From Oscillospiraceae bacterium (GTDB taxonomy: Bacteria > Bacillota > Clostridia > Oscillospirales > Ruminococcaceae): a DNA stretch of 64,000 nt. The position numbers and the translations under genes were made by a program. Positions 1 to 64,000 of the stretch are shown here, piece after piece. How positions within the stretch are numbered: position 1 is the first letter of the stretch; the number at the start of each line of letters is the position of its first letter. The notes below the pieces were generated by a model that saw only the letters and a program-made list of their open reading frames with translations, was not told the origin of the DNA and did no database searches. Location of the stretch: contig JAZURJ010000035.1 in assembly GCA_045606085.1 (NCBI GenBank), positions 9,032 to 73,031 of the forward strand, given 5' to 3'.

Positions 1-533
1 TGCTGGACCTGATGCTTCCGAAAAAAAGCGGCGAGGAGCTAATAAAGGAATTGCGTAGATACTCTGATGTTCCTGTCATCGTGTTGTCTGCCCGCTCAAT
101 GCTGGAAACACGTCTTGAAATGCTCCGTCTTGGTGCGGATGACTACATATTAAAGCCATTCGATCTGAATGAAGTGCTTGTGCGTATTCAGGTGGTGCTG
201 CGAAGAAGCGGCACGGCTGCTGCGACAGATGAGCTGACCTGTGATGGTCTTGTGCTGAACAAGAACGATAAAAGCGTTTCCTATAACGGCACGGCGATCT
301 CACTTACAGCAAAGGAGCTTATGCTCCTGCAGCTTTTTATGGAGAACCCGAAAAAAGTTTTTTCAAAGGCTAATCTATACGAATCTGTGTGGAACGACAC
401 ATATTATTATGAGGACAACACTATAAACGTCCATGTCAGCAACCTGCGAAGCAAGCTTAAAAAAGCATCAGGCAGGGACTACATCGAAACGGTATGGGGC
501 ATCGGTTACAGACTCAGGGAGGAACAGGAATGA
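1..533 (+). CDS. OmpR/PhoB-family response regulator, 5' end cut by window edge
   Basis: ORF 12..533 is open to base 1. Receiver-domain tail (PVIVLSARS, GADDYILKPF) is followed by winged-helix effector motifs (INVHVSNLRSKL, ETVWGIGYRL). Confidence 0.9.
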   Translation, partial: LDLMLPKKSGEELIKELRRYSDVPVIVLSARSMLETRLEMLRLGADDYILKPFDLNEVLVRIQVVLRRSGTAAATDELTCDGLVLNKNDKSVSYNGTAISLTAKELMLLQLFMENPKKVFSKANLYESVWNDTYYYEDNTINVHVSNLRSKLKKASGRDYIETVWGIGYRLREEQE

Positions 534-1444
534 TGGTGTATTTCCTTTGGATAGCCTGTATCCTGCTGCTTTGCGTCTGCGTTTATCTGTCGATAAAGCT
601 CTACTCCATCAAGAAACAGCTTCGCGGGATGAAGGCGGAGCTTCCGCTGACAAAACAAAAAGGATACAACAGGCAGCTTACGGTCGCACTGATCGACAAG
701 GATGTTACCGCACTTGCCGCCGAAACGAACAGAAATCTTGATTTCCAGAAGCAGCTCAAGCTTAAAACAGAGGAGATCGAAAGGAATATGAAACGCTCTG
801 TTTCGGATATCGCACACGATCTGCGTACGCCGCTCACAGTTATCAACGGAAATCTGCAGATGCTGGAAAGCAGCGAACAGCTTTCAGCCAAAGGCAGGGA
901 GCAGGTTCGTATATGTATGTCAAAAACGGAATTGATGAAGCAGATGGCTGACGACTTTTTTGAGCTTTCTCTGCTGGAGAGCGACAATACCGATGTGAAG
1001 CTATCACGCACTGATCTCACTTCGGTGCTGGTGGAATTCATACTCGACAGCGAGGCTGTGATAACCTGCAGCGGCACCGAGCCTGACATCTGCATCCCCG
1101 AAAAAAGCCTGTACATCATGGCTGACGCCACGTTGCTTCAAAGGATGCTCAGCAACCTGCTGAACAACATACTGAAGCACAGCAAAGGGAGCTTCATGCT
1201 CTCGCTTGCCGAGGAGGATGATGGCATCAGGCTGACCTTTGCAAATCCCGTCAGACCTGACCAGACACTTGATGTTCAGCGGCTGTTTGACCGCACATAC
1301 CGCGGTGACAAGTCAAGACATGGCAGCGGTGCAGGACTTGGTCTGTATATAGTAAAGCTGCTGGCGGAAATACAGAATGCCACTGTTTCAGCCGCTGTTT
1401 CAGGCGATATACTCAGCATTTCGATACTGTTTTCAAAAGCATAA
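530..1444 (+). CDS. Sensor histidine kinase with one N-terminal TM helix and no extracytoplasmic sensor domain
   Basis: H-box SDIAHDLRTPLT, N-box LLNNILKHS, G-box HGSGAGLGLYIV. The ATG at 530 overlaps the regulator stop (ATGA) and is in frame with ORF 494..1444. Confidence 0.9.
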   Translation: MMVYFLWIACILLLCVCVYLSIKLYSIKKQLRGMKAELPLTKQKGYNRQLTVALIDKDVTALAAETNRNLDFQKQLKLKTEEIERNMKRSVSDIAHDLRTPLTVINGNLQMLESSEQLSAKGREQVRICMSKTELMKQMADDFFELSLLESDNTDVKLSRTDLTSVLVEFILDSEAVITCSGTEPDICIPEKSLYIMADATLLQRMLSNLLNNILKHSKGSFMLSLAEEDDGIRLTFANPVRPDQTLDVQRLFDRTYRGDKSRHGSGAGLGLYIVKLLAEIQNATVSAAVSGDILSISILFSKA

Positions 1445-1448
1445 ATAG

Positions 1449-1480
1449 CCCCCGCTCGATAAGAGCGGGGAAATTTTTTG
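1449..1480 (+). terminator. Rho-independent terminator after the two-component genes
   Basis: Stem CCCCCGCTC / GAGCGGGG with loop GATAA, followed by AAATTTTTTG. Confidence 0.75.
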
Positions 1481-1559
1481 ATTTTTCAGAATTATTTAAG
1501 AAATTCTTTAACATTTGATCTTAGAATAGATATCGTAAGATAATTTTAGGAGGCTTATT

Positions 1560-2483
1560 ATGTCTGAAATAATCATTCAAACAAAAGGTCTGGAAAAACA
1601 GTACATGAAACAGAAGGCGGTAAAAAACGCAGATCTCGCCATAAAAGAGGGCATGATCTGCGGTCTTATCGGTCCTAACGGTGCAGGCAAGACTACTATA
1701 ATGAAGATGCTCGGTGGTCTTGTTCTCCCGACAGACGGCAGCATAGAGCTGTTCGGAGGAAGCAGCGAGGATGAGCTTGCAAAGGCACGCTCACGCATGA
1801 GCTTTATCATCGAAACGCCATATGCAAAGGAAAAGATGACCGCACGCGAAAATCTCGAAAAGCAGCGTATCCAGAAAGGTATCCCAGACAAGAACCGTGT
1901 GAAAGAGGTGCTGGAGCTGGTAGGTCTTACGGATACCGGCAGAAAGCCTGTAAAGGCATTCTCGCTCGGCATGAGGCAGCGTCTTGGTATTGCAAATGCA
2001 CTGCTGACAAAGCCCGAGATCATGATACTGGACGAGCCGACAAACGGTCTTGACCCTGAAGGCATCGTAGAGATACGAGAGTTGCTGCTGAAGCTGAACC
2101 GCGAGGAGCACATCACAATACTGATCTCCTCACATATCCTCAGCGAGCTTTCTCTGCTTTGCACAGATTACATCTTCATCAACAAGGGCGAGATATCACA
2201 GTTCGTATCCGCAAATGAACTCAAGCGTATCTGCAAGGAGTATTTCCTCATCGATACCGACAACAACTCTCTTGCTGCGGCTGTTCTTCAGGACAAACTG
2301 GGAATCACACAGTTCGATGTTGACAAGGATGGCTCCATACATCTGTATGAACATCTTGATGATATCCACAGCATCTCTAAAACACTGTTTGAAAACGGCA
2401 TCGTGCCTGTGGGACTTTCCCTGCATGAGGCTAACCTGGAAAAGTATTACATGAACATGGTGGGCGGTGAGCAGGATGAATAA
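1560..2483 (+). CDS. ABC transporter ATP-binding protein, lantibiotic-protection (LanF/MutF-like) type
   Basis: Walker A GPNGAGKTT, signature FSLGMRQRLG, Walker B MILDEPTNGLD. AGGAGG lies 8 nt upstream. Two ~250-aa ABC-2 permeases follow. Confidence 0.9.
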   Translation: MSEIIIQTKGLEKQYMKQKAVKNADLAIKEGMICGLIGPNGAGKTTIMKMLGGLVLPTDGSIELFGGSSEDELAKARSRMSFIIETPYAKEKMTARENLEKQRIQKGIPDKNRVKEVLELVGLTDTGRKPVKAFSLGMRQRLGIANALLTKPEIMILDEPTNGLDPEGIVEIRELLLKLNREEHITILISSHILSELSLLCTDYIFINKGEISQFVSANELKRICKEYFLIDTDNNSLAAAVLQDKLGITQFDVDKDGSIHLYEHLDDIHSISKTLFENGIVPVGLSLHEANLEKYYMNMVGGEQDE

Positions 2484-3270
2484 TCTGATAAGATCCCAGA
2501 ACTATCAGCTCTGGCGTGACAACTACATGATACTGGTGATGCTTGGCATAGCTGCGATATCCGTACTTAACATCGTGCTCACTCTCATGAATAATAACTC
2601 ATTGGATTCCCTGAACGGCGGAACATATACAGCATTCACCATCAGCACATATGCGATCTTATATCTTGGTATATCACTTGCGTTTTCCAGCAGGATATGC
2701 GGCTGGGATTTCACCGACAAAACGCTGAATTACGAGATACTTGCAGGTCACAAACGCTCCACGATATTCTGGAGCAGAACACTTCTTACATTCGCCTGGG
2801 TATTCATCACCTGTGCGATCGTCACTGTACTCCCTATCGGCGGTGTTACCCTTTTCACGGGCTGGGGCTATAACCTCAGTATCGGCGGTACACTCGTGAG
2901 ATTTGGTCTGGGACTGCTGATAACACTGAGGCTCACCTGCTTCTTCATATTCCTGTCGTTTGTATTCAAAAACTGCTACCTGACACTGTTCATCGGATAT
3001 CTTTCATTCATGGTGGGTACTGTTTCCATGCTGATTGAAGTATTCGTCAAGGATTTCAAGGTCACTTATCAAATTGCTTTCAATAACTACCTGATCATAA
3101 TGGATCTCAGCAATTATAAGCTCGGCTACGTAGAGGGCGAAGATATCGTACAGTTCATCACAACACTGGAACCCGATCTGCTCATTGGCACTATAGTTTG
3201 CTCCGTCGTAATGAGCGTTGTTTATCTGCTGCTGGGATATACCATATTCCGCAAGAGCGATATTCACTGA
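2476..3270 (+). CDS. ABC-2 type permease (LanE/MutE-like), polytopic membrane protein
   Basis: ORF 2467..3270 overlaps the ATPase stop. ATG at 2476 is preferred (GTG 2467 is an alternative). About 6 hydrophobic segments. Shares the motif WDFTDKTLNYEILAGHKR with its downstream paralogue (DFNDKTANYELLNGHKR). Confidence 0.8.
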   Translation: MNNLIRSQNYQLWRDNYMILVMLGIAAISVLNIVLTLMNNNSLDSLNGGTYTAFTISTYAILYLGISLAFSSRICGWDFTDKTLNYEILAGHKRSTIFWSRTLLTFAWVFITCAIVTVLPIGGVTLFTGWGYNLSIGGTLVRFGLGLLITLRLTCFFIFLSFVFKNCYLTLFIGYLSFMVGTVSMLIEVFVKDFKVTYQIAFNNYLIIMDLSNYKLGYVEGEDIVQFITTLEPDLLIGTIVCSVVMSVVYLLLGYTIFRKSDIH

Positions 3271-3283
3271 AAGGAGAGCAGAC

Positions 3284-4054
3284 ATGAAAAATATAATGAA
3301 AGCTCAGCTCTTTCAGCTGAAAAAGGAACGGTTATCATTTATAGTTCTGTTTGCTGTATTTGCCATGCTGATGTACGAAGCATGGTTCACTGACTATGCC
3401 ATGAAAGGCGAAATCAGCGGTGGTGTATTCTTTGTAGACAGTATCGCTATGATCGTACAGATTTTGCAGCTTCCTGTACTTATGCTGGTGGGACAGATGT
3501 GCGTCGGAGATTTCAACGACAAGACTGCAAACTATGAGCTGCTGAATGGCCATAAACGCTGGGAGGTATATCTCGGACGAGCTGTTCCCTGCATCATCGT
3601 GAACATGATGATCACACTTCTGGTCATCACAGCACCCGTCATCTTCATGACTATACTGGCAGGCTGGGGCGGAGAAGTCATGCTCCCGCACTTTTTCATG
3701 AGACTGGGGCTGATAATGCTTGTACAGCTTCGTATCATATGTATGTTCGTATTCTTCAGCTTCCTTGTAAAAAACCATTATATCGTTATGGGCCTTGGCT
3801 ATGGTTACTTCGCACTTCAGCTCTCGGGCCTGTTCTCAGAAGTGTCCTCGCCTGTACTCAGCATAACAAATCACAATATGCTTTTTGGAATGGGCGGCTG
3901 GTACACCTACGGCATTGAGGATGCGGTAAACCTTACATACGACCTGACGCTCACCGCCCCTGAGATAGCAGGCACAGTGACAGCTTCACTGGGCGTAGCC
4001 GCTGCAACTCTGGTGCTTGGCTATGTGTTCTTCAGGAACGATGATATGAACTGA
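3284..4054 (+). CDS. ABC-2 type permease (LanG/MutG-like), paralogue of the preceding gene
   Basis: ATG at 3284 is preceded by AAAGGAGAG, inside ORF 3218..4054. Polytopic, with the shared DKTxNYExLxGHKR motif. Confidence 0.8.
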   Translation: MKNIMKAQLFQLKKERLSFIVLFAVFAMLMYEAWFTDYAMKGEISGGVFFVDSIAMIVQILQLPVLMLVGQMCVGDFNDKTANYELLNGHKRWEVYLGRAVPCIIVNMMITLLVITAPVIFMTILAGWGGEVMLPHFFMRLGLIMLVQLRIICMFVFFSFLVKNHYIVMGLGYGYFALQLSGLFSEVSSPVLSITNHNMLFGMGGWYTYGIEDAVNLTYDLTLTAPEIAGTVTASLGVAAATLVLGYVFFRNDDMN

Positions 4055-4070
4055 GAAACGAGGCAGATTA

Positions 4071-5717
4071 ATGGAAAAGATAGATATCATACATACGATA
4101 ATACAGCTTCTTTTTACAGTAACACTGTATTTCCTTGCTGGATATGCGGCAAAAGCCAAAAGCAACAAGTGGAGATTGGCATACTTCATCCCGCTGCTGA
4201 TATGTGCACTTGTGATGGGATACGGCGGAATCGATATATGTATGCTAGGCGTCTACATCGGACCGGTAGTGCTTATGGCAGGCTTTGTGAAGGATAATGA
4301 AAAAATAAGAAAGATCGCCTGCGTTATCGCCGCATTGTGTATCTCCACCGCTGTTCCTGCGTGCATATTTTCCCCGACCTACCGTGCTGTGGACTATGTG
4401 GAGGATTTCGAAGCAGGCTTCCGCTCCATGAAGCAGCATTATGTACTGGCTGAACACAAGGATATTGACTGGGATTCGCTGTACGACGAATATCTCCCCA
4501 TGTTTGAGGATGCAAACCGAAATCGCGACGAAGTTGCAAACTACATAACATGGATGAGATTTACAGCAGAATTCCATGATGGTCACGTGGGATTTAGTCC
4601 CGCAGAGGTCGCTATACACGATGAGGCACTTGAGCTTCTATGCGGAAACGACTACGGTTTATCACTGATGCAGCTTTCAGACAGCAGTTTTGTGGCGGTA
4701 AATGTGGAGCCTGACAGTGCTCTCACCGAAGCAGGAATCAGGAACGGTACTGTCATTACCCGCTGGGACGGAACGAGCATCATGGAAGCCGCCGAGAAAT
4801 CAGAAGCTTTCGGCGTTTTGCTCAGCCACGCTGACCTCGACAATGAGAACTTCTACAAACCTTTGTATGCGGCTGGTGTCGGAGGTGACACAGTCGAGGT
4901 GAGTTACATCGCAGACGATGGCAGCGAAAAAACGATCACCCTTGAAAAAACAGGCAGCTATTTCACGCGTCTTGAAAGCACACTGAATATACTGAACAAG
5001 GGAGTTGACGCAGGAAATCTTCAGTGGACACAGGTGAGTGATGACACCGCCTGCCTGCGTATCAAATCAATGATGAGTACCACAAAGGAAGAAGCTGCCG
5101 GTACATATGACCTTATGAAGCGAAGCATTATGGATGAGTTGGCAGCATACGAAGCACTCGGCTGTGACAAGCTGGTGATCGATCTTCGTGAAAACGGTGG
5201 CGGCTCGGGTCTGATGGTAAAGTCGATCGCTGAGCTGTTCGCTCCTGTCGGAGAGCACTACTACTGCACGGATGCTCTATGGGATGCAGATGAGGGCAGC
5301 TATGCGACCGACACCGAAACAGGCGCCTACATAAAGGGCAAGGATAACAACTACATCGGCGAAGATATCTGGAAGGGCAAGCCCATCGTACTGCTTGTCA
5401 ATGCACACAGTGCAAGTGCTGCAGACCATCTCACCGAGGTGATGAGCGAATTTAAAAACGTCACAGTTATGGGCTTTACAGAACCGAACGGCTCCGCACA
5501 GGGTGTCAACGGTGAATATCTCATGACAGGTACTTTGTCATTTTCCTCCGCTCTTCTGCTGGATGAAAACGGTGAAATATTCATCGATGCGGGTGTTGAA
5601 CGTGAGAGCGGTAACGACATCGATATACGTATCCCCTTTGACAGCAACGCTGTTGAAGCCATCTTCACAAACGAAGAAGACTATGTTCTGAACTACGCAC
5701 TGGATTATATGAAATAA
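4071..5717 (+). CDS. Membrane-anchored S41-family (C-terminal processing / NSR-like) serine peptidase
   Basis: About 3 N-terminal hydrophobic helices, a PDZ-like stretch (GIRNGTVITRWDG), and the S41 serine motif region PIVLLVNAHSASAADHL. Starts 17 nt after the permease stop. Confidence 0.75.
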   Translation: MEKIDIIHTIIQLLFTVTLYFLAGYAAKAKSNKWRLAYFIPLLICALVMGYGGIDICMLGVYIGPVVLMAGFVKDNEKIRKIACVIAALCISTAVPACIFSPTYRAVDYVEDFEAGFRSMKQHYVLAEHKDIDWDSLYDEYLPMFEDANRNRDEVANYITWMRFTAEFHDGHVGFSPAEVAIHDEALELLCGNDYGLSLMQLSDSSFVAVNVEPDSALTEAGIRNGTVITRWDGTSIMEAAEKSEAFGVLLSHADLDNENFYKPLYAAGVGGDTVEVSYIADDGSEKTITLEKTGSYFTRLESTLNILNKGVDAGNLQWTQVSDDTACLRIKSMMSTTKEEAAGTYDLMKRSIMDELAAYEALGCDKLVIDLRENGGGSGLMVKSIAELFAPVGEHYYCTDALWDADEGSYATDTETGAYIKGKDNNYIGEDIWKGKPIVLLVNAHSASAADHLTEVMSEFKNVTVMGFTEPNGSAQGVNGEYLMTGTLSFSSALLLDENGEIFIDAGVERESGNDIDIRIPFDSNAVEAIFTNEEDYVLNYALDYMK

Positions 5718-5721
5718 CAGA

Positions 5722-5757
5722 AATACCGCTGTCGGTGATAAGACAGCGGTATTTGTT
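5722..5757. terminator. Bidirectional terminator between convergent genes
   Basis: Stem AATACCGCTGTC / GACAGCGGTATT, with T-rich tracts on both strands. Confidence 0.8.
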
Positions 5758-6625
5758 ATAATTCCAGTTCACGGCGGATAAGTCCCGTCATTATCGTGGT
5801 GTTGAGCGTCATTGCGTCGATCGGATAGATATCACGGATATATCCGTGCCAGTAACGATCCTTAAAGTCGGCTACGATATCTTCCGCCGTCTTCCCTGCC
5901 CTGATACGCTCTGCAAAGAAATCACAGGCGTCCACAGCACACTGATACGCATTCCCGAGATAGAATTCTGTCTGTTCTTCATCAAGCAGACCGAGATGCG
6001 GTGCTACGACCTGTTTTACAGGCAGCGACATCATCCTTCGGATGGAAGCCAATGCTGCACTGTAACTTACAAGATAAGACGGGAGGATGCTTTTTTCTCC
6101 GTCATAAACACCTGTGGTCTCGCAGGCAAGGAGAAGCTGCTTTTCTTCGCAGTAAAACGCCACAGAGCATTTCGTGTGTCCCGGCATATTGAGTACAGTG
6201 AAGCTCATATCCCCTGCCTTTACCACATCGCCGTCCTCGCGCGGGATATCCACACGCAGCTCATCACCGAGGAATTCATAGTCGGTAACTCCGCATTTTG
6301 CGGCGAATTTCGCATCCAGATCCTTCATCACTGCTTTTGCACCCTCTCGAGGGAAGATGCTTGCGGCATAGCTGCCTGCAACGACTTTCGCTTTCGGATA
6401 TCGGCGTAATATGTATGCACTGCCGAGAGCATGGTCATAATGTGAGTGTGTGAGAAAAATATAATCCAGCTTCCTCTCGCCGAGCACATCGCATATCTTA
6501 TCAGCAACGGAATAGCCTGTAAAGCCAAAACCTGTGTCATAAAGAATGGAGGTCTTTCCGTCATCCAGCAGAAAGGCACTGTCGCCCGGCTGGACACGGA
6601 CATCTGTTATCGTAATATCGTTCAT
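5756..6625 (-). CDS. MBL-fold metallo-hydrolase
   Basis: Metal-binding motif FLTHSHYDHALG and a later NMPGHT. RBS AGAGG lies upstream on the minus strand. Confidence 0.85.
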   Translation of the reverse strand: MNDITITDVRVQPGDSAFLLDDGKTSILYDTGFGFTGYSVADKICDVLGERKLDYIFLTHSHYDHALGSAYILRRYPKAKVVAGSYAASIFPREGAKAVMKDLDAKFAAKCGVTDYEFLGDELRVDIPREDGDVVKAGDMSFTVLNMPGHTKCSVAFYCEEKQLLLACETTGVYDGEKSILPSYLVSYSAALASIRRMMSLPVKQVVAPHLGLLDEEQTEFYLGNAYQCAVDACDFFAERIRAGKTAEDIVADFKDRYWHGYIRDIYPIDAMTLNTTIMTGLIRRELEL

Positions 6626-6721
6626 TGTATCGCCTCTTGAAATGAAATCAATATATTATAACTCTTTTCGTCAAAAAAAGCAAGCAGCAGGTAAATATAT
6701 GGTATAATTCAATGAAACAAC

Positions 6722-6750
6722 TTGACAAAGAGAAAGAACAAGTATAGAAT
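6722..6750 (+). promoter_or_regulatory. Sigma-A type promoter for the AI-2E transporter gene
   Basis: TTGACA, 17 nt, TAGAAT. Confidence 0.6.
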
Positions 6751-6785
6751 ATATGTATATAATTATATCGTTGTGAGGTAACAAA

Positions 6786-8075
6786 ATGCAAACCATCAAA
6801 TGGAAGACCTGCTTCAGATTAGGATTAAGTGTGGTGCTGGTATATCTGTGTATCTATTACTGGTCATATGTTTCAGGCTTCTTGTCGTCGCTGCTTTCAG
6901 CACTGATACCCCTTGTCATCGGATTCTGCATCGCATATCCGCTGAACATCCTGATGACATACTATGAAAGACTCTACTTCCCAAAATCAGAGAAGAAGTT
7001 CGTATTAAAGACACGCCGCGGCGTTTCCCTTGTATTTGCACTGATAACACTGGTCGCTATACTCGGTCTTGTCATATGGCTGGTGCTCCCACAGCTCGGT
7101 GAATGTATAAATCTGCTGATCGACAAATTTCCTGCCGCTATGCAGAAGATCGTTGAGCTTCTTGAAAAGACTGGCATAGTTCCCGAAGATATCATCGCAA
7201 CGCTATCGACCGTTGACTGGCAGTCTAAGCTTGGAGAGATCGCAAAGATACTGACATCCGGTCTCGGAAGTGCGATGAATATCGTAATAACCACCGTTTC
7301 GTCAGTAGCATCAACAGTTACTTCGACTGTTATCGGCATCATCTTCGCCGTATATCTCCTTGCAAGCAAGGATACACTCTCTGCTCAGCTCACAAGGCTC
7401 ATGAAAAAGTACATGAAGCCTGCCAAATATGAAAAAACAAGATACCTTATGGACGTTGCCGATGATTCCTTCCACAATTTCATCGTCGGTCAATGTACCG
7501 AGGCAGTTATTCTGGGTCTTCTGTGTACTGTCGGAATGCTGATACTTCAGCTTCCGTATGCTCCGATGATCGGTGTGCTGACAGGCTTCACATCGCTCAT
7601 ACCCGTTGTCGGACCGCTTATCGGCGGTGCTGTGGGTGCTATACTGATACTCACACAATCCCCCGTTCAGGCTCTGATATTCCTGATCTTCATCGTAGTT
7701 CTCCAGCAGGTAGAAGGTAATTTCATATATCCCAAGGTCGTTGGTTCTTCCGTCGGTCTTCCCGGTATCTGGGTGCTGGCTGCAGTAACCATCGGTGCAG
7801 GCGTTGGCGGTATCCTCGGCGTACTTCTCGGAGTACCCGTGGCATCCATCATTTACAGGCTGATACGTGAGGATCTCAACAAGCCCGCGAAGGCTCCCAT
7901 TCCTGCAACCACCAAAAACGAAAACACACAGCAGGAAACAACGAAAACCGACGCTGCTCCGATACAGGAACAGGTGCAGCCCAAAACAGAAGCAAAGCAG
8001 GAAAGCAAGCCTGCCCCCAAGAACACCCCCGCTCCCAAAAAGAATTATCCTCAGAAAAAACGAGGCAGAAAATAA
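6786..8075 (+). CDS. AI-2E family (PerM/UPF0118) transporter with a long K/P/T/Q-rich C-terminal tail
   Basis: Polytopic. Family-typical block LQQVEGNFIYPKVVGSSVGLP. The last ~70 aa are low complexity. Confidence 0.85.
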   Translation: MQTIKWKTCFRLGLSVVLVYLCIYYWSYVSGFLSSLLSALIPLVIGFCIAYPLNILMTYYERLYFPKSEKKFVLKTRRGVSLVFALITLVAILGLVIWLVLPQLGECINLLIDKFPAAMQKIVELLEKTGIVPEDIIATLSTVDWQSKLGEIAKILTSGLGSAMNIVITTVSSVASTVTSTVIGIIFAVYLLASKDTLSAQLTRLMKKYMKPAKYEKTRYLMDVADDSFHNFIVGQCTEAVILGLLCTVGMLILQLPYAPMIGVLTGFTSLIPVVGPLIGGAVGAILILTQSPVQALIFLIFIVVLQQVEGNFIYPKVVGSSVGLPGIWVLAAVTIGAGVGGILGVLLGVPVASIIYRLIREDLNKPAKAPIPATTKNENTQQETTKTDAAPIQEQVQPKTEAKQESKPAPKNTPAPKKNYPQKKRGRK

Positions 8076-8080
8076 ACATC

Positions 8081-8107
8081 AGACCACCGCTAACACGGTG
8101 GTCTTTT
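8081..8107 (+). terminator. Rho-independent terminator
   Basis: AGACCACCG / CGGTGGTCT stem followed by TTT. Confidence 0.75.
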
Positions 8108-8112
8108 CGTAT

Positions 8113-8148
8113 ATACAGCAAAGCACGCTGCCTTGCGACAGCGTGCTT
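8113..8148 (-). terminator. Probable terminator of the solute-binding protein gene
   Basis: 10-bp stem AAGCACGCTG / CAGCGTGCTT. The T-tract on the minus strand is weak. Confidence 0.45.
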
Positions 8149-8186
8149 CATAATATTGGAGAGGAACGATTTCCATGAAATTGTCG

Positions 8187-9587
8187 TTATTCTACAAATG
8201 TGCTGAGCTCGCTTTCGATAACGCCCTCGTACTCTGTGCGGAGCTGTGTCCAGCTCTTCTGGTTGTCGCCCTGCTCGAAAGCAAGGTTGATCACCATATC
8301 GTCGAGGATGGTCGTGAGGTTCTGGCTGATACCGCCGTGAACTGTAAGTACCATATTGTAATCAGCTACATTCTCGAAGGATGTAAGGAATTCGTACTGC
8401 TCTTCGCTGTACTGCTTGTCGTTCATGATACTTTCCTTAACGACAGCCTTGAGCTCAGGATCTGTACCGCAGCGACGCATGATATTGATGAAAGCTGCTG
8501 CACCCTTTACGTTCTCGGAGCCCTTGGGTACCATGTAACCAAAGGATGTTGTGCCGTAATAATACTCATCTGCACTGGGATCTCTGGGATAAGGAACAAA
8601 GCCGAACTCATACTCTTTATACAGCTTACAGAAATCGGTGATCTTCCACTGGCCGACGCCGAGGAATGCCACCTTACCGGAAACGAGAGGTGCAGACTCA
8701 TTACTCCACATACCGTCACCGCGAACCGCAAGACCCTCCTTACGGAGATCTGTAAGGAAGTTTGTTGCACGCTCAACTTCGGGTGTGTTCATGTTATTTA
8801 TGATCTTGCTGTCATTGATACCGATGAGAGGCGTGCCTGTGGATGTGATGATATCATGACCAAGCAGACCGTAAACACCACCGACTGCATCGGGATCTCT
8901 GTCCATGAAGTCGATCATTATGCCCTTGAATGTTTCCCATGTCCAGTTGCCCTGATCGTAAAGATCCTTGGGATCATCAAGACCGAGACCATCGAACTTG
9001 GTCTTGTTGTAAATCAGGCAGTTGGGAAGCGCATTAGCTGTAAAGGGATAGTAATAATGGCCGCCGTTGTATGCGTACTGCTCAACCAGTACGTCGTAGC
9101 CTGCCCACTGTGGCTGTGTGAGATCTATGTAGTCGGTAAGATCCTCAAATACGTTCTTGGAGATGAGGTTCGGGAATGTGATGTCTTCCTTATCGAACAG
9201 GTCGGGAGAATCACCGCTGGCGATCAGTGTCTGGAGCTTGTCGATACGCTCGCCCCATGCACACTGCAGGTAATCGATCTTGCCGCCGTAGGTCTCCTCA
9301 AAGAGCTTTACGCCGGGCTTGATATCGCCCGCAACTCTCATATCATAGTGACCGAAATAAACGAGATTAGGGTTCTCAAGTGTTGCGTTCTCAACGAAAT
9401 CCGTAATGTCAACGGGGTTCTGGATATCGTCATCCAGAGTATTTGTTGTTGTGGTAGCAGAGGTCGTGGTGTTAAGACCGCCGGGGGAAGTAGTTGCTCC
9501 GCCCTGAGGCTGTGATTCATCACAAGCTGTAAGGCTGAGAACCATTGCTGCACACAGGGCAGCCGCTGAGATCCTTTTGAAATTCAT
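8187..9587 (-). CDS. Extracellular solute-binding lipoprotein (ABC transporter family 1, sugar-type), no cognate permease genes nearby
   Basis: Lipobox LSLTAC followed by a Thr/Ser-rich linker. A large aromatic-rich SBP-like body. The second ATG (MNFKR) has AAAGGA 8 nt upstream, so it is preferred over 9596. Confidence 0.8.
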   Translation of the reverse strand: MNFKRISAAALCAAMVLSLTACDESQPQGGATTSPGGLNTTTSATTTTNTLDDDIQNPVDITDFVENATLENPNLVYFGHYDMRVAGDIKPGVKLFEETYGGKIDYLQCAWGERIDKLQTLIASGDSPDLFDKEDITFPNLISKNVFEDLTDYIDLTQPQWAGYDVLVEQYAYNGGHYYYPFTANALPNCLIYNKTKFDGLGLDDPKDLYDQGNWTWETFKGIMIDFMDRDPDAVGGVYGLLGHDIITSTGTPLIGINDSKIINNMNTPEVERATNFLTDLRKEGLAVRGDGMWSNESAPLVSGKVAFLGVGQWKITDFCKLYKEYEFGFVPYPRDPSADEYYYGTTSFGYMVPKGSENVKGAAAFINIMRRCGTDPELKAVVKESIMNDKQYSEEQYEFLTSFENVADYNMVLTVHGGISQNLTTILDDMVINLAFEQGDNQKSWTQLRTEYEGVIESELSTFVE

Positions 9588-9659
9588 AATGACCATCCTT
9601 TCAGATAATATTTGATATCGGGTACGCCCCGATACAGAGCACCGTTTCTTACTAATATA

Positions 9660-9688
9660 ATAATATCATTTTTATCGCTCTATTTCAA
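9660..9688 (-). promoter_or_regulatory. Sigma-A type promoter for the solute-binding protein gene
   Basis: Minus strand reads TTGAAA, 17 nt, TATTAT, with TGA just upstream (extended -10). Confidence 0.55.
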
Positions 9689-9850
9689 GTAGAAATTATT
9701 AACGGAGTTTCAAAAAACGAACATACACAAAACTCGTCGGCAGTGAAACACGATAAAAAATCAGATGAAACGATGGTTTTGCATTGCCTTGCGTGTTCGT
9801 TTTATCGAAAGTGTCGCTGATACCTTTATCGCTCGATATCGGATGATATA

Positions 9851-9879
9851 TTGACAAGGCATTTAAGAAATGATATGAT
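9851..9879 (+). promoter_or_regulatory. Sigma-A type promoter for the macro-domain gene
   Basis: TTGACA, 17 nt, TATGAT, with an upstream TG (extended -10). Confidence 0.6.
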
Positions 9880-9991
9880 TAAAACATAAGAATTCTGTAA
9901 AATATTATAACACTACTGCATATAATCAACATTAACACAACTGACATCATACAGCACAAAACAGACATAAAATGCGGAAAGGAGTACACAT

Positions 9992-11062
9992 ATGCCGCTT
10001 GAACTGATACGCAATGATATAACCAGAATGCAGGTGGACGCAATAGTTAATGCTGCAAACAGCTCCCTGCTCGGAGGCGGAGGCGTTGATGGTGCGATAC
10101 ACCGTGCCGCAGGTCCTGAGCTGCTTGAGGAATGCAGGACTCTTGGCGGCTGTGCAACAGGTGACGCAAAGATCACCAAGGGCTACAAGCTGCCCGCAAA
10201 GCACATCATACATACTGTCGGACCGATCTGGCACGGCGGTAATAAAGGCGAAAAGGAGCTTCTTACGTCCTGTTACAGACGCTCGCTGGAAACAGCCACC
10301 GATAACGCCTGCGAAAGCGTTGCATTTCCGCTGATATCCGCAGGCATCTACGGATACCCCAGAGCTGACGCCATACGCGTCGCAGTGGATACCATCAGCG
10401 ATTATCTGACGGCACACGACATGACAGTATACCTTGTTATCTTCGATACAGACAGCTTCGAGATAAGCTCAAAGCTGTTCAGTGATATCAGACAGTTCAT
10501 TGACGACAACTACGCCGATGAACACGATGACTTCAAATACCGCAGCAGCAGACTGGACGCTGAAAGACGTATGTTCAGGGCATTCAACAATGCTTCGATG
10601 CCATCCATAAAGCAGAAAGTCGCAGCGGATATGTACATGGCGGAGAAGGAAGTACATAATGCATCAGAGACAGTATGCTGCAACGCCGCTGCGTCAAGTC
10701 TTGAGGATGCTCTTGGCAAGCTGGATGAGAGCTTCTCGCAGATGCTGCTGAGAAAGATCGACGAAAAGGGCATTACAGATGCACAGTGCTACAAAAAAGC
10801 AAACATCGACCGAAAGCTGTTCTCGAAGATCCGCGGAGATATCCACTACCGCCCCAGCAAGCCGACAGTTCTGGCATTCGCAATAGCTCTGGAGCTTCCG
10901 CTGAACGAAACTAAGGATATGCTGATGAAGGCAGGGTATGCACTATCTCGTTCCAGCAAGAGCGATATCATCGTGGAATACTTCATACAGCACGGAAACT
11001 ACAACATCTTTGAGATAAACGAGGCACTCTTTGCATTCGATCAGAGCCTGCTGGGTGCATAA
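9992..11062 (+). CDS. Macro-domain (ADP-ribose binding/hydrolase, YmdB/MacroD-like) protein with C-terminal HTH-like domain
   Basis: N-terminus [26 protein letters not shown] and [15 protein letters not shown] are classic macro motifs. The C-terminal ~110 aa ([23 protein letters not shown]...[11 protein letters not shown]) looks like an XRE-type HTH. RBS GGAAAGGAG. Confidence 0.85.
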
Positions 11063-11158
11063 ATAAAATGTCGCCTTGAAAGCGACCATTTGTCCCGTGA
11101 TATATTATAGAATATGGTTGTAAGGAAAACACAGACCATATTTCAGGAGGTATATCAC

Positions 11159-11806
11159 ATGAAAAACAACATCACAGAGATCGTATTCATCCTTGACCGC
11201 AGCGGTTCCATGAGCGGCCTTGAGAGCGACACCATCGGCGGCTTCAACTCCATGCTGAAGAAGCAGCGTAACGAGGAAGGCACAGCATTTGTTTCAACGG
11301 TACTCTTCAACGACCGCAGCGTGGTGCTCCATGACAGAGCTCCGATCGAAAAGGTAGAGCAGATGACCGAGAGAGATTATGTGCCCTGCGGCTCCACTGC
11401 CCTGCTGGACGCTATCGGCGGTGCGATCCACCACATCGGCAACGTACATAAGTACGCAAGGAAAGAGGATATTCCCGAAAACACCATCTTCATCATCACG
11501 ACGGACGGCATGGAAAATGCAAGCCACATCTACTCCTCTGCAAAGGTCAAGAAGATGATAGAACGCCAGAAGGAAAGATACGGCTGGGAGTTCCTTTTCC
11601 TCGGTGCGAACATAGATGCAGTGGAAACCGCAAGGCACATCGGTATATCCGAGGACAGGGCAGCAAACTACTGCTGCGACGAGGCTGGTACTGAGCTGAA
11701 TTACAGAGCTGTCACGGATGCCATATCTCAGGTGAGATGCTCAAAGCCACTCTCGGCAAGCTGGAAAAAGTCCATTGACGAGGACTATAACAGACGCGGA
11801 AAATGA
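11159..11806 (+). CDS. Small cytoplasmic von Willebrand factor A (vWA) domain protein
   Basis: MIDAS motif FILDRSGSMSG, a later GSTAL and ITTDGMEN. No signal peptide. RBS AGGAGG. ATG at 11159 lies inside ORF 11114..11806. Confidence 0.85.
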   Translation: MKNNITEIVFILDRSGSMSGLESDTIGGFNSMLKKQRNEEGTAFVSTVLFNDRSVVLHDRAPIEKVEQMTERDYVPCGSTALLDAIGGAIHHIGNVHKYARKEDIPENTIFIITTDGMENASHIYSSAKVKKMIERQKERYGWEFLFLGANIDAVETARHIGISEDRAANYCCDEAGTELNYRAVTDAISQVRCSKPLSASWKKSIDEDYNRRGK

Positions 11807-11821
11807 TAACAAATAGCACTG

Positions 11822-11853
11822 ACCGCCGTAGCTACCGCTGCGGCGGTTTCTGT
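11822..11853 (+). terminator. Probable terminator after the vWA gene
   Basis: ACCGCCG / CGGCGGT stem followed by TTCTGT. Confidence 0.5.
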
Positions 11854-11964
11854 ATGCAAAATAGATTTGTACGATTTTTCTGACGATATATAATATACAT
11901 TTCACAGGCATGATGATATACTTTACTTGTATGTTATTTTTTAACTGTTCCAAGGTGGTATATC

Positions 11965-13761
11965 ATGAGTTCGAAGAAAAAACACAGTGCATTTGAGGCT
12001 GATTCCGAAATAGTACTGGACAGCTTCAGACGCAACAAGGACAACAAGCTGAAAACGCTGCTTGGTCTGTATAAAGGAAACTACTTCCGCCTGTTTATGG
12101 CGGTTCTGCTGTTTGCTGTGAAGCACTGCCCTGTCTGGGTGCTTCCTATCGCAACAGCAAATATAATCAATATTGCGACCGACCCTGATGAGAATGCTCT
12201 GAGGAACATCATCATAAACGTCGTGATAATGGTGGTGCTTGTGGCACAGAACGTGCTGTCCAACTACTTCCATGTGTCGTTCTATTCAAAGGCGATACGC
12301 AGCGTGGAGGCAGGTCTTCGCAGTACCATGGTCACAAAGCTGCAGAAGCTTTCTATGACATTTCACAACGAAATACAATCGGGACGTCTTCAGTCAAAGA
12401 TAATCCGTGATGTTGAACAGATAGAGGGTCTTTCTTCCCAGATATTCATTTCAGTGCTCAGCATCATCATGAATATCATCGTGGCATTCATCGTTGTGGT
12501 AAGCTCGTCACTGACAGTGTTCCTGTTCTTCCTCGGCACGATACCTGTTGCGGTCATCATCCGGACAGTATTCCGCCGCTCCGTCAATGCACGCAACCGT
12601 GAGCTGCGTAAGGAAATGGAAGAAACTACTGTCAGCGTTGTCGAGATGGTAGAGCTTATCCCTGTTACACGTGCACACGCTCTGGAGGATGTGGAAACAA
12701 GAAAGCTGAACACGCAGCTCAAAAAGACAGCGGAAAAGGGCTTCAGACTTGATGTTATCCAGAGCCTTTTCGGTTCGATAAGCTGGGCTTCGTTCCAGAT
12801 ATTCCAGGTAGTATGTCTCGGATTTACAGGATACCTTGCGGCAAGGGGCACTATCCTCCCCGGTGACGTCGTGATGTACCAGACATATTTCTCCACCATC
12901 GTAAATCAGGTGAGTGGTATCATCACACTGATGCCGATAATCGCAAAGGGCATGGAGGCTATCACCTCCGTCGGCGAGGTACTGCTCAGCGAGGATCTTG
13001 AGGAGCCAGAGGAAAAGCCCGATATCGGGAACGTAACAGGAAACATCGAATTCAGAAACGTAACATTCCAGTTCCACGATGCAGATACTCCTGTCCTGAA
13101 GGATCTGAGCTTCAGCGTAAACTCGGGCGAGACCATCGCCTTCGTCGGTGCATCTGGTGCTGGTAAAACGACGATACTCAACCTGCTCATAGGTTTTCTC
13201 AGAGCACAATCGGGTCAGATACTCATAGACGGCAGAAACATCGAGGATTTCAGCCTGAAGAGCTATCGAGAGCATATTGCGGTCGTTCCTCAGAATGCGA
13301 TCATCTTCACAGGCACAATCCGTGAGAATATCACTTACGGCGAGGAGGATGTGGACGATGAATTCCTCAACGAGGTGGTGAAATCAGCCAATCTCGATGA
13401 GCTGATAGCATCGCTGCCAGACGGTCTGGATACAAAGATAAACGAGCACGGTGCAAATCTTTCGGGCGGACAGCGTCAGAGAGTATCCATCGCACGCGCG
13501 TTTATACGCAATCCTAAGATACTTATCCTGGATGAGGCTACGTCCGCCCTGGATACGGTATCCGAACGAAAGATACAGGAGAGTGTTGACAAGCTGGTGC
13601 AGAACAGAACTACTCTGATAGTCGCACACAGGCTCTCTACCATAAGAAACGCAGACAGGATCGCTGTTATAGGCGACGGTGGTCTGCTGGAATTCGGCAC
13701 CTTCGATGAGCTGATGGACAAGAAGGGCGAATTCTATCACATGAGAACTTTACAGGGATGA
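11965..13761 (+). CDS. ABC exporter, fused permease/ATPase (MsbA/type IV exporter fold)
   Basis: 6-TM N-terminal half, Walker A GASGAGKTT, signature LSGGQRQRVSIARA, Walker B LILDEATSALD. Confidence 0.9.
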   Translation: MSSKKKHSAFEADSEIVLDSFRRNKDNKLKTLLGLYKGNYFRLFMAVLLFAVKHCPVWVLPIATANIINIATDPDENALRNIIINVVIMVVLVAQNVLSNYFHVSFYSKAIRSVEAGLRSTMVTKLQKLSMTFHNEIQSGRLQSKIIRDVEQIEGLSSQIFISVLSIIMNIIVAFIVVVSSSLTVFLFFLGTIPVAVIIRTVFRRSVNARNRELRKEMEETTVSVVEMVELIPVTRAHALEDVETRKLNTQLKKTAEKGFRLDVIQSLFGSISWASFQIFQVVCLGFTGYLAARGTILPGDVVMYQTYFSTIVNQVSGIITLMPIIAKGMEAITSVGEVLLSEDLEEPEEKPDIGNVTGNIEFRNVTFQFHDADTPVLKDLSFSVNSGETIAFVGASGAGKTTILNLLIGFLRAQSGQILIDGRNIEDFSLKSYREHIAVVPQNAIIFTGTIRENITYGEEDVDDEFLNEVVKSANLDELIASLPDGLDTKINEHGANLSGGQRQRVSIARAFIRNPKILILDEATSALDTVSERKIQESVDKLVQNRTTLIVAHRLSTIRNADRIAVIGDGGLLEFGTFDELMDKKGEFYHMRTLQG

Positions 13762-13765
13762 TGAT

Positions 13766-14494
13766 ATGAGCTATATTCAGAGCTTCCGCAGGTACGAAAC
13801 AAAGTACCTGATAACGGAAAAACAGGCAGAAAAGCTTCTGGAGTTGGCGGGCGATCTTCTCACGCCCGACCGCTACGGAGATTACACCATATGCAACCTA
13901 TATCTCGACACGGATGATTTCTACTTCATCCAACGCTCGCTGGACAAACCCAAGTACAAGGAAAAGCTCAGGCTGAGAAGCTACGGGAATGCAGACGATC
14001 AGCAGCAGGTATTCCTTGAGATAAAGAAAAAGTATCGCGGCGTCGTTTATAAACGCAGGATCACTCTTCCCTGCACCGAAGCCATGGATTACATACAAAA
14101 CGGCGTCAAGCCGCCTTCGGTAAATACACCGCTGGCAGAACAGATATTCTCGGAGATAGATTTCCTGATGAAACGGTTCAAGCCTTCGCCGAAGGTATAT
14201 CTTGCATACGACAGACTGGCGTTCTTCTCGAAAAAATATCCGCAGCTGCGTGTTACCCTCGACAACAGGATCCGCAGCCGCTGGGATGACCTCACACTTG
14301 CAAGCGATGAGGACATCTTTTTTCTGGACACGAAAGTAAACGATTACCGACTGATGGAGATCAAATCGGACGGAGCGATACCTGTTGAGCTGACCGAGAT
14401 ACTCTCAAAACTTTGCATCTATCCCACATCTTTCTCGAAATACGGCAATATTTATATGAACGCTGTCCGCAGCGGAAAGGAAATACTGACATGA
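13766..14494 (+). CDS. VTC-domain (Vtc4-like polyphosphate polymerase / triphosphate-tunnel) protein
   Basis: SFRRYETKYLI start, KEKLRLRSY, FLEIKKKYRGVVYKRR and MEIKSDG: the alternating basic/acidic beta-strand pattern typical of CYTH/TTM VTC domains. Starts 4 nt after the ABC exporter stop. Confidence 0.75.
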   Translation: MSYIQSFRRYETKYLITEKQAEKLLELAGDLLTPDRYGDYTICNLYLDTDDFYFIQRSLDKPKYKEKLRLRSYGNADDQQQVFLEIKKKYRGVVYKRRITLPCTEAMDYIQNGVKPPSVNTPLAEQIFSEIDFLMKRFKPSPKVYLAYDRLAFFSKKYPQLRVTLDNRIRSRWDDLTLASDEDIFFLDTKVNDYRLMEIKSDGAIPVELTEILSKLCIYPTSFSKYGNIYMNAVRSGKEILT

Positions 14495-15162
14495 CAGAAT
14501 TTATCTTTAGCAAGACCGACATACTTTCCGGCTTCCCCACTGTTCTCGCTTCCATTGGAATCACGCTGCTGTGCGGCGTTATCTGTGCTTTGGCATACAG
14601 ATTTGGTGCTGATCGTCCCTCCAAGTACATGATCATAACATCGCTCATAATGCCGACTATCGTTGCTGCTGTGATAACGATGGTAAACGGCAGCATCGGA
14701 GCAGGCGTTGCCGCTGCAGGTGCTTTCAGCCTCGTGCGTTTCCGCTCCGTTCCCGGCAGCTCCCGTGATATCTGTATGCTCTTCATGGGTATGGCGGCAG
14801 GTCTTGTTGCCGGCATGGGCTTCATCGGCTATGCACTGGGACTTACGATATTACTGGCAGTGGTTGTGATCGCTGCTGAGCTGCTTCTTCCCGGTGCAAA
14901 AAACCGCAGACAGCTCAAAATATCCGTCCCCGAGGATCTCGACTACAACGGCGTTTTCGATGAGGTGATAAAGGAATACACCACATACAGCAGACTTGAC
15001 CACGTAAAGACAGTACGCATGGGTACCATGTACGAACTTGTATATGAGATACACATGAAAAAAAGTGCTTCCGAAAAGGAAATGATCGATAAGCTGAGAT
15101 GCCGCAACGGAAACCTTACGATCTCACTCGGAATGGTCCCTGACACCAAGGACGAACTATAA
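14491..15162 (+). CDS. DUF4956-type membrane protein (4 TM segments plus a cytoplasmic C-terminal domain)
   Basis: ATG at 14491 overlaps the VTC gene stop (ATGA). Hydrophobic N-terminal half, with LVRFRSVPGSSRD between helices. Recalled as the usual partner of bacterial VTC-domain genes. Confidence 0.7.
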   Translation: MTEFIFSKTDILSGFPTVLASIGITLLCGVICALAYRFGADRPSKYMIITSLIMPTIVAAVITMVNGSIGAGVAAAGAFSLVRFRSVPGSSRDICMLFMGMAAGLVAGMGFIGYALGLTILLAVVVIAAELLLPGAKNRRQLKISVPEDLDYNGVFDEVIKEYTTYSRLDHVKTVRMGTMYELVYEIHMKKSASEKEMIDKLRCRNGNLTISLGMVPDTKDEL

Positions 15163-15175
15163 GAAAGGAGCCATC

Positions 15176-17167
15176 ATGTGTAACAGAAAAACACTTCAGA
15201 TAGCCTCCCTGCTGATAGCGGCCGTCTTGCTGACAGGATGCTCCGACATTGCAACTTCACAAGAAAGCGAAAGCAGCATCTCAACTGACACTTCCACATC
15301 ACAGATTGGCACCGTTGAGGATGTGACCACAGAAAGTTCCGAGGCTCTGCCCGAGAACGAGGAAAAACCAACTCTTCCGCCGTCTGTTCAGCTTTCGCAG
15401 GAAAGCGGCATATACGCTGAGCAGTTTCAGCTGACACTTACCGCACTGGAAGACGGTACAGTATACTACACACTCGACGGCAGCGACCCAGCCACAAGCA
15501 GCACCGCGATCGAATACACCACTCCCATTACAATCACTGACAGAAAGGACGCTGTAAACGTAGTGTCCGCTGTTGACCCTCTTGAGATAGCGGGCAGCTT
15601 CAACAAGCCAAACAAGGACAGAAACGGCTTTGTCAGCGAACTGGCTGCTCCCGATGATGAAGCTGTTGTCAAGTGCACTGTCATCCGAAGTGCCGTAAAG
15701 CTCAGCGATGGCACATTTGCAGGAGAAACAGCCGCAACATATTTCATCGGCACACCGGAGGAACACATTGCAGGTCTTGCGGAGAGCTGTGCCGCATCAG
15801 GAACAAGCCTTGCAGTGATAAGCCTTTCCATGAATTACGATGACCTATTCGACGAAGAACAGGGCATCTACGTCAAGGGCAGCATCTTTGACAAGGCACT
15901 GGAAGAGTTCCTTGCCGAGAATAAACGTGTCCGTGACGGAGAGACCGCACGCTCACTGGACGCAAACTACAAGCAGCGTGGCAGAGAATGGGAACGAACA
16001 GCTTCTATGGTAATGTTCGAATTTGACGAAAACGGTGCAACGCAGGTTCTTAATCAGAACTGCGGAGTGAGAGTACAGGGAAACTACTCCCGTTCCGATG
16101 TGCAGAAGGGTCTGCGTCTTTATGCACGCAAGGAATATGGCGACAAGAATTTCCGCTATGCCGTGTTCGGCGAGGATTACGTTAATGACGGCGGAGATGT
16201 GATGGACAAGTACAAGACACTGGTGCTGAGAGCTGGTGGCAACTGTGCTTTCCTGGCAAAGTTCAACGATACGTTCTGGCAGTCGCTGCTGCATGAATCC
16301 GCCTGCGACACCAAGCATTCAAGACCCTGCGTTGTATATCTCAACGGCGAGTACTGGGGTCTGTACGTGCTTGAAGAGGATTACTCCAATGACTATTTCG
16401 AGGATGTACACGGTGTAAACAAGGATAATGTCGTCGTATACAAGGGCGATGCAGAAACCTACGAACTCGGATACAAGCTGGACGAGGGTAAGATACCCGA
16501 CGGCGAGGATGAGGATTACTACTTCAATGAGCTGCTGAGCTTCTTCGATACACACAGCGATCTGAAAAATCAGGCTGATTACGATAAATTCGTAAAGCTG
16601 GTGGACCCCGAATCCGTCCGTGATTACTTTGCTGTAAACGTATGGATAAACAACAAATGGGACTGGCCGGGCAAGAACTGGTCGATGTGGCGTGTTACAG
16701 TTCCCGAGGAGAACGACAATCCCTACGGCGACGGCAGATGGCGTTTCACACTGTACGACATTGAATTCGGCGGTGTCAGCGGAGGCGGCGATGCACGTGC
16801 CATGACGATAAAGGAGGCAAATTACAAGACGAACGGTCTTCTCGACATGGACACAAACAATCCTGCAGTTCTGTGTTTTGCTTACCTCATGACCAACGAA
16901 GGCTTCCGCAACGATTACTACGACCGCCTGCTGGGTCTTGCAGAGAACGAATTTGAAAAGACTGCCGCTCTCGCAAGGTTGTCTGAATTTGAAAGCAGCT
17001 ACGGTCCGCTGTTCGATCAGTTCTTCCTGAGATATCCTGAAACAGGTTCCACTGAGGACGCACTTAACGGCGGCTACGGAAGTGCAGCCTGCCTGCGTGA
17101 CTTCATAAGCCAGCGTAGCGGAAACATACAGAGAATGATCGACTGGTGCGAGAAAACACTCAACTGA
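15176..17167 (+). CDS. Secreted lipoprotein with CotH kinase-family domain and N-terminal chitobiase/Fn3-associated-like domain
   Basis: Lipobox LLTGCS. YYTLDGSDPATSS motif. CotH-like blocks LVLRAGGN and EYWGLYVLEEDYSNDYF. RBS AAAGGAG. Confidence 0.8.
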   Translation: MCNRKTLQIASLLIAAVLLTGCSDIATSQESESSISTDTSTSQIGTVEDVTTESSEALPENEEKPTLPPSVQLSQESGIYAEQFQLTLTALEDGTVYYTLDGSDPATSSTAIEYTTPITITDRKDAVNVVSAVDPLEIAGSFNKPNKDRNGFVSELAAPDDEAVVKCTVIRSAVKLSDGTFAGETAATYFIGTPEEHIAGLAESCAASGTSLAVISLSMNYDDLFDEEQGIYVKGSIFDKALEEFLAENKRVRDGETARSLDANYKQRGREWERTASMVMFEFDENGATQVLNQNCGVRVQGNYSRSDVQKGLRLYARKEYGDKNFRYAVFGEDYVNDGGDVMDKYKTLVLRAGGNCAFLAKFNDTFWQSLLHESACDTKHSRPCVVYLNGEYWGLYVLEEDYSNDYFEDVHGVNKDNVVVYKGDAETYELGYKLDEGKIPDGEDEDYYFNELLSFFDTHSDLKNQADYDKFVKLVDPESVRDYFAVNVWINNKWDWPGKNWSMWRVTVPEENDNPYGDGRWRFTLYDIEFGGVSGGGDARAMTIKEANYKTNGLLDMDTNNPAVLCFAYLMTNEGFRNDYYDRLLGLAENEFEKTAALARLSEFESSYGPLFDQFFLRYPETGSTEDALNGGYGSAACLRDFISQRSGNIQRMIDWCEKTLN

Positions 17168-17175
17168 TAATAACT

Positions 17176-17203
17176 ATACCCCGTGGACTCACGGGGTATT
17201 TTT
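17176..17203 (+). terminator. Rho-independent terminator after the CotH gene
   Basis: ATACCCCGTG / CACGGGGTAT stem followed by TTTT. Confidence 0.85.
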
Positions 17204-17263
17204 GCGTATAAAAAGGTATAAGAGGGGGATATTAACATATACGAACAGAAAGGAGGAGGGCAT

Positions 17264-18754
17264 ATGTCACAGGACAGGATACACACTAATCTCCCCTCTT
17301 GTACTCAGATAGATACAGACCTTGACAAAAACCTATCCAACATAAAGCTGATGACAGGCGGCTCATCGGATGTGGTGGTGAAGCCTGCACTGGTGTGCGG
17401 CAACAGGATAGCAGTGGTGACAACTGAAGGTATGACAGGCGTTACCACACTGGCTGCACTTGTTTACGAAAAGCTGAACGATCTTGATGGAAGAGGATCG
17501 CTGCCACCGTCTGAACTGGTCGAAAACTTCTTCAACTCGTATCTTATAGCTGCACAGCAGCTCGACGTCAAGGATCTCGGTGACCTCTGCTGGAAGCTGG
17601 AGAGCGGTTTTGCGATACTTCTCACCAACGGAAGTTCACGTGCTATCGCCATCGGAGTACAGGGTTTCCAGTACCGCAGCGTAGGAGAGCCATCTACCGA
17701 AAACGATGTGCGTGGCTCGCGTGAGGGTTTCGTGGAGGTAATACGCTTCAACATGGGACTTGTAAGGCGGCGTATCAAGTCACCGACGCTGGTATTCGAG
17801 ATGTCGCAGTTAGGAGATCGCAGCAAAACGGATGTCTGCCTGTGTTATCTCAGCGACAAGGTATCGCCCGCACTGCTGAAGAACGTCAGGAACAGATTGA
17901 AACAGGTAAAGCTGAACACGATTCTTGAAAGCGGATATATACAGCCTTATCTTGAGGGCAAGGGCGGCTGGTTCTTTTCGGAATGCGGCACGTGCGAACG
18001 CCCCGACAGTCTTGCAGCCAAGCTGTACGAAGGCAGGGTCGGTATACTTGTGGACGGAACACCGTTTGCACTGGTAGTTCCGTATCTGTTCATCGAGAGC
18101 TTTCAGACGATGGATGACTACGCACAAAAGCCTTTTTACGCTACCTTTATACGTTTCGTGCGGCTGGCAGCATATCTTATCACGATATTTCTTCCCGGTG
18201 CATATGTAGCGATAGCATCGTTCAGCCCCGAGATGCTGCCGTCAGCCCTGATACTGAATCTTGCGGCAGCGGAACAGACCGCTCCATTCTCGCTGATGAT
18301 GGAATGTCTGCTTATACATTTCATGTACGAGATACTCCGTGAGGCAGGCATACGACTTCCACGCCCGATCGGCCATGCGATAGGCGTCGTTGGCGGTCTG
18401 GTCATCGGAGATATAACTGTTAACGCAGGGCTTGTGGGTGCACCGATGGTGCTTGTAGTCGCATTGTCGGGACTGTGCAGCTTTGTCGTGCCGTCACAAT
18501 ACGAAAGGACCGTTGTGCTGCGTTTTCTGTACATCGTTGCAGGCGGAATATTCGGGCTGTTCGGGCTGTTTCTTGCGGCGGCTGCGGTAATAATCAAGAT
18601 GTGCAGCATCAACACCTACGGAGTGCCGTATATGTCGCCGCTGTCACCCTTTACGCCATCAGCAAGCCGTGATATGCTCGTGCGTGCAGGATGGAAGCAG
18701 CTTGCGGGAACAGATATCTCGCTTGATGACCTTAACGGCTCAGAGGAGGTGTGA
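17264..18754 (+). CDS. Spore germination protein, GerA/GerKA family (A subunit)
   Basis: Family-typical blocks VRGSREGFVE, RRRIKSP, GRVGILVDGTP, and a C-terminal membrane region. RBS AAAGGAGGAGGG. Confidence 0.9.
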   Translation: MSQDRIHTNLPSCTQIDTDLDKNLSNIKLMTGGSSDVVVKPALVCGNRIAVVTTEGMTGVTTLAALVYEKLNDLDGRGSLPPSELVENFFNSYLIAAQQLDVKDLGDLCWKLESGFAILLTNGSSRAIAIGVQGFQYRSVGEPSTENDVRGSREGFVEVIRFNMGLVRRRIKSPTLVFEMSQLGDRSKTDVCLCYLSDKVSPALLKNVRNRLKQVKLNTILESGYIQPYLEGKGGWFFSECGTCERPDSLAAKLYEGRVGILVDGTPFALVVPYLFIESFQTMDDYAQKPFYATFIRFVRLAAYLITIFLPGAYVAIASFSPEMLPSALILNLAAAEQTAPFSLMMECLLIHFMYEILREAGIRLPRPIGHAIGVVGGLVIGDITVNAGLVGAPMVLVVALSGLCSFVVPSQYERTVVLRFLYIVAGGIFGLFGLFLAAAAVIIKMCSINTYGVPYMSPLSPFTPSASRDMLVRAGWKQLAGTDISLDDLNGSEEV

Positions 18755-18755
18755 T

Positions 18756-19685
18756 ATGATCAGCACATCACAGCTTTTGTGTTTACTGCTGCTGTCACGG
18801 ATATCAGCAGAGATAGTCTATCCTACTGTGGGCGGCTACGATATAACTACACTTGTATCAGCGGCTGTGGCTGAGGCATTACGTTTTACCGTCGCACTTC
18901 CCTTTATCCTGTACTCGATACGAGGAAACGATATGTACGCTGCAATAACAAGGAAAAGCAGGATAGCGGGATGGATATTCGCTGCGGCAGCAGCATTTCT
19001 GATATCATTCGCTGCCGCAAGGTGTGCACTGTTTTCCGCAGAATATGCACAGAGAACGGTACTTTCGGGTATGTCAGGCGGCGTCATCACGATCCTTATC
19101 GGCGTATTTGCCGTGTATTGTGCTACACGAGGTGCCGAGGGCATCGCACGCGGCGGAGTGCTGATACTTGCGGGGGCGGCGTTGCTTACTCTGATTATAG
19201 CACTTTCAACACTACAGCACATCCGCCCCCCAGAGCTTGGCACCAAGCCATACAGCAAAGATCTGATATCGCAGGTATATGAACGCATGATGCGTGGCGG
19301 TGAATATCTCATGTTTGCGGCACTTCTCCCCTGCACACGCAGGAAGAAAGGAAGCATCGCTCCTGCAGGAACAGCCGTTATCTTTGCTTTGTCATCGTTA
19401 TGCATCGTTGTACTGATAAACTTATTTTCCATGGCTGTGCTTGGCGAGTTCTTCGGAATTGCGGACAATCCTCTGACCGATATTGCACAGCTTTCCGATA
19501 TCGTTCTGTTCAAACGTCTTGACGGCTTCGCAGGTGCATTATGGTCAGTTGCGGCGGCTATCCGATGCGGGGCGTTCCTGTTCAGTGCTTATGCGTTCTT
19601 CAGGTCAGTTACAACTGCAAGGAAAGGAGCTTCATATGAAAAGATTACTGACAGCCATGCTTCTGGCAGGCACTCTGCTGCTTAG
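18756..19685 (+). CDS. Spore germination protein B subunit (GerAB-type permease)
   Basis: Polytopic membrane protein between the A and C subunit genes. The ATG at 18756 follows the A-subunit stop by 1 nt and has GAGGAGG upstream. It lies within ORF 18669..19685. Confidence 0.75.
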   Translation: MISTSQLLCLLLLSRISAEIVYPTVGGYDITTLVSAAVAEALRFTVALPFILYSIRGNDMYAAITRKSRIAGWIFAAAAAFLISFAAARCALFSAEYAQRTVLSGMSGGVITILIGVFAVYCATRGAEGIARGGVLILAGAALLTLIIALSTLQHIRPPELGTKPYSKDLISQVYERMMRGGEYLMFAALLPCTRRKKGSIAPAGTAVIFALSSLCIVVLINLFSMAVLGEFFGIADNPLTDIAQLSDIVLFKRLDGFAGALWSVAAAIRCGAFLFSAYAFFRSVTTARKGASYEKITDSHASGRHSAA

Positions 19686-20568
19686 CGGCTGTGCCGATGT
19701 AACTGAGCTTGGCGACCGTGCAATCGTCCAGCTTGCCGTGATAGATCACGACGGAAGCAACTATAAACTAAGCACGCTGCTGTTCAGTGCAGGCGGCAGC
19801 GGCGGTACGATAGATGTCACAAAGGACAATGTGATAAAGGTGACGGGAAGCGGTGAAACTCTCGGTGATGCAATAGCACAGGTGTCGCTTATCGACGGTA
19901 AGGATATCTACATGAGCGAAACAAAGCTTCTTGTGCTTGGCAGCGGATTTGAGCAGGCGGATGTCGTTTCAGTGCTGACGATGCTTTACAGAGATATGCG
20001 TTGCAGCCTGAACACCCCCGTATGCTGTTCCGAAAACGCGGAACTGCTGACCGATCTCGAATTCACCGAGGGCATAACAGCAGCCGAAAAGCCATTCAGT
20101 ATGATAAGAAACGCAGAGCTCATGGGAGCATCGCAGGAAACAACGCTGCTCGATATACTTGCAGGAAATGAAGCCGGAAGATCAGTCATTATTCCAAGCT
20201 TCACAGAAAGCAAAAACGGATCGGGTATGACGACCGACACCGAAGGAAGAACAGCAGTCCTTGACGGCTCGCGTTTCATTTCAGGCGGGCGGCTGACAGG
20301 TCATGCTGATATGGAACAGACAATGGGGTATCTGATATTATCAGGACTTGCTGACAGCGTTGCCATCAGCTTCATATATGAAGGCGAAGAGTATCGCTGC
20401 GAGGCTTACAATATCACCGCCGAGTTCATCTCGCCTGAACGTATCAGCATCGAAGCTGACTACCGCAGCCCGGGCGGCGAACCTCTTTCAGAAAAGCAGG
20501 AAACGATCGCTCAAAAGGAGCTTTATAAACTCGCAGCAAAAGCAACACCGCTGATAAACATGGCATAA
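19636..20568 (+). CDS. Spore germination lipoprotein, Ger(x)C family
   Basis: Lipobox LLLSGCADV. ATG at 19636 is preceded by AAAGGAG and overlaps the B-subunit 3' end by 50 nt. Operon position. Confidence 0.8.
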   Translation: MKRLLTAMLLAGTLLLSGCADVTELGDRAIVQLAVIDHDGSNYKLSTLLFSAGGSGGTIDVTKDNVIKVTGSGETLGDAIAQVSLIDGKDIYMSETKLLVLGSGFEQADVVSVLTMLYRDMRCSLNTPVCCSENAELLTDLEFTEGITAAEKPFSMIRNAELMGASQETTLLDILAGNEAGRSVIIPSFTESKNGSGMTTDTEGRTAVLDGSRFISGGRLTGHADMEQTMGYLILSGLADSVAISFIYEGEEYRCEAYNITAEFISPERISIEADYRSPGGEPLSEKQETIAQKELYKLAAKATPLINMA

Positions 20569-20573
20569 ATTTA

Positions 20574-20601
20574 CCGCCGCACATCGTATGATATGCGGCG
20601 G
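20574..20601. terminator. Hairpin between convergent genes (weak T-tracts)
   Basis: CCGCCGCA / TGCGGCGG stem. Confidence 0.5.
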
Positions 20602-20626
20602 CTGATTATTCAGTTAACGGTCTTTA

Positions 20627-22456
20627 TCAAACCTTGCACTTTACTACCTTTGTAAAGTCGCTGTATACCTTCTTGCCGTTCACTGTTGTGTAGGAACGAA
20701 CCTTGAAGTAGTATGTCTTGCCAGCGGTAAGACCGGACTTCTTGAAGGATGTGGTGGAACCGCTTGTAACAGTCTTGATGATCTTATATGTGCCGTTCTT
20801 GGAGGATGCCATAGCGATCTCGTAACCCTCAGCACCGATGGACTTGCCCCATGTGATCTGGGCTACCTTGGACTTGGACTTCTTAGCGGATACTGTGGAA
20901 GGTGCGGGAGATGTAGCCTTTGCTCCGTCGTAAGCACTGCTGGAGGACTGGAGAGTGGTGTTTCCGCTCTTCACATAGGCACGAACCTTGTAGTAATATG
21001 TAGCACCCTTTGTCAGACCCTTGTCGGTGTAGGAGTTTGTGATGGTAGTTGCGATCTTCTTATAACCACTGGACTTGTTTGTGGAGCGATATACGATGTA
21101 ACCTGTAACGTTATCGGAAGCAGTCCAGTTAACGTTGATGGAGCTTGTTGTAGCAGCCGCTGCAACAACACCGGTCACCTTCTTGGGTGTAACCTTGACG
21201 TTAACAGACTTGCTTACGCCGTTTACAGTGGTAACTGTGATGGTAGCGATACCGCCGGACTTACCTGTAACATTACCAGCCTGATCTACTGTTGCAATAG
21301 CAGGATTGGAGCTTGTTACATAATACACCTTACCAAGAGAGGAGGTATTGGGAGAAACGCTGATCTTGAGAGCAAGCTTCTGTGTTGCAACGATAGTCTT
21401 GTTGCCGCTGATAACGATAGTAGTAGGAGCAGCATAGGACTTCTTGGAGGTGCCGCCCTGATTGTAATTATCCCAGTCGGACTTGAGATTGGAGGGATAA
21501 TAAACAGTGGGAACGTTCTTAAGATCAAATGCATCGTTGATGTTTACATAGCTTCCGCCGAACACTACCTTGCTGAGCTTGGTGCAGCCGGAGAAGATGT
21601 TGTCAGCGACCTTGTTTACATTCTTACCAACATATACGGTTTCAAGAGATGTACAATCTCTGAACGCTTCGGTCTTGATCTCCTTAGCCTTGTTGGGGAT
21701 AGTTACGGATGTGATGCCGCTGCAGCCTGCGAATGCGAACTCACCAACTGTCTTGATATCAGTGGGAAGCAGGATGCTGCCTTTGAGGTTAGCACAGCCA
21801 AAGAAAGCGCTGGAATTGATAGTGGTAACGGTAGAGGGAAGGTTGATCGCACCGAGAGATGCACAGTTAGCAAACGCACTGGCACCGATCACCTGAAGGC
21901 CCTCGGGAAGAGCAACGTTACCAAGTCTTCCGCAGTCAGCAAAAAGGCTTGCAGGAAGCTCTGTGACCTTGCCTGTGATGGATGCACTTATGAGAGAGGT
22001 ACAGCCCTGGAATGCAGATGCACCGATGGTGGTAAGAGAGCTGGGCATCTTGATACCGGACAGCTTGGGGCAATCAGCAAAAGCACTTCCGCCGATGGTT
22101 GTGATGGTATTGGGAAGTGTTACAGACTGAAGTGCTGTATAACCCTTACAGAGGGAAGCACCGATCTCAGTGATACCGGAAGAAAATGTAACGGAGGTTA
22201 TCTTGGGCTGCTGTGTAAGTGTAGCAAGACCCTTTACAGCACCAACGGAATAACCGCCTAATCTTGCAGGAACAGTAATAGTAGTTGCAATACCGTTGTA
22301 TGCAGTGATGGTAGCCTTACCGTTTTCAACGGTATAACGCCAGTCACCCTCAATCTCGGCATATGCTGTCGTAATGCAGAACACGGAGCTCAGTGAGAAC
22401 ACCATGATAAGGCTTACGAGCAATGACAGAAATCTCATTGTCTTTCTTTTGGTCAT
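20627..22456 (-). CDS. Secreted BspA-type leucine-rich-repeat protein with Big_2-like and two fibronectin-III-like domains
   Basis: Signal peptide MTKRKTMRFLSLLVSLIMVF..AYA. About 10 repeats of the xIGxxAFxxCxxLxxIxLP type. The C-terminus holds two paralogous FN3-like units (GYIVYRS...TYYYKVRAY and GYEIAMA...TYYFKVRSY). AGGAGG lies 7 nt before the ATG at 22456. Confidence 0.85.
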   Translation of the reverse strand: MTKRKTMRFLSLLVSLIMVFSLSSVFCITTAYAEIEGDWRYTVENGKATITAYNGIATTITVPARLGGYSVGAVKGLATLTQQPKITSVTFSSGITEIGASLCKGYTALQSVTLPNTITTIGGSAFADCPKLSGIKMPSSLTTIGASAFQGCTSLISASITGKVTELPASLFADCGRLGNVALPEGLQVIGASAFANCASLGAINLPSTVTTINSSAFFGCANLKGSILLPTDIKTVGEFAFAGCSGITSVTIPNKAKEIKTEAFRDCTSLETVYVGKNVNKVADNIFSGCTKLSKVVFGGSYVNINDAFDLKNVPTVYYPSNLKSDWDNYNQGGTSKKSYAAPTTIVISGNKTIVATQKLALKISVSPNTSSLGKVYYVTSSNPAIATVDQAGNVTGKSGGIATITVTTVNGVSKSVNVKVTPKKVTGVVAAAATTSSINVNWTASDNVTGYIVYRSTNKSSGYKKIATTITNSYTDKGLTKGATYYYKVRAYVKSGNTTLQSSSSAYDGAKATSPAPSTVSAKKSKSKVAQITWGKSIGAEGYEIAMASSKNGTYKIIKTVTSGSTTSFKKSGLTAGKTYYFKVRSYTTVNGKKVYSDFTKVVKCKV

Positions 22457-22549
22457 AATGATCCTCCTATTAAAATACAGATTGCGATGGAAATGCCGCA
22501 AGCTTCTGACGGGGCTTATAACACAGCTATTCTATCGACTATACAATAC

Positions 22550-22578
22550 ATTTTACCATAATATCATAAATATTTCAA
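22550..22578 (-). promoter_or_regulatory. Sigma-A type promoter for the LRR protein gene
   Basis: Minus strand reads TTGAAA, 17 nt, TAAAAT, with TGG upstream (extended -10). Confidence 0.5.
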
Positions 22579-22634
22579 GCATTACAGTATAAAAATTGGA
22601 GAGAAAAAACCGTGCAAAATGACGATATCACGAC

Positions 22635-22663
22635 TTGACAAATACTGCGAATTAATATATAAT
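22635..22663 (+). promoter_or_regulatory. Consensus sigma-A promoter for metA
   Basis: TTGACA, 17 nt, TATAAT. Leaves only a ~40-nt 5' UTR. Confidence 0.7.
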
Positions 22664-22704
22664 TCTATATAAATATACAAAAAGCAGACGAAAGGAACAA
22701 TATC

Positions 22705-23622
22705 ATGCCTGTAAAAATCGCAGATGGGCTGCCCGCTCAGAGCATTCTCGAGGACGAGCATATCTTTATAATGACAGAACACCGTGCTCTTCATCAGGAT
22801 ATCAGACCGCTCAAGATCGGCATACTCAACCTCATGCCCACAAAGATAGTGACCGAAACTCAGATTCTCCGCTGTCTTTCAAATACACCTCTGCAGATCG
22901 AGGTCACACTCGTGCAGACCTCTACATACACCAGCAAAAACACATCCAGCGAGCATCTCCTCACTTTCTACAAGACCTTTGACGAGATCCGTGATACCAA
23001 TTTCGACGGATTTATCATCACAGGTGCTCCCGTAGAACAGATGCCCTTTGAGGATGTTGAATACTGGAACGAGCTGTGCGAGATAATGGAATGGACCAAG
23101 ACACATTCCCACTCCACATTCCACATATGCTGGGGTGCACAGGCGGCACTGTATTACCATTACGGAGTGCCTAAGTATCAGCTCGACAGCAAGATGTCAG
23201 GCGTTTTCCAGCACAGGATTCTCACGCCCAAGAGCAGACTTTTCCGCGGATTTGACACCGAATTCCTCGCACCACATTCACGCCACACTGAGGTTCGTAT
23301 CGAGGACATCGAAAAGGTGCCTCAGCTCAAGCTGATGGCAGTATCCGATGACGCGGGCATCTACGCTATCTGCAGCGAGGACAGCAAGCAGTTTTTCATC
23401 ACTGGTCATTCGGAATACGATGCAGAAACTCTCGCATCCGAATATTTCCGCGATGTAGACCGTGGCCTTGACCCGCACGTACCCGAAAACTACTTCCCCG
23501 ACGACGATCCGACTAAGACACCGCTCATGAGATGGCGTAGCCACGCAACACTGCTCTATACCAACTGGCTGAACTACTTCGTTTACCAGACAACGCCTTT
23601 TGATATTTCCGAAAACGTATAA
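22705..23622 (+). CDS. metA: Homoserine O-acyltransferase (MetA family)
   Basis: N-terminus [34 protein letters not shown] and CWGAQAA are MetA hallmarks. Confidence 0.95.
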
Positions 23623-23626
23623 AAAC

Positions 23627-23654
23627 AAGCCCGGGCTGACGCCCGGGCTTTATT
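23627..23654 (+). terminator. Rho-independent terminator of metA
   Basis: AAGCCCGGGC / GCCCGGGCTT stem followed by TATT. Confidence 0.8.
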
Positions 23655-23656
23655 GC

Positions 23657-23690
23657 ATGAAAAGACCCGCTTCCCACAGGAAACGGGTCT
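23657..23690 (-). terminator. Rho-independent terminator of cheV
   Basis: AGACCCG / CGGGTCT stem. The minus strand continues with TTTTC. Confidence 0.65.
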
Positions 23691-23698
23691 GGTATTCA

Positions 23699-24592
23699 TC
23701 AGATATTCTCGTTGATGTGATTGATAAGTCCGCCGATCTGAGGCTTGGAGAACTGTGCATCCGCACCAACACTCTGTCCCTTTACACGCATCTGATCGTT
23801 GATGAGGGAAGAGAACAGATATACAGGAATAGCCTGCAGATAAGGATCGTCCTTGATGAGCTTTGTAAGACGATGGCCGTCCATCTGCGGCATCTCGATA
23901 TCACTGATAAGACAGGAGATATGTGCACGGATATTTCCGCCGAGTGCCTTGTGGCCGCTTATGTAATCCCATGCATCCTTACCGTTATCGAAGTGAACAA
24001 CGTTCTTATAACCTGCTTCATGCAATGTATTTACAATGAGTGTATTGAGGAAAGGAGAATCCTCTGCAATGACGATATGCTTGTCGCTCTTATCACCGCT
24101 GCTCTTTGCGATGCCTGTGGTATCAAGAACAGATGTACGGTTAAGATCGGAGCAGATCTTCTCAAAGTCAAGGATGAGGATGATTCTGTCCTTGAACTTG
24201 GCAATACCCGTTGCAATGTTCGTCGCACCGTCACCGGAAATAGCGGGAGGCTTCTGGATATCCTCCCAGGAAATACGCTGGATGCCCTTTACAGAGGATA
24301 CATGGAAACCGACATCCATCTGATTGAAATGGCATACTACCAGCAGATCATGCTCGGGATCGGGCGTCTGCTTGTTGAGGACCTTGTGCAGGTCAATAAC
24401 AGAAATAACTGTATCACGGGGTGTGAATACACCTTCAAATTCAGGGGGCGAATCAGGAACGGGGATAACAGGCTGATAATTCATGATCTCTGTTACCTTG
24501 GCGATGTTGATACCAAAGCTCTGCTCGCCAACCATGAACTCCAGAACTTCCAGTTCATTAGTGCCGCTCTCAAGGAGGATATTAGATTCCAT
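23699..24592 (-). CDS. cheV: Chemotaxis coupling protein CheV (CheW domain + receiver domain)
   Basis: N-terminal CheW-like GTNELEVLEFMVGEQSFGINIAKV. C-terminal receiver IVIAEDSPF...SDIEMPQMDG...FSKP. Confidence 0.9.
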   Translation of the reverse strand: MESNILLESGTNELEVLEFMVGEQSFGINIAKVTEIMNYQPVIPVPDSPPEFEGVFTPRDTVISVIDLHKVLNKQTPDPEHDLLVVCHFNQMDVGFHVSSVKGIQRISWEDIQKPPAISGDGATNIATGIAKFKDRIILILDFEKICSDLNRTSVLDTTGIAKSSGDKSDKHIVIAEDSPFLNTLIVNTLHEAGYKNVVHFDNGKDAWDYISGHKALGGNIRAHISCLISDIEMPQMDGHRLTKLIKDDPYLQAIPVYLFSSLINDQMRVKGQSVGADAQFSKPQIGGLINHINENI

Positions 24593-24626
24593 AGCAAATT
24601 ACTCCTTTGTATATAATTCTAGATTT

Positions 24627-24655
24627 ATTATACAACAAGCAAAGAGAAAAATCAA
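24627..24655 (-). promoter_or_regulatory. Sigma-A type promoter for cheV
   Basis: Minus strand reads TTGATT, 17 nt, TATAAT. Confidence 0.5.
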
Positions 24656-24707
24656 TAGTTTTTGTAAATTTTGTGTAGATTAATTTAATTATCAGCATGG
24701 AAATTAT

Positions 24708-25520
24708 TCAAAATGACATCTTCATACCGCTATACATCATTTCTACCCTGTCACCAAGTGTGTTTTTAAGCAGTTCTATACCACGTTCTCCCGTGCAGTG
24801 ACCAGTAACTATACGCTGTACACCCGTATCCTCCAGACGCTCAGCCATTCCGATCACCTCGTCATCGCTGCTTCTGAACAGGTGAAGACCGCCTACAATG
24901 GCGTAGACCTTCTTTTCAAAGGTCTGCTCGACCTCATGTATGATGACATCCGCACCCGCATGACAACAGCTGTTGAACACGACAAGTCCTTTACTGCTCT
25001 CAAGGACAAGGCTCTGCTCATGGCAAAAACGATCGGTGGTCCAACCGTTTTCCGTCAGCAGGTACATATGTGCCCGCCTGCCCGCTGCTTCAAGGTCAGT
25101 CTTGTGACCTATGAGCCAGGCACCGTCAAACAGCTTCACATCGCCCGACGCAAAAGATATCCTGCTGCGATGACGCCGCATAGTTCCCTGCTTTATACCA
25201 ATGTAATGGCGGTCAGCTCCTTCGCCGCTGTAACAGTTTTCCTCCGTTCCCTCACGCAGCCAGAACGATGCAGAAGAATTGGCGGAGAAAAACTCATCCA
25301 TTCCGTCAGCATGGTCATAATGTGCATGGGAAAGCACGCCGTATTCAACATCGGACAGCCTTTCGCCAAGTAAGACGGCATTCTCCGCAAACTGCGATGA
25401 CTTTCCCGTATCCAGCAGGATGCATCTGCCGCCGTAGCGGATAATCATCGAAAGTCCCCACTCACACAGCAGCGGAGGCTGTGAAGTATTATCGATCAGA
25501 ACTGTTGCGTGTATATCCAT
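24708..25520 (-). CDS. MBL-fold metallo-hydrolase
   Basis: LSHAHYDHADG motif and a later CCHAG. RBS AAGGAG. Confidence 0.85.
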   Translation of the reverse strand: MDIHATVLIDNTSQPPLLCEWGLSMIIRYGGRCILLDTGKSSQFAENAVLLGERLSDVEYGVLSHAHYDHADGMDEFFSANSSASFWLREGTEENCYSGEGADRHYIGIKQGTMRRHRSRISFASGDVKLFDGAWLIGHKTDLEAAGRRAHMYLLTENGWTTDRFCHEQSLVLESSKGLVVFNSCCHAGADVIIHEVEQTFEKKVYAIVGGLHLFRSSDDEVIGMAERLEDTGVQRIVTGHCTGERGIELLKNTLGDRVEMMYSGMKMSF

Positions 25521-25576
25521 AATAATCGCTCCTTATACATTTATAGTACCATAATCGCGAGTTTATTTCAAGCCGC

Positions 25577-25605
25577 TTGACAAAAAGGAATTTTCATGTT
25601 ATAAT
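25577..25605 (+). promoter_or_regulatory. Consensus sigma-A promoter for the yjfB-like gene
   Basis: TTGACA, 17 nt, TATAAT, with an upstream TGT (extended -10). Confidence 0.65.
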
Positions 25606-25635
25606 ATAGAAAATCAATGCAAGGAGGCATGATCT

Positions 25636-25821
25636 ATGGAAACTTCTATCGCTGCTATGTCCATGGGTATGGCAATGGCTAACGTTCAGAATGCACTTTC
25701 CGTCAGCATGATGAAGAAGTCGCTTGACGCTTCTCAGGCTAATATGGAGGCGATCACCAAGATGATGGACTCTATGCCTTCACCCGACGGAAGAGGTAAT
25801 CTTCTCAACGTACGCGTTTGA
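25636..25821 (+). CDS. YjfB-family small protein (annotated elsewhere as putative motility protein)
   Basis: 61 aa. SIAAMSMGMAMANVQNALSVSMMKKSLD matches the YjfB-type pattern as I recall it. RBS AAGGAGG. Confidence 0.7.
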   Translation: METSIAAMSMGMAMANVQNALSVSMMKKSLDASQANMEAITKMMDSMPSPDGRGNLLNVRV

Positions 25822-25831
25822 TCCAACGGCA

Positions 25832-25860
25832 AACAGCACCGTTCATCGGTGCTGTTTTTA
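25832..25860 (+). terminator. Rho-independent terminator
   Basis: AACAGCACCG / CGGTGCTGTT stem followed by TTTTTA. Confidence 0.85.
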
Positions 25861-25940
25861 TGTTTGCAGGTTTTTCGTACGTATCTGCCGTCCGCATACA
25901 ATAATTAATACAAAATATTCAGAAAATTTCAAAAAAACAC

Positions 25941-25969
25941 TTGACAAATATGCTTTGTCGTGTTATAAT
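25941..25969 (+). promoter_or_regulatory. Perfect consensus sigma-A promoter of rplJ-rplL
   Basis: TTGACA, exactly 17 nt, TATAAT. Confidence 0.8.
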
Positions 25970-25975
25970 AATCAT

Positions 25976-26099
25976 GCTGTTCTAAAGACAGCAGGCTGCC
26001 GTAAGGCTTTAATGGTTTGTCCGCCTGCCGAGGAATAGGAATCGAAATGATATTTCTGCGTTCCTTTCTGTCTTTGTTCAGAGAGGGATTTTTTATTTT
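25976..26099 (+). promoter_or_regulatory. Ribosomal protein L10 leader with attenuator terminator
   Basis: ~170-nt structured 5' UTR ahead of rplJ. It ends in the hairpin CCTTTCTG / CAGAGAGG (26063-26086) plus the T-run GATTTTTTATTTT. Firmicute rplJL operons are known to carry an L10(L12)4-binding leader. The family assignment was not verified by a covariance model. Confidence 0.55.
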
Positions 26100-26144
26100 C
26101 CATGCTTTGAAACAGCGTAAATTTAACAAGAAGGAGTGAATTTA

Positions 26145-26654
26145 ATGCCTAGTCAGAGCATACTCGAACAGAAGCAGGCTTATGTAGCAGAGCTGGCTGA
26201 CAAGCTGAAGGCTGCTGCAGGCGGTGTACTGGTTGACTACAAGGGAATCTCCGTTGAAGACGACACCAAGCTCCGTAAGGATCTTCGTGAGAACGGTGTA
26301 GACTACTTCGTAGTTAAGAACACTCTGCTGAAGCGTGCTGCTGAGATCGCAGGAATCGAGGGTCTTGAGCCCGCACTTTCCGGCACAACAGCAATCGCAC
26401 TTCACACAGAGGACATCATCGTTGCCCCCAAGCTTCTGAACAAGAAGGCAGAGTCTTCCGATGGCAAGTTCGCTATCAAGCTCGGCTTTGTTGACGGTAA
26501 GGTAATTTCTAAGGAAGAGGTTGAGCAGTACGCTAAGCTTCCTTCCAGAGAGACACTGCTCTCTCAGCTCGTGTTCATGCTGCAGTCTCCCATCCAGCGT
26601 GTTGCTATCGCTATCAACGAGATCGCAAAGAAGAACGAAGAGCAGTCCGCTTAA
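26145..26654 (+). CDS. rplJ: 50S ribosomal protein L10
   Basis: The ATG at 26145 follows AAGGAG. KQAYVAELADKLK, VDYKGISVEDDTKLRKDLRE, VVKNTLLKRA. Confidence 0.95.
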   Translation: MPSQSILEQKQAYVAELADKLKAAAGGVLVDYKGISVEDDTKLRKDLRENGVDYFVVKNTLLKRAAEIAGIEGLEPALSGTTAIALHTEDIIVAPKLLNKKAESSDGKFAIKLGFVDGKVISKEEVEQYAKLPSRETLLSQLVFMLQSPIQRVAIAINEIAKKNEEQSA

Positions 26655-26760
26655 TTCACGGACAAACGCTCCCGCAGCGTAAATTGACGGGAAATAACTA
26701 CTCTGCGGCTTAACGCAGAAAACAAAATTTTAAACAAACATATTTTAGGAGGAAATTAAA

Positions 26761-27141
26761 ATGGCTTCTGAGAAGATTTTAGCTATGATTGAAGAAGTTA
26801 AGGCTCTGTCCGTACTGGAGCTTAACGAACTGGTAAAGGCTCTTGAGGAAGAGTTCGGTGTATCCGCTGCTGCTGTTGCAGCTGCTCCCGCTGCTGGTGC
26901 AGGCGCAGGCGCTGCAGCTGCTGAGGAGAAGACAGAGTTTGACGTAGTTCTGGCTTCCTTTGGCGAGAAGAAGATGGACGTTATCAAGGCTGTTAAGGAT
27001 ATCTGCGGTCTTGGTCTTAAGGAGGCTAAGGAGCTCGTTGAGGCTGCTCCTAAGGCTCTCAAGGAAGGTGCTTCCAAGGCTGACGCTGAGGAGCTCAAGG
27101 CTAAGCTCGAGGCTGTTGGTGCTACAATCGAGCTCAAGTAA
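26761..27141 (+). CDS. rplL: 50S ribosomal protein L7/L12
   Basis: [29 protein letters not shown], an Ala-rich hinge, and C-terminal [22 protein letters not shown]. Confidence 0.97.
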
Positions 27142-27162
27142 TTCAATTACTTCTCAAAACAG

Positions 27163-27194
27163 ACCCCCGTACTTCGGTACGGGGGTTTTTGTTT
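27163..27194. terminator. Strong bidirectional terminator (rplL / TauE-half gene)
   Basis: 10-bp stem ACCCCCGTAC / GTACGGGGGT with a TTCG loop, followed by TTTTGTTT. Confidence 0.9.
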
Positions 27195-27570
27195 ATGCGT
27201 TTTTATGCTCTGACGTCTTATCAGAGGATGACGTAAAAATCTCACGCAGACCGCAGGAGATCAGAAACAGTGAAAACAGATCGCTGAGCATCTCCCCTGC
27301 TATTATGTGCAAGGCTGCAGTTCCAAGCACGGCACCAACAACTCCGCCAATGATATACTTCTTTACCAGCGACTTATCCACAAGTCCGCCGCGGAGGTGC
27401 ATCACCAGCGAGAATAAAGCTATCGGCAGGAAGAATAAAAGATTAATTCCCTGTGCCGTACGCTGTTCAACGTCAGCAAATACTGTCAGCCAGATCATCA
27501 GCACAAATCCGCCGCCAAGTCCCATTGAGGCTATCACACCCGTTACAAATCCGACTATTGCCTCTGTCAT
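27193..27570 (-). CDS. Half-size TauE/SafE-family membrane protein (second half)
   Basis: 125 aa, about 4 TM segments, N-terminal GxGGG motif (SMGLGGGFVL). The ATG at 27570 overlaps the stop of the upstream half-gene (ATGA). Lies inside ORF 27193..27630. Confidence 0.7.
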   Translation of the reverse strand: MTEAIVGFVTGVIASMGLGGGFVLMIWLTVFADVEQRTAQGINLLFFLPIALFSLVMHLRGGLVDKSLVKKYIIGGVVGAVLGTAALHIIAGEMLSDLFSLFLISCGLREIFTSSSDKTSEHKNA

Positions 27571-27908
27571 GTCAGCAGTGACCTCAGCGAAGCGGCGATG
27601 ATGAGCACTCCAAACACCCTGTGCAGCCACACGGAGCTTATCCTACGCAGGCACAGCGACCCAACGGCAGCACCGATAAGTCCCCATGGGATATACTTCC
27701 ACGCCGCCGAAAAATCCAGACCGCCGTTAAGACCATACGCCGCTGCCGTAACAAGACTGAGCACGAATATAAGTGCCACAGAGCTTGCGTGTGCCTGCTG
27801 CGGTGTACAACCATCCCGCTCAAGCACAGGAACAGCTATAACGCCTCCTCCCGAACCGAATATACCGTTCAGACCGCCGCAGAGCATTCCTTTCAGAAAT
27901 CGTTTCAT
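27567..27908 (-). CDS. Half-size TauE/SafE-family membrane protein (first half)
   Basis: 113 aa, about 4 TM segments, N-terminal GIFGSGGGVIAVP motif typical of TauE/DUF81 repeats. Confidence 0.7.
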   Translation of the reverse strand: MKRFLKGMLCGGLNGIFGSGGGVIAVPVLERDGCTPQQAHASSVALIFVLSLVTAAAYGLNGGLDFSAAWKYIPWGLIGAAVGSLCLRRISSVWLHRVFGVLIIAASLRSLLT

Positions 27909-28044
27909 GTTATCACCCGTAATACTATTTCCGTAAAAACTGCTTATATTACAGGAATTAACCCCCAGACCGAAATATCCTCCCCGAAGGGAGGATATCC
28001 GGCATATATTTTCTTGCCCGGAGAATTTGGGCAGGAGAAACGAA

Positions 28045-28791
28045 TTATTCGTACTCTACGACATCTACCCAGCTTAACAGGAACTCACGCTCTTCGGGCT
28101 TGCCCTTAACGAGCTGGGATGCCGCAACGATGGGCATCCACTTCTGGATGTACTGCTTTGCAGTGTCGCTCTTCTTGCTGAAGAGATTGAGATAATCGTA
28201 TGCAAGCTCAGGCTGGCCAGCAAGATTAAAAAGCAGATAGGTACGGGCTACGTCAGCAGAAGCATTGCCCTGTGTTACGTGGGACCAGTCAAGGATATAG
28301 GGTGTACCATCGCTTTTTACAATGATGTTGGAGGGGTTGAAATCACCGTGGCACACCTTGGTGTGCTTAGGCATGCTCTCAAGACGAGTATGAAGCTCGT
28401 AACGTGTTGTGGCATCGAGATCAGCCTCGGATATCTTGCGGTTCATCTTGTCCTTCAGCTTGTTCAGCATGGGGCAGGTGGCGGTGTGTATCTTCATCTG
28501 CAGATCAACGAACAGGTTGAGATATTCATCCATCTTATCAGGATTCTCCTGCATAAGCTGTGCAAGAGTCTTGCCCTCTATGAACTCTGATACAATAGCC
28601 CACTTGCCGTCTGTCATCTTAACTTCGAGTATCTTGGGGACGTTTATGCCGATGTTCTCTACACGCGACTGGTTGAGTGCCTCGTTGAGCACGTCAGGCT
28701 TTGCGTAACCCTCGTCGAACACCTTAACAGCAGTATCACCCTCACGGTAGATAGTCTTGCCGTTTCTTACTGCAATAGTATTGTCTGACAT
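28045..28791 (-). CDS. Aminoglycoside/choline-kinase-like phosphotransferase family protein
   Basis: Catalytic-loop motif VCHGDFNPSNIIV and ILDWSH. RBS GAGGAGG. Confidence 0.8.
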   Translation of the reverse strand: MSDNTIAVRNGKTIYREGDTAVKVFDEGYAKPDVLNEALNQSRVENIGINVPKILEVKMTDGKWAIVSEFIEGKTLAQLMQENPDKMDEYLNLFVDLQMKIHTATCPMLNKLKDKMNRKISEADLDATTRYELHTRLESMPKHTKVCHGDFNPSNIIVKSDGTPYILDWSHVTQGNASADVARTYLLFNLAGQPELAYDYLNLFSKKSDTAKQYIQKWMPIVAASQLVKGKPEEREFLLSWVDVVEYE

Positions 28792-28849
28792 TGATTTTTC
28801 CTCCTCAAATATCGGTTCTGTTCACGAAACTCACGCGAACACGTAATTA

Positions 28850-31477
28850 TCAGTTGAGCTTGGTGGTCTTGCCGTAGTATGCGTTGAGGTACATCTCCCT
28901 GATCTCCTTCATCAGCGGATATCTGGGGTTAGCACCTGTGCACTGATCGTCAAATGCCTGCTCTACCATATCGTCGAGGCGGTCGAGGAAGTCCTTTTCG
29001 TCAATGCCGTAGTCCTTGATAGTCTTCTTGATACCGATCTTCTCCTTGAGGTCATCGATCTTTGCAATAAGGCCCTCGACCTTGTCAGCATCTGTCTTGC
29101 CCTTTACGCCGAGATAATCAGCGACCTCAGCATACTTTGCGAGGGTACAGGGGTGATCGTACTGGGAGAATGTACCCATCTTTGCGGGAGCTTCCGCAGA
29201 GTTAAAGCGGATAACTTCATTGATGAGCAGAGCATTTGCAACACCATGAGGCAGGTGGTGGAACGCACCCAGCTTATGTGCCATGGAGTGGCATACACCG
29301 AGGAAAGCATTTGCGAATGCCATACCGGCCATTGTAGCTGCATTTGCCATCTTCTCTCTTGCAACAGGATCGGCGGGAGCATCGGGAGCAGCACTCTCAT
29401 ATGCCCTGGGGAGATAATCGAAGATCATCTTCAGGGACTGCTTTGCAAGACCGTCGGTATAATCTGTTGCCATTACGGATACAAGAGCCTCCAGATCATG
29501 AGTTACTGCGTCAATACCGGAAGCGGATGTCAGACCCTTAGGACCGCTCATCATGAGATCGCAGTCAACGATAGCCATGTTGGGAAGCAGCTCGTAATCT
29601 GCAAGAGGATACTTGGTGCCTGTCTTCTCGTCAGTGATAACTGCGAAGGGGGTCACCTCGGAGCCTGTACCTGCAGATGTGGGGATAGCTATGAAGTAAG
29701 CCTTTTCGCCCATCTTGGGGAATGTATATACTCTCTTGCGGATATCGATAAATCTCATCGCCATATCCATGAAGTCAGCCTCGGGATGCTCATAAAGTAC
29801 CCACATGATCTTTGCAGCGTCCATTGCAGAGCCGCCGCCCACTGCGATGATGCAGTCAGGCTCGAAGCTTCTCATTGCTGCTGCACCTGCCTTAGCGGAT
29901 GCAAGTGTAGGATCAGGCTCTACATCGGAGAATGTTGTATGGGTGATGCCCATCTCATCCAGCTTATCGCTTACGCACTTTGTATAGCCATTCTTGTAGA
30001 GGAAGGAGTCTGTTACGATGAACACTCTCTTCTTGCCCATTACCTGCTTGAGCTCGGTGAGGGCTACGGGCAGACAGCCCTTCTTGATATAAACCTTTTC
30101 AGGTGCACGGAACCAGAGCATATTCTCTCTCCTCTCAGCCAGTGTTTTGATATTCAGCAGATGCTTTACGCCAACGTTATCGGAAACGGAGTTACCGCCC
30201 CAGCTACCGCAGCCCAGTGTGAGGGAGGGAGCAAGCTTGAAGTTGTACAGATCGCCGATACCGCCGTGGGAGGAGGGTGTGTTGATGAGCATACGGCAAG
30301 CCTTCATACGCTCTGCATACTGCTCGATCTTCTCACGCTCTGTGATCTCGTTGATATAAAGGGACGCTGTATGACCAAAGCCGCCGTCCTGAATAAGTCG
30401 GTCAGCCTTGTCAAGAGCCTCAGCAAAATTCTTAGCCTTGTACATAGCAAGTACGGGAGAAAGCTTCTCGTGAGCGAATTCCTCGGAGATATCCACGCTC
30501 TCCACCTCGCCGATGAGTATCTTGGTGCTCTCGGGCACCTTAACACCCGAAAGCTCGGCAATTCTATATGCAGACTGACCAACGATCTTGGCGTTAAGTG
30601 CACCGTTGATGATGATGGTCTTACGTACCTTGTTGATCTCGTCTTCCTTGAGGAAGTAACAGCCACGCAGCTCGAATTCCTTCTTCACCTTGTCGTAGAT
30701 CTTGCCGACAGCTATAACAGACTGCTCAGAAGCACAGATCATACCGTTATCGAATGTCTTGGAGTGGATGATGGAGCTTACTGCCTTGAGAACATCAGCA
30801 GTGTCGTCGATGATAGCCGGAGTGTTACCTGCACCTACACCGAGAGCGGGCTTGCCACTGGAGTAAGCAGCCTTTACCATGCCGGGACCGCCTGTTGCGA
30901 GGATGATGTCAGCCTCCTTCATAACGGTGTTGGTAAGCTCAAGGGAGGGGATGTCGATCCATGCGATGATATCCTCGGGAGCACCCGCTGCCACAGCAGC
31001 CTCCAGAACGATCTTTGCAGCCTCGATAGTGGACTTCTTAGCTCTGGGGTGAGGGCTGATGATGATACCGTTTCTGGTCTTGAGGGATATCAGGGTCTTG
31101 AAGATGGCGGTGGATGTGGGGTTAGTGGTAGGGATAACAGCAGCTACTACGCCGATAGGCTCTGCCACCTTACAGATGCCGTATGCCTCGTCACGCTCGA
31201 TGATGCCGCAGGTCTTTGTGTCCCTGTAAGCGTTGTAGATGTGCTCTGCAGCATAGTTATTCTTGATGACCTTGTCCTCAACGATACCCATGCCTGTTTC
31301 CTCGACTGCCATCTTTGCAAGGGGGATACGCTGCTTGTTTGCAGCAGACGCAGCAGCAAGGAAGATCTTATCCACCTGCTCCTGTGTGTACTCGGCAAAC
31401 TTCGCCTGAGCCTTTCTTACCCTAGCGAAAGCGGCTTCCAGCTTTTCAACGCTGTCAACGATCTCGTAGTTCTTCAT
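28850..31477 (-). CDS. adhE: Bifunctional acetaldehyde-CoA / alcohol dehydrogenase
   Basis: 875 aa. N-terminal ALDH domain (ICASEQS) and C-terminal Fe-ADH domain (GGGSAMDAAK, HSMAHKLG). RBS AAGGAG. Confidence 0.97.
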   Translation of the reverse strand: MKNYEIVDSVEKLEAAFARVRKAQAKFAEYTQEQVDKIFLAAASAANKQRIPLAKMAVEETGMGIVEDKVIKNNYAAEHIYNAYRDTKTCGIIERDEAYGICKVAEPIGVVAAVIPTTNPTSTAIFKTLISLKTRNGIIISPHPRAKKSTIEAAKIVLEAAVAAGAPEDIIAWIDIPSLELTNTVMKEADIILATGGPGMVKAAYSSGKPALGVGAGNTPAIIDDTADVLKAVSSIIHSKTFDNGMICASEQSVIAVGKIYDKVKKEFELRGCYFLKEDEINKVRKTIIINGALNAKIVGQSAYRIAELSGVKVPESTKILIGEVESVDISEEFAHEKLSPVLAMYKAKNFAEALDKADRLIQDGGFGHTASLYINEITEREKIEQYAERMKACRMLINTPSSHGGIGDLYNFKLAPSLTLGCGSWGGNSVSDNVGVKHLLNIKTLAERRENMLWFRAPEKVYIKKGCLPVALTELKQVMGKKRVFIVTDSFLYKNGYTKCVSDKLDEMGITHTTFSDVEPDPTLASAKAGAAAMRSFEPDCIIAVGGGSAMDAAKIMWVLYEHPEADFMDMAMRFIDIRKRVYTFPKMGEKAYFIAIPTSAGTGSEVTPFAVITDEKTGTKYPLADYELLPNMAIVDCDLMMSGPKGLTSASGIDAVTHDLEALVSVMATDYTDGLAKQSLKMIFDYLPRAYESAAPDAPADPVAREKMANAATMAGMAFANAFLGVCHSMAHKLGAFHHLPHGVANALLINEVIRFNSAEAPAKMGTFSQYDHPCTLAKYAEVADYLGVKGKTDADKVEGLIAKIDDLKEKIGIKKTIKDYGIDEKDFLDRLDDMVEQAFDDQCTGANPRYPLMKEIREMYLNAYYGKTTKLN

Positions 31478-31568
31478 AGTTGTACTCTCCTTAAAATATA
31501 TGCTGTGCAGTGCCCTGCACTCTATGCCGTAAACATTTATCCGGAGCTATTATTCGCCCCTTGAGCAT

Positions 31569-31597
31569 ATTTTACACCCTTGTTAAACTTTTGTCAA
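31569..31597 (-). promoter_or_regulatory. Sigma-A type promoter of adhE
   Basis: Minus strand reads TTGACA, 17 nt, TAAAAT, with GTG upstream (extended -10). Confidence 0.6.
31580..31597. promoter_or_regulatory. Candidate Rex (redox repressor) operator overlapping the adhE -35
   Basis: TTGTTAA-ACTT-TTGTCAA versus the clostridial Rex consensus TTGTTAA-N4-TTAACAA. One half is perfect and the other has 2 mismatches. Confidence 0.35.
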
Positions 31598-31701
31598 TAG
31601 CATTTTTCAAATTTGTAAGAATTACCGTTAAACAACGTTTGTCTAAAAAAATATAGTGTATTATGTACAATAGCGTTACATTACACGGAACACCGGAACA
31701 T

Positions 31702-31730
31702 TTGACAACAGACGTGATATGTGGTATCAT
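31702..31730 (+). promoter_or_regulatory. Sigma-A type promoter for the flavodoxin-like gene
   Basis: TTGACA, 17 nt, TATCAT, with TGG upstream. Confidence 0.55.
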
Positions 31731-31758
31731 TGAATTACCACAAGAAAGGAAGATCATC

Positions 31759-32244
31759 ATGAAGGCAATCGTATACGAATCAAACACAGGATTTACAGAG
31801 CGTTACGCAAAGATACTGAGTGAAAAGACAGGTGTTCCCGCATATTCACTTTCTCAGGCAAAAAAGCAGGTAGAAAAGGGCGAGGAGATCGTTTTCCTCG
31901 GCTGGGTCTTTGCAAACAAGATAAGCGGATTTGACAAGGCACGTAAAAGATGGAACGTTGCGGCCGTCGGTGCTGTCGGAATGAATCCCTGTTCCGATCA
32001 GAACACACAGATCGTCCGTGATGCAAACAAACCCGAATGTCCCCTGTTCTATATGTGGGGCGGTCTCGACAACAGCAAGCTGAAGGGTCTGAACAAGATG
32101 ATGCTTGGCATGGTACGTGACAGCCTTATCAAAGAGAACAAGCCCGAATACGCTGACGCGATCAAAGTGTTCAGGGAGGGCGGAGATTTCGTTTCCGAAG
32201 AGTATCTCGAGGAGTTCATCGCTTTCATGCTGATGAAGATGTAA
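31759..32244 (+). CDS. Flavodoxin-like domain protein
   Basis: MKAIVYESNTGFTERYA start, typical of short flavodoxin-fold proteins. The ATG at 31759 follows GAAAGGAAG, inside ORF 31663..32244. Confidence 0.55.
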   Translation: MKAIVYESNTGFTERYAKILSEKTGVPAYSLSQAKKQVEKGEEIVFLGWVFANKISGFDKARKRWNVAAVGAVGMNPCSDQNTQIVRDANKPECPLFYMWGGLDNSKLKGLNKMMLGMVRDSLIKENKPEYADAIKVFREGGDFVSEEYLEEFIAFMLMKM

Positions 32245-32254
32245 TATACAAATC

Positions 32255-32287
32255 AAGGCTTCCCTTATCATAGGGAAGCCTTTTCTG
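32255..32287. terminator. Bidirectional terminator
   Basis: 11-bp stem AAGGCTTCCCT / AGGGAAGCCTT followed by TTTCTGTG. Confidence 0.85.
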
Positions 32288-32289
32288 TG

Positions 32290-32844
32290 TTATAACTGTT
32301 TTTTGAACTCCTCAAGAAAGCGGTGCAGCTTGCCAAGACACACGACCTCGGTTCGCTCTATCCCTGCCGCCTCAGTTATCTCGCCGAGAAGTGTACGAGC
32401 AATATCTTCATCAGTGAATTCTATCTCAAGTTCGTAGTCGGTCCTGCCGAAATAGCTGCTCTTGTCAAGGTCGATCTCGGCACCGTCTGTTTTCTTTACG
32501 CTGCGTCGTGTCGTTAATTCACCAAGGAGCTTTACATCAGGCATATCCTCACGTCCTGTGAGTGTGTTCAGCATTTCTGCTCCGAGAGCTTCGGGCAGTT
32601 CGCTGCCAAGCTCCTGCTCAAGCTCCACGCGTGAATAGCTGACGCCCGTGGGCAGCTTCACCTGCAGGTAATGCACTCCGTCTATCCTGCGTACACGGCA
32701 GGTGATGTGAGCATCGACCAACTGCAGATCATCTGTATCATAGTAGAAATTGGTCTGAGTTATTTCCCTGTCCCATTCATACATATTTTGGATACATTCG
32801 TACTGCTGCTGTGACAGTAACACCTTGAATTCGCTTTCTATCAT
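32290..32844 (-). CDS. CYTH-domain (triphosphate tunnel metalloenzyme) protein
   Basis: IESEFKVLL start (ExExK motif), RVRR, LEIEF strands. Confidence 0.75.
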   Translation of the reverse strand: MIESEFKVLLSQQQYECIQNMYEWDREITQTNFYYDTDDLQLVDAHITCRVRRIDGVHYLQVKLPTGVSYSRVELEQELGSELPEALGAEMLNTLTGREDMPDVKLLGELTTRRSVKKTDGAEIDLDKSSYFGRTDYELEIEFTDEDIARTLLGEITEAAGIERTEVVCLGKLHRFLEEFKKQL

Positions 32845-32852
32845 AGTATCTC

Positions 32853-33575
32853 CTATATATAGCCGAGAAGTCCACGCACGCTGACCTCTCCCGAATTTAC
32901 CTTTATACGCTCCTCGCCTATGCGGCAGATGAGCTGTCCGTCCTCTGCGATATCCTCGGCAAAGGCGGTGTGTTCCACCAGCGGAGAGATGATCTTTACT
33001 TCCCTGCCAACCGTCACGCTGCGGTTACGGTAAGCTTCAATGTAATGCTCAAAACTCATGAGCGAATAAAACAGTATACTCTCCGTAATTGAAAGAGCAA
33101 GCTCTTCCCTATCCGCTGTGACACCTGCCACGGACATCAGCGAGCCGCCGTGCGGTATTCCGCTGCGGCAAAAAAAATCGGCGGACTGGCTAACATTCAC
33201 GCCAACGCCGCATATTATGTCTGTACCGTCACCATCTGTCACGCTTTCGCATAAAATACCACAGAGCTTATGCCCGCGGAATATGATATCATTAGGCCAC
33301 TTTATGCCGAGGCTTTCGCCTATCAGCGGCTCAATAGCATCGCACACGGCAAGGCTCACTCCGAGAGTGACGAACTGCGGATAAGGCGGATCTCTCAGCA
33401 GCACGGATAGAGGGAGCATCCCCTCCTCGTCCAGCCATTCGTGACCCATCCTGCCCCTGCCTGCCGTCTGACGGAGAGCCGTCACCGCCGTGCCGTGGGG
33501 AAGCTCTGCACGATGCTGCTTCAGCCATGTGTTGGTGGAATCCGTCTCAGCGAGCTGTATCAACTTTATGATCAT
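32853..33575 (-). CDS. birA: Biotin-[acetyl-CoA-carboxylase] ligase (group I, no HTH)
   Basis: QTAGRGRMGHEW biotin-binding motif and KWPNDI. Confidence 0.9.
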   Translation of the reverse strand: MIIKLIQLAETDSTNTWLKQHRAELPHGTAVTALRQTAGRGRMGHEWLDEEGMLPLSVLLRDPPYPQFVTLGVSLAVCDAIEPLIGESLGIKWPNDIIFRGHKLCGILCESVTDGDGTDIICGVGVNVSQSADFFCRSGIPHGGSLMSVAGVTADREELALSITESILFYSLMSFEHYIEAYRNRSVTVGREVKIISPLVEHTAFAEDIAEDGQLICRIGEERIKVNSGEVSVRGLLGYI

Positions 33576-34063
33576 GCCTTTGTGATGTTCATTGCAATGA
33601 TGTTCATCTTGATCTCACCGCTGCTGGATATCTCAATAACGCCGTAGGTGGGTTTGTTGTGATTCCTGGGAGAATCAGGGCTGCCGGGGTTCATCACAAA
33701 TATGCCATCAACGATCTCGGTGCGGTAAAGATGTGTGTGACCATACAGTGCGATACGGCAATCATTGGCACGAGCTTCTGCGACAAGTTTGTCAAGACCG
33801 CTGTGAACATCCTGATAATGACCGTGGCAGCAGAATATCTTATAGCCGCTTACACTGACGGTCTGGAAGGATTTGTGCATACCGAAATCGCAGTTGCCTG
33901 CAACATATATCATCGCCTTGTCGGGATGGAGATTGTGTACGTCACGTGCCTCGTTCTCACCGTCGCCGAGGTGGATGAAAAGGTCTGCGTCAAGGTTTCG
34001 GTTAACTATTTCATTAAGCACAGCAAAATTTCTGTGTGTATCTGATACAACGATAATCTTCAT
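33572..34063 (-). CDS. YfcE/MJ0936-family metallophosphoesterase
   Basis: MKIIVVSDTHRN, HLGDG, GNCD, CHGH and GHTH motifs. Overlaps the birA start by 4 nt. The ATG at 34063 lies inside ORF 33572..34129. Confidence 0.85.
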   Translation of the reverse strand: MKIIVVSDTHRNFAVLNEIVNRNLDADLFIHLGDGENEARDVHNLHPDKAMIYVAGNCDFGMHKSFQTVSVSGYKIFCCHGHYQDVHSGLDKLVAEARANDCRIALYGHTHLYRTEIVDGIFVMNPGSPDSPRNHNKPTYGVIEISSSGEIKMNIIAMNITKA

Positions 34064-34233
34064 TGGTCTGTTTTCCTTTCGAAGGATAAGTTTTTTGTTA
34101 TTCTGTGCAGATAAATGACAGAAAAACATACTTGTCCAAGTATAACCTTAGATATTATAGCATAAGTTATTAAATAATAAAAGGGGTTTTATAAAATTTA
34201 CGGTAAATTTTTATTGTTCAGGGGGTATATCTG

Positions 34234-34467
34234 ATGAACGAGAAGGATTATGAGAAGCTGCTTGATTCCGCAAGCAGCAGGCTGGGCACTTCGCCCGACA
34301 AGCTGCGTCAGACACTGGAAAAGGGTGATATCGCATCACTGTCAGGCGGTCTTTCAAAAAGTGACAAGGCAAAGCTGCGACAGGTATTAGGTAACAAGGA
34401 GCTTATGGATAAGCTGAAAAAGGCATCCACACCTCAGGAGGTAATGAAACTGCTGGGCGGAATGTGA
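34234..34467 (+). CDS. Small hypothetical protein (77 aa, helical, K/L-rich)
   Basis: RBS AGGGGG 8 nt upstream. First of three tightly spaced small ORFs. Confidence 0.55.
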   Translation: MNEKDYEKLLDSASSRLGTSPDKLRQTLEKGDIASLSGGLSKSDKAKLRQVLGNKELMDKLKKASTPQEVMKLLGGM

Positions 34468-34492
34468 CAGGTGCTGGTGCAAAGGAGGTAGT

Positions 34493-34804
34493 ATGGATAA
34501 CATAGAGGAACTCCTCCGTGCACTGACCGAGGAGGACGATGGTTCACCCGAAGAAGATGAGCAGGAGCAGAATAATTCTGGCGGCGGACTATTCGGTGAT
34601 CTGGACCCGAATATGCTTCTCACCATGATGAGCCTGTTCGAAAGCATGAACAGACAGGACGACAACGAAAAGCTGCTGCTTGCACTGAAACCGCTGCTTC
34701 GCGAGGAGAACAGGGCGAAGATAGATACCGCAGTCAAATTCATGAAGCTGTTCGCATTGCTTCCGCTGCTGAAGGATAGCGGTATGCTTGGCAGGCTGCT
34801 GTGA
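34493..34804 (+). CDS. Small hypothetical protein (103 aa, acidic N-terminus, amphipathic C-terminus)
   Basis: RBS AAAGGAGG 5 nt upstream. Confidence 0.55.
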   Translation: MDNIEELLRALTEEDDGSPEEDEQEQNNSGGGLFGDLDPNMLLTMMSLFESMNRQDDNEKLLLALKPLLREENRAKIDTAVKFMKLFALLPLLKDSGMLGRLL

Positions 34805-34817
34805 CGGGAGGTGTGAC

Positions 34818-35075
34818 ATGGTCTGGTATAACGGAGGCTCTGACCTGTATGATGCAGTGGAGCGGCACAACTCAAAGGCGTCTGCACCTGAAACGGAGCC
34901 TGTTCACAAAGTCAGCGAGAAGTGCTGTCCGACGCCTGAACGGCATAAAGGACCGCTGGAAATGCTGTTCAAAGACAGGGACGCAATGCTTCTGACTGCG
35001 TTGCTGTTGATACTTATGCACGAAAAAGCCGATAAAAAGCTGATTCTGGCACTCGCTTTTGTGCTGTTTTCGTGA
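34818..35075 (+). CDS. Small hypothetical protein (85 aa) with a C-terminal hydrophobic segment
   Basis: ATG at 34818 is preceded by GGGAGG. Contains LLTALLLILMHEKADKKLILALAFVLF. Lies inside ORF 34788..35075. Confidence 0.5.
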   Translation: MVWYNGGSDLYDAVERHNSKASAPETEPVHKVSEKCCPTPERHKGPLEMLFKDRDAMLLTALLLILMHEKADKKLILALAFVLFS

Positions 35076-35101
35076 AAATTCTTGAAATTGCAGTCAGGTA
35101 C

Positions 35102-35130
35102 TTGAAAAAAAACGCAGTATCGTTTATAAT
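35102..35130 (+). promoter_or_regulatory. Sigma-A type promoter of the cysES leader
   Basis: TTGAAA, 17 nt, TATAAT. Confidence 0.7.
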
Positions 35131-35136
35131 AAATAC

Positions 35137-35625
35137 ATGAATAGTGATAAAGGCTATCACGCAGTCAGAGTAACCTCTCTCCCGTCCCACAGAGAGCCGC
35201 AGCAGGTGGAAGTGCGGCGGACGGAATTGGTGAAAGTGCGGCTGCCAGCCGATGAGGGGAACAGAAGGCTCAGTATCCTCATCCGTATCTCTGCGTTAAA
35301 GGGTAATGAGGGACTTTCGGGTTTGACGAAGCAGGTACTGCTCTCCATCTTCGGGTGGCAGGAATGCTGCAGATGCGAGGAAAAATCACCGAAGGCGTAC
35401 TTTGTGTACGTCGAGAGTGGTTTTGACGAAGCAGGTGCTGCTCTCCATCTTCGGGTGGCAAGAATGCTGCAGATGCGAGGAAAAATCACCGAAGGCGCAC
35501 TTTGTGTACGTCGAGAGTGGTTTTGACGAAGCAGGTGCTGCATTATTGACAGCCGAAAAAGTCCGAAGCGAAGTGGAACCGTGATCTAGCATCGCCTTCG
35601 CACCATCTGGTGCGGAGGTTTTTTT
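35137..35625 (+). promoter_or_regulatory. T-box riboswitch leader (tRNA-Cys type) controlling cysE-cysS, unusually long
   Basis: Stem I motifs AGAGUA (35166-35171) and CAGAGAGCCGCAGCAGGUGGAAGUGCGG (AG bulge / distal loop), with a candidate UGC specifier at 35237-35239. T-box and antiterminator: GCGAAG-UGGAACC-GUGAU..AUCGC-CUUCGC (35568-35601), where the UGGA bulge fits a U73 discriminator. A competing terminator CCUUCGCACC-AUCU-GGUGCGGAGG plus U7 sits at 35595-35625. Confidence 0.85.
35319..35541 (+). repeat. Tandem repeat inside the T-box leader: 2.23 copies of a 100-nt unit
   Basis: Copies at 35319-35418, 35419-35518 and partial 35519-35541. Copies 1 and 2 differ at 4 positions by manual alignment. 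The partial copy is identical to copy 2. Confidence 0.95.
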
Positions 35626-35654
35626 ATTGCACTTCTTTACAAGGGAGGTACATT

Positions 35655-36317
35655 ATGTTCAAAAAATTAAGAGAGGAGATAAACTCCATTCGTGAGCGTG
35701 ACCCTGCGGTACGTTCTGCGTGGGAGGTATACTTCCTCTACCCGTCGTTCAAGGCCGTAAGAGCATACCGGCGTGCACACTGGTGGCATGAACGCGGTTT
35801 TTATTTCATCGCACGCTGGATATCCCAGAATGCACGAAACCGAACAGGCATCGAGATACATCCGGGTGCTCAGATAGGAAAAGGTCTGTTCATCGACCAT
35901 GGTGCAGGCGTTGTCATCGGTGAAACTACCATCATCGGCGATAACTGCACGCTGTATCAGAACGTTACCCTCGGTGGTACAGGTAAGGACGTGGGCAAGC
36001 GACACCCCACACTCGGAAACAACGTTATGGTCGGAGCGGGTGCGAGAGTGCTCGGTCCGTTCAAGATAGGTGACAACTCCAAGATAGCCGCAAACGCAGT
36101 GGTGCTGGAGGAGGTCCCCCCGAACTGTACGGCGGTGGGCGTGCCTGCCAGGGTCGTCAAGCGTGACGGCATAAAGGTGGGCGTATCCCCGAACAGCGAT
36201 CTTGACCAGATCCATATTCCCGACCCTGTTTCCCAGCTCCTGTGTGAGCATCTCACTCACATCGAACGCCTTGAAAAGAAGGTCGCAGAGCTGGAAGAAC
36301 GTTTAGAGAACGATTGA
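35655..36317 (+). CDS. cysE: Serine O-acetyltransferase
   Basis: IRERDPAV, IEIHPGAQIG, hexapeptide repeats GAGVVIGETTIIGDN..LYQNVTLGG. The ATG at 35655 follows AAGGGAGG. Confidence 0.95.
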   Translation: MFKKLREEINSIRERDPAVRSAWEVYFLYPSFKAVRAYRRAHWWHERGFYFIARWISQNARNRTGIEIHPGAQIGKGLFIDHGAGVVIGETTIIGDNCTLYQNVTLGGTGKDVGKRHPTLGNNVMVGAGARVLGPFKIGDNSKIAANAVVLEEVPPNCTAVGVPARVVKRDGIKVGVSPNSDLDQIHIPDPVSQLLCEHLTHIERLEKKVAELEERLEND

Positions 36318-36357
36318 CGGACACGGACGCGTGTCCATACATAAGGAGGAAAAACAA

Positions 36358-37749
36358 ATGCAGATCTACAACACCATGACAAGACAGAAAGAAGAGCTCA
36401 GACCGCTCACCGACGGCACAGTAAAGATCTATGCCTGCGGACCCACCGTTTATAATCTTATCCACATCGGCAACGCAAGAGCACTGTGCGTATTCGATAC
36501 ACTGCGTCGCTATCTTGAGTTCCGCGGCAACAAGGTGTTCTATGTCCAGAACTTCACGGACGTTGATGACAAGATCATCAAGAAGGCAAACGAGCTTGGC
36601 ATCACTGCTCATGAGGTGTCCGAGAACGCTATCAAGGAGTACTTCACCGACGCTGACGGTCTGAATGTACGCAGAGCGGATGTTCATCCCAAGGTAACAG
36701 AGAACATGGATATCATCATCGATATCGTAAAGACACTCATCGACAAGGGCTACGCATACGAGGCTGACGGCGATGTTTACTTCTCCACAGCAAAGTTCAA
36801 GGAGTACGGCAAGCTCTCCCATATGCCCCTTGAGGACCTGCAGGCAGGTGCGAGAATCGAAGTGGGCGACAAGAAGCGTGACCCCATGGATTTCGCAGTG
36901 TGGAAGGCGGCGAAGGAAGGCGAGCCTTACTGGGAGTCTCCTTTCGGCAAGGGCCGTCCCGGCTGGCATATCGAGTGCTCCGCTATGTCCCGCCATTACA
37001 TCGGTGACACCATCGACATCCACGGTGGCGGTGCAGACCTCATCTTCCCTCACCACGAGAACGAGATCGCACAGAGTGAATGTGCAACAGGCTGCCCTCT
37101 CGCGAATGTGTGGATGCATAACGGTATGCTGAATGTTGACGGCTCCAAGATGAGCAAGTCCAAGGGCAACTTCTTCATGGTGCGTGATCTCTCCGCAGAA
37201 TACGGCTATGAACCTATCCGCTTCATGCTGCTGTCCGTACATTACAGAAGCCAGCTCAACTACACTCTCGAGGTAATCGAAAGCTGCAAGGCTGCTCTTC
37301 AGCGTATGTACACCTGCCGCGACACGATGGCTCGTGCACTGGACGCTGCTCCCGAGGGTGCTGCCAATGAAACCGTTCTCGCTGACGTAAAGGCTGCCCG
37401 TGAGCAGTTCATCAAGGTAATGGACGATGACTTCAACACAGCAGACGGTATCGCCGTAATATTTGAGCTTGTCCGCAAGATAAATACCGCCATCGCTTCC
37501 GGAAATGCAACAAAGGGCGATATAAAAGCATATCAGGATGAATTTACAGCATTGACAAATGTGCTCGGTCTGCTGTATAATAATAAGGATGAAGAGATTC
37601 CTGCGGAGATCACCGAACTGATCGAGCAGCGTAAGGCTGCAAGAAAGGCAAAGGACTTCGCACTCGCTGATGCCCTGCGTGACAAGATCACTGCTATGGG
37701 CTACATCGTTGAGGAAACTCGTCAGGGTACGATCGTAAAAAAGGCATGA
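36358..37749 (+). CDS. cysS: Cysteine-tRNA ligase
   Basis: MQIYNTMTRQKE, HIGNAR (HIGH motif), KMSKSKGN (KMSKS motif), GWHIECS. The ATG at 36358 follows AAGGAGG. Confidence 0.97.
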   Translation: MQIYNTMTRQKEELRPLTDGTVKIYACGPTVYNLIHIGNARALCVFDTLRRYLEFRGNKVFYVQNFTDVDDKIIKKANELGITAHEVSENAIKEYFTDADGLNVRRADVHPKVTENMDIIIDIVKTLIDKGYAYEADGDVYFSTAKFKEYGKLSHMPLEDLQAGARIEVGDKKRDPMDFAVWKAAKEGEPYWESPFGKGRPGWHIECSAMSRHYIGDTIDIHGGGADLIFPHHENEIAQSECATGCPLANVWMHNGMLNVDGSKMSKSKGNFFMVRDLSAEYGYEPIRFMLLSVHYRSQLNYTLEVIESCKAALQRMYTCRDTMARALDAAPEGAANETVLADVKAAREQFIKVMDDDFNTADGIAVIFELVRKINTAIASGNATKGDIKAYQDEFTALTNVLGLLYNNKDEEIPAEITELIEQRKAARKAKDFALADALRDKITAMGYIVEETRQGTIVKKA

Positions 37750-37780
37750 TCGGGAACTCCCACGCTGAAAGGAAATCGGA

Positions 37781-38545
37781 TTGAAAAAGATACTTGCGGC
37801 AGCCTGTGCCGCTGCGATGCTCACCCTGACAGGCTGCTCCCTCTCTCAGGGAACATACAACGTGATGCATGAATATGACTTTAAAGAGATGGAACTGGTA
37901 CAGCTCGAGCCGCCTCAGGACGGAGATATGATAGCTGTTATCGACACCACTCTCGGCGAGATACGCGTGGTGCTCTACCCCGAATACGCCCCCAATACCG
38001 TTGAAGCGTTTACCGAACGTGTGAAGGCCGGATATTACGACGGTCTTGACGTTGCGGGAATAATGGATAATATGTACTTCCTCTCGGGCTACACCAAGAA
38101 CGAGGACGGCGACTACATTGCAAGACAGAGCAACGACGAACTGATCGAAGCGGAATGCAACGTCAACCTCTGGCCGTTCAAGGGTGCACTGATGACCTTT
38201 TCTGAAAAGGGCGGTTTCAGTGACGCACGATGGTTCCTGTGCAATACAGATGACGAAACGCTGACCGAGGAAGCAATAGCGACACTCAAGGAATCCGCCC
38301 AGAAGCGTGAGGATGAGGTGGAACGTGTTAAGCTCACGAACCTGTTTGACAAGTTCTACGAGGTCGGTGGTGTTTTCGGTGCCGCAGGCTCATATACCGT
38401 ATTCGGACAGACCTACGAGGGTATCGAGGTGATCGAGGATATCTGTGCAGTACCTACCGATGACAAGGGCATCCCGAAGCAGCAGATAGTGATCAACTCC
38501 ATCACTATAACCGAATATTCCACAGAAGATGAAGTAAAGGAATAA
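37781..38545 (+). CDS. Cyclophilin-like lipoprotein, divergent (probably lacking the catalytic Arg/Gln)
   Basis: TTG start with AAAGGA 7 nt upstream. Lipobox LTLTGCS. Cyclophilin N-terminal block GEIRVVLYPEYAPNTVEAF is present, but the HRV..QGG block is replaced by VAGIMDNMYFLSGYT. Confidence 0.7.
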   Translation: MKKILAAACAAAMLTLTGCSLSQGTYNVMHEYDFKEMELVQLEPPQDGDMIAVIDTTLGEIRVVLYPEYAPNTVEAFTERVKAGYYDGLDVAGIMDNMYFLSGYTKNEDGDYIARQSNDELIEAECNVNLWPFKGALMTFSEKGGFSDARWFLCNTDDETLTEEAIATLKESAQKREDEVERVKLTNLFDKFYEVGGVFGAAGSYTVFGQTYEGIEVIEDICAVPTDDKGIPKQQIVINSITITEYSTEDEVKE

Positions 38546-38559
38546 GGAGAAAATAAGCT

Positions 38560-39411
38560 ATGAAGATCAGAAATATACTGCTAAGCTGTCTGCTTGCGGC
38601 AAGCTGCGTACTCGCTGCAGGCTGCTCAAAGCCGGATGATACCACTGTTGTCGGCGTTACAACGATCGACGGAACATCCGTTTCCGCAGCAGGAAATATA
38701 TCAGAAGTAAAAGTACAGACAGGCGACATCGTCGCAGAGTTTGAGATCGAGGGATATGGCACGATAAAGGCTAAGCTCTTCCCTGAATATGCTCCCACAG
38801 GCGTTGAGAACTTCGTGGCACTCGCAAACGAGGGCTTCTACGACGGACTTACTATCCACCGCGTTATCAAGGGCTTCATGCTGCAGGGCGGCTCCCTCAA
38901 CGGGGACGGAACAGGCGGCGAGGCTGCTGAAGGCGGAACGTTCGGTATCGAAACAAACGCCGATATGCGTCATTTCTATGGTGCTCTCTGCTACGCAAAC
39001 GCAATGGGCAACAACTCCTGCCAGTTCTATATCGTAAACAACAATGAGCCTCAGGATCTTGCAGAAATGGATCTGGAGCTTATCAGGAGCAACGCTGAAA
39101 TCGCAGCTCAGTACGCAACGATGTTCGAAGCAGGCACTATTGAGCAGCAGTACTACGCATATATGGCAGAGTACTACGGCAACCTCGCTGAAATGACCGA
39201 GACTGCACCTGCTGATGTCATCGCAAAGTACAAGACAGACGGCGGTACTCCACAGCTTGACGGCGGTTACACCGTTTTCGGACAGGTATACGAGGGCTTT
39301 GATGTGATCGATGATATCTCGTCCTGCTCCGTAAAGACAAACGCAGGCGGTGAAGCTTCCGAGCCGATCGAGACCATCACTATTAAAAGCGTAAAGATCA
39401 TTACCATATAA
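38560..39411 (+). CDS. Cyclophilin-type peptidyl-prolyl isomerase lipoprotein
   Basis: Lipobox [63 protein letters not shown]. Confidence 0.9.
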
Positions 39412-39434
39412 CGGTTTGAAAGGACGTGCGTAAT

Positions 39435-40406
39435 ATGAAGATAGGACGTATTATTCTCAGTGCAGTACTGGCAGCAAGCTGCCTCCTGAGCATGGCTGGC
39501 TGCAACAAGGTGAAATCTTCCGTGGGAAATATCGAGCCGATGAACTTCGTTGACGGCGATATCATCGCTGAGATCACACTGGACGGATACGGCACTATCA
39601 AGGCTAAGCTTTTCCCTGACCTTGCTCCAAAAGCTGTGGAGAACTTCAGGATGCTGGCAGATCAGGGCTATTACGACGGTCTGAAGATACACAGAGTGTA
39701 CGAGGACAATCTCGTACAGGGAGGCTCGCTCAATGGCGACGGCACAGGCGGAAAGGCTCTTATCAATTCTGATGGCAGTTTTGACATCGAGACCTCCGAA
39801 CAGGCACGTCATATATACGGTGCCCTCTGCTACGCCAACACCACAGGAAAGAACACAACACAGTTCTTCATCGTGAACAACAAGCAGACACAGGACCTGA
39901 GCACATTTGACACCGAGCAGATCAGGGCTGCGGCCGCTGCAAACACCGATCTCATGGCTACTGTCGGCGAGGATGACCCCGCATATAAGACATATGCGTA
40001 CAAGGAAAAATACTACACAGCACTTTCCGACATGATCACAAATGCAACGCCTGAAACCACAGCAAAGTATGCGGAGGTCGGCGGTCTGCCGCTGTTTGAC
40101 GGTGGTTATACGGTGTTCGGACAGGTGTTTGAAGGCTTTGATGTGCTTAACGCCCTGAACGATGTCGAGGTCACCACAAACGCTTTCGGAGAAAAGTCCA
40201 AGCCTGTTGTTGACATCATTATCCGTTCGGTAAAGGTCACAGAGTACAAGCAGACCACCGGTGAGGCTACCGACGAGTCCGAAGAAAAGGACAAGGAAAC
40301 TGCTGACACCACTGCCGATGCAGGCACAGGAGATGCCTCCACCGCAGATGCCACAAAATCATCAGACGTATCCATCGACACCACCGATACTGTTGAAGCT
40401 GCATGA
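39435..40406 (+). CDS. Cyclophilin-type peptidyl-prolyl isomerase lipoprotein with an acidic T/D/E-rich C-terminal tail
   Basis: Lipobox [63 protein letters not shown]. The ATG at 39435 lies inside ORF 39426..40406. Confidence 0.85.
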   Translation: MKIGRIILSAVLAASCLLSMAGCNKVKSSVGNIEPMNFVDGDIIAEITLDGYGTIKAKLFPDLAPKAVENFRMLADQGYYDGLKIHRVYEDNLVQGGSLNGDGTGGKALINSDGSFDIETSEQARHIYGALCYANTTGKNTTQFFIVNNKQTQDLSTFDTEQIRAAAAANTDLMATVGEDDPAYKTYAYKEKYYTALSDMITNATPETTAKYAEVGGLPLFDGGYTVFGQVFEGFDVLNALNDVEVTTNAFGEKSKPVVDIIIRSVKVTEYKQTTGEATDESEEKDKETADTTADAGTGDASTADATKSSDVSIDTTDTVEAA

Positions 40407-40426
40407 TCTGCAAACACACATAAAAC

Positions 40427-40460
40427 AGCCCCCTGAATTTCAGGGGGCTTGTGATTTATT
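40427..40460. terminator. Bidirectional terminator
   Basis: AGCCCCCTGA / TCAGGGGGCT stem followed by TGTGATTTATT. Confidence 0.8.
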
Positions 40461-40490
40461 CAGACAGGTCGTTCAGTCATTGCAGCAGTA

Positions 40491-41420
40491 TCAAAGGATA
40501 ACTGCGAAGTAGCCTGCATATCCGATAAGCATCAGGATGCCTGCCCAGCGGTGAAGCTTGTTCTTACCGATGAGGCAGCATACCAGCAGCATTACAGCCG
40601 CTGCAATAGCAATGATAGCATCAAAGATGAAGTTCTGTGCATAAGGCACGGAAATGATAACAGAGGACAGACCTACAACAAAAAGAATGTTGAAGATGTT
40701 ACTGCCGACGATGTTTCCGATGGCGATATCTGCATTACCCTTTCTTGCTGCAGAAACGGATGTGAAAAGCTCGGGAAGAGAAGTACCGAGTGCAACGATC
40801 GTAAGACCGATAAAACGCTCGCTAAGTCCCATTGCAGATGCGATAGCACTTGCTGCATCTACTGTCACCTTACTGCCGATGATTATCATAGCAAGACCGA
40901 TGACAATAAATACGATCGATTTAACTACGGAAAGCTGCTGTATCTCCTCGCCCTGATTATCCTTGTCTTTCTTTGCCATGACGAAAAGGTACGCAAGATA
41001 AGCTGCGAAAAGTGCAAGCAGAACTATACCATCCACAAGACCGATGCTTCCGTCAAGGCCCTGAAGAAGCAACACACCCGTGATAACGATCATGAAAGGT
41101 ATCTCGATGCGTATGGTTGACTTTGCCACAGCAAGGGCTGTGATAACAGAAGATATGCCCAGAATGATAAGGATGTTAAGGATGTTGCTGCCGAGGATAT
41201 TGCCTATCGTGATCTCGGCATTGCCGTTGATAGCCGCAGCAATACTTACAGCCGCCTCAGGAGCACTTGTACCCATAGCCACGATCGTAAGGCCGATCAC
41301 GAGCTGAGGTATACCAAATCTTGCCGCTACTGCCGACGATCCGTCAACAAACCAGTCAGCACCTTTTATAAGGAGCACGAAGCCCACGACAAGCAAAACT
41401 ATCTGCAACAAAAATTCCAT
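40491..41420 (-). CDS. Ca2+/Na+ antiporter (CaCA family, YrbG-like)
   Basis: Two alpha-repeats: GTSAPEAAVS..GNILGSNILNI and GTSLPELFTS..GNIVGSNIFNI. Confidence 0.9.
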   Translation of the reverse strand: MEFLLQIVLLVVGFVLLIKGADWFVDGSSAVAARFGIPQLVIGLTIVAMGTSAPEAAVSIAAAINGNAEITIGNILGSNILNILIILGISSVITALAVAKSTIRIEIPFMIVITGVLLLQGLDGSIGLVDGIVLLALFAAYLAYLFVMAKKDKDNQGEEIQQLSVVKSIVFIVIGLAMIIIGSKVTVDAASAIASAMGLSERFIGLTIVALGTSLPELFTSVSAARKGNADIAIGNIVGSNIFNILFVVGLSSVIISVPYAQNFIFDAIIAIAAAVMLLVCCLIGKNKLHRWAGILMLIGYAGYFAVIL

Positions 41421-41540
41421 ATGTTCCTCCTTAAGTTGCTCTTTCTTTATGCATTACATTATATTAGGATTATATCATCTGTACGGCTAAGATGCGGTAA
41501 ATTCAGCCTTTCCTGCCGATATCTTAAACGTATCTTTGCC

Positions 41541-41570
41541 AATAAAAAGAGCACCGCCGAAACGGTGCTC
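41541..41570 (-). terminator. Rho-independent terminator of dprA
   Basis: GAGCACCG / CGGTGCTC stem. The minus strand continues with TTTTTATT. Confidence 0.8.
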
Positions 41571-41584
41571 CCATATACATTGTT

Positions 41585-42475
41585 TTACTCTTCGTCATCC
41601 ATGAAAAGTGAGAATTTATATGCATCAATGATATCGATATGGCTGAAAACAGGCGTCGCTCCGTCACGCAGATACCGTACAACTCCTGTGTATTTCGGAT
41701 TCATAACCTCATGCGGCGGCAGACAGAAAAGCTCCCTGCCCTGCTGTATCGCGTGCTCAGCAGTGTGATGACATCCGCTCCGCTCGCCTGCTTCAACTAT
41801 GAACGTACCCTGTGCTAAACCTGAAATGATACGGTTGCGATGACAGAAATAATCAGGATCCACACCTGAGTGCGGCGGAAGTTCCGATATTACTGCACCG
41901 CCGCCTGCAATGATCCGCTGCTTCAACGCACGACTTGCCACAGGATAATCAACCAGATTTCCGCAGGCAAGAACACCGATGGTAGGAACACCGGAGTCGA
42001 GTGCACACTGGTGTGCGATAGTATCGATACCGACAGCCAGACCGCTCACAAGCACCATACCGACCTTTGCAAGCTCCGAACACATCGCACGGGCAGTGTT
42101 GACAGAGTAACGGCTTGCCTCACGTGCACCGACAACAGCAAGTGCAGGTGCATCGGAAAGTCCGCACAATGTACCCTGAACGAACAGCACAACAGGCGGT
42201 GAAAACACGCTGCGAAGCAATTCCGGATACTCATCGTCTTCTATCGTAACTATACGTATGCCATTAGCATCACATTCTTCGATCATCTGCTGAACATCTC
42301 GGGAACGTATGCGATCGGCACGTTCACTCTCAGCCTTATCAAGGGCGTCACATTTTCCGTCGCGGATCGCCTCTGCGGCTGTGCGTACATCGCCGTAGAG
42401 TTCAACGATCTGCATCGTCTTTGCGTTGTGTGGCTGCATGACTAACATCAGCCACAGCCATATCTCACGGTTCAT
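41585..42475 (-). CDS. dprA: DNA-processing protein DprA (Smf)
   Basis: VSGLAVGIDTIAHQCAL, GVLACGNLVDYP, GGAVISELPP, RNRIISGL. RBS AGGAGG. Confidence 0.9.
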   Translation of the reverse strand: MNREIWLWLMLVMQPHNAKTMQIVELYGDVRTAAEAIRDGKCDALDKAESERADRIRSRDVQQMIEECDANGIRIVTIEDDEYPELLRSVFSPPVVLFVQGTLCGLSDAPALAVVGAREASRYSVNTARAMCSELAKVGMVLVSGLAVGIDTIAHQCALDSGVPTIGVLACGNLVDYPVASRALKQRIIAGGGAVISELPPHSGVDPDYFCHRNRIISGLAQGTFIVEAGERSGCHHTAEHAIQQGRELFCLPPHEVMNPKYTGVVRYLRDGATPVFSHIDIIDAYKFSLFMDDEE

Positions 42476-42553
42476 GCAATAGCCTCCTGTAACAAATGTA
42501 TCAAATTAAGTTTCTTTTATTATACAGTATACTTACCATAATGTCAACACTTG

Positions 42554-42585
42554 AAACAAAAACGGACAGCCGTAAGACTGTCCGT
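42554..42585 (-). terminator. Rho-independent terminator of the ABC exporter operon
   Basis: ACGGACAG / CTGTCCGT stem. The minus strand continues with TTTTTGTTT. Confidence 0.8.
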
Positions 42586-42590
42586 AAACA

Positions 42591-44444
42591 TTATGTCGCA
42601 ATTCCTGCAAACTGGCTCTGATAAAGGTTGAAATACGCTCCACGTTTTGCAAGAAGCTCCTCGTGGTCGCCCGCTTCGATGACCTTTCCTCCGCCCAGCA
42701 CGACGATCTTGTCGGCGTCACGGATGGTAGAAAGACGATGGGCGATGATAAGGCTGGTCCTGCCCTTCATAAGTGCGATCATAGCAGCCTGGATATGCAT
42801 CTCAGTTCTTGTATCGATGCTGGACGTAGCCTCGTCGAGAATGAGTATCTTAGGGTCCGCAAGCACTGCCCTCGCTATCGCGATAAGCTGACGCTGACCC
42901 TGCGACAGATTGCTACCGCCCTCTGTAAGCACGGTATCATAACCGTCAGCAAGCTTTGAAGCGAAATCGTGTACTCGTGCGAGCTTTGCAGCTTCAATGA
43001 CCTCTTCATCGGTGGCATCTATCCTGCCGTAGCGGATGTTATCTGCGATAGTGCCCGTGAATATGACAGTATCCTGCAGTACCATACCGATACTTCCACG
43101 CAGTTTTTCCTTCGGGATAGCCATGATGTCATGTCCGTCAAGAGTAATGCTGCCGCCGTCTATATCATAAAAACGGGTGAGCAGATTAATTACGGTAGTC
43201 TTGCCGCTGCCCGTTGCACCAACGATGGCGATCTTCTGACCGCTCTCCACCCACAGATCGAAATCCGTGAGGACAGGCTCGCCCTCAACGTAGGAGAACT
43301 GAACGTCCTTGAAATTGATGTCGCCCTCGACATTATCTACCTCAAACGGCTGATCGCCGCCCTCATCCTCGGGCTGTGCATCCATTATCTCAAACACACG
43401 CTCTGCACCTGCAAGTGCGGACTGAAGCTGTGCATACTGATTGGCGATCTCGTTGATAGGACGAGTGAACTGCTTGGAATAGGTGATAAACGCCTGTATC
43501 GTACCGATGGAGATGATGCCCTCAATAGCAAACCAGCCACCGAATGCAGCTATCAGCAGAAAACCGATATTACCGATGCAGTTCATGCAGGGACCCATAG
43601 AGCCACCCAGTATCTGAGCCTTGATACCAATACGCTTCAGCTCGTCGCTGGTCCTGTCGAAATCATCGCACACACGCTTTTCACGGGTATACGCCTTGAC
43701 GGTCTTGTAACCGCTCACCGCTTCCTCGATCTGAGCGTTCAGCTGACCCAGCTTTGCCTGCTGCATGGGGAAGTATTTCCTCATCAGTCTGGAGAGATTT
43801 CGGGATACCACCAGCGTCAGCACGATGGTTATCATACTGATGAGCGTAAGCTGCCATGAATAGACAAGCATCATCACAAAGCAGCCCACCAGCATTATAA
43901 TACCCGAAACAAGCGAGCCAAGCGACTGAGAAACGGAGTTGGATACATTCTCAACGTCGTTGGTCATACGGCTCATGATATCGCCGTGCTTGTGCGTGTC
44001 CATATAGCTTATGGGAAGCCGTGAGATACGGGCAAAGAGATCCTTACGCATTATGCGTACTGTATACTGCGAAAGCATAGCCGCAAATATATTCTGGAAA
44101 TACGTCATAATGGCAGAGATGAAATACGCTCCGCCCATTATTATGAGCCACTTCAGCAGCTCATCGAGATCCACTGTGGGGTGTTCCTCGGTAAAGGTGA
44201 TGGAATCTATCGCCTTTGCCTGCAGCGATGGTGCAAGGATGTTCAGTAATGTGGCACCCAGCATCACCAGCAGCATCGCAAACAGCAGGTTCTTGTTCCT
44301 GCCTATGTATTTCAGTATCCTTGAGAGAGATGCTTTTACATTCTTGGGTTTCTCCTTAGGCATTCCCATAGCACCCGGGCCGCCTCTTCCGCCCGGACGG
44401 AGATTTATTACGGGCTGCTGCTTGTTATCAGCCAACCTGCTCAT
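42591..44444 (-). CDS. ABC exporter, fused permease/ATPase (heterodimer partner B)
   Basis: 6-TM half, Walker A GATGSGKTT, LSQGQRQLIAIARA, ILILDEATSSID. Confidence 0.9.
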   Translation of the reverse strand: MSRLADNKQQPVINLRPGGRGGPGAMGMPKEKPKNVKASLSRILKYIGRNKNLLFAMLLVMLGATLLNILAPSLQAKAIDSITFTEEHPTVDLDELLKWLIIMGGAYFISAIMTYFQNIFAAMLSQYTVRIMRKDLFARISRLPISYMDTHKHGDIMSRMTNDVENVSNSVSQSLGSLVSGIIMLVGCFVMMLVYSWQLTLISMITIVLTLVVSRNLSRLMRKYFPMQQAKLGQLNAQIEEAVSGYKTVKAYTREKRVCDDFDRTSDELKRIGIKAQILGGSMGPCMNCIGNIGFLLIAAFGGWFAIEGIISIGTIQAFITYSKQFTRPINEIANQYAQLQSALAGAERVFEIMDAQPEDEGGDQPFEVDNVEGDINFKDVQFSYVEGEPVLTDFDLWVESGQKIAIVGATGSGKTTVINLLTRFYDIDGGSITLDGHDIMAIPKEKLRGSIGMVLQDTVIFTGTIADNIRYGRIDATDEEVIEAAKLARVHDFASKLADGYDTVLTEGGSNLSQGQRQLIAIARAVLADPKILILDEATSSIDTRTEMHIQAAMIALMKGRTSLIIAHRLSTIRDADKIVVLGGGKVIEAGDHEELLAKRGAYFNLYQSQFAGIAT

Positions 44445-46182
44445 CCCCCTCTCTCATCTGGGAGTTGTAGATATCCTGATAAACATCACAGCTCTTCATC
44501 AGATTTTCATGATTATCGAAAGCAGCAAGTCTGCCGTTTTCGATAACAGCGATCTTGTCTGCGTTCATAACGCTTGCGACTCTCTGTGCGATCATGATGA
44601 CGGTGGTGTCATCGAAATGCTCACGCAGTGCTCTCTGGAGCTTCGCGTCAGTTGTGAGATCCAGTGCCGACATACTGTCATCGAAAATGAGTATCTCGGG
44701 CTTCTTGACTATGGCACGGGCGATGGAAAGACGCTGCTTCTGTCCGCCCGAAAGGGATGTTCCCTTTTCAGTTACCATGTCCTTGTATCCGTCGGTAAAA
44801 CCCTGAATAAAGCTGTCTGCCTGAGCTATCTCGGCTGCAGTCTTTATCTCAGCGTCGGTAGCATCGGGCTTGCCCCAACGGATGTTATTCTCAATAGTAT
44901 CAGAGAAAAGCTCGCTCTTCTGGAGAACGAAGCCTATCTTGCTCCGCAGTGCATCAAGGTCGTATTCCTTTACATCCACGCCATCCACGAGAACAGTGCC
45001 CTCAGTGGCGTCATAAAAGCGTGCGACGAGATTGACAAGAGATGTCTTACCACAGCCCGTAGCACCGAGAATAGCAACAGTTTCGCCCTTGTTCACTCTG
45101 AAGCTGATATCCTCCAGAACATTTCCCGCCTGAACGCCGGGATAACGGAAGGAGATGTTTCTGAACTCGACAGTGCCCTTCTCGGCGGTCACACCGTCAA
45201 AATCACCACCGGAGATGACAGGGTCTGCGTCAAGCACCTCGCGGATACGCTTTGCGGAAGCGGATGCCCTTGTCACCTGCTGGAACATCATACCGATCAT
45301 CATAACAGACATGAGTATCTGCGTTATATATGTAATGGCAGCCATGATGCGTCCGACCTCAAGCTCCTGAGCCTTCACCTGCATACCGCCGATATAGATG
45401 ACAGCCAGCACGGAAGCGTTCATCAGAATGGACAGAACCGGAATAAGCATAGCCATCAGCTTCTGCACACGAAGATTGGTGTTGCACAGATCATCATTGG
45501 CAGCCCCGAAACGATCGATCTCATACTGCTCACGGGTATACGCCTTTACGACACGTGCACCCGAAACGTTCTCCTGTACGACTGTATTCACACGGTCCAG
45601 CTTGCTCTGAACTATACCGAACAGAGGTGCACCCTTCTTCAGAACTACCGCCACAACGATAAGCTGGATGGGCAGAGTTACAAGAAGGATAAGTCCGAAG
45701 CGGACATCGATGTGAAGCACCATATAGATGCCGCCGACAAACTGCATGACAGTACGCACCATCATTCTAAGAGCCATGCCGACGAAATCCTGGCAGGCTG
45801 TGATATCATTGGTAAGCCGTGTCACAAGGGAGCCTGTGGTGAACTTATCTGTCTGCTGGAAGGACATCTTCATAACGTGAGAGAACGCATCCTTTCGCAG
45901 ATCGTTCGAAAAGCTCTGGGCTGCCATATTGCCGAACACGCCGGAAAGTATACCGCCGATGCAGCCGATGAACGTGAAGATCAGCATCTGTATACCGACT
46001 TCGAAAATGACATCCATATTTCCCGCAAGGACGCCATCATCAACGATCTTTGACATAAGATCGGGCTGCAGAAGGTCCATGCTCACCTCGAGTATCATAA
46101 ACAACGGGGAAAGCATGGCGATATACCAGTATTTCTTCAGATACGAAAGCACCTTAATCAACGAAGTCGCCTCCAAGCTCAT
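44428..46182 (-). CDS. ABC exporter, fused permease/ATPase (heterodimer partner A)
   Basis: Walker A GATGCGKTS, LSGGQKQRLSIARA, ILIFDDSMSALD. The annotated ATG at 46182 lacks an RBS. The in-frame TTG at 46161 has GGAGG 8 nt upstream and may be the real start. Confidence 0.88.
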   Translation of the reverse strand: MSLEATSLIKVLSYLKKYWYIAMLSPLFMILEVSMDLLQPDLMSKIVDDGVLAGNMDVIFEVGIQMLIFTFIGCIGGILSGVFGNMAAQSFSNDLRKDAFSHVMKMSFQQTDKFTTGSLVTRLTNDITACQDFVGMALRMMVRTVMQFVGGIYMVLHIDVRFGLILLVTLPIQLIVVAVVLKKGAPLFGIVQSKLDRVNTVVQENVSGARVVKAYTREQYEIDRFGAANDDLCNTNLRVQKLMAMLIPVLSILMNASVLAVIYIGGMQVKAQELEVGRIMAAITYITQILMSVMMIGMMFQQVTRASASAKRIREVLDADPVISGGDFDGVTAEKGTVEFRNISFRYPGVQAGNVLEDISFRVNKGETVAILGATGCGKTSLVNLVARFYDATEGTVLVDGVDVKEYDLDALRSKIGFVLQKSELFSDTIENNIRWGKPDATDAEIKTAAEIAQADSFIQGFTDGYKDMVTEKGTSLSGGQKQRLSIARAIVKKPEILIFDDSMSALDLTTDAKLQRALREHFDDTTVIMIAQRVASVMNADKIAVIENGRLAAFDNHENLMKSCDVYQDIYNSQMREGDEQVG

Positions 46183-46627
46183 TCTTGAGATTTGCGATCA
46201 TCTTATCCATAAGTCCACGTACTGTTTCAAGCTCCTTTTCGGAAACACCGCCAAGCATAACCTTTTCTGCCTTGTCAAATGCTTCAAGCACCTTTGCGTG
46301 CATCTGTCTGCCCTTTTCGGTGATGTACACGTGGGTCTCACGGCGGTCGTTGTCGTTCTTCTCACGACGCACGATACCCTCACGCTCCATGTTCCTGAGT
46401 GTGATACTGATAGTGGGTGCCTTCAGCTTTGTGATCTTCACAAGATCAAGCTGTGTCAATCCGTCGCCTTCCATCAGAGGCTTCAGCACATGGCGATAAG
46501 ACGCCTTCATCCCGATACTCTCAAGCTCTTTACCCACAAACTTTGCAAAGAAAAAAGATGCATCGTTCACGCTTCTGATAGTTTCATTGCCTTTGAACAT
46601 GTAAGTATTGTTGTTACTGTTCTTCAT
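46154..46627 (-). CDS. MarR-family transcriptional regulator
   Basis: 157 aa. Winged-helix LTQLDLVKITKLKAPTISITLRNMEREGIVRRE.ND.DRRE. RBS AAAGGAA. First gene of the exporter operon. Confidence 0.88.
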   Translation of the reverse strand: MKNSNNNTYMFKGNETIRSVNDASFFFAKFVGKELESIGMKASYRHVLKPLMEGDGLTQLDLVKITKLKAPTISITLRNMEREGIVRREKNDNDRRETHVYITEKGRQMHAKVLEAFDKAEKVMLGGVSEKELETVRGLMDKMIANLKNELGGDFVD

Positions 46628-46702
46628 AGATCATTTCCTTTCGCTTTTATTTTGCTTCATCCACTGTGATCCTTCGATTCGATTAACAGATATAATTAAA
46701 TA

Positions 46703-46720
46703 TAGATATTTTTATATCTA
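46703..46720. promoter_or_regulatory. Palindromic candidate MarR operator
   Basis: Perfect TAGATAT-TTTT-ATATCTA, located at about +1 to +18 of the predicted marR promoter. Confidence 0.45.
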
Positions 46721-46726
46721 AATATA

Positions 46727-46754
46727 ATTATACCAAATTTTTCGTGATTGTCAA
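46727..46754 (-). promoter_or_regulatory. Sigma-A type promoter of the marR-ABC operon
   Basis: Minus strand reads TTGACA, 16 nt, TATAAT. Confidence 0.6.
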
Positions 46755-46871
46755 TAAATTCAATGTGAAAAAATAATGAAAACATACAACTTACATATTT
46801 TACCTATCGAAACAAACGGCATTGCAATACGTATGTATTCGATTTCTTGCTGTTTTTTGAAAAGAAAAGTT

Positions 46872-46893
46872 TTTTGTAACCATTTTGTAACCA
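46872..46893 (+). repeat. Perfect 11-bp tandem direct repeat abutting the -35 of the CAP-protein promoter
   Basis: TTTTGTAACCA occurs twice in tandem. A third TTTGTAAC sits at 46906-46913 in the promoter spacer. Confidence 0.9.
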
Positions 46894-46895
46894 AC

Positions 46896-46924
46896 TTGAC
46901 ATTCATTTGTAACTATTGTATACT
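46896..46924 (+). promoter_or_regulatory. Sigma-A type promoter for the CAP-domain protein gene
   Basis: TTGACA, 17 nt, TATACT. Confidence 0.55.
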
Positions 46925-46974
46925 ATTAGACAGAATGTACCAGAAATGTATACTAAATCGAACGGAGATATTTT

Positions 46975-47916
46975 ATGAAGCTCAGGATTACAGCCCTGCT
47001 CGCAGGAGCAGTTGTTGCAGCTGCTGTATCTGTTACAGCTGCTGCGGCTGATACTCACAGATACTCGATAAAGAGCGGCGTATACGAATCGCCACAGTTT
47101 GTATGGATAACCGCTGACAAAGATACGGATATCTACTACACGACAGACGGTTCGCTGCCCTCTGACACGGCGACACCTTATGATGAGCAGATGCCGATAG
47201 TTGTGACAGAAAACACACGTATCCGCTGTGCGGCATATAAGGATGGCGTACTGACCGAAAACAGTGCACTTTCCGTCAAAATACGCACTGATGCACCTGC
47301 AGCATCAGTCTGTGGCGGCTGCTATACAGACGCAGTGAAGGTAAAACTCACCTGTACTGACGAGGACGCCGAGATATACTACACCATTGACGGAAGCACA
47401 CCCACCGCTTCCTCCCGTAAATACAAGAACACTCTGCTCATCAAACGAGATGTGACTCTGCGTTTTGCAGCTTACAGCAACGGCAAGGCGATAAGCAGGA
47501 CCGTGACGGAGGAATACAATATCGGTGCTGTATACAAAGAAGCACAGCGTCAGGACCTTTTTGAGCTTGTCAATGAGCTTCGTGAGCAGCACGGTTTAGT
47601 GCCGCTGAAGGAGATGCCACAGCTCTCGGAGATAGCACAGCAGCGTGCAGTTGAATGTGCTACGTACTATTCGCACTACCGCACGGACGGCACTAAATGG
47701 GACTATCTTCTGGGACTTGCGGGACTTCGCAGAAATGTAAGAGCGGAAAACCTCGCGTACTACTACCCCACCGCAAAGCAGGCTCTCAACGGCTGGCTGA
47801 GCGACCCATGGCACACAGCAAATCTTCTGAATCCCGATGCTCGATACATAGGCATCGGCTATTACGATACAGGCAGCACCGTTTACTGGTCACAGCTGTT
47901 TATAGGCGAAGAATAA
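46975..47916 (+). CDS. Secreted CAP/SCP (PR-1-like) domain protein with two chitobiase/Fn3-associated-like N-terminal domains
   Basis: Signal peptide. Two IYYT.DGS.P units. C-terminal CAP block NGWLSDPWHTANLLNPDARYIGIGY. Confidence 0.8.
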   Translation: MKLRITALLAGAVVAAAVSVTAAAADTHRYSIKSGVYESPQFVWITADKDTDIYYTTDGSLPSDTATPYDEQMPIVVTENTRIRCAAYKDGVLTENSALSVKIRTDAPAASVCGGCYTDAVKVKLTCTDEDAEIYYTIDGSTPTASSRKYKNTLLIKRDVTLRFAAYSNGKAISRTVTEEYNIGAVYKEAQRQDLFELVNELREQHGLVPLKEMPQLSEIAQQRAVECATYYSHYRTDGTKWDYLLGLAGLRRNVRAENLAYYYPTAKQALNGWLSDPWHTANLLNPDARYIGIGYYDTGSTVYWSQLFIGEE

Positions 47917-48530
47917 TGAGTATTTTCTGCTACACAAAAGAACAGACCGGACTCCTCGCACAACGTGACGGGGAGCTTGGTGATTTTATACGCAGAAAAG
48001 GTCATGTCGAGCGTTTCGTGCATGATGATCTTTTCGGCGGAATGTGTTATAATATAATAGGTCAGCAGCTCTCCATGAAGGCATGCGACACACTGTGGAA
48101 CAAGTTCTCCGAAAAGATCGGAGATATCGTCCCCGAAAACTGTCTTAACGCAGAACTTATACGAAGCTGCGGTCTGTCTGCAAGTAAATCAGAGTGTATC
48201 GCTGCCTGTGCACGGGAGTTCATTTCCGGGGAAATATCCTCGGAGAAGCTGTACGGTATGGCAGACGAGGAGATAATCTCGCTGCTGACGAAAATAAAGG
48301 GAATCGGCAGATGGACGGCGGAGATGGTGCTGATATTCTGCCTTGCACGTCCCGATGTGCTGAGCCTGTCGGATTTCGGCATACGCAAAGGGCTGTCGCT
48401 GCTGCACGACATCGATATGAACGACAGGAAAGCTATGCAAGGATACAAGGAGCTGTACTCACCCTGCGGCACTGTTGCGTCGATATATCTGTGGGAAGCT
48501 GCACGCGATCTTGATACAAAGGAGAAATGA
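47916..48530 (+). CDS. HhH-GPD DNA glycosylase (3-methyladenine glycosylase II / AlkA-like)
   Basis: HhH motif IKGIGRWTAEMVLIF and catalytic-Asp region LSLSDFGIRKG. The ATG overlaps the upstream stop (TAATG). Lies inside ORF 47697..48530. Confidence 0.8.
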   Translation: MSIFCYTKEQTGLLAQRDGELGDFIRRKGHVERFVHDDLFGGMCYNIIGQQLSMKACDTLWNKFSEKIGDIVPENCLNAELIRSCGLSASKSECIAACAREFISGEISSEKLYGMADEEIISLLTKIKGIGRWTAEMVLIFCLARPDVLSLSDFGIRKGLSLLHDIDMNDRKAMQGYKELYSPCGTVASIYLWEAARDLDTKEK

Positions 48531-48531
48531 T

Positions 48532-49008
48532 ATGCTTAAAAAGATACTCGAGCCGAAAAGCTGCGGAAGCTGCAGGATATGCTGCGGATTTGACGAAAGC
48601 GACAAGTGGGAGATTCCTCTTGTTTTTGACGAACTGAATGTATATCTGAAAGAGAATTATCCAGAGATAAAGCTCGCTCCCCGTGGCAACGAATATGTGT
48701 TTGACATGGAGTTTGACGGAAGCAAGGTCATATTCTGCCCCATGCTCAGTGAAAACGGATGCATCCTTAAAGACAACAAGCCTTTCGACTGCCGAATCTG
48801 GCCGTTCAGGGTAAACGACTTCTGCGGAAAGCACGTCATCACCGTTTCACCTGTGTGCGGCACCGTATCCGAGCTGCCGCTGAAGGTGCTGTCTGATTTC
48901 GTCAACGGCGATTTTGCAGAGCTGCTGTTCCGCACTGCAAAGGAGCATCCTGATATGGTGAAGCCGTATATAAACGGCTATCCGATCATCGCAACCGAAA
49001 ACATATAA
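48532..49008 (+). CDS. YkgJ-family (CxxCxxCC) cysteine-cluster protein
   Basis: CGSCRICCG, FCPML..NGC, DCRIWPF. The ATG at 48532 lies inside ORF 48475..49008. Confidence 0.7.
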   Translation: MLKKILEPKSCGSCRICCGFDESDKWEIPLVFDELNVYLKENYPEIKLAPRGNEYVFDMEFDGSKVIFCPMLSENGCILKDNKPFDCRIWPFRVNDFCGKHVITVSPVCGTVSELPLKVLSDFVNGDFAELLFRTAKEHPDMVKPYINGYPIIATENI

Positions 49009-49140
49009 ACCATAGCCGCATCACGTATGCGGCTGTAAAAATATGCAAACAGTTATAAACACTAATCATAATTATCTCACTTTTGCTTACATAATCCGAA
49101 AATGTTACGAAAAATATACATAGATGTAATTGTTGGTCGC

Positions 49141-49169
49141 TTGAACAAGATGAAAACAAGTGATAAAAT
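49141..49169 (+). promoter_or_regulatory. Sigma-A type promoter of the XRE-AbrB / ABC-2 operon
   Basis: TTGAAC, 17 nt, TAAAAT, with TGA upstream (extended -10). Confidence 0.55.
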
Positions 49170-49188
49170 CAGAATATGAGGTGATAAG

Positions 49189-49575
49189 ATGGCAATCAGA
49201 TATGACAACCTTAAGCTGTTCCGCAAAAAGAGCGGACTTACTCAGGAGGAGATCGCAGAAAAACTCGGCGTTACTCGTCAGGCAGTAGCCAAATGGGAGC
49301 GTGGCGAAACGTCACCGGATGTCGAATACTGCATCATGCTGGCTGAGCTTTACGGCACTTCGGTGGACGCACTGCTCTGCAGCAGCTACATCAAAAACGC
49401 AACCGAAGACGGCAGGCATGCTTTCGGCGTTGTCAAGGTGAACGACAAGGGACAGATCACCCTGCCCAAAAAGTGCAGAGAAGTATTCGGGATAAATGCA
49501 GGCGATACACTCCTCGTACTCGGCGAGGAAGGCAGAGGTATTGCGATAATCAATCTCGGCAATATGCCGGAGTGA
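49189..49575 (+). CDS. XRE-family HTH regulator fused to an AbrB/SpoVT-like domain
   Basis: LTQEEIAEKLGVTRQAVAKWERGE (HTH) and C-terminal KVNDKGQITLPKKCREVFGINAGDTLLVL (swapped-hairpin type). Confidence 0.85.
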   Translation: MAIRYDNLKLFRKKSGLTQEEIAEKLGVTRQAVAKWERGETSPDVEYCIMLAELYGTSVDALLCSSYIKNATEDGRHAFGVVKVNDKGQITLPKKCREVFGINAGDTLLVLGEEGRGIAIINLGNMPE

Positions 49576-49603
49576 TAAGTCGCAACATTTTCGGAGGAAC
49601 ATA

Positions 49604-50344
49604 ATGAACGCACTCGAAGTGAAGGAACTCACAAAGAAATACAAGAGCAAGACCGCCGTGGACAGTATCAGCTTCTCCGTGAAGGAGGGCGAACTGTTCT
49701 CGCTGCTGGGAGTGAACGGTGCCGGAAAAACTACCACAATACGTATGTTGTGCTGCCTGTCGACGCCGACAAGCGGCAGTGCGACTGTCTGCGGTCACGA
49801 TACAGCAACGGAAAGCACAGAGGTCAAGAGATGCATCGGAATATCTCCGCAGGACACCGCCGTTGCAGAAAACCTCACGATATACGAAAACCTGATGCTC
49901 ATGGCAAAGATACACGGTTTTTCCGACAAGAAATGCAGAGAAAAAGTTGAAGAGATGATGTCGCTCTTTGATATGAACGAGGTCGCACGCAACCGTGCAA
50001 AGACGCTGTCGGGCGGCTGGAAACGTAAGCTATCCATTGCGATGGCTCTCATTTCAGAGCCGAAGGTGCTGTTTCTCGATGAACCGACGCTTGGTCTGGA
50101 CGTTCTCGCAAGACGTGAGCTGTGGAGAGCGATCGAAGCACTCAAAGGCAGGATAACGATCATCCTGACAACGCACTATATGGAGGAGGCAGAAAATCTT
50201 TCCGACCGCATCGCCATCATGCTCGGCGGCAGGATAGCTGCGATCGGCGAGCTTGCAGAGATCGAAGAAATCGCCGGCGAAAAGGGTCTTGAGTCTGCAT
50301 TCGTAAAAATAGCCGATATGTATGCAAGGGGGGAACTGAAATGA
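49604..50344 (+). CDS. ABC transporter ATP-binding protein (ABC-2 subfamily)
   Basis: GVNGAGKTT, LSGGWKRKLSIAMA, LFLDEPTLGLD. Confidence 0.9.
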   Translation: MNALEVKELTKKYKSKTAVDSISFSVKEGELFSLLGVNGAGKTTTIRMLCCLSTPTSGSATVCGHDTATESTEVKRCIGISPQDTAVAENLTIYENLMLMAKIHGFSDKKCREKVEEMMSLFDMNEVARNRAKTLSGGWKRKLSIAMALISEPKVLFLDEPTLGLDVLARRELWRAIEALKGRITIILTTHYMEEAENLSDRIAIMLGGRIAAIGELAEIEEIAGEKGLESAFVKIADMYARGELK

Positions 50345-51108
50345 AACGTTGTATGGCATTTGCAGGACGCAATCTGAAAGAGCTGCTGCGTGATCCTCTC
50401 AGCTACATATTCTGCGTCGGTTTTCCGCTGGTCATGCTCATCGTGATGACGCTGGTAAACGAAAGCATCCCCGCCGAAGCAGGAATGACGATATTCCGTG
50501 TTGACAGATTAAGCCCGGGAATCGCCGTGTTCGGTCTGACCTTCATTATGCTGTTCACCTGTCTTTCCGTGTCAAAGGACAGAGCAGGTGCTTTTCTGGT
50601 GAGATTATACGCTTCCCCTATGCGTCCGTGGGATTTCATATTCGGATATATGCTCCCCGTTTTCGTTCTCTCCCTTATACAGAGCATCGTTACTTTTGCG
50701 GCATCTGTTATCATCGGCATTTTTACAGATGTGACGCTGAATATCGCAGGCTGCCTGCTCGCGGTAGTATCGCTCATTCCTCTCTCGGTGATGATGATAT
50801 CCACAGGTCTGCTGTTCGGCACGCTGTTCAGCGACAAGGCAGCACCCGGTCTTTGCTCCATCGTTATCTCACTGGCATCATTCCTCGGCGGCGTCTGGTT
50901 TGATGTGGAGAACATCGACGGCGTGCTGCATGAGATCTGCGATGCTCTTCCCTTCTTCCATGGAACGATGGCAGGAAGAATGGCTGTTGCAACGGAGATA
51001 GGCAGTGAATATCTCACACATCTTGGCATGACCGCTGCGTATGCAGTGGTAGTTACCGCAGTTTCCATCTGCGTTTTCCGACGCAAGATGAAGGCGGACA
51101 TCTCATAA
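50341..51108 (+). CDS. ABC-2 type permease
   Basis: 6-TM protein. ATGA overlap with the ATPase gene. Confidence 0.85.
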   Translation: MKRCMAFAGRNLKELLRDPLSYIFCVGFPLVMLIVMTLVNESIPAEAGMTIFRVDRLSPGIAVFGLTFIMLFTCLSVSKDRAGAFLVRLYASPMRPWDFIFGYMLPVFVLSLIQSIVTFAASVIIGIFTDVTLNIAGCLLAVVSLIPLSVMMISTGLLFGTLFSDKAAPGLCSIVISLASFLGGVWFDVENIDGVLHEICDALPFFHGTMAGRMAVATEIGSEYLTHLGMTAAYAVVVTAVSICVFRRKMKADIS

Positions 51109-51113
51109 AAACG

Positions 51114-51142
51114 AAAGCGGCCATGTGCCGCTTTTCTGTTTT
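51114..51142 (+). terminator. Rho-independent terminator
   Basis: AAAGCGGC / GCCGCTTT stem followed by TCTGTTTT. Confidence 0.8.
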
Positions 51143-51184
51143 GTGAAAACCTCATGTTTTTTCGATATTGTCCCGTTTTTTATA

Positions 51185-51213
51185 TTGATTTATCTGCGGA
51201 AAATTGATATAAT
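51185..51213 (+). promoter_or_regulatory. Sigma-A type promoter for the sugar kinase gene
   Basis: TTGATT, 17 nt, TATAAT, with TGA upstream. Confidence 0.6.
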
Positions 51214-51276
51214 ATATGTAGCACATCAAGCCGTGAGGCTTTACATAGAAATAACGTGACAGAAAGAGGTAAACAC

Positions 51277-52245
51277 ATGAACAAGGTATTACTTATAGGC
51301 GAGCCGATGGAGCTTCTGCTGGCTCAGGAAGAAGGTCCGCTTTCCGGGGTCAGGAATTTCTACGCCACCGTTACAGGCTCTGAACTCAACGTTGCTGTGG
51401 GAATTTCAAGATTAGGTCTTACTGCGAGATATATGACGCGTCTTGGCAACGATCCCCGTGCGGTACGTATCCGCAGCTTCATGAAAGAAAACGGGATCGA
51501 TGATGATCTGATCATCACCGATCCCGATCATCAGACAGGCTGCATGATGAAGAGCAAGGCTGCACCGGGAGAGCACGAGATATACTACTACCGACAGAAG
51601 ACGGCTGCTTCTTTCATCTGCGAAGAAGACATCGATGCACTTGATCTTTCCGATATACGTGCGGTGCATATCACAGGCATCTTCCCCACTATCTCCGAAA
51701 CGGCTGAGAAAGCCTGCCGCAGACTTATACAGCGTGCAAATGACGAGCACATCACGGTGGTGTTCGACCCCGATCTGCGTGGCATACTCTGGACAACAGA
51801 CAAGCACGCTCTGGAACTCATAAACGAGTTTGCTGCAAAGGTGGATGTATTCCTGCCTAACCTCAACGAGGCGGAGAAGCTGTGTGGTCTGACCGACCCC
51901 AAAGAGATCGCAGAGCATTATCTTGATCTCGGAGCTAAAAAGGTGGTCATCACCATGGGTAAAAAGGGTGCATTCTATAAGAGCCGTGTAGAAAGCGGTA
52001 TCGTGCCTACCTTCCGTGCGGATGAAGTAATAAATACCCTCGGTGCAGGCGACGCGTTTGCCGCAGGTCTGCTCAGCGGCATCTGCGATGAGATTCCCCT
52101 CGGCGAGGCGGTAATCCGTGCGAATGCAGTAGGCTGTATCCAGATACAGAACAACAGCGACAACTCGGGCCTGCCCACCATGCAGCAGCTCAGAGAATAT
52201 ATGCTGGATCACCGTTTCGTGGTTGAACACTGCAACGAATTCTGA
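51277..52245 (+). CDS. PfkB-family sugar kinase (2-keto-3-deoxygluconate kinase-like)
   Basis: GSELNVAVGISRLG near the N-terminus and DTLGAGDAFAAG near the C-terminus. The ATG at 51277 follows AGAGG, inside ORF 51256..52245. Confidence 0.85.
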   Translation: MNKVLLIGEPMELLLAQEEGPLSGVRNFYATVTGSELNVAVGISRLGLTARYMTRLGNDPRAVRIRSFMKENGIDDDLIITDPDHQTGCMMKSKAAPGEHEIYYYRQKTAASFICEEDIDALDLSDIRAVHITGIFPTISETAEKACRRLIQRANDEHITVVFDPDLRGILWTTDKHALELINEFAAKVDVFLPNLNEAEKLCGLTDPKEIAEHYLDLGAKKVVITMGKKGAFYKSRVESGIVPTFRADEVINTLGAGDAFAAGLLSGICDEIPLGEAVIRANAVGCIQIQNNSDNSGLPTMQQLREYMLDHRFVVEHCNEF

Positions 52246-52264
52246 TACTTTACGGAGTTAATCT

Positions 52265-53848
52265 ATGCCCACCCTTTATGCGACAGATCTTGACGGTACA
52301 CTGCTTCGCTCGGACAAGAGCATTTCCGACGAGAGTGCAGCGATACTCAATAAACTGATAAAGAACGGCGTGCTGTTCACCTTTGCAACAGCACGCTCCT
52401 TTTCCAGTGCAGCCCCGCTGCTGAAAAAACTTGATCTTTCCTGCCCCGCTGTGACCTTCAACGGGGTGTTTGTCATTGACCCCAAAACAGGTGAGCATAT
52501 AATCGAGAACATCTTTACGGCAAAAAGTCTTGATATCGCAAAGGAATATTTCGTATCCAACGGCATCGCACCGCTGGTTTACTCTTACATCGACGGCACA
52601 GAGCGTGTTTCTTTCCTGAAAGACAGGATGGATGATGTCCGAGGTTATGTTCAGCCAAGAAAGGGCGATCCCCGACTTCGTCCCGTCAGCGATTACAAGC
52701 AGCTTTTCGAGGGCAGGGTGTTCTATTTCACCGTACTTGACCCCACCGCTGATGCTGCGGAGCTTTATGACGTTTTCAGCCGTGAGAACGGTTTTTCCAC
52801 CAGCATGATGAACGATACATATGATAAAAATATGGTGTGGTTCGAGGTATTCAGTAAAAACGCCTCAAAATCCGCTGCCATCCTGCAGGTGCTGGAGCTT
52901 ACCCGTGCAGACAGTCTTGTGTGCTTCGGCGACAACAACAACGATCTGTCGATGATACGTGCGGCGGACACGGGAGTTGCAGTGAGCAATGCCTGTGACA
53001 CACTTAAGGATGCTGCTGATGTGATCATCGGAAGCAACGATGAGGATGCCGTGGCAGGCTTCATACATTCACGTGAGATGCCGATGGCAGAAACAGACCG
53101 TTTCTCCTTTGCACTCAGCAACGCCATGACACGCATACGCGGAATGCACGGCTCTGTCGGAACACAGAACGAAAAGCTCATCCATGCGACGCTGAAGAAT
53201 TACTATGCTCCCTATGCGGATGAGCAGGAGATAAAGATCGGCAGATATTTCGCAGACGCAGTCAGCGAGGACGGAATATTTGAGATACAGACCCGTGCAC
53301 TTTACCGATTGAAGGAAAAGCTGGCGGATTTCACCGCAGCAGCAACAGTGAATGTAGTGCACCCGATAGCTTATGAAACACGCACGGTATATATCAATAC
53401 TGACACAAGCGAGATAATGAAAGAAACAGCGTTCAGGAAAGCTGATCCTAAAGTGAAGATCTTTGAGGAGCTGTACTCCATACGGGATTATCTCGGACAC
53501 AGCAGGGTGCGTTTCATACTGGCACGTCTGCGTGTTGAAAAACGTATATATTTCAGCGGCGACAAACCGCCCGACCTCCGCAGCCGCAACGCAAGAAAAA
53601 AAGTGCTCACGGAAAAGGTGCCGCTGGCACTGCTGAGCGAAACAGTACTCCATCAGCCTGCGGATTACCGCATATATCTTCCTGACGGATTACCGCAGGA
53701 GTTCACCAAAAAAGAATTTCAGAAGCTCACCGGAGAAGGTCATACATCGCTGCGGCTTGAGGTGCTGCGTGCGGCAGGTGTGATACGTCAGGTGGGCAAG
53801 AACGGCAACAGCTATATCTATTCCGTTTCAGAGGAGGTGTCGGAATGA
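52265..53848 (+). CDS. Cof-type HAD-IIB phosphatase fused to a ~260-aa unassigned C-terminal region (nuclease-like core plus wHTH-like end)
   Basis: HAD motifs LYATDLDGTLL, TFATAR, CFGDNNNDLSM. After ~residue 265 there is no motif I can name. D..E.Q pattern in YFADAVSEDGIFEIQTR. C-terminus KKEFQKLTGEGHTSLRLEVLRAAGVIRQVGKNGNSYIY. The stop overlaps the addB ATG (ATGA). Confidence 0.75.
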   Translation: MPTLYATDLDGTLLRSDKSISDESAAILNKLIKNGVLFTFATARSFSSAAPLLKKLDLSCPAVTFNGVFVIDPKTGEHIIENIFTAKSLDIAKEYFVSNGIAPLVYSYIDGTERVSFLKDRMDDVRGYVQPRKGDPRLRPVSDYKQLFEGRVFYFTVLDPTADAAELYDVFSRENGFSTSMMNDTYDKNMVWFEVFSKNASKSAAILQVLELTRADSLVCFGDNNNDLSMIRAADTGVAVSNACDTLKDAADVIIGSNDEDAVAGFIHSREMPMAETDRFSFALSNAMTRIRGMHGSVGTQNEKLIHATLKNYYAPYADEQEIKIGRYFADAVSEDGIFEIQTRALYRLKEKLADFTAAATVNVVHPIAYETRTVYINTDTSEIMKETAFRKADPKVKIFEELYSIRDYLGHSRVRFILARLRVEKRIYFSGDKPPDLRSRNARKKVLTEKVPLALLSETVLHQPADYRIYLPDGLPQEFTKKEFQKLTGEGHTSLRLEVLRAAGVIRQVGKNGNSYIYSVSEEVSE

Positions 53849-56800
53849 CAGAATTCATCATAGGAAGAGCCTGTGCGGATGTTTCACGCAGAATGCGTGA
53901 AAAGCTGCTGAGAAATGTCAGAAGCGGCAGGAATGCACTTGTTATCGTTCCGGATCAGTTTGCCTTTGAAACAGAAAAGACGCTGTACCGTGCTTTTGCG
54001 GCAGAGGGCAGAACAGAACTGTTCTCCCGCATATCCGTACGCACGTTCGAAAAGCTGGCGGACGAGCTTATCGCAAAATATGCAGGCGAAAAGAAGCCTG
54101 CTGATGATATCACCAAAAATGTTCTGATGTATCGTGCCGTCAGCGAGATAAAGGACGAGCTTTCTGCTTTCGGAAAGGTCGCACTGAAGCCGGGTTTCGC
54201 TCCGAAAATGACAGGTACAGTAACGCTGTTCAAGACCTCCGGAATATCCGCAGGCTCCTTTGTAAAGACAGTAGATGCGATAAGCGAGGATTTCAGAGAC
54301 AACAGCCCTGCCCTCTTTGCAAAGCTGCATGACATCAGCCGCATCTACACAGCATACGACGCTCTGCTCACAGCATCCTACTCGGACAGACTGGACTGCA
54401 CCCTCACTGCCGCACGTCTTGCCGCTGAATACGGCTGTTTCCGCGGCGAGGATATATACTGTGATGGTTTCAGTGATTTTTCGGGAAGCCAGCTTAAATT
54501 TCTCTGCAGTATGATAGACCTTGCGGAAAATATTACCTTTGCATTCACGACCGAAAATACAGAAAACTGCCGCAGCATCTTCACGACAGTGAATTCCACT
54601 GTCGCAATGCTGAAGGAGCATTCTCTGAATGCAGAAAAGCCTGTTAGCGGTGCAGATGACATCATCACCGAAAACGAGCGTTTCTCATCCCCTGCATTAC
54701 AGAAATTATCGGATAATATATTCAGCACGGGCAAGTCGGTGTGTCCCATGGACGGTATCCGCATCGTACGTGCGGATGATGTATACGGCGAAGCTGACTT
54801 CATCGCGGCCGAGATACGCAGACTGACTACACAGGAAGATCTGCGTTACAATGAGATAGCTGTGCTGAGTGCTTCTGCCGCCGATTACAGGACACCGATC
54901 GAAAGTGCCTTTGACAAATACGGCATTCCTCTTTTCTGCGACATACCCAGAAGCATACTGCATATGCCGATGGTAAACCTTGTGATATCGCTGCTTACCA
55001 TGCTCAAGAGCTTTACTGCGGCTAATGTACTCAGTTATGTCAAGACAGGTTTTATACAGCGTAATAACGGCAGATCGCTCACTATGCGTGAGGTCAATGA
55101 TCTGGAGGATTATATCTACACGTGGAATCTGAAGAGCGAGGACCTGAAGCAACCCTTCCCTGATGACAACGGCAGAACTCCCCGTGCGGAGGAGATACGT
55201 GCGGAATTGATTCCGCCCATACTTGAGCTTAAAGAACGTCTGAAAAAACGTACAGGCGACGAGATCACCCGTGAGATATGCGATTTCCTGTTTGATACTG
55301 TGGGATTACAGCGTGCGGTAGCGGCTCACTGTAAGACCAGCGGCAGCGAAGTACTCTCGGATTCCGACAAAGAACTGATATCGTCCTACCAGACGCTCTG
55401 GAATACTATGCTTGAGATATTCGAGGGACTGTTCAAGGGGCTTGAGGGATATAAGATATCCATATCCGATTACTGTGATCTTTTCAGGGAGATCTGTGCC
55501 GCAACAACACTTGCACAGCCGCCGCAGACGCAGGACAGCGTGCTTGCGGGCGATATTTCCAGAACAAGGCTGGACAGCGTGAAGGTCATTTTCATCGCAG
55601 GTGCCTGCTACGGCTCTTTCCCGAATGAGAACGTGAACAGTGGTCTGTTTTCGGAATACGAGACCGAACTGCTGGGCGAAAGCGTTGTAAAACTCGGAAT
55701 GAACAGACACGAACGTTACTGCTACAATCGTTATCTTGCTTATCGTGCAATGTCTATGCCGTCATCGGCATTGTATCTCACATATCCCATGCTGGATATC
55801 TCCTGTGCAAAGATGTCCCCATCCGATGTGATTCCGCAGATACTTGCGATCTTCAGCACAGAGAACGTCGAAAACGCCGCTGATATGGGCAATGATTTCT
55901 ATTGCAGCAGTGTGAATGCGACACGCCAGAGATATGCATCCGAAGCTACCGCCGACAGCGAGAACCGCTCCACGCTCAGAAAGGCTCTGGAGCTTGCAGG
56001 CGACAAGGAATTCATCAGAAAGCTGGACAAGGTACAGAAAGACCGCATCTATGCATACAGACACAAAATCGATCCCGATACAGCCCGTGCTCTGTTCAGA
56101 AACAAGACTATATCCGCAACTCGTCTGGAAAAGCTGAACCTCTGCCGTTTTGAATACTTCTGCTCCAACGGATTAAGGATACGCGAGCGTTCCAGAAAGG
56201 ACCTCAGCAGCATGGAGATAGGAAATGCCGTGCATTATGTGCTGCAGAAGATGCTGGAGGAATACTGCGACAGCATGGATGTGTTCATCGCATTCACCAG
56301 ACCACAGCTTTCAGATAAGGTACGCTTCTATCTCGATATGTACAAAAAGGAGTTCCTCGGCGGTGATTTCGCAAAGTCGCTGCGGTTCTCTTACCTGTAC
56401 AAAAACCTCACCACCGGTGCAACTGATATACTGATACTGCTTCAGGCGGAATTTGCGGCACGCGATTATCGTCCGAAGTTCTTTGAGCTGCGAATCGGAA
56501 ATGATGACACTGCAATATCTCCTGCGGGAGAAGCTGCGGACCTTGACAGTGTGGTACTCCCTGAAACCGTGCTCAGTGACGAGATAGACGGCGGAAGCTA
56601 TGTCCCCGAAAAGGAAAACACGCTCGAAAAAACAAACACCGCAGGCAGCAGTCGCAGAGAGATAAATACCGACGCACTGCACATCCATGTGCGTGACGAT
56701 ATCGACGTTGATATCACAGGTATCATCGACAGAGCCGATATCTTCACGGACAGATTCGGAAATGAATATATCCGAGTGGTGGATTACAAGACGGGCTCCC

Positions 56801-57348
56801 GTGAATTCAGCATGGTGAACCTTTATTACGGCATCAATACGCAGATGCTGATGTATCTGATAGCTGTCTGCGACGCCAACAAGGAGCTAAGACCCGGAGG
56901 CGTCAGCTACCTGCCAGCCCGTGTCACTGAACCTGTGGATAAGCTCAGTGCTCCGTTTGCACTGCTTTCACAGGATCATATACAGAGTGGTATGTGCGTG
57001 GTCAACGATGCCACCTCGGAGGAAATGACCAGATACGCAGGATATATGGCGGCACGCTCGGGTGCAAAGATGGAAAAATTCCTGCCGAAGGAAGAAAACA
57101 ATCTTTCTGACGAGGAATTCGCACGCCTTGCGGAAAGCTGCAAACGTCAGACCGCAGAAGCACTTGGTAAGCTGTACAACGGAGAGGTGGAGGCTATTCC
57201 CACCGTTTACCGTGAGAAATATCTCGAAAAGAAAGCGTGCAGCTACTGCAGATTTGAACACATCTGCGGACATGATCTTCAGCACGAAGTGTACGCACGC
57301 GAAAAAGAAGACGACGGAGAGGAGGTAACAGAGGATGAAGTGGACTGA
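53845..57348 (+). CDS. addB: ATP-dependent helicase/deoxyribonuclease subunit B (AddB/RexB)
   Basis: 1167 aa immediately upstream of addA. C-terminal nuclease/Fe-S region: IDRADIF..VVDYKTG and cysteines in LCRFEYFC and CSYCRFEHIC. Confidence 0.9.
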   Translation: MTEFIIGRACADVSRRMREKLLRNVRSGRNALVIVPDQFAFETEKTLYRAFAAEGRTELFSRISVRTFEKLADELIAKYAGEKKPADDITKNVLMYRAVSEIKDELSAFGKVALKPGFAPKMTGTVTLFKTSGISAGSFVKTVDAISEDFRDNSPALFAKLHDISRIYTAYDALLTASYSDRLDCTLTAARLAAEYGCFRGEDIYCDGFSDFSGSQLKFLCSMIDLAENITFAFTTENTENCRSIFTTVNSTVAMLKEHSLNAEKPVSGADDIITENERFSSPALQKLSDNIFSTGKSVCPMDGIRIVRADDVYGEADFIAAEIRRLTTQEDLRYNEIAVLSASAADYRTPIESAFDKYGIPLFCDIPRSILHMPMVNLVISLLTMLKSFTAANVLSYVKTGFIQRNNGRSLTMREVNDLEDYIYTWNLKSEDLKQPFPDDNGRTPRAEEIRAELIPPILELKERLKKRTGDEITREICDFLFDTVGLQRAVAAHCKTSGSEVLSDSDKELISSYQTLWNTMLEIFEGLFKGLEGYKISISDYCDLFREICAATTLAQPPQTQDSVLAGDISRTRLDSVKVIFIAGACYGSFPNENVNSGLFSEYETELLGESVVKLGMNRHERYCYNRYLAYRAMSMPSSALYLTYPMLDISCAKMSPSDVIPQILAIFSTENVENAADMGNDFYCSSVNATRQRYASEATADSENRSTLRKALELAGDKEFIRKLDKVQKDRIYAYRHKIDPDTARALFRNKTISATRLEKLNLCRFEYFCSNGLRIRERSRKDLSSMEIGNAVHYVLQKMLEEYCDSMDVFIAFTRPQLSDKVRFYLDMYKKEFLGGDFAKSLRFSYLYKNLTTGATDILILLQAEFAARDYRPKFFELRIGNDDTAISPAGEAADLDSVVLPETVLSDEIDGGSYVPEKENTLEKTNTAGSSRREINTDALHIHVRDDIDVDITGIIDRADIFTDRFGNEYIRVVDYKTGSREFSMVNLYYGINTQMLMYLIAVCDANKELRPGGVSYLPARVTEPVDKLSAPFALLSQDHIQSGMCVVNDATSEEMTRYAGYMAARSGAKMEKFLPKEENNLSDEEFARLAESCKRQTAEALGKLYNGEVEAIPTVYREKYLEKKACSYCRFEHICGHDLQHEVYAREKEDDGEEVTEDEVD

Positions 57349-60300
57349 TGAACAGGAAGTGGCGATAAGCTACCCTTGTGCAGACGGCGTCAAGCTGCCT
57401 CCTGACAGCCGTTCCGCCACCGTTACTGCTGCTGCGGGCAGCGGTAAGACCGCTCTTCTTGTAGAAAGAGTTATCCGCATCCTCTGCGACACCGCACACC
57501 CGATTCCCGCTGACTGTATCGCCATCATGACATTCACCCGTAATTCTGCCGAAGAATTCCGCCGCAGAATGACCGATGCCGTTGCTGAGGCCGCAAGAAA
57601 GGATCCGCAGAACTCATATCTTGCCGATCAGCTCGTGCGATTCAAGAGTGCTCCCATCAGCACGATCAGCTCTTTCTGCCTTGGTATAATCAGAGAACAC
57701 GCCGAAGCATTCGGACTGCCGCTTGGCTTCTCCATAATCGATGAATCCAAATCTGCCGTAATGAAGGCGGATGCACTGGAAACTACGATGGAATACTTCT
57801 ATTCCGACAAATTCGATCCCACAAGCCGCGATCTGCTGTTCAAGACATTCTCATTCAGGAATGACGATCAGCTCAGCGACACGATAGGTTCGCTCTACAA
57901 CAGGATCTCATCACTTGCAGACCCTGACAAATGGATGGACGGGTGCATAGAAGCCTACACCTCCGTTGAAGCTGCACAGAAGCGTTTCCTGCCGTATTAT
58001 CTCGAATATATCGCAAGGACGCTTGACAGCCTGTACGGCAATTTTGACAACTACTACAATACCGTCCAGATGATACACGAAGAACACGAGGACCGTCCGA
58101 AGCTCGACAAGATGTTGATGGACGACTTCGACAAGCTCAGCGAGGCACTTGGAAGGTACAAGAAGCTCCCGCTTTCTCCGACGCTTCAGGATGTCTATCA
58201 CTACGTATCAACGATAGGTCTTAACGACAAAGGTCAGCTGCGATTTGCCAATCTCTCCTGCAAGGACTTATTCATAAAAAAGCGTATCGAAGCATCAAGA
58301 AAGCTGTTCAAGGAACAGTACAAGGCTCTCACTGCCTGTGTGCCGTCACCGAAGGAGCTTGAGAACGAGCTTCCCGAACAGCTTGATGTTACCACCTCCA
58401 TCGTGAAGCTGGTGCGTCTTTACGGCGAGGAATACACACGCCTGAAGCGTGAAGCGGGCTATGTGGATTTTGCCGACTGTGAGCAGCTTCTGCTCACAAA
58501 GCTGAGAGCGGACGAGCAGTTCAGAACAGAGCTGTCACGTCGTTTCCGCTGCATCATCGTGGACGAATTCCAGGATACCAACGATATCCAGTACGAGATA
58601 TTCCGTCTTATCTCAAACCATGAAAACAATCTGTTTTTCGTGGGCGATATCAAGCAGTCCATCTATGCTTTCAGAGGCGGTAACCCATCCATCATGTCGG
58701 CACTGTGCGATCCGCTGGTAGGACAAAGACTGTTACGGATAAACAGCGACACCCTTGAACTGCTGCGTGAAAGAAACAGGACAACGCCTGTAAAACTGCC
58801 TCGTACACACCGTGTAAAAAGCGGCTGCCGTGTGTTTACCCTCGGTGCAAAGCACACTGCACTGCCGCTCAACAAAAATTTCCGCAGCCGCAAGGAAGTG
58901 CTGGACACCGTAAACGCAATGTTCACGGGAGTTATGACGAAGAAATACGGCGACGTCACCTACGATGAAAGCACATCGCTTGTCGCAGGTGCAGATTATC
59001 CTCACGCAAATGCGGACTACACCTCCGAGCTGCATCTGCTGCACTACGACGATATGCCTGACAAGGTACTTGCCGAAGCTCGTTATACCGCACACTACAT
59101 CTATAATAAAATCAGCAAGCGTTTCCCGGTAAAGGACGATGACGGAAATATACGTCCGTGCCGATACGGCGATTTCTGCATCCTGCTGCGTTCCATGACA
59201 CATGCATCTGTATTTACGGAGCAGCTTCAGGAATTCGGAATCCCCGTGAATACGAGCGAAGGCAAAAACTATCTCGCATCCGAAGAGATAACGCTGATAC
59301 TGAACTACCTGAAAGTCATTGACAACCCCCTGCGTGACGAGGAGCTGCTGCAGGTGCTGATGTCGCCTGTGTACATGATGACAGCACAGGAGCTTGCTGA
59401 GGCAAGACTTGGTATCCTCGGCATGGAAAAGCCCGATAATCTGGACATGACGCCTTTGTACGAGCATTATAAGAACACCACTCTTTTCGGCTGTATCAGT
59501 GCCTGTGCAAGAGCATCTGACACAAGAGCTTTCGGTGCGTTCACGGATGAACTTTCCGAGGGTGAGCTTGCCGCTTTCCGTGACCTCAGGAAAAAGGGAC
59601 ATCCGAAGTGTGCGAGATTCATCGAAAACCTCACAAAATTCCGTTCTTTCATGGCAAACAACTCCATCGAAAGACTTATCCGCAAGATATATGACGACAC
59701 AGACTTCTTCTCCGTCATCTCCACGTACGAAAACGGAGAGCAGAAGCTGTCGAACATCCGCCTGCTGATGAAATATGCGGCGGATTTCGAGAATAACGGC
59801 GGCGGCACGCTGGGTGATTTCCTGCGTTATACCGACAGCGTCCGAGAGTGCAACGAGAGCTTCGCCGAAGCTACCCTTGCAAGAAACGCAGATAACAGTG
59901 TAAAGCTGATGACGTTCCACGCTTCAAAGGGTCTGGAAATGCCGATAGTCATCCTTGCGGAACTCGGCAAAGATCCCAACAGACGTGATCTTGGCGGTCC
60001 GTTGGTGTTCAACCGCAGCGTTGGAATTGGTCTGCGTTACGTTGATATCGAACAGCGTTTCAGATACAAGCCGTTCGGATACACTGCAATAACGATGGCT
60101 GAACGTCAGAAGCAAAAGGGCGAGGAACTCCGTCTTCTCTACGTTGCGATGACAAGAGCACGTGAAAAACTGGTCATGATCGGTAAATGCTCCGAAAACA
60201 GCACAACGACAGCCAAAACAGATATCTTCTCCGATGACTTTGCCATGAGCGGCGACAGCCATCTCGACTGGATACTCGCATCCATGATGAGATACTCCTT

Positions 60301-61141
60301 GAGCGATATAATCCCAGACTGCGTTGACGATGACGGAACACATCTTCTGGATGTGACAAGCTGTTCGTTGCTTAAGCCATCTCCCCTGGATTCTCGCTTC
60401 TATACCGAGGATTCCGACGAAAAGGAGCCTGCTCCTGCCGATGATAGGATGGCGGAGCGTATCCATCAGATGATGACGGAGGAATATGCATATGCAGCGG
60501 ATACCACTGCCCGCAGCAAGTTCTCCGTAACCGAGATAGCACATATGATCGATGAGCTTGCAACAGGCGAAGATCAGGGCGGCATAGTGTTCATGCCGAA
60601 GCCGTCCTTCGTGCCTAAGGGGACGCTTACAGGCAAGGAGGTCGGTGACGCATACCATCACGTCATGGAGCACTTCCCTCTGGAGCAGCTCATTTCAGGC
60701 AGGAGCTGCGATACAGAATATGCCGCTGAGATACTGGAAAAGCTGAAACAGCGTGGCGTTCTGGATGACGCTGAGCACCGTGCTGTAAAAGCACAGCATA
60801 TCTCCGCATTCTTCAACAGCGAGCTTGGACACCGTATGCTGAACAGCCGCAGGATCGAGCGTGAATACCCTATCTTTGCAGAGGTCCCCGCACGCGATAT
60901 ATTCGTGCAGCAGGACGGAAACACTATAATCCAGGGCCGTGCAGATATGTTCTTCGTTGAGGACGACGGCATCGTTCTGGTGGACTACAAAAGTGACACA
61001 AAAGAAAATCTCGAAAAGGAGCTTGAGGCTTACTCAAGACAGCTTTCGATATACCGCACGATACTCCCTGTGATGACAGGAATACAGGTCAAGGAGATAT
61101 ACATCTACTCCTTCTCCTGCGACACTGCGGTTTCAGTATGA
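57335..61141 (+). CDS. addA: ATP-dependent helicase/nuclease subunit A (AddA/RexA)
   Basis: UvrD-type motifs AAAGSGKTA, IVDEFQDTN, FFVGDIKQSIYAFRGG, TFHASKGLE, LLYVAMTRA. C-terminal RecB-type nuclease GRADMFFVE..LVDYKSD. Confidence 0.95.
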   Translation: MKWTDEQEVAISYPCADGVKLPPDSRSATVTAAAGSGKTALLVERVIRILCDTAHPIPADCIAIMTFTRNSAEEFRRRMTDAVAEAARKDPQNSYLADQLVRFKSAPISTISSFCLGIIREHAEAFGLPLGFSIIDESKSAVMKADALETTMEYFYSDKFDPTSRDLLFKTFSFRNDDQLSDTIGSLYNRISSLADPDKWMDGCIEAYTSVEAAQKRFLPYYLEYIARTLDSLYGNFDNYYNTVQMIHEEHEDRPKLDKMLMDDFDKLSEALGRYKKLPLSPTLQDVYHYVSTIGLNDKGQLRFANLSCKDLFIKKRIEASRKLFKEQYKALTACVPSPKELENELPEQLDVTTSIVKLVRLYGEEYTRLKREAGYVDFADCEQLLLTKLRADEQFRTELSRRFRCIIVDEFQDTNDIQYEIFRLISNHENNLFFVGDIKQSIYAFRGGNPSIMSALCDPLVGQRLLRINSDTLELLRERNRTTPVKLPRTHRVKSGCRVFTLGAKHTALPLNKNFRSRKEVLDTVNAMFTGVMTKKYGDVTYDESTSLVAGADYPHANADYTSELHLLHYDDMPDKVLAEARYTAHYIYNKISKRFPVKDDDGNIRPCRYGDFCILLRSMTHASVFTEQLQEFGIPVNTSEGKNYLASEEITLILNYLKVIDNPLRDEELLQVLMSPVYMMTAQELAEARLGILGMEKPDNLDMTPLYEHYKNTTLFGCISACARASDTRAFGAFTDELSEGELAAFRDLRKKGHPKCARFIENLTKFRSFMANNSIERLIRKIYDDTDFFSVISTYENGEQKLSNIRLLMKYAADFENNGGGTLGDFLRYTDSVRECNESFAEATLARNADNSVKLMTFHASKGLEMPIVILAELGKDPNRRDLGGPLVFNRSVGIGLRYVDIEQRFRYKPFGYTAITMAERQKQKGEELRLLYVAMTRAREKLVMIGKCSENSTTTAKTDIFSDDFAMSGDSHLDWILASMMRYSLSDIIPDCVDDDGTHLLDVTSCSLLKPSPLDSRFYTEDSDEKEPAPADDRMAERIHQMMTEEYAYAADTTARSKFSVTEIAHMIDELATGEDQGGIVFMPKPSFVPKGTLTGKEVGDAYHHVMEHFPLEQLISGRSCDTEYAAEILEKLKQRGVLDDAEHRAVKAQHISAFFNSELGHRMLNSRRIEREYPIFAEVPARDIFVQQDGNTIIQGRADMFFVEDDGIVLVDYKSDTKENLEKELEAYSRQLSIYRTILPVMTGIQVKEIYIYSFSCDTAVSV

Positions 61142-61192
61142 TGAGGTGATAATACGAAAAGAAATTACTTTTTAAGAGCTGCTGCTTTTATT

Positions 61193-62416
61193 ATGGCAGG
61201 TGCGGCACTTATGTCCGCTGCGGGTGCTGAGAGCATCGGTTTCAGGAACGAAGCGGCACTCGTAAGCGAGGCAAAGACCGCATACGACAACAAATACACG
61301 AACATCCAGTGGAATACCGATGCAGCAGAAAAAGCGGGTGCACCAGTCGTTTTCGGACAGAGCATCCTGCTGCCCGTAAGCAGTACGATATACCGCTATG
61401 CCGAAGAAAACGGCTTCAGGGAAGCCGAGATACGTCTGCCCGAGGAGATATGCTCCTCTTACAGCGGCGTTATGAATAATACTGTTCTGGTGCAGCCCAC
61501 AAAAAGCGGAATCTGCATGGTGGATTTCAACACAGCCGAAATTACCGCACACAAAAGCTTTGACGGCAATATTGACAGTGATGTGGCAGTAATTGACGAC
61601 ATGGCATATTTCTCAGTGAAAAACGGCAGCACAGAGAGATTCTGCTGCGTTGAGCTGACATCCGATCTGCCGGTGCTTTGGGAGTATACCTCACAGGAGG
61701 ACATAACATCCCCGGCCGTACAGGGCGACTTCGTGATATTCGGTGCAGGCGATAAGCTGGTGACCTGTCACTACACAGACGGAACAACCAATGAGATTCC
61801 TGTGGGCGGAAATATCACCGCTGCACCGTATGCATCGCAGTATGCGGTGTACCTTACCACCGCTGACGGAATCACCGTGAAGCTGCGTCTTAACGATGAT
61901 GGTACACTGGAGGAGGACACCCTCGTCACCTGCGAAACCGGAAAGAACTCTTCGGCACCACTGCAGCACAACAACAGGCTGTACGTCACATCGGACAGCG
62001 GACTCCATATACTTGACAGCATCAACATGGAAAGCATTGCTGTGCTTCCCGATATCGCAGGCGGAAGCGATCCGTTCATGACACGCGGCAACGGCCCGAG
62101 ATTATACACCGTTGCACCTTACGAAGGCGGACGCTGGGCACTGTACTGCGTATATGATCCCGGCGAGGACGTTGAGCCGCAGACCGAGATACTTGCAGTG
62201 ATGGAAAACTACGAGGGCGGCAAAGCCGCTGTATCCGCAAACGGTACGATGTATTTCCGTGACGGCATCGGAAGACTTTATGCACTGACACCTGTCGGCT
62301 ACAATCTGCTGGTAATTATCATAAGGCTGATGATCCTTGTACTCCTGATCGCAGGTGTATTCCTGTGGATACGCATGGTAGGAAAACGCAGGGCGAAAAA
62401 CAATCCCATGTACTAA
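61193..62416 (+). CDS. PQQ-like/beta-propeller repeat protein with a C-terminal TM anchor (start codon uncertain)
   Basis: Repeated beta-propeller-like strands (PAVQGDFVIFGAGDKLV, NRLYVTSDSGLHIL, GTMYFRDGIGRLYAL). C-terminal hydrophobic LLVIIIRLMILVLLIAGVFLWI followed by KRRAK. Confidence 0.65.
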   Translation: MAGAALMSAAGAESIGFRNEAALVSEAKTAYDNKYTNIQWNTDAAEKAGAPVVFGQSILLPVSSTIYRYAEENGFREAEIRLPEEICSSYSGVMNNTVLVQPTKSGICMVDFNTAEITAHKSFDGNIDSDVAVIDDMAYFSVKNGSTERFCCVELTSDLPVLWEYTSQEDITSPAVQGDFVIFGAGDKLVTCHYTDGTTNEIPVGGNITAAPYASQYAVYLTTADGITVKLRLNDDGTLEEDTLVTCETGKNSSAPLQHNNRLYVTSDSGLHILDSINMESIAVLPDIAGGSDPFMTRGNGPRLYTVAPYEGGRWALYCVYDPGEDVEPQTEILAVMENYEGGKAAVSANGTMYFRDGIGRLYALTPVGYNLLVIIIRLMILVLLIAGVFLWIRMVGKRRAKNNPMY

Positions 62417-62424
62417 GGTGAATT

Positions 62425-63396
62425 ATGAAAAAGATACTTTTTATTGCAACAGGCGGCACTATCGCCTGCGAAAGCACACAGGCGGGACTCGCTCCGAAAA
62501 ACACCGCAGAACAGCTCCTTGAGCTTATGCTGCACCATTCCTCGTCATATGAGATTACAACAAGGCAGCTGTTCAATCTTGACAGCACAAATATGTCGCC
62601 GCGTGAATGGACGGAGATCGCAACAGAGATACAGCGTGAATACAGCAATTACGACGGCTTCGTAATATCACACGGCACAGATACTCTCGCCTATGCGGCT
62701 GCCGCACTCTCCTGCCTTATCCAGAACAGCAACAAGCCTGTCGTCCTGACAGGCTCACAGCTACCCATGAGTGCAGAAGGCTCAGATGCAAAGAAAAACC
62801 TTCAGGATGCGATCTTCACTGCCTGCAGCGAGCTTTGCGGAATCGCCGTGGTGTTCAACGGACGTATCATGGACGGCCGCTGCGTAAAGAAGCTGCACAC
62901 CCGTGACTTCGACGCTTTCCGCAGTATCGGCAGAGATGATATCGGAAGTGTGAACTGCGGTACTGTCACACTTTTCGAAGAACAGGATCCCGACGTTGCT
63001 CCGATATTCTTCAACCGCATGGACAGTGCAGTATCCGTTGTGAAGCTCGTTCCGGGACTTGACCCGTCTATTCTTGATCATGCCGCACAGAACGGGCGTG
63101 CTGTGGTCATCGAGGGCTTCGGCACAGGCGGAATCCCAGACTATGGCAACAAAGAATTCGAAAACAAGATCGCAGAGCTTACGATGAGCGGCGTTATGAT
63201 CATCATGACGACACAGGTCCTTGAGGGCGGCTGTGATATGTCGCTGTATGAGGTGGGTCGCGAGGTGAAGAACAGATACCGCATAATCGAAGCAAAACGC
63301 ATGACGACCGAGCTTGCCGTGATGAAGGCGATGTGGGCACTTGCATTCGCATATAGTGCAGAGGATTTCAAGGCACTGTTTGAAAGGGAGATATGA
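62425..63396 (+). CDS. ansA: Type I L-asparaginase
   Basis: ILFIATGGTIA, ISHGTDTLAYAA, VVLTGSQ. Confidence 0.92.
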   Translation: MKKILFIATGGTIACESTQAGLAPKNTAEQLLELMLHHSSSYEITTRQLFNLDSTNMSPREWTEIATEIQREYSNYDGFVISHGTDTLAYAAAALSCLIQNSNKPVVLTGSQLPMSAEGSDAKKNLQDAIFTACSELCGIAVVFNGRIMDGRCVKKLHTRDFDAFRSIGRDDIGSVNCGTVTLFEEQDPDVAPIFFNRMDSAVSVVKLVPGLDPSILDHAAQNGRAVVIEGFGTGGIPDYGNKEFENKIAELTMSGVMIIMTTQVLEGGCDMSLYEVGREVKNRYRIIEAKRMTTELAVMKAMWALAFAYSAEDFKALFEREI

Positions 63397-63397
63397 C

Positions 63398-63928
63398 ATG
63401 AACGATACACTTAAAGTAATTGCCGCACGACACAGCTACCGCGGTGCTTTCAGGGCGGACAGAGTTCCGAGAGAACATCTCACAGCCATCGTGCAGGCAG
63501 GTCTTGACGCTCCGTCAGGCTGCAACAAACAGACCACTTCGCTCATAGCAGTGGACGAACCGGAGCTTCTGTCAGAGCTGCTTTCGATGATCGATCCGCC
63601 GATATGTCAGAGTGCACCTGCTGTCATCTGCGTGCTGACACAGCGGATATGTGCATACCGTGACAGATGCTTTGCCGTGCAGGATTACTCCGCTGCGATA
63701 CAGAATATGCTGCTTGCGATCAGATCACTGGGATACGAAAGCTGCTGGTACGAAGGACACATCACAGATGAGGATGACATCGGCGGTAAGCTTGCAAAGC
63801 GGCTTGGCGTGCCCGACGAATATGAACTCGTATGCGTTCTCCCCGTTGGTATTGCCGCGGATGAGGTCAAGGCTCCCAACAAGAAGGAATTCTCTGAACG
63901 TGCATGGTTCAACGGATTTGGCAGATAA
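63398..63928 (+). CDS. Nitroreductase-family protein
   Basis: VIAARHSYRGAF, GLDAPSGCNKQ, IQNMLLAIRSLGYESCW. The ATG at 63398 lies 1 nt after the ansA stop, inside ORF 63341..63928. Confidence 0.85.
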   Translation: MNDTLKVIAARHSYRGAFRADRVPREHLTAIVQAGLDAPSGCNKQTTSLIAVDEPELLSELLSMIDPPICQSAPAVICVLTQRICAYRDRCFAVQDYSAAIQNMLLAIRSLGYESCWYEGHITDEDDIGGKLAKRLGVPDEYELVCVLPVGIAADEVKAPNKKEFSERAWFNGFGR

Positions 63929-63957
63929 TCAACATTTAACAGAAACGAGGTACAATC

Positions 63958-64000
63958 ATGGATATAACACTGAAAAACGGCGATGTCAGTGCAAAGATCA
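63958..64000 (+). CDS. Start of an unidentified CDS truncated by the window edge
   Basis: ATG at 63958 is preceded by GAGG. Only 14 codons are visible. Confidence 0.3.
   Translation, partial: MDITLKNGDVSAKI

What the first reader, a model, noticed from the sequence alone, without database searches (positions are those of the whole stretch)
11965..17167. ABC exporter / VTC domain / DUF4956 / secreted CotH kinase operon: candidate bacterial polyphosphate synthesis-and-export module
Seen: four co-directional genes are packed with a 4-nt gap (13761/13766), an ATGA overlap (14491/14494) and a 13-nt gap (15162/15176). They are bracketed by hairpin terminators at 11822-11853 and 17176-17203, so they very likely form one transcript. 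The products are an MsbA-like ABC exporter, a soluble ~240-aa VTC-domain protein, a 4-TM DUF4956 protein and a lipoprotein carrying a CotH kinase domain.

Established: in yeast the Vtc4 triphosphate-tunnel domain polymerises polyphosphate from ATP and hands it to transmembrane VTC subunits for translocation. B. subtilis CotH is an atypical protein kinase acting on spore-coat proteins.

Inference: here a VTC catalytic domain, a dedicated membrane partner and an extracytoplasmic CotH kinase are genetically welded together, next to a germinant-receptor operon. This suggests polyP (or another phospho-donor) is made at the membrane, exported, and used or sensed outside the cell or at the spore surface. 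I know of no experimentally described function for bacterial VTC-DUF4956-CotH clusters.
Basis: partly seen in the sequence, partly recalled or inferred. Interest (0 to 1): 0.7.

Follow-up and report, generated by a model that had tools for sequence, protein, structure and literature searches.

The report
Bacterial VTC–DUF4956–CotH surface module
A gut Clostridia bacterium carries a conserved three-gene set (a yeast-type polyphosphate-polymerase domain, its dedicated membrane partner and a surface-anchored CotH kinase) whose function nobody has tested; the ABC exporter in front of it is a recent add-on found only in this lineage.

Summary
All four ORFs, the 4-nt gap, the ATGA overlap, the 13-nt gap, both hairpins and all domain calls were reproduced.

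The conserved unit is three genes, not four. In syntenic relatives (85% and 80% identity) the same promoter region runs directly into the VTC gene, and an 1848-bp block holding the ABC exporter is missing. No ABC orthologue lies next to VTC in 80 VTC-centred loci. No VTC lies beside the 42 ABC-centred loci with a strong match.

The invariant core is VTC→DUF4956, adjacent in about 77 of 80 genomes. The third gene is an exchangeable surface lipoprotein:
- CotH in this clade, in an Enterococcus plasmid and in Nonomuraea.
- A Cthe_2159 β-helix protein in about 44 of 80 loci.

The VTC protein models as a Vtc4-type tunnel (Foldseek E 1e-13). It keeps every Vtc4 catalytic residue, including the Lys that distinguishes the active subunit. 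DUF4956 shows no detectable similarity to the VTC membrane subunits. Linkage to gerA is local only, so a spore role is unsupported.

The trio is already noted in the literature (Pel operons, C. perfringens NELoc-2) but remains uncharacterised. Polyphosphate synthesis with hand-off to the cell surface is plausible but untested.

The parts
11821..11848 (+). Hairpin terminator of the upstream VWA-like gene. It marks the 5' boundary of the transcription unit.
   Evidence: 12-bp stem, -25.6 kcal/mol, z -5.1. Also found as a shorter stem. The position is conserved in L081.
11867..11894 (+). Likely sigma-A-type promoter: TTGTAC, 16 nt, TATAAT. It is conserved in relative L081, where it directly precedes the VTC gene.
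   Evidence: Read from the sequence. The block 11860-11922 aligns almost base for base with L081. A second consensus match at 11894-11922 appears. Promoter function is inferred only.
11901..11919 (+). Left copy of a 19-nt direct repeat at the edge of the ABC-gene block.
   Evidence: 17 of 19 bases identical to 13749-13767, spacing 1848 nt. It coincides with the points where homology to L081 breaks. Chance cannot be excluded.
11965..13761 (+). Half-size type-I ABC exporter (six-helix ABC_membrane domain plus nucleotide-binding domain; Walker A GASGAGKT, signature LSGGQ). It is an indel specific to this lineage, placed between the trio's promoter and the VTC gene.
   Evidence: Pfam. NCBIfam MsbA scored 399.7, below the 602 cut-off. 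Absent at this site in L081, L082 and L085. No orthologue beside VTC in 80 loci. No VTC, DUF4956 or CotH beside the 42 loci of its relatives that had a strong match.
13749..13767 (+). Right copy of the 19-nt direct repeat, spanning the ABC stop codon and the VTC start codon.
13766..14494 (+). Soluble VTC-domain protein: a triphosphate-tunnel fold of the Vtc4 type and a candidate polyphosphate polymerase.
   Evidence: Pfam VTC 2.3e-41. AlphaFold pLDDT 85.7. Foldseek best hits are the yeast Vtc4 tunnel domain, E 7e-14, TM 0.69-0.72. Catalytic residues K13, R69, R71, K87, Y148, R150, R162, E198, S224 and K225 are invariant.
14491..15162 (+). DUF4956 membrane protein: five predicted helices, a conserved cytoplasmic loop FSLVRFRS-PGSSRD and a C-terminal ACT-like domain. 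It is the obligate partner of the VTC gene and is translationally coupled to it (ATGA overlap).
   Evidence: Pfam. Adjacent to VTC in about 77 of 80 loci. AlphaFold pLDDT 77.8. Conservation. Loop charges.
15176..17167 (+). Surface lipoprotein: lipobox Cys22, a Ser/Thr/Glu-rich linker, CHB_HEX_C_1 and Fn3_assoc modules, then a CotH kinase domain (about residues 298-648).
   Evidence: Pfam. The same architecture is found in over 120 homologue clusters. The catalytic-loop D496...N501 and the metal-binding D528 are conserved when aligned with B. cereus CotH 5JD9.
17176..17199 (+). Intrinsic terminator ending the unit, upstream of gerA.
   Evidence: 10-bp stem with 6 GC pairs, followed by TTTTTG.

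Best explanation
The functional unit is a three-gene, self-contained module. It is neither Pel-bound nor spore-bound.

(1) The 242-aa VTC-domain protein is a Vtc4-type triphosphate-tunnel enzyme. At the cytoplasmic face of the membrane it polymerises the gamma-phosphate of ATP (or another NTP) into an inorganic polyphosphate chain.

(2) DUF4956 is its dedicated membrane partner. It docks the tunnel through its conserved arginine-rich cytoplasmic loop and ACT-like domain and, probably as an oligomer, passes or presents the product at or across the membrane.

(3) The third gene encodes an exchangeable extracytoplasmic lipoprotein that works with that product. Here it is a catalytically competent CotH kinase carrying glycan-binding-type modules, which would phosphorylate a surface or matrix glycan or protein. 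Exported polyphosphate is the obvious candidate phosphoryl donor or cofactor in an ATP-poor compartment.

The ABC exporter was inserted downstream of the trio's promoter in this lineage only. It is co-transcribed with the trio but is not part of the mechanism.

Shown: gene order and coupling, family and fold assignments, residue conservation, synteny statistics.

Inferred: polymerase activity, the VTC-DUF4956 contact, translocation, and the use of polyphosphate by CotH.
For: Fold and catalytic residues of the VTC protein:
- The fold and Pfam domain are of the VTC type rather than generic CYTH. Foldseek gives Vtc4 E 7e-14 against other tunnel enzymes at about 1e-7.
- The residues shown by mutagenesis to be needed in Vtc4 (K200, R264, R266, K281, Y359, R361, S457, K458, with E426 binding Mn; bioRxiv 10.1101/2023.01.27.525886) correspond to invariant K13, R69, R71, K87, Y148, R150, S224, K225 and E198.
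- K458, which is Ile or Leu in the inactive subunits Vtc2 and Vtc3, is Lys here.

The VTC-DUF4956 pair:
- VTC is followed by DUF4956 in about 77 of 80 species-level genomes.
- The 4-nt overlap is kept in L002, L004, L012, L081, L082, L085 and L086.
- All positively charged loops of DUF4956, including the invariant RFRS-PGSSRD loop, fall on one side together with the ACT-like domain. This fits a cytoplasmic docking face.

The third gene:
- It is almost always extracytoplasmic. It is a CotH lipoprotein in the window clade, in L022 and L069, in E. faecalis plasmid LR962858 and in Nonomuraea.
- It is a Cthe_2159 beta-helix protein in 38 of 47 downstream genes scanned and in 44 of 80 loci. The alignment consensus of these downstream genes starts MKK...GC, which looks like a lipobox.
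- An NJ tree shows partner swaps on a conserved core.
- At least 38 contig lengths are shared between the CotH hit list and the VTC or DUF4956 hit lists. This is a proxy for co-location on the same contig.

CotH and expression:
- CotH keeps the kinase catalytic Asp/Asn and the metal-binding Asp.
- In C. perfringens the VTC and DUF4956 homologues are co-regulated (PMC4983038).
- Low-depth metatranscriptome contigs cover the VTC/DUF4956 junction and CotH.
Against: - There is no biochemical evidence for polyphosphate synthesis by any bacterial VTC-domain protein (literature searches).
- DUF4956 has no detectable structural or sequence similarity to the Vtc1/Vtc3/Vtc4 membrane domains. Foldseek gave nothing below E 0.009, only ACT/PII-like hits to the C-terminal domain.
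- Its conserved basic residues sit in loops, not inside the helices as in the yeast channel.
- No genuine VTC-DUF4956 fusion proteins were found. The few two-domain hits are truncated chimeras.
- CotH kinases studied so far use ATP.
- CotH of identical architecture also occurs without VTC or DUF4956 (L087, L088).
- Single deletions of the three homologues in S. intermedius gave no clear phenotype in rich medium, and those authors proposed that the polyphosphate stays cytoplasmic (10.1101/2024.04.20.589940).
- In 22 of 81 loci (80 survey loci plus the window) neither CotH nor Cthe_2159 lies within three genes of VTC.
Confidence: 0.4

Rival explanations
1. Polyphosphate is made but stays inside the cell. 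VTC makes cytoplasmic or membrane-proximal polyphosphate. DUF4956 is only an anchor and allosteric regulator that senses a ligand through its ACT-like domain. CotH is an independently acting secreted kinase or glycan-binding protein using whatever ATP is available. The genes are co-regulated as a stress or surface-remodelling regulon rather than physically coupled.
For: DUF4956 does not resemble any known anion channel or the VTC membrane domain. Its C-terminal domain is ACT/PII-like, a typical small-molecule sensor. The S. intermedius authors drew the same inference. CotH occurs alone elsewhere. OmpR-type two-component systems frequently flank the pair (13 loci; also L158, L160 and L161).
Against: It does not explain why the third gene is so consistently a lipoprotein or secreted protein of two unrelated folds. 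It also does not explain why a soluble enzyme needs an obligate, translationally coupled polytopic membrane partner in about 77 of 80 genomes.
Confidence: 0.3
2. The tunnel enzyme is not a polymerase. Like many CYTH/TTM proteins it hydrolyses triphosphate or NTPs, or makes a small phospho-signal. The DUF4956 ACT-like domain or the neighbouring two-component system reads that signal to control surface functions.
For: The TTM superfamily is functionally diverse, and lower-ranked Foldseek hits are triphosphatases and putative cyclases. The module lacks the SPX domain and the VTC membrane domains.
Against: The best structural and profile matches are specifically to Vtc4. The full set of residues needed for polymerisation is kept, including the Vtc4-specific Lys. 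The genome already encodes a separate generic CYTH protein at 32290-32844.
Confidence: 0.15
3. One reading: a four-gene operon in which the MsbA-like ABC exporter is an integral part of a polyphosphate synthesis-and-export machine.
For: In this genome the ABC gene shares the promoter and lies 4 nt upstream of VTC. That arrangement exists in natural populations.
Against: Syntenic relatives carry the trio without the ABC gene at the same site (L081, L085). L082 and L086 also lack it. No orthologue lies beside VTC in 80 loci. None of the 42 loci of ABC relatives with a strong match (32-73% identity) carries VTC, DUF4956 or CotH, and the closest ones are solitary genes. NCBIfam places it below every equivalog cut-off.
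Confidence: 0.05
4. A spore-related function: CotH phosphorylates spore-coat or germination proteins, as in Bacillus, in concert with the adjacent GerA receptor.
For: gerABC follows directly at 17264-20568, and this neighbourhood is kept in L082 and L085. B. subtilis cotH mutants germinate poorly (PMC7821199).
Against: A strong terminator separates the units. In L082 an opposite-strand gene intervenes, and L081 and L086 have no ger genes nearby. The protein is a lipoprotein exported from the cell, unlike mother-cell CotH. The trio occurs in non-sporeformers: Enterococcus and Nonomuraea, and Streptococcus and Bifidobacterium. The conserved promoter looks sigma-A-like.
Confidence: 0.05

Closest known systems
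Eukaryotic VTC complex (S. cerevisiae Vtc4/Vtc3/Vtc1; PDB 3G3Q, 7YTJ, 8I6V)
   Same: The same Pfam domain and the same tunnel fold (Foldseek E 7e-14, TM about 0.7). The same catalytic Lys/Arg/Tyr/Ser/Glu set, including Vtc4-specific K458. A soluble catalytic tunnel genetically tied to a polytopic membrane protein.
   Different: There is no SPX sensor domain. There is no fused three-helix membrane domain and no Vtc1-like subunit. The membrane partner is the unrelated DUF4956 (five helices plus an ACT-like domain). The destination would be the cell exterior, not a vacuole. A surface kinase or beta-helix protein is attached to the module. Activity is untested.
cotH / 'polyphosphate polymerase' / DUF4956 accessory genes of Gram-positive pel operons (Whitfield et al., bioRxiv 10.1101/768473; S. 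intermedius SIR_1592-1594, 10.1101/2024.04.20.589940) and C. perfringens NELoc-2 CP4_0460-0465 (PMC2879425)
   Same: The same three families are adjacent. CotH is predicted to be secreted, and the VTC protein is predicted to be catalytically competent.
   Different: Here the trio stands alone. No pel-type genes were found in 64 kb, no DUF4832 hydrolase was seen, and the gene order is different (VTC-DUF4956-CotH). CotH carries CHB_HEX_C_1 and Fn3_assoc modules instead of a C-terminal FN3. The S. intermedius authors reported that they could not find the trio outside pel operons. This window and loci L081, L082, L085, L086, L159 and L161 are counter-examples.
Bacillus CotH spore-coat Ser/Thr kinase (B. 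cereus 5JD9; B. subtilis D228, D251)
   Same: Pfam CotH domain. The catalytic-loop Asp/Asn and the metal-binding Asp are conserved.
   Different: About 20% identity or less (profile E 5e-4). It is exported as a lipoprotein with about 290 extra N-terminal residues. It has an 8-residue insertion, and the catalytic Asp sits one residue out of register. It is not in a cotG/cotB context. The substrate is unknown.
Bacterial polyphosphate kinases PPK1 and PPK2
   Same: They would make the same product from NTPs.
   Different: The folds are unrelated, and they are cytoplasmic enzymes with no export function. The module here would be a third, VTC-type route in bacteria.
MsbA/HepA-like homodimeric ABC exporters
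   Same: ABC_membrane + ABC_tran architecture with intact Walker A and signature motifs.
   Different: It scores below every NCBIfam equivalog cut-off (MsbA 399.7 against 602). The substrate is unknown, and it is not conserved with the trio.

Membership tests
VTC-type triphosphate tunnel polyphosphate polymerase (Vtc4) | Pfam VTC domain (PF09359) above the gathering score, matched over its full length | tested here: met
   142.3 bits against a cut-off of 23; residues 9-228 match profile positions 2-229 of 235.
VTC-type triphosphate tunnel polyphosphate polymerase (Vtc4) | Eight-stranded beta-tunnel fold closest to Vtc4 | tested here: met
   AlphaFold pLDDT 85.7, pTM 0.83. Foldseek top 13 hits are all Vtc4, Vtc3 or Vtc2, E 7e-14 to 2e-10, TM 0.6-0.72. 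Other tunnel enzymes score E 8e-8 or worse.
VTC-type triphosphate tunnel polyphosphate polymerase (Vtc4) | Catalytic residues K200, R264, R266, K281, Y359, R361, E426, S457 and K458 (K458 distinguishes active Vtc4 from Vtc2/3) | tested here: met
   The HMM alignment to 3G3Q/5IIQ gives K13, R69, R71, K87, Y148 and R150. E198 is placed through the MEIK motif aligned to Vtc2 (weak). S224-K225 in SFSKYG is placed by motif order within the full-length Pfam match, which is an inference. All are invariant in 21 homologues.
VTC-type triphosphate tunnel polyphosphate polymerase (Vtc4) | SPX sensor domain and a C-terminal three-helix membrane domain, assembled with Vtc1 | tested here: not met
   The protein is 242 aa and consists of the VTC domain only. 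The partner DUF4956 gives no Foldseek match to Vtc1, Vtc3 or Vtc4 membrane domains.
VTC-type triphosphate tunnel polyphosphate polymerase (Vtc4) | Makes polyphosphate from ATP | not testable with these tools
   Needs an enzyme assay. No published assay of a bacterial member was found.
CotH atypical protein kinase (PF08757) | Pfam CotH domain above the gathering score | tested here: met
   108.5 bits against 23.8, residues 298-648. A profile built on this clade finds B. cereus CotH 5JD9 at E 5e-4.
CotH atypical protein kinase (PF08757) | Catalytic-loop Asp (B. subtilis D228) with Asn five residues on | tested here: met
   D496-x4-N501 (DWPGKN against B. cereus DGFVHN). The Asp column is displaced by one residue in this clade, whereas the E. 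faecalis and Nonomuraea trio CotHs have Asp in both columns. The register shift is a caveat.
CotH atypical protein kinase (PF08757) | Metal-binding Asp (B. subtilis D251; the W-D motif) | tested here: met
   Y527-D528 aligns with B. cereus W246-D247 in a 10-sequence MAFFT alignment and is conserved in all of them. The pairwise HMMER alignment had misplaced it.
CotH atypical protein kinase (PF08757) | Spore-coat location and CotG/CotB-type substrates | tested here: not met
   A lipoprotein signal with lipobox LLTGC. There is no cotG/cotB context, and homologous trios occur in non-sporeformers.
DUF4956 (PF16316) | Pfam match above the gathering score | tested here: met
   45.9 bits against 30.6. 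The family has 4356 clusters at 50% identity with E up to 1e-3.
MgtC/SapB family (considered for DUF4956 because both have several TM helices plus an ACT-like domain) | Detectable profile similarity to an MgtC-family protein | tested here: not met
   Pfam MgtC gave only sub-threshold hits: 5 of 29 members at E 0.16 or worse, and P0386 at 6e-4. hhalign of alignment A4 against E. coli YhiD gave probability 0.5%.
MsbA lipid A exporter (TIGR02203) | Score above the equivalog cut-off | tested here: not met
   399.7 against 602. All other named ABC equivalogs are also below their cut-offs. It is a generic type-I ABC exporter.
Pel-operon accessory cluster (cotH, polyphosphate-polymerase gene, DUF4956, DUF4832) | Contiguous with pelDEA(DA)FG | tested here: not met
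   No pel-type families (glycosyltransferase, PelG or deacetylase) appeared among the reported hits for 59 ORFs across the 64-kb window. One search lists only the top 25 of 36 families, so weak hits may have gone unseen.
Anti-phage defence systems (PADLOC) | Any specific model hit | tested here: not met
   Only generic nucleotide-binding-domain hits for the ABC protein, and nothing for VTC or DUF4956.

The most novel reading that the evidence does not exclude
Bacteria have a VTC-type polyphosphate synthase coupled to a new kind of membrane conduit (DUF4956) that delivers polyphosphate to the cell surface. There, interchangeable surface proteins (CotH kinases or Cthe_2159 beta-helix proteins) use it, for example as the phosphoryl donor for extracellular phosphorylation of glycans or proteins in a compartment without ATP. 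This would be both the missing bacterial polyphosphate exporter and the first polyphosphate-fuelled extracellular kinase system.
Probability: 0.2. Interest if true: 0.85.

Novelty: new variant of a known kind. Interest (0 to 1): 0.55.

Why it matters
Bacterial polyphosphate is attributed to PPK1 and PPK2, and no exporter is known even though surface and secreted polyphosphate are reported. This claim rests on my own knowledge and was not checked here.

A widespread module pairs a catalytically complete Vtc4-type polymerase with an obligate membrane partner and a surface enzyme. The DUF4956 family has thousands of members. The module gives a concrete route to test. It can be examined in tractable hosts that carry the trio, such as Enterococcus faecalis plasmid LR962858 and Streptococcus intermedius.

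It also bears on what secreted CotH kinases do in gut and rumen anaerobes, and on how a kinase could be fuelled outside the cell.

If the hypothesis fails, the result still corrects two ideas. The trio is not confined to pel operons, and neither the ABC exporter nor the spore context belongs to it.

Tried and rejected
- Single-sequence phmmer of VTC and CotH against PDB sequences found nothing. Profiles were needed.
- A profile of the C-terminal part of VTC did not give a significant Vtc4 alignment. The S457/K458 equivalence therefore rests on motif order.
- An exact-sequence look-up of the VTC protein found no record.
- DUF4956 as an MgtC relative was rejected.
- DUF4956 as a homologue of the VTC membrane domain was not supported.
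- Natural VTC-DUF4956 fusions would have shown a physical interaction. Only truncated chimeric gene calls were found.
- A defence-system reading found no PADLOC hits.
- No pel genes were found in the window.
- ABC co-travel was rejected from both the VTC side and the ABC side.
- Expression evidence consists of one metatranscriptome with depth 3-5 contigs. One contig crosses the terminator, so DNA carry-over cannot be excluded and operon structure is not shown by RNA.
- Annotation for the plasmid-collection hits was empty, so genes were called by hand.
- A co-fold of VTC with DUF4956 could not be run.

Full report
**1. Observation**

The four co-directional ORFs, their spacing and both flanking hairpins are exactly as described. 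Pfam places them in ABC_membrane + ABC_tran, VTC (2.3e-41), DUF4956 (6.9e-12) and CHB_HEX_C_1 / Fn3_assoc / CotH (6.1e-31), all above the curated cut-offs. The CotH protein starts with a lipoprotein signal, LLTGC22. gerA, gerB and gerC follow after a strong terminator.

Independent metagenome contigs from three studies span the ABC-VTC junction, so the arrangement is real. The sources of the matching runs are gut and faecal metagenomes, including goat, bovine and wildlife samples. The closest named relatives are uncultured Oscillospiraceae and Ruminococcus.

**2. The ABC exporter is not part of the conserved unit**

- L085 (CotH 80% identical) has the same order as the window: SBP, Macro, VWA-like, VTC, DUF4956, CotH, GerA, GerB, GerC, LRR, HTS. 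There is no ABC gene.
- L081 (VTC 85% identical) is the same at the 5' side.
- Nucleotide homology to L081 runs through the terminator and promoter region up to window 11922 and resumes at 13764. The window therefore has 1842 nt where L081 has 57 nt.
- A 19-nt direct repeat (17 of 19 identical) sits at both edges, 1848 nt apart. This fits an indel between short repeats, although chance is not excluded.
- L082 and L086 also have the trio without an ABC gene.
- In 80 VTC-centred loci from one genome per species, no orthologous ABC gene is adjacent.
- In the ABC-centred metagenome scan, the 42 loci with a strong match (32-73% identity) carry no VTC, DUF4956 or CotH. The closest relatives are solitary genes.
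- NCBIfam leaves the protein below every equivalog threshold.

The ABC gene is co-transcribed here by position, but it is a passenger specific to this lineage.

**3. The spore link is local only**

gerABC follows the trio only in close relatives. In L082 an opposite-strand gene lies between them, and L081 and L086 have other neighbours. The trio also occurs in non-sporeformers (see section 4). The conserved promoter-like sequence, TTGTAC-16-TATAAT at 11867-11894, looks sigma-A-type (inference).

**4. What is conserved**

VTC is followed by DUF4956 in about 77 of 80 loci. The ATGA overlap is preserved throughout the CotH-linked clade.

The third gene varies:
- It is CotH in 7 of the 80 loci, plus the window, L081, L082, L085 and L086.
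- In 38 of 47 downstream genes scanned, and in 44 loci by clustering, it is a protein with the Cthe_2159 beta-helix carbohydrate-binding domain. The alignment consensus of these downstream genes begins MKK...GC, a lipobox-like start.
- On an NJ tree of the VTC proteins, the CotH-linked genes form one clade plus two singletons inside a Cthe_2159-linked majority (no support values were computed).

Cultured, distant taxa repeat the pattern:
- E. faecalis plasmid LR962858: VTC, DUF4956, response regulator, histidine kinase, CotH lipoprotein.
- Nonomuraea gerenzanensis: VTC, DUF4956, CotH.
- Paenibacillus cellulosilyticus: two-component system, then VTC, DUF4956, Cthe_2159 lipoprotein.
- Acetoanaerobium noterae: two-component system, VTC, DUF4956, then a PLD/Cls-like protein.

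Other recurrent neighbours are OmpR-type two-component systems (13 loci), a metallo-beta-lactamase-fold protein (8 loci), ECF sigma with an RsgI-like anti-sigma factor, and TelA/XpaC.

Conversely, CotH proteins of the same architecture exist without VTC or DUF4956. L088 has a tight GH31-CotH-GH43 cluster, and L087 lies next to sortase and pilin genes.

The fixed element is therefore the VTC-DUF4956 pair. CotH is a frequent, independently recurring partner, but not an obligate one.

**5. The VTC protein**

The AlphaFold model (pLDDT 85.7) is a beta-tunnel with flanking helices. Its best PDB matches are the yeast Vtc4 catalytic domain bound to polyphosphate or AppNHp (E 7e-14 to 1e-13, TM 0.69-0.72). 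Generic tunnel enzymes score around 1e-7.

The residues that bind the triphosphate and Mn2+ in Vtc4, and that are required for polyphosphate synthesis in vivo, were taken from the literature. They map to K13, R69, R71, K87, Y148, R150, E198, S224 and K225. All are invariant in 21 homologues of 53-85% identity. K458, which is replaced in the inactive subunits Vtc2 and Vtc3, is Lys here. The last three equivalences rest on weak alignment or motif order. There is no SPX domain and no membrane segment.

**6. DUF4956**

The model (pLDDT 77.8) has five helices, at residues 15-39, 45-64, 69-86, 91-108 and 112-132, and a C-terminal beta-alpha-beta-beta-alpha-beta domain.

Every positively charged loop lies on the same side as the C-terminal domain, which suggests an N-out, C-in topology. 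This includes the invariant FSLVRFRS-PGSSRD loop between two Gly/Ala-rich helices.

Foldseek finds only weak ACT/PII-like matches to the C-terminal domain and nothing like the VTC membrane domains. A suspected relation to MgtC was not supported. The family is large, with 4356 clusters at 50% identity, and its members are almost always stand-alone proteins of about 225 aa. The few proteins hitting both VTC and DUF4956 are truncated chimeras.

**7. CotH**

A profile of this clade reaches B. cereus CotH at E 5e-4. A 10-sequence alignment shows the metal-binding Asp (B. subtilis D251) as D528. It shows the catalytic-loop Asp/Asn as D496 and N501, with the Asp displaced by one residue and an 8-residue insertion specific to this subfamily. 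The roles of D228 and D251 come from PMC7821199.

The N-terminal CHB_HEX_C_1 and Fn3_assoc modules also occur on a secreted CAP-domain protein at 46975-47916. Together with the glycoside-hydrolase contexts, this points to a glycan-rich surface target (inference).

**8. Literature**

- The adjacency of cotH, a 'polyphosphate polymerase' gene and DUF4956 was listed in C. perfringens NELoc-2 in 2010, where DUF4956 was mis-named tubulin/FtsZ (PMC2879425).
- It was described as an accessory gene set of Gram-positive pel operons (10.1101/768473).
- In S. intermedius, single deletions did not abolish Pel production or aggregation. The authors found the trio only inside pel operons and suggested that the polyphosphate stays cytoplasmic (10.1101/2024.04.20.589940).
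- No biochemical study of a bacterial VTC-domain protein or of DUF4956 was found.
- The window has no pel genes. Together with the loci above, it shows that the trio is an autonomous module.
- I did not find the Cthe_2159 alternative partner mentioned in the literature.

**9. Mechanism**

The most economical reading has three parts: a Vtc4-type polymerase working at the membrane, an obligate membrane partner, and a product that is relevant outside the cell. The third point follows because the variable third gene is nearly always a surface protein of one of two unrelated folds.

I give about 0.4 to 'polyphosphate made and handed to or through DUF4956 for use by the surface partner'. I give about 0.3 to 'polyphosphate stays inside, DUF4956 regulates, and CotH acts independently'. 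I give about 0.15 to a non-polymerase tunnel activity, and about 0.05 each to the ABC-integral and spore readings.

The weakest link is translocation. DUF4956 has no recognisable channel features beyond the Gly-rich helices and the arginine loop.

**10. Verdict**

The cluster type is already noted in the literature but not characterised. Relative to the characterised systems, the eukaryotic VTC complex and Bacillus CotH, it is a new variant. Interest is moderate to high because it gives a directly testable route to a VTC-type polyphosphate pathway in bacteria and to a possible polyphosphate exporter.

Noticed in passing
window 46975-47916 (+): A secreted CAP (cysteine-rich secretory protein) domain protein carries two CHB_HEX_C_1/Fn3_assoc modules. 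This is the same N-terminal module as on the CotH lipoprotein, so it appears to be a reusable surface-targeting unit in this organism.
   Followed up: partly
window 11901-11919 and 13749-13767: A 19-nt direct repeat (17 of 19 identical) lies exactly at the two points where homology to the ABC-less relative L081 breaks, 1848 nt apart. It may be a footprint of the insertion or deletion of the ABC gene. Repeats of similar quality occur by chance in the same 2.2 kb.
   Followed up: partly
window ~11230-11700 (inside the VWA-like gene 11114-11806): This segment recruits many contig fragments of at least 90% similarity, at 5-20 times the depth of the flanks, in three metagenomes and one metatranscriptome. 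The fragments have loose ends on both sides and internal 'skips'. It looks like a stretch shared by many community members. The protein itself is below the Pfam VWA_CoxE cut-off.
   Followed up: no
window 32290-32844 (-): A separate generic CYTH-domain (triphosphate tunnel) protein lies next to a calcineurin-like phosphoesterase and a lipoate/biotin ligase-family gene. The genome therefore has two tunnel-enzyme paralogues of different subfamilies.
   Followed up: no
window 17153-17401: A metatranscriptome contig (run X20) crosses the terminator at 17176-17199 into gerA. This is either read-through or DNA carry-over in the RNA library.
   Followed up: no
L088:4920-10492 and L087:1-9000: CotH lipoproteins of the same architecture (60-64% identical) occur without VTC or DUF4956. 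One is packed between GH31 and GH43 genes in a glycoside-hydrolase cluster. The other lies beside sortase and SpaA pilin genes.
   Followed up: partly
L007-L078 (e.g. L021:11377-13239), L158:8470-10365: In most Clostridia sampled, and in Paenibacillus cellulosilyticus, the gene after VTC-DUF4956 encodes a Cthe_2159 beta-helix 'carbohydrate-binding' protein of 570-770 aa instead of CotH. The alignment consensus shows a lipobox-like start. I found no mention of this pairing in the literature searched.
   Followed up: partly
L161 (E. faecalis plasmid LR962858, 6983-12110) and L159 (Nonomuraea gerenzanensis, 6686-10051): The VTC-DUF4956-CotH trio is present on an Enterococcus plasmid, with an OmpR-type two-component system inserted before CotH, and in an actinomycete. 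Neither has pel genes within 7 kb. The Enterococcus plasmid offers a genetically tractable host.
   Followed up: partly
L160:8501-10054 (Acetoanaerobium noterae): Here the gene after VTC-DUF4956 is a membrane-anchored PLD-superfamily, cardiolipin-synthase-like protein (PLDc_N plus two PLDc domains). It may be an unrelated neighbour.
   Followed up: no
Literature: B. thetaiotaomicron BT3498-BT3499: In an iron-stimulon table, a DUF4956 gene is listed as co-regulated with an adjacent DUF2490 gene (PMC10434189). If the DUF2490 protein is an outer-membrane protein, the diderm version of the module would include an outer-membrane component.
   Followed up: no
window 9992-11062 (+): A Macro-domain protein (ADP-ribose binding or hydrolase) has a C-terminal extension of about 220 aa with no Pfam match. 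It is conserved upstream of the trio in L085 but absent in L082.
   Followed up: no

Follow-up and report, generated by a model that had tools for sequence, protein, structure and literature searches.

A tandem repeat in the Stem III loop of a cysES T-box leader is very probably a duplicated copy of a hairpin-targeting, non-autonomous mobile element

The genes cysE and cysS of an Oscillospiraceae bacterium (assembly GCA_045606085.1, here G000) lie behind a cysteine-specific T-box leader in which a 100-nt unit is repeated head to tail, and each full copy of the unit carries a UUCG hairpin and a cluster of UGC triplets. The question raised by this locus is what the repeat is, and whether it takes part in the sensing of tRNA-Cys or is a passenger of other origin. 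In the window analyzed, a stretch of 64,000 nucleotides of contig JAZURJ010000035.1, an initial annotation had placed the units at 35319-35418, 35419-35518 and, as a partial copy, 35519-35541, and this arrangement was confirmed by direct comparison and by TRF (period 100 nt, 2.2 copies, 97 % matches, 35322-35541). Copies 1 and 2 differ at exactly the four positions that had been given, 35321, 35337, 35361 and 35398, and the 23 nt of the partial third copy are the same as the start of copy 2; the hairpin sequence CCATCTTCGGGTGG (35345-35358 and 35445-35458) and the UGC-cluster sequence TGCTGCAGATGC (35365-35376 and 35465-35476) are also present where they had been described. A 129-codon frame (35137-35526) runs over the leader, and because 100 nt is not divisible by 3, the two units are in different frames, with the UGC cluster in frame in copy 1 only.

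The identification of the leader as a T-box stands, since RF00230 covers all 219 model positions in a local permissive scan, by way of one 235-nt insertion in the Stem III loop (Table 1); the array is therefore inside Stem III and not, as had been thought, in a linker before the T-box sequence. It is this insertion that brings the score, 63.9 bits, below the RF00230 gathering score of 93 bits, and the T-box leader was consequently not recovered by a whole-window Rfam scan at the gathering threshold; orthologous congener leaders that have no insert are 201-212 nt long and reach up to 106.6 bits. The earlier estimate of about 490 nt for the leader fits the distance from the promoter-like site to the terminator with its T-run. 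Both the UGC specifier and the UGGA bulge agree with the downstream pathway genes, cysE and cysS, and the bulge suits the U73 discriminator base that is expected of tRNA-Cys. The CUUCGC of the putative antiterminator pairing is part of the 5' arm of the terminator, and the two structures are predicted to be mutually exclusive. In the genome searched, which is 99.67 % complete, cysS is the sole CysRS gene found, with no second one detected; since the only cysS lies behind this leader, read-through must still be possible, and the leader is presumably still functional.

Table 1. Features of the cysES leader region (window coordinates)
Feature	Position	Strand	Basis
Promoter-like site, sigma-70 type (TTGAAA, 17 nt, TATAAT)	35102..35130	+	11/12 consensus positions; consensus match only
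cysES T-box leader, RF00230, interrupted in Stem III	35147..35602	+	Model positions 1-219, 63.9 bits, E 1.6e-13
Specifier codon UGC (Cys) in Stem I specifier loop, GAAAG-UGC-G at 35233-35240	35237..35239	+	Sequence and model alignment
Stem III 5' arm, GGGACUUUCGG	35310..35320	+	RF00230 alignment and fold; partner 35553-35564
Stem III loop insert: leading fragment of ~21 nt (3' part of the unit) and two full element units	35321..35552	+	
Family element unit 1, P1-P2-P3 hairpin module	35350..35449	+	Covariance model R1, 77.8 bits, E 1e-19
Family element unit 2, with outer stem and right end (…UUAUUGACAGCC)	35450..35561	+	R1, 102.5 bits, E 7e-27
Stem III 3' arm, CCGAAAAAGUCC	35553..35564	+	RF00230 alignment and fold
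T-box sequence; UGGA bulge at 35574-35577	35565..35583	+	RF00230 alignment
Predicted antiterminator: GCGAAG (35568-35573) complementary to CUUCGC (35596-35601)		+	Read from sequence
Leader intrinsic terminator: 11-bp stem, 7 G-C pairs, stem 35594-35619, then T-run	35594..35626	+	
cysE, serine O-acetyltransferase	35655..36317	+	TIGR01172, 231.4 bits (cut-off 210.65)
cysS, cysteine--tRNA ligase	36358..37749	+	TIGR00435, 565.4 bits (cut-off 340)

The repeat unit is not peculiar to the leader. The initial annotation had named its occurrence at many unrelated intergenic loci as the observation that would count against its own proposal, and a whole-genome search for the unit gave just this result: about 13 copies lie on 10 contigs of G000, as recognized by BLAST and the covariance model R1, the BLAST matches on other contigs being partial and having in common an invariant GCGTACTTTGTGTACG hairpin with flanking motifs. 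The element is non-coding, multi-copy and dispersed, with a size of 110-134 nt, and an alignment of copies indicates a nested structure in which an outer stem, P0, encloses P1 (about 9-11 bp), an internal loop, P2 (7 bp) and an apical hairpin, P3. The contexts of the dispersed copies in G000 are not linked to cysteine. One copy lies between groES and groEL on the antisense strand and one (on C82) upstream of a ThrRS-like gene, where a T-box was looked for and none was found; a third, on C79, is a tandem of 2.1 copies with a 107-nt period located 3' of a TyrRS-like gene, and further copies occupy convergent and antisense intergenic positions. Among about 110 copies sampled, a T-box motif adjoins only those in the cysE leaders of G000 and of a relative, G005. 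Tandem arrangement recurs in the family, with three units at L046 and two at G065:C87 in addition to the array on C79. R1 had matches in 99 of the 101 genus genomes searched (at least ~1,600 matches); outside the genus, it gave matches in 18 of 120 further genera within the family and, beyond the family, in a small number of families of the order. Among named genomes, those in which a motif scan located the element are MAGs of uncultured gut Oscillospiraceae or 'Ruminococcaceae', with humans, rabbits and deer as hosts. Crude ORF calls for 80 scorable copies place a convergent gene 3' of 54 of them, at a median gap of 26 nt; both neighbors are on the opposite strand in 32, and only 6 copies are between divergent genes. 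A TTTATCG-rich region at 9666-9840 of the window was examined as a further candidate and is not a family copy.

Several features of the copies are those of mobile DNA. In genome G071, 129-nt copies with the ends AGCTTGTCGAAAAAGT…CTTTATCGACAGCCT are 96-97 % identical at different sites, and in five of seven cases the flanks are duplicated hairpins of 24-27 nt, perfect or nearly so, that differ from site to site. Direct repeats of 17-25 nt in a fixed geometry, each a G+C-rich hairpin, flank about 15 of 107 non-redundant copies; in these cases the 3' neighbor is a gene that runs toward the element and stops 22-44 nt from it; the hairpin that has been duplicated is this gene's terminator, and the T-tract is kept only in the hairpin copy distal to the gene. 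The empty orthologous sites in relatives contain a single hairpin. Many copies in the genus have a left motif, CAGCTTGTYGAAAAAGT, located 23 nt before the hairpin module, which corresponds, in inverted form, to the right end, CTTTATCGACAGCCTG. The same internal module is present in elements of other taxa: in G121, from another genus, it is part of an element of ~160 nt with about 14 copies of 98-99 % identity, whose terminal inverted repeats are flanked by TTA or TAA, and in G310, from another family, it is within an element of ~273 nt that has different termini.

A likely source of the mobility was recognized with the IS1182-family transposase model NF033551 (curated cut-off 270), which detects genes above the cut-off in 7 of 101 genus genomes. 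The transposase at L262 scores 324.9 bits and is encoded by a full-length IS of 1,532 bp, with the ends CAGCCTGTCGAAAAAGT and, as reverse complement, CAGTCTGTCGAAAAAC; the end of this IS is identical with the left end of the small element at 16 of 17 positions, the similarity between the two being confined to the termini, ~17 nt. A perfect 21-nt duplicated hairpin flanks the L262 IS, and L259-L261 are similar. Of the criteria for a MITE, ends in common with a transposase-encoding element were found for the genus-type copies, and a parent-like target and duplication for the young copies (17-27 bp, versus 21 bp at the IS). At the T-box locus there is no hairpin duplication, the flanks being the two arms of one hairpin, an inverted pair, and the termini of the G000 and G005 units are degenerate and weakly like the IS ends; because of this degeneracy, the membership of the T-box units rests on homology of the internal module. 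An NF033551 scan found no IS1182-family transposase gene in G000, so the copies in that genome are probably old and immobile. Judged by sequence, the family very probably belongs with the hairpin-targeting MITEs of the IS1182 type and has a structured internal module of its own.

Other candidates for a parent or a class were considered and set aside. Searches by termini for an autonomous partner in G121, G310, G071 and G072 recovered only short elements, and the ends of both a weak IS1182/IS5-like transposase in G072:C70 (DDE_Tnp_1 and DUF772) and an ORF in G071:C78 are unrelated. Self-cleaving ribozymes, group IIC introns, integron attC sites, ncRNAs of retrons or DRTs, PATEs of IS200/IS605 and integration of a CRISPR-like or casposon-like kind were dismissed for a misfit of size, termini or flanking signature.

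We consider it highly probable that the 100-nt unit is a copy of this small non-autonomous transposon that was later duplicated in Stem III and is tolerated there as a passenger. In the mechanism proposed, the unit would be derived from, or mobilized by, IS1182-family insertion sequences common in the genus, elements that appear to target DNA hairpins, usually intrinsic terminators; the cysES Stem III would be one such hairpin, into which an element would have inserted, and a head-to-tail duplication by slippage or unequal exchange, to which the leaders of relatives point, would have produced the 2.2 copies. Each unit is expected to fold on itself into a long P1-P2-P3 hairpin, the base of Stem III closing round the whole insert, so that the T-box core (Stem I with its UGC specifier, Stem II and IIA/B, the Stem III base, the T-box sequence and the antiterminator/terminator) would be kept and the leader would go on regulating cysE-cysS. 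The suggestion that the array is a neutral, tolerated repeat is thus upheld as regards its tolerance and neutrality, but not as regards its being a local minisatellite: it goes back to a copy of a mobile element spread through the genus, and the tandem duplication came later.

The orthologous leaders of congeners show how variable Stem III is. In a first comparison of 16 congener cysE leaders, most were canonical, with a length of 201-212 nt and a short Stem III hairpin; that of G005, the closest relative recovered in this search, is 334 nt long and holds a single unit in the loop of Stem III. A wider survey then measured the distance from stem IIA/B to the T-box sequence. It is 46-74 nt in at least eight genomes with an empty Stem III (G079, G057, G053, G111, G115, G066, G051 and G067). 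Insertions in the sense orientation comprise one unit in G005 (169 nt), 1.3 units in G065 (216 nt), 2.3 in G052 (321 nt) and 2.2 in G000 (288 nt), a degenerate copy in G068 (149 nt) and, in G013, an array that is ended by the contig end and gives no distance; those in antisense are one unit in G069 (178 nt) and, in G062 and G063, a form that has lost 45 internal nt (133 nt). The comparison of copy number among relatives that had been called for was run between species, and it yields 1, 1.3, 2.2 and 2.3 copies at one locus. The single unit of G005, the closest relative recovered with an insert, bears out the earlier surmise of a recent expansion; from these leaders, expansion from one to two units seems to have occurred independently at least twice, and the two orientations would have arisen by independent hits or by inversion. 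As read from the alignments, this variation in Stem III is the behavior of unstable mobile DNA and not of a tuned sensor.

The predicted folds are compatible with a leader in which the core is preserved. The insert of G000 is predicted to form two self-contained arms closed by GGGACU…AGUCC (−101 kcal/mol, z −3.8), and that of G005 one long hairpin extending Stem III (−67.3 kcal/mol, z −6.8); in such models the base of Stem III joins both ends of the insert, so that the T-box core would be unchanged. Stem III is variable in sequence and in length in T-box leaders (PMC7913692). A passenger that the leader tolerates, with an instability like that of a VNTR, is the best reading of the insert. It may also act as the spacer for transcription timing that had been suggested, and nothing requires such a delay role.

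A more elaborate reading, which we think unlikely, is that the cysES Stem III is recurrently hit by a hairpin-seeking element and that the giant extension has been co-opted in some lineages as a delay, pause or processing site, retuning the response to tRNA-Cys; on this reading, the covariation and strand asymmetry of the internal module would imply that IS1182-type hairpin-duplicating transposition proceeds via a selected, folded single-stranded intermediate. Co-option in itself, in which the inserted hairpins would lengthen transcription time, provide a pause or a site for RNase III or other processing, or stabilize the leader RNA, is rather improbable. Presence, orientation and copy number of the insert vary among congeners in which the T-box core is otherwise conserved, as neutrality predicts, and of the ~110 copies sampled only the two cysE copies mentioned above are beside a T-box motif; these observations have to be set against the retention of the insert in several species of the clade and its location in the leader of the only cysS. 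There are also precedents for co-option, since the Staphylococcus aureus met T-box has a lineage-specific 150-nt insertion of three hairpins for which roles in timing and in RNase III cleavage have been proposed (PMC7913692), and insertions peculiar to a lineage are reported to be able to modulate T-box function (PMC9177973). The tolerated passenger remains the preferred reading.

The internal module of the element is conserved as a structure. In an alignment of 40 copies, changes on both sides are seen in 20 of 25 pairs and affect all three helices; 87.8 % of the cells are paired, compared with 63.9 % in shuffles, a level reached by 0 of 500 shuffles, and the signal is lost in controls with slid partners. 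P3, for example, alternates between GCGUAC/GUACGC and GCUAGGC/GCCUGCC round an invariant apical loop, CUUUGUG, and the internal-loop motifs AGAyA.GGAA and GACGCAG are also invariant. Counted on the T-box sense strand, there are 92 G.U cells as against 13 A.C cells, although these cells are not independent events. Because both neighboring genes are on the opposite strand in 32 of the 80 scorable copies, the strand favored by G.U is often antisense to its neighbors. Strand-specific structural conservation of the internal module is not obviously needed by a plain cut-and-paste DNA element.

It could be argued from the strong covariation, the invariant loops, the bias to one strand and the recurrence of the same internal module within the different termini of the G121 and G310 elements that the family is in the first place a structured RNA, either an sRNA or a cis-regulatory element present in many copies, and not mobile DNA. 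We regard this as decidedly unlikely, in view of the near-identical intragenomic copies, the terminal inverted repeats shared with the IS and the target duplications, all of which indicate mobile DNA; moreover, stand-alone copies had no match in Rfam at E ≤ 1, the adjacent gene converges in 54 of 80 cases and both neighbors are on the opposite strand in 32, and no conserved promoter was found for the family. Over the T-box units, an Rfam assignment to rpfG was rejected, its 16 bits being at chance level. The readings of the family as a MITE and as a structured RNA are compatible, as a MITE can carry a module that is selected at the single-strand level.

That the full units differ at four positions, with unique sequence on both sides of the array, makes it very improbable that 2.2 copies are an assembly artefact of a short-read MAG whose true leader has one unit; in addition, 2.3 copies are present at this site in G052, a different species that was assembled independently, its relative G065 has 1.3, and other tandem arrays of the family exist (C79 with 2.1 units and L046 with three). 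These points outweigh the facts that the genome is a draft of 84 contigs, that the G013 contig ends within the homologous array, so that such repeats do disturb assemblies, and that metagenome scans found no independent assembly of the same species.

The presence of three in-phase UGC triplets per unit in a Cys-specific T-box had led to the proposal that the UGC-UGC-AGA-UGC clusters are docking or decoy sites that bind the GCA anticodon of tRNA-Cys, adding cooperativity or buffering, which is extremely unlikely because the triplets belong to the 5' arm of the covarying P1 and the adjoining conserved CAGAUGC internal loop of a family at unrelated loci, where the identical TGCAGATGC occurs in 19 of 106 copies, because most of the cluster is base-paired in the predicted fold, because congeners have antisense units or an empty Stem III, and because the extra triplets have no Stem I-like platform. 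Of these 106 unrelated copies, 75 have one TGC or more in the homologous segment. The CCAUC-UUCG-GGUGG hairpin is formed by the inner left end of the element (GGGUGGCAAGAA, the GGGTGGCGAGAA of the family) together with a linker. Hairpin and cluster thus appear to be conserved parts of the element that are unrelated to tRNA-Cys, and the tempting interpretation of the triplets as extra codon sites is replaced by a documented origin.

The locus indicates that foreign RNA of over 230 nt that folds on itself can be accommodated, whatever its orientation, in the distal part of a T-box Stem III before an essential single-copy aminoacyl-tRNA synthetase gene. This is of use for T-box engineering and also for annotation, given that routine scans overlook interrupted leaders, whose scores are too low for the Rfam gathering threshold. 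It also provides an example of lineage-specific insertions in riboswitch leaders that originate from mobile DNA, and adds a genus-wide family to the sparsely documented class of hairpin-targeting, hairpin-duplicating elements of the IS1182 type.

Among known systems, lengthened leaders of similar character are found in staphylococci. The S. aureus met leader is, like the cysES leader, a canonical T-box lengthened by hairpins in a variable region, stems L I-III, and is unusually long, with 150 extra nt (PMC7913692); stem Sa of staphylococcal glyS is likewise described as a lineage-specific T-box insertion (PMC9177973). The met and glyS insertions are conserved in their lineages and have proposed functions (PMC7913692, PMC9177973), whereas the cysES insert has a dispersed mobile origin, lies in the Stem III loop and is polymorphic among congeners. 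As to the element itself, the pneumococcal BOX, RUP and SPRITE repeats and bcr1 of the Bacillus cereus group resemble it in being non-coding, intergenic and hairpin-forming, with lengths of ~100-200 nt (PMC10969869); the small repeats of Firmicutes are also sometimes modular or tandem, and often co-transcribed with their neighbors (PMC10969869), and the minisatellite-bearing MITEs of Porphyromonas gingivalis likewise contain tandem repeats (PMC4596501). The present family differs from both in its unrelated sequence, in a duplication of hairpin length as opposed to TA or another short target, and in that a putative parent IS has been identified. The REP and REPIN elements, which are mobilized by RAYTs, are similar in being dispersed extragenic palindromes near gene 3' ends that form long hairpins and occur in clusters, but the ends of the genus element match a DDE-type element of the IS1182 family, and target duplications are present. 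The closest parallel in target choice is provided by IS1272 and TnSha1 of staphylococci, which insert into terminator-type hairpins with little sequence specificity, one hairpin being hit repeatedly and in both orientations (PMC4923244); hairpin targeting, repeated hits and both orientations are thus shared with the genus element. IS1272 and TnSha1 partly delete the hairpin and make no duplication (PMC4923244), whereas the IS and MITE copies of the genus duplicate the whole hairpin, 17-27 bp, and the T-box copy shows neither signature clearly. The covarying internal hairpin module sets the small element apart even from the IS of its own genus, in which it was not found.

In the alignments A2 and A3, which hold 113 copies of the dispersed family (MITE), compensatory covariation is strong in the nested helices P1-P2-P3 of the internal module, and G.U pairs outnumber A.C pairs by 92:13 on one strand of that module. 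In most dispersed copies, the element has invaded the terminator of a gene to which the strand favored by G.U is antisense. The covariation and the strand bias may reflect a single-stranded DNA intermediate, a transcript of the element itself, or some other cause. The same internal hairpin module is found in a genome of another genus (G121, loci L069-L071), where it lies in an element of ~160 nt with TTA/TAA flanks that is present in about 14 near-identical copies, and in a genome of another family (G310, loci L072-L074), where the element is ~273 nt long and has about 16-20 copies, many of them at contig ends. The termini and sizes of the carriers in these two genomes are quite different, and the module apparently passes from one MITE backbone to another.

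One family copy, L200 (G072:C29), bears a nested insertion of ~70 nt in the apical loop of P3. It lies at the terminator of a conserved gene that is also occupied by the family in G071 and G017, and the hairpin flanking the copy differs in each of the three species. Outside the window, the family forms another tandem array in this genome (G000), at C79:10388-10615, with a period of 107 nt, 2.1 copies and 93% matches, located 3' of a TyrRS-like gene. Further long-period tandem repeats listed by TRF for the whole genome (see the table) may represent other dispersed-repeat families.

Two open frames run through the T-box leader, one on each strand, and with a repeat period of 100 nt the reading frame in both changes from unit to unit. 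They look like accidental frames in a repeat that is stop-poor. The ribosomal protein L10 leader is an ordinary feature. A TTTATCG-rich region at 9666-9840 of the window has a 3' tail motif in common with the family; it was ruled out as a family copy, the top match of the family covariance model R1 within 9300-10200 scoring 5 bits and lying outside the region, at 9404-9442.

Locations of individual features
Feature	Location	Strand	Remarks
Tandem repeat, 146 nt x2.3	G000 C52:38504-38838		TRF
Tandem repeat, 106 nt x3.2	G000 C70:29134-29466		TRF
Tandem repeat, 86 nt x2.6	G000 C67:16342-16564		TRF
Tandem repeat, 93 nt x2.2	G000 C55:155242-155450		TRF
Family copy (example from A2/A3)	L056:1501-1611		
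~129-codon ORF through T-box leader	window 35137-35526	+	
~129-codon ORF through T-box leader	window 35157-35543	-	
Ribosomal protein L10 leader	window 25964-26103	+	RF00557, 61.9 bits, above gathering
Full-length IS1182-family IS	L262 (G094:C1), locus 1311-2842		flanked by duplicated hairpin

At L262, the duplication flanking the full-length IS comprises a whole hairpin of 21 nt and is perfect; whole-hairpin duplications likewise flank the full-length IS1182-family elements of the genus at L259-L261. The length of the duplication tracks that of the hairpin (17-27 bp in MITE copies), with no fixed stagger. In IS1272/TnSha1, the hairpin is partly deleted without duplication (PMC4923244), whereas the IS1182-family elements of this genus duplicate the entire hairpin.
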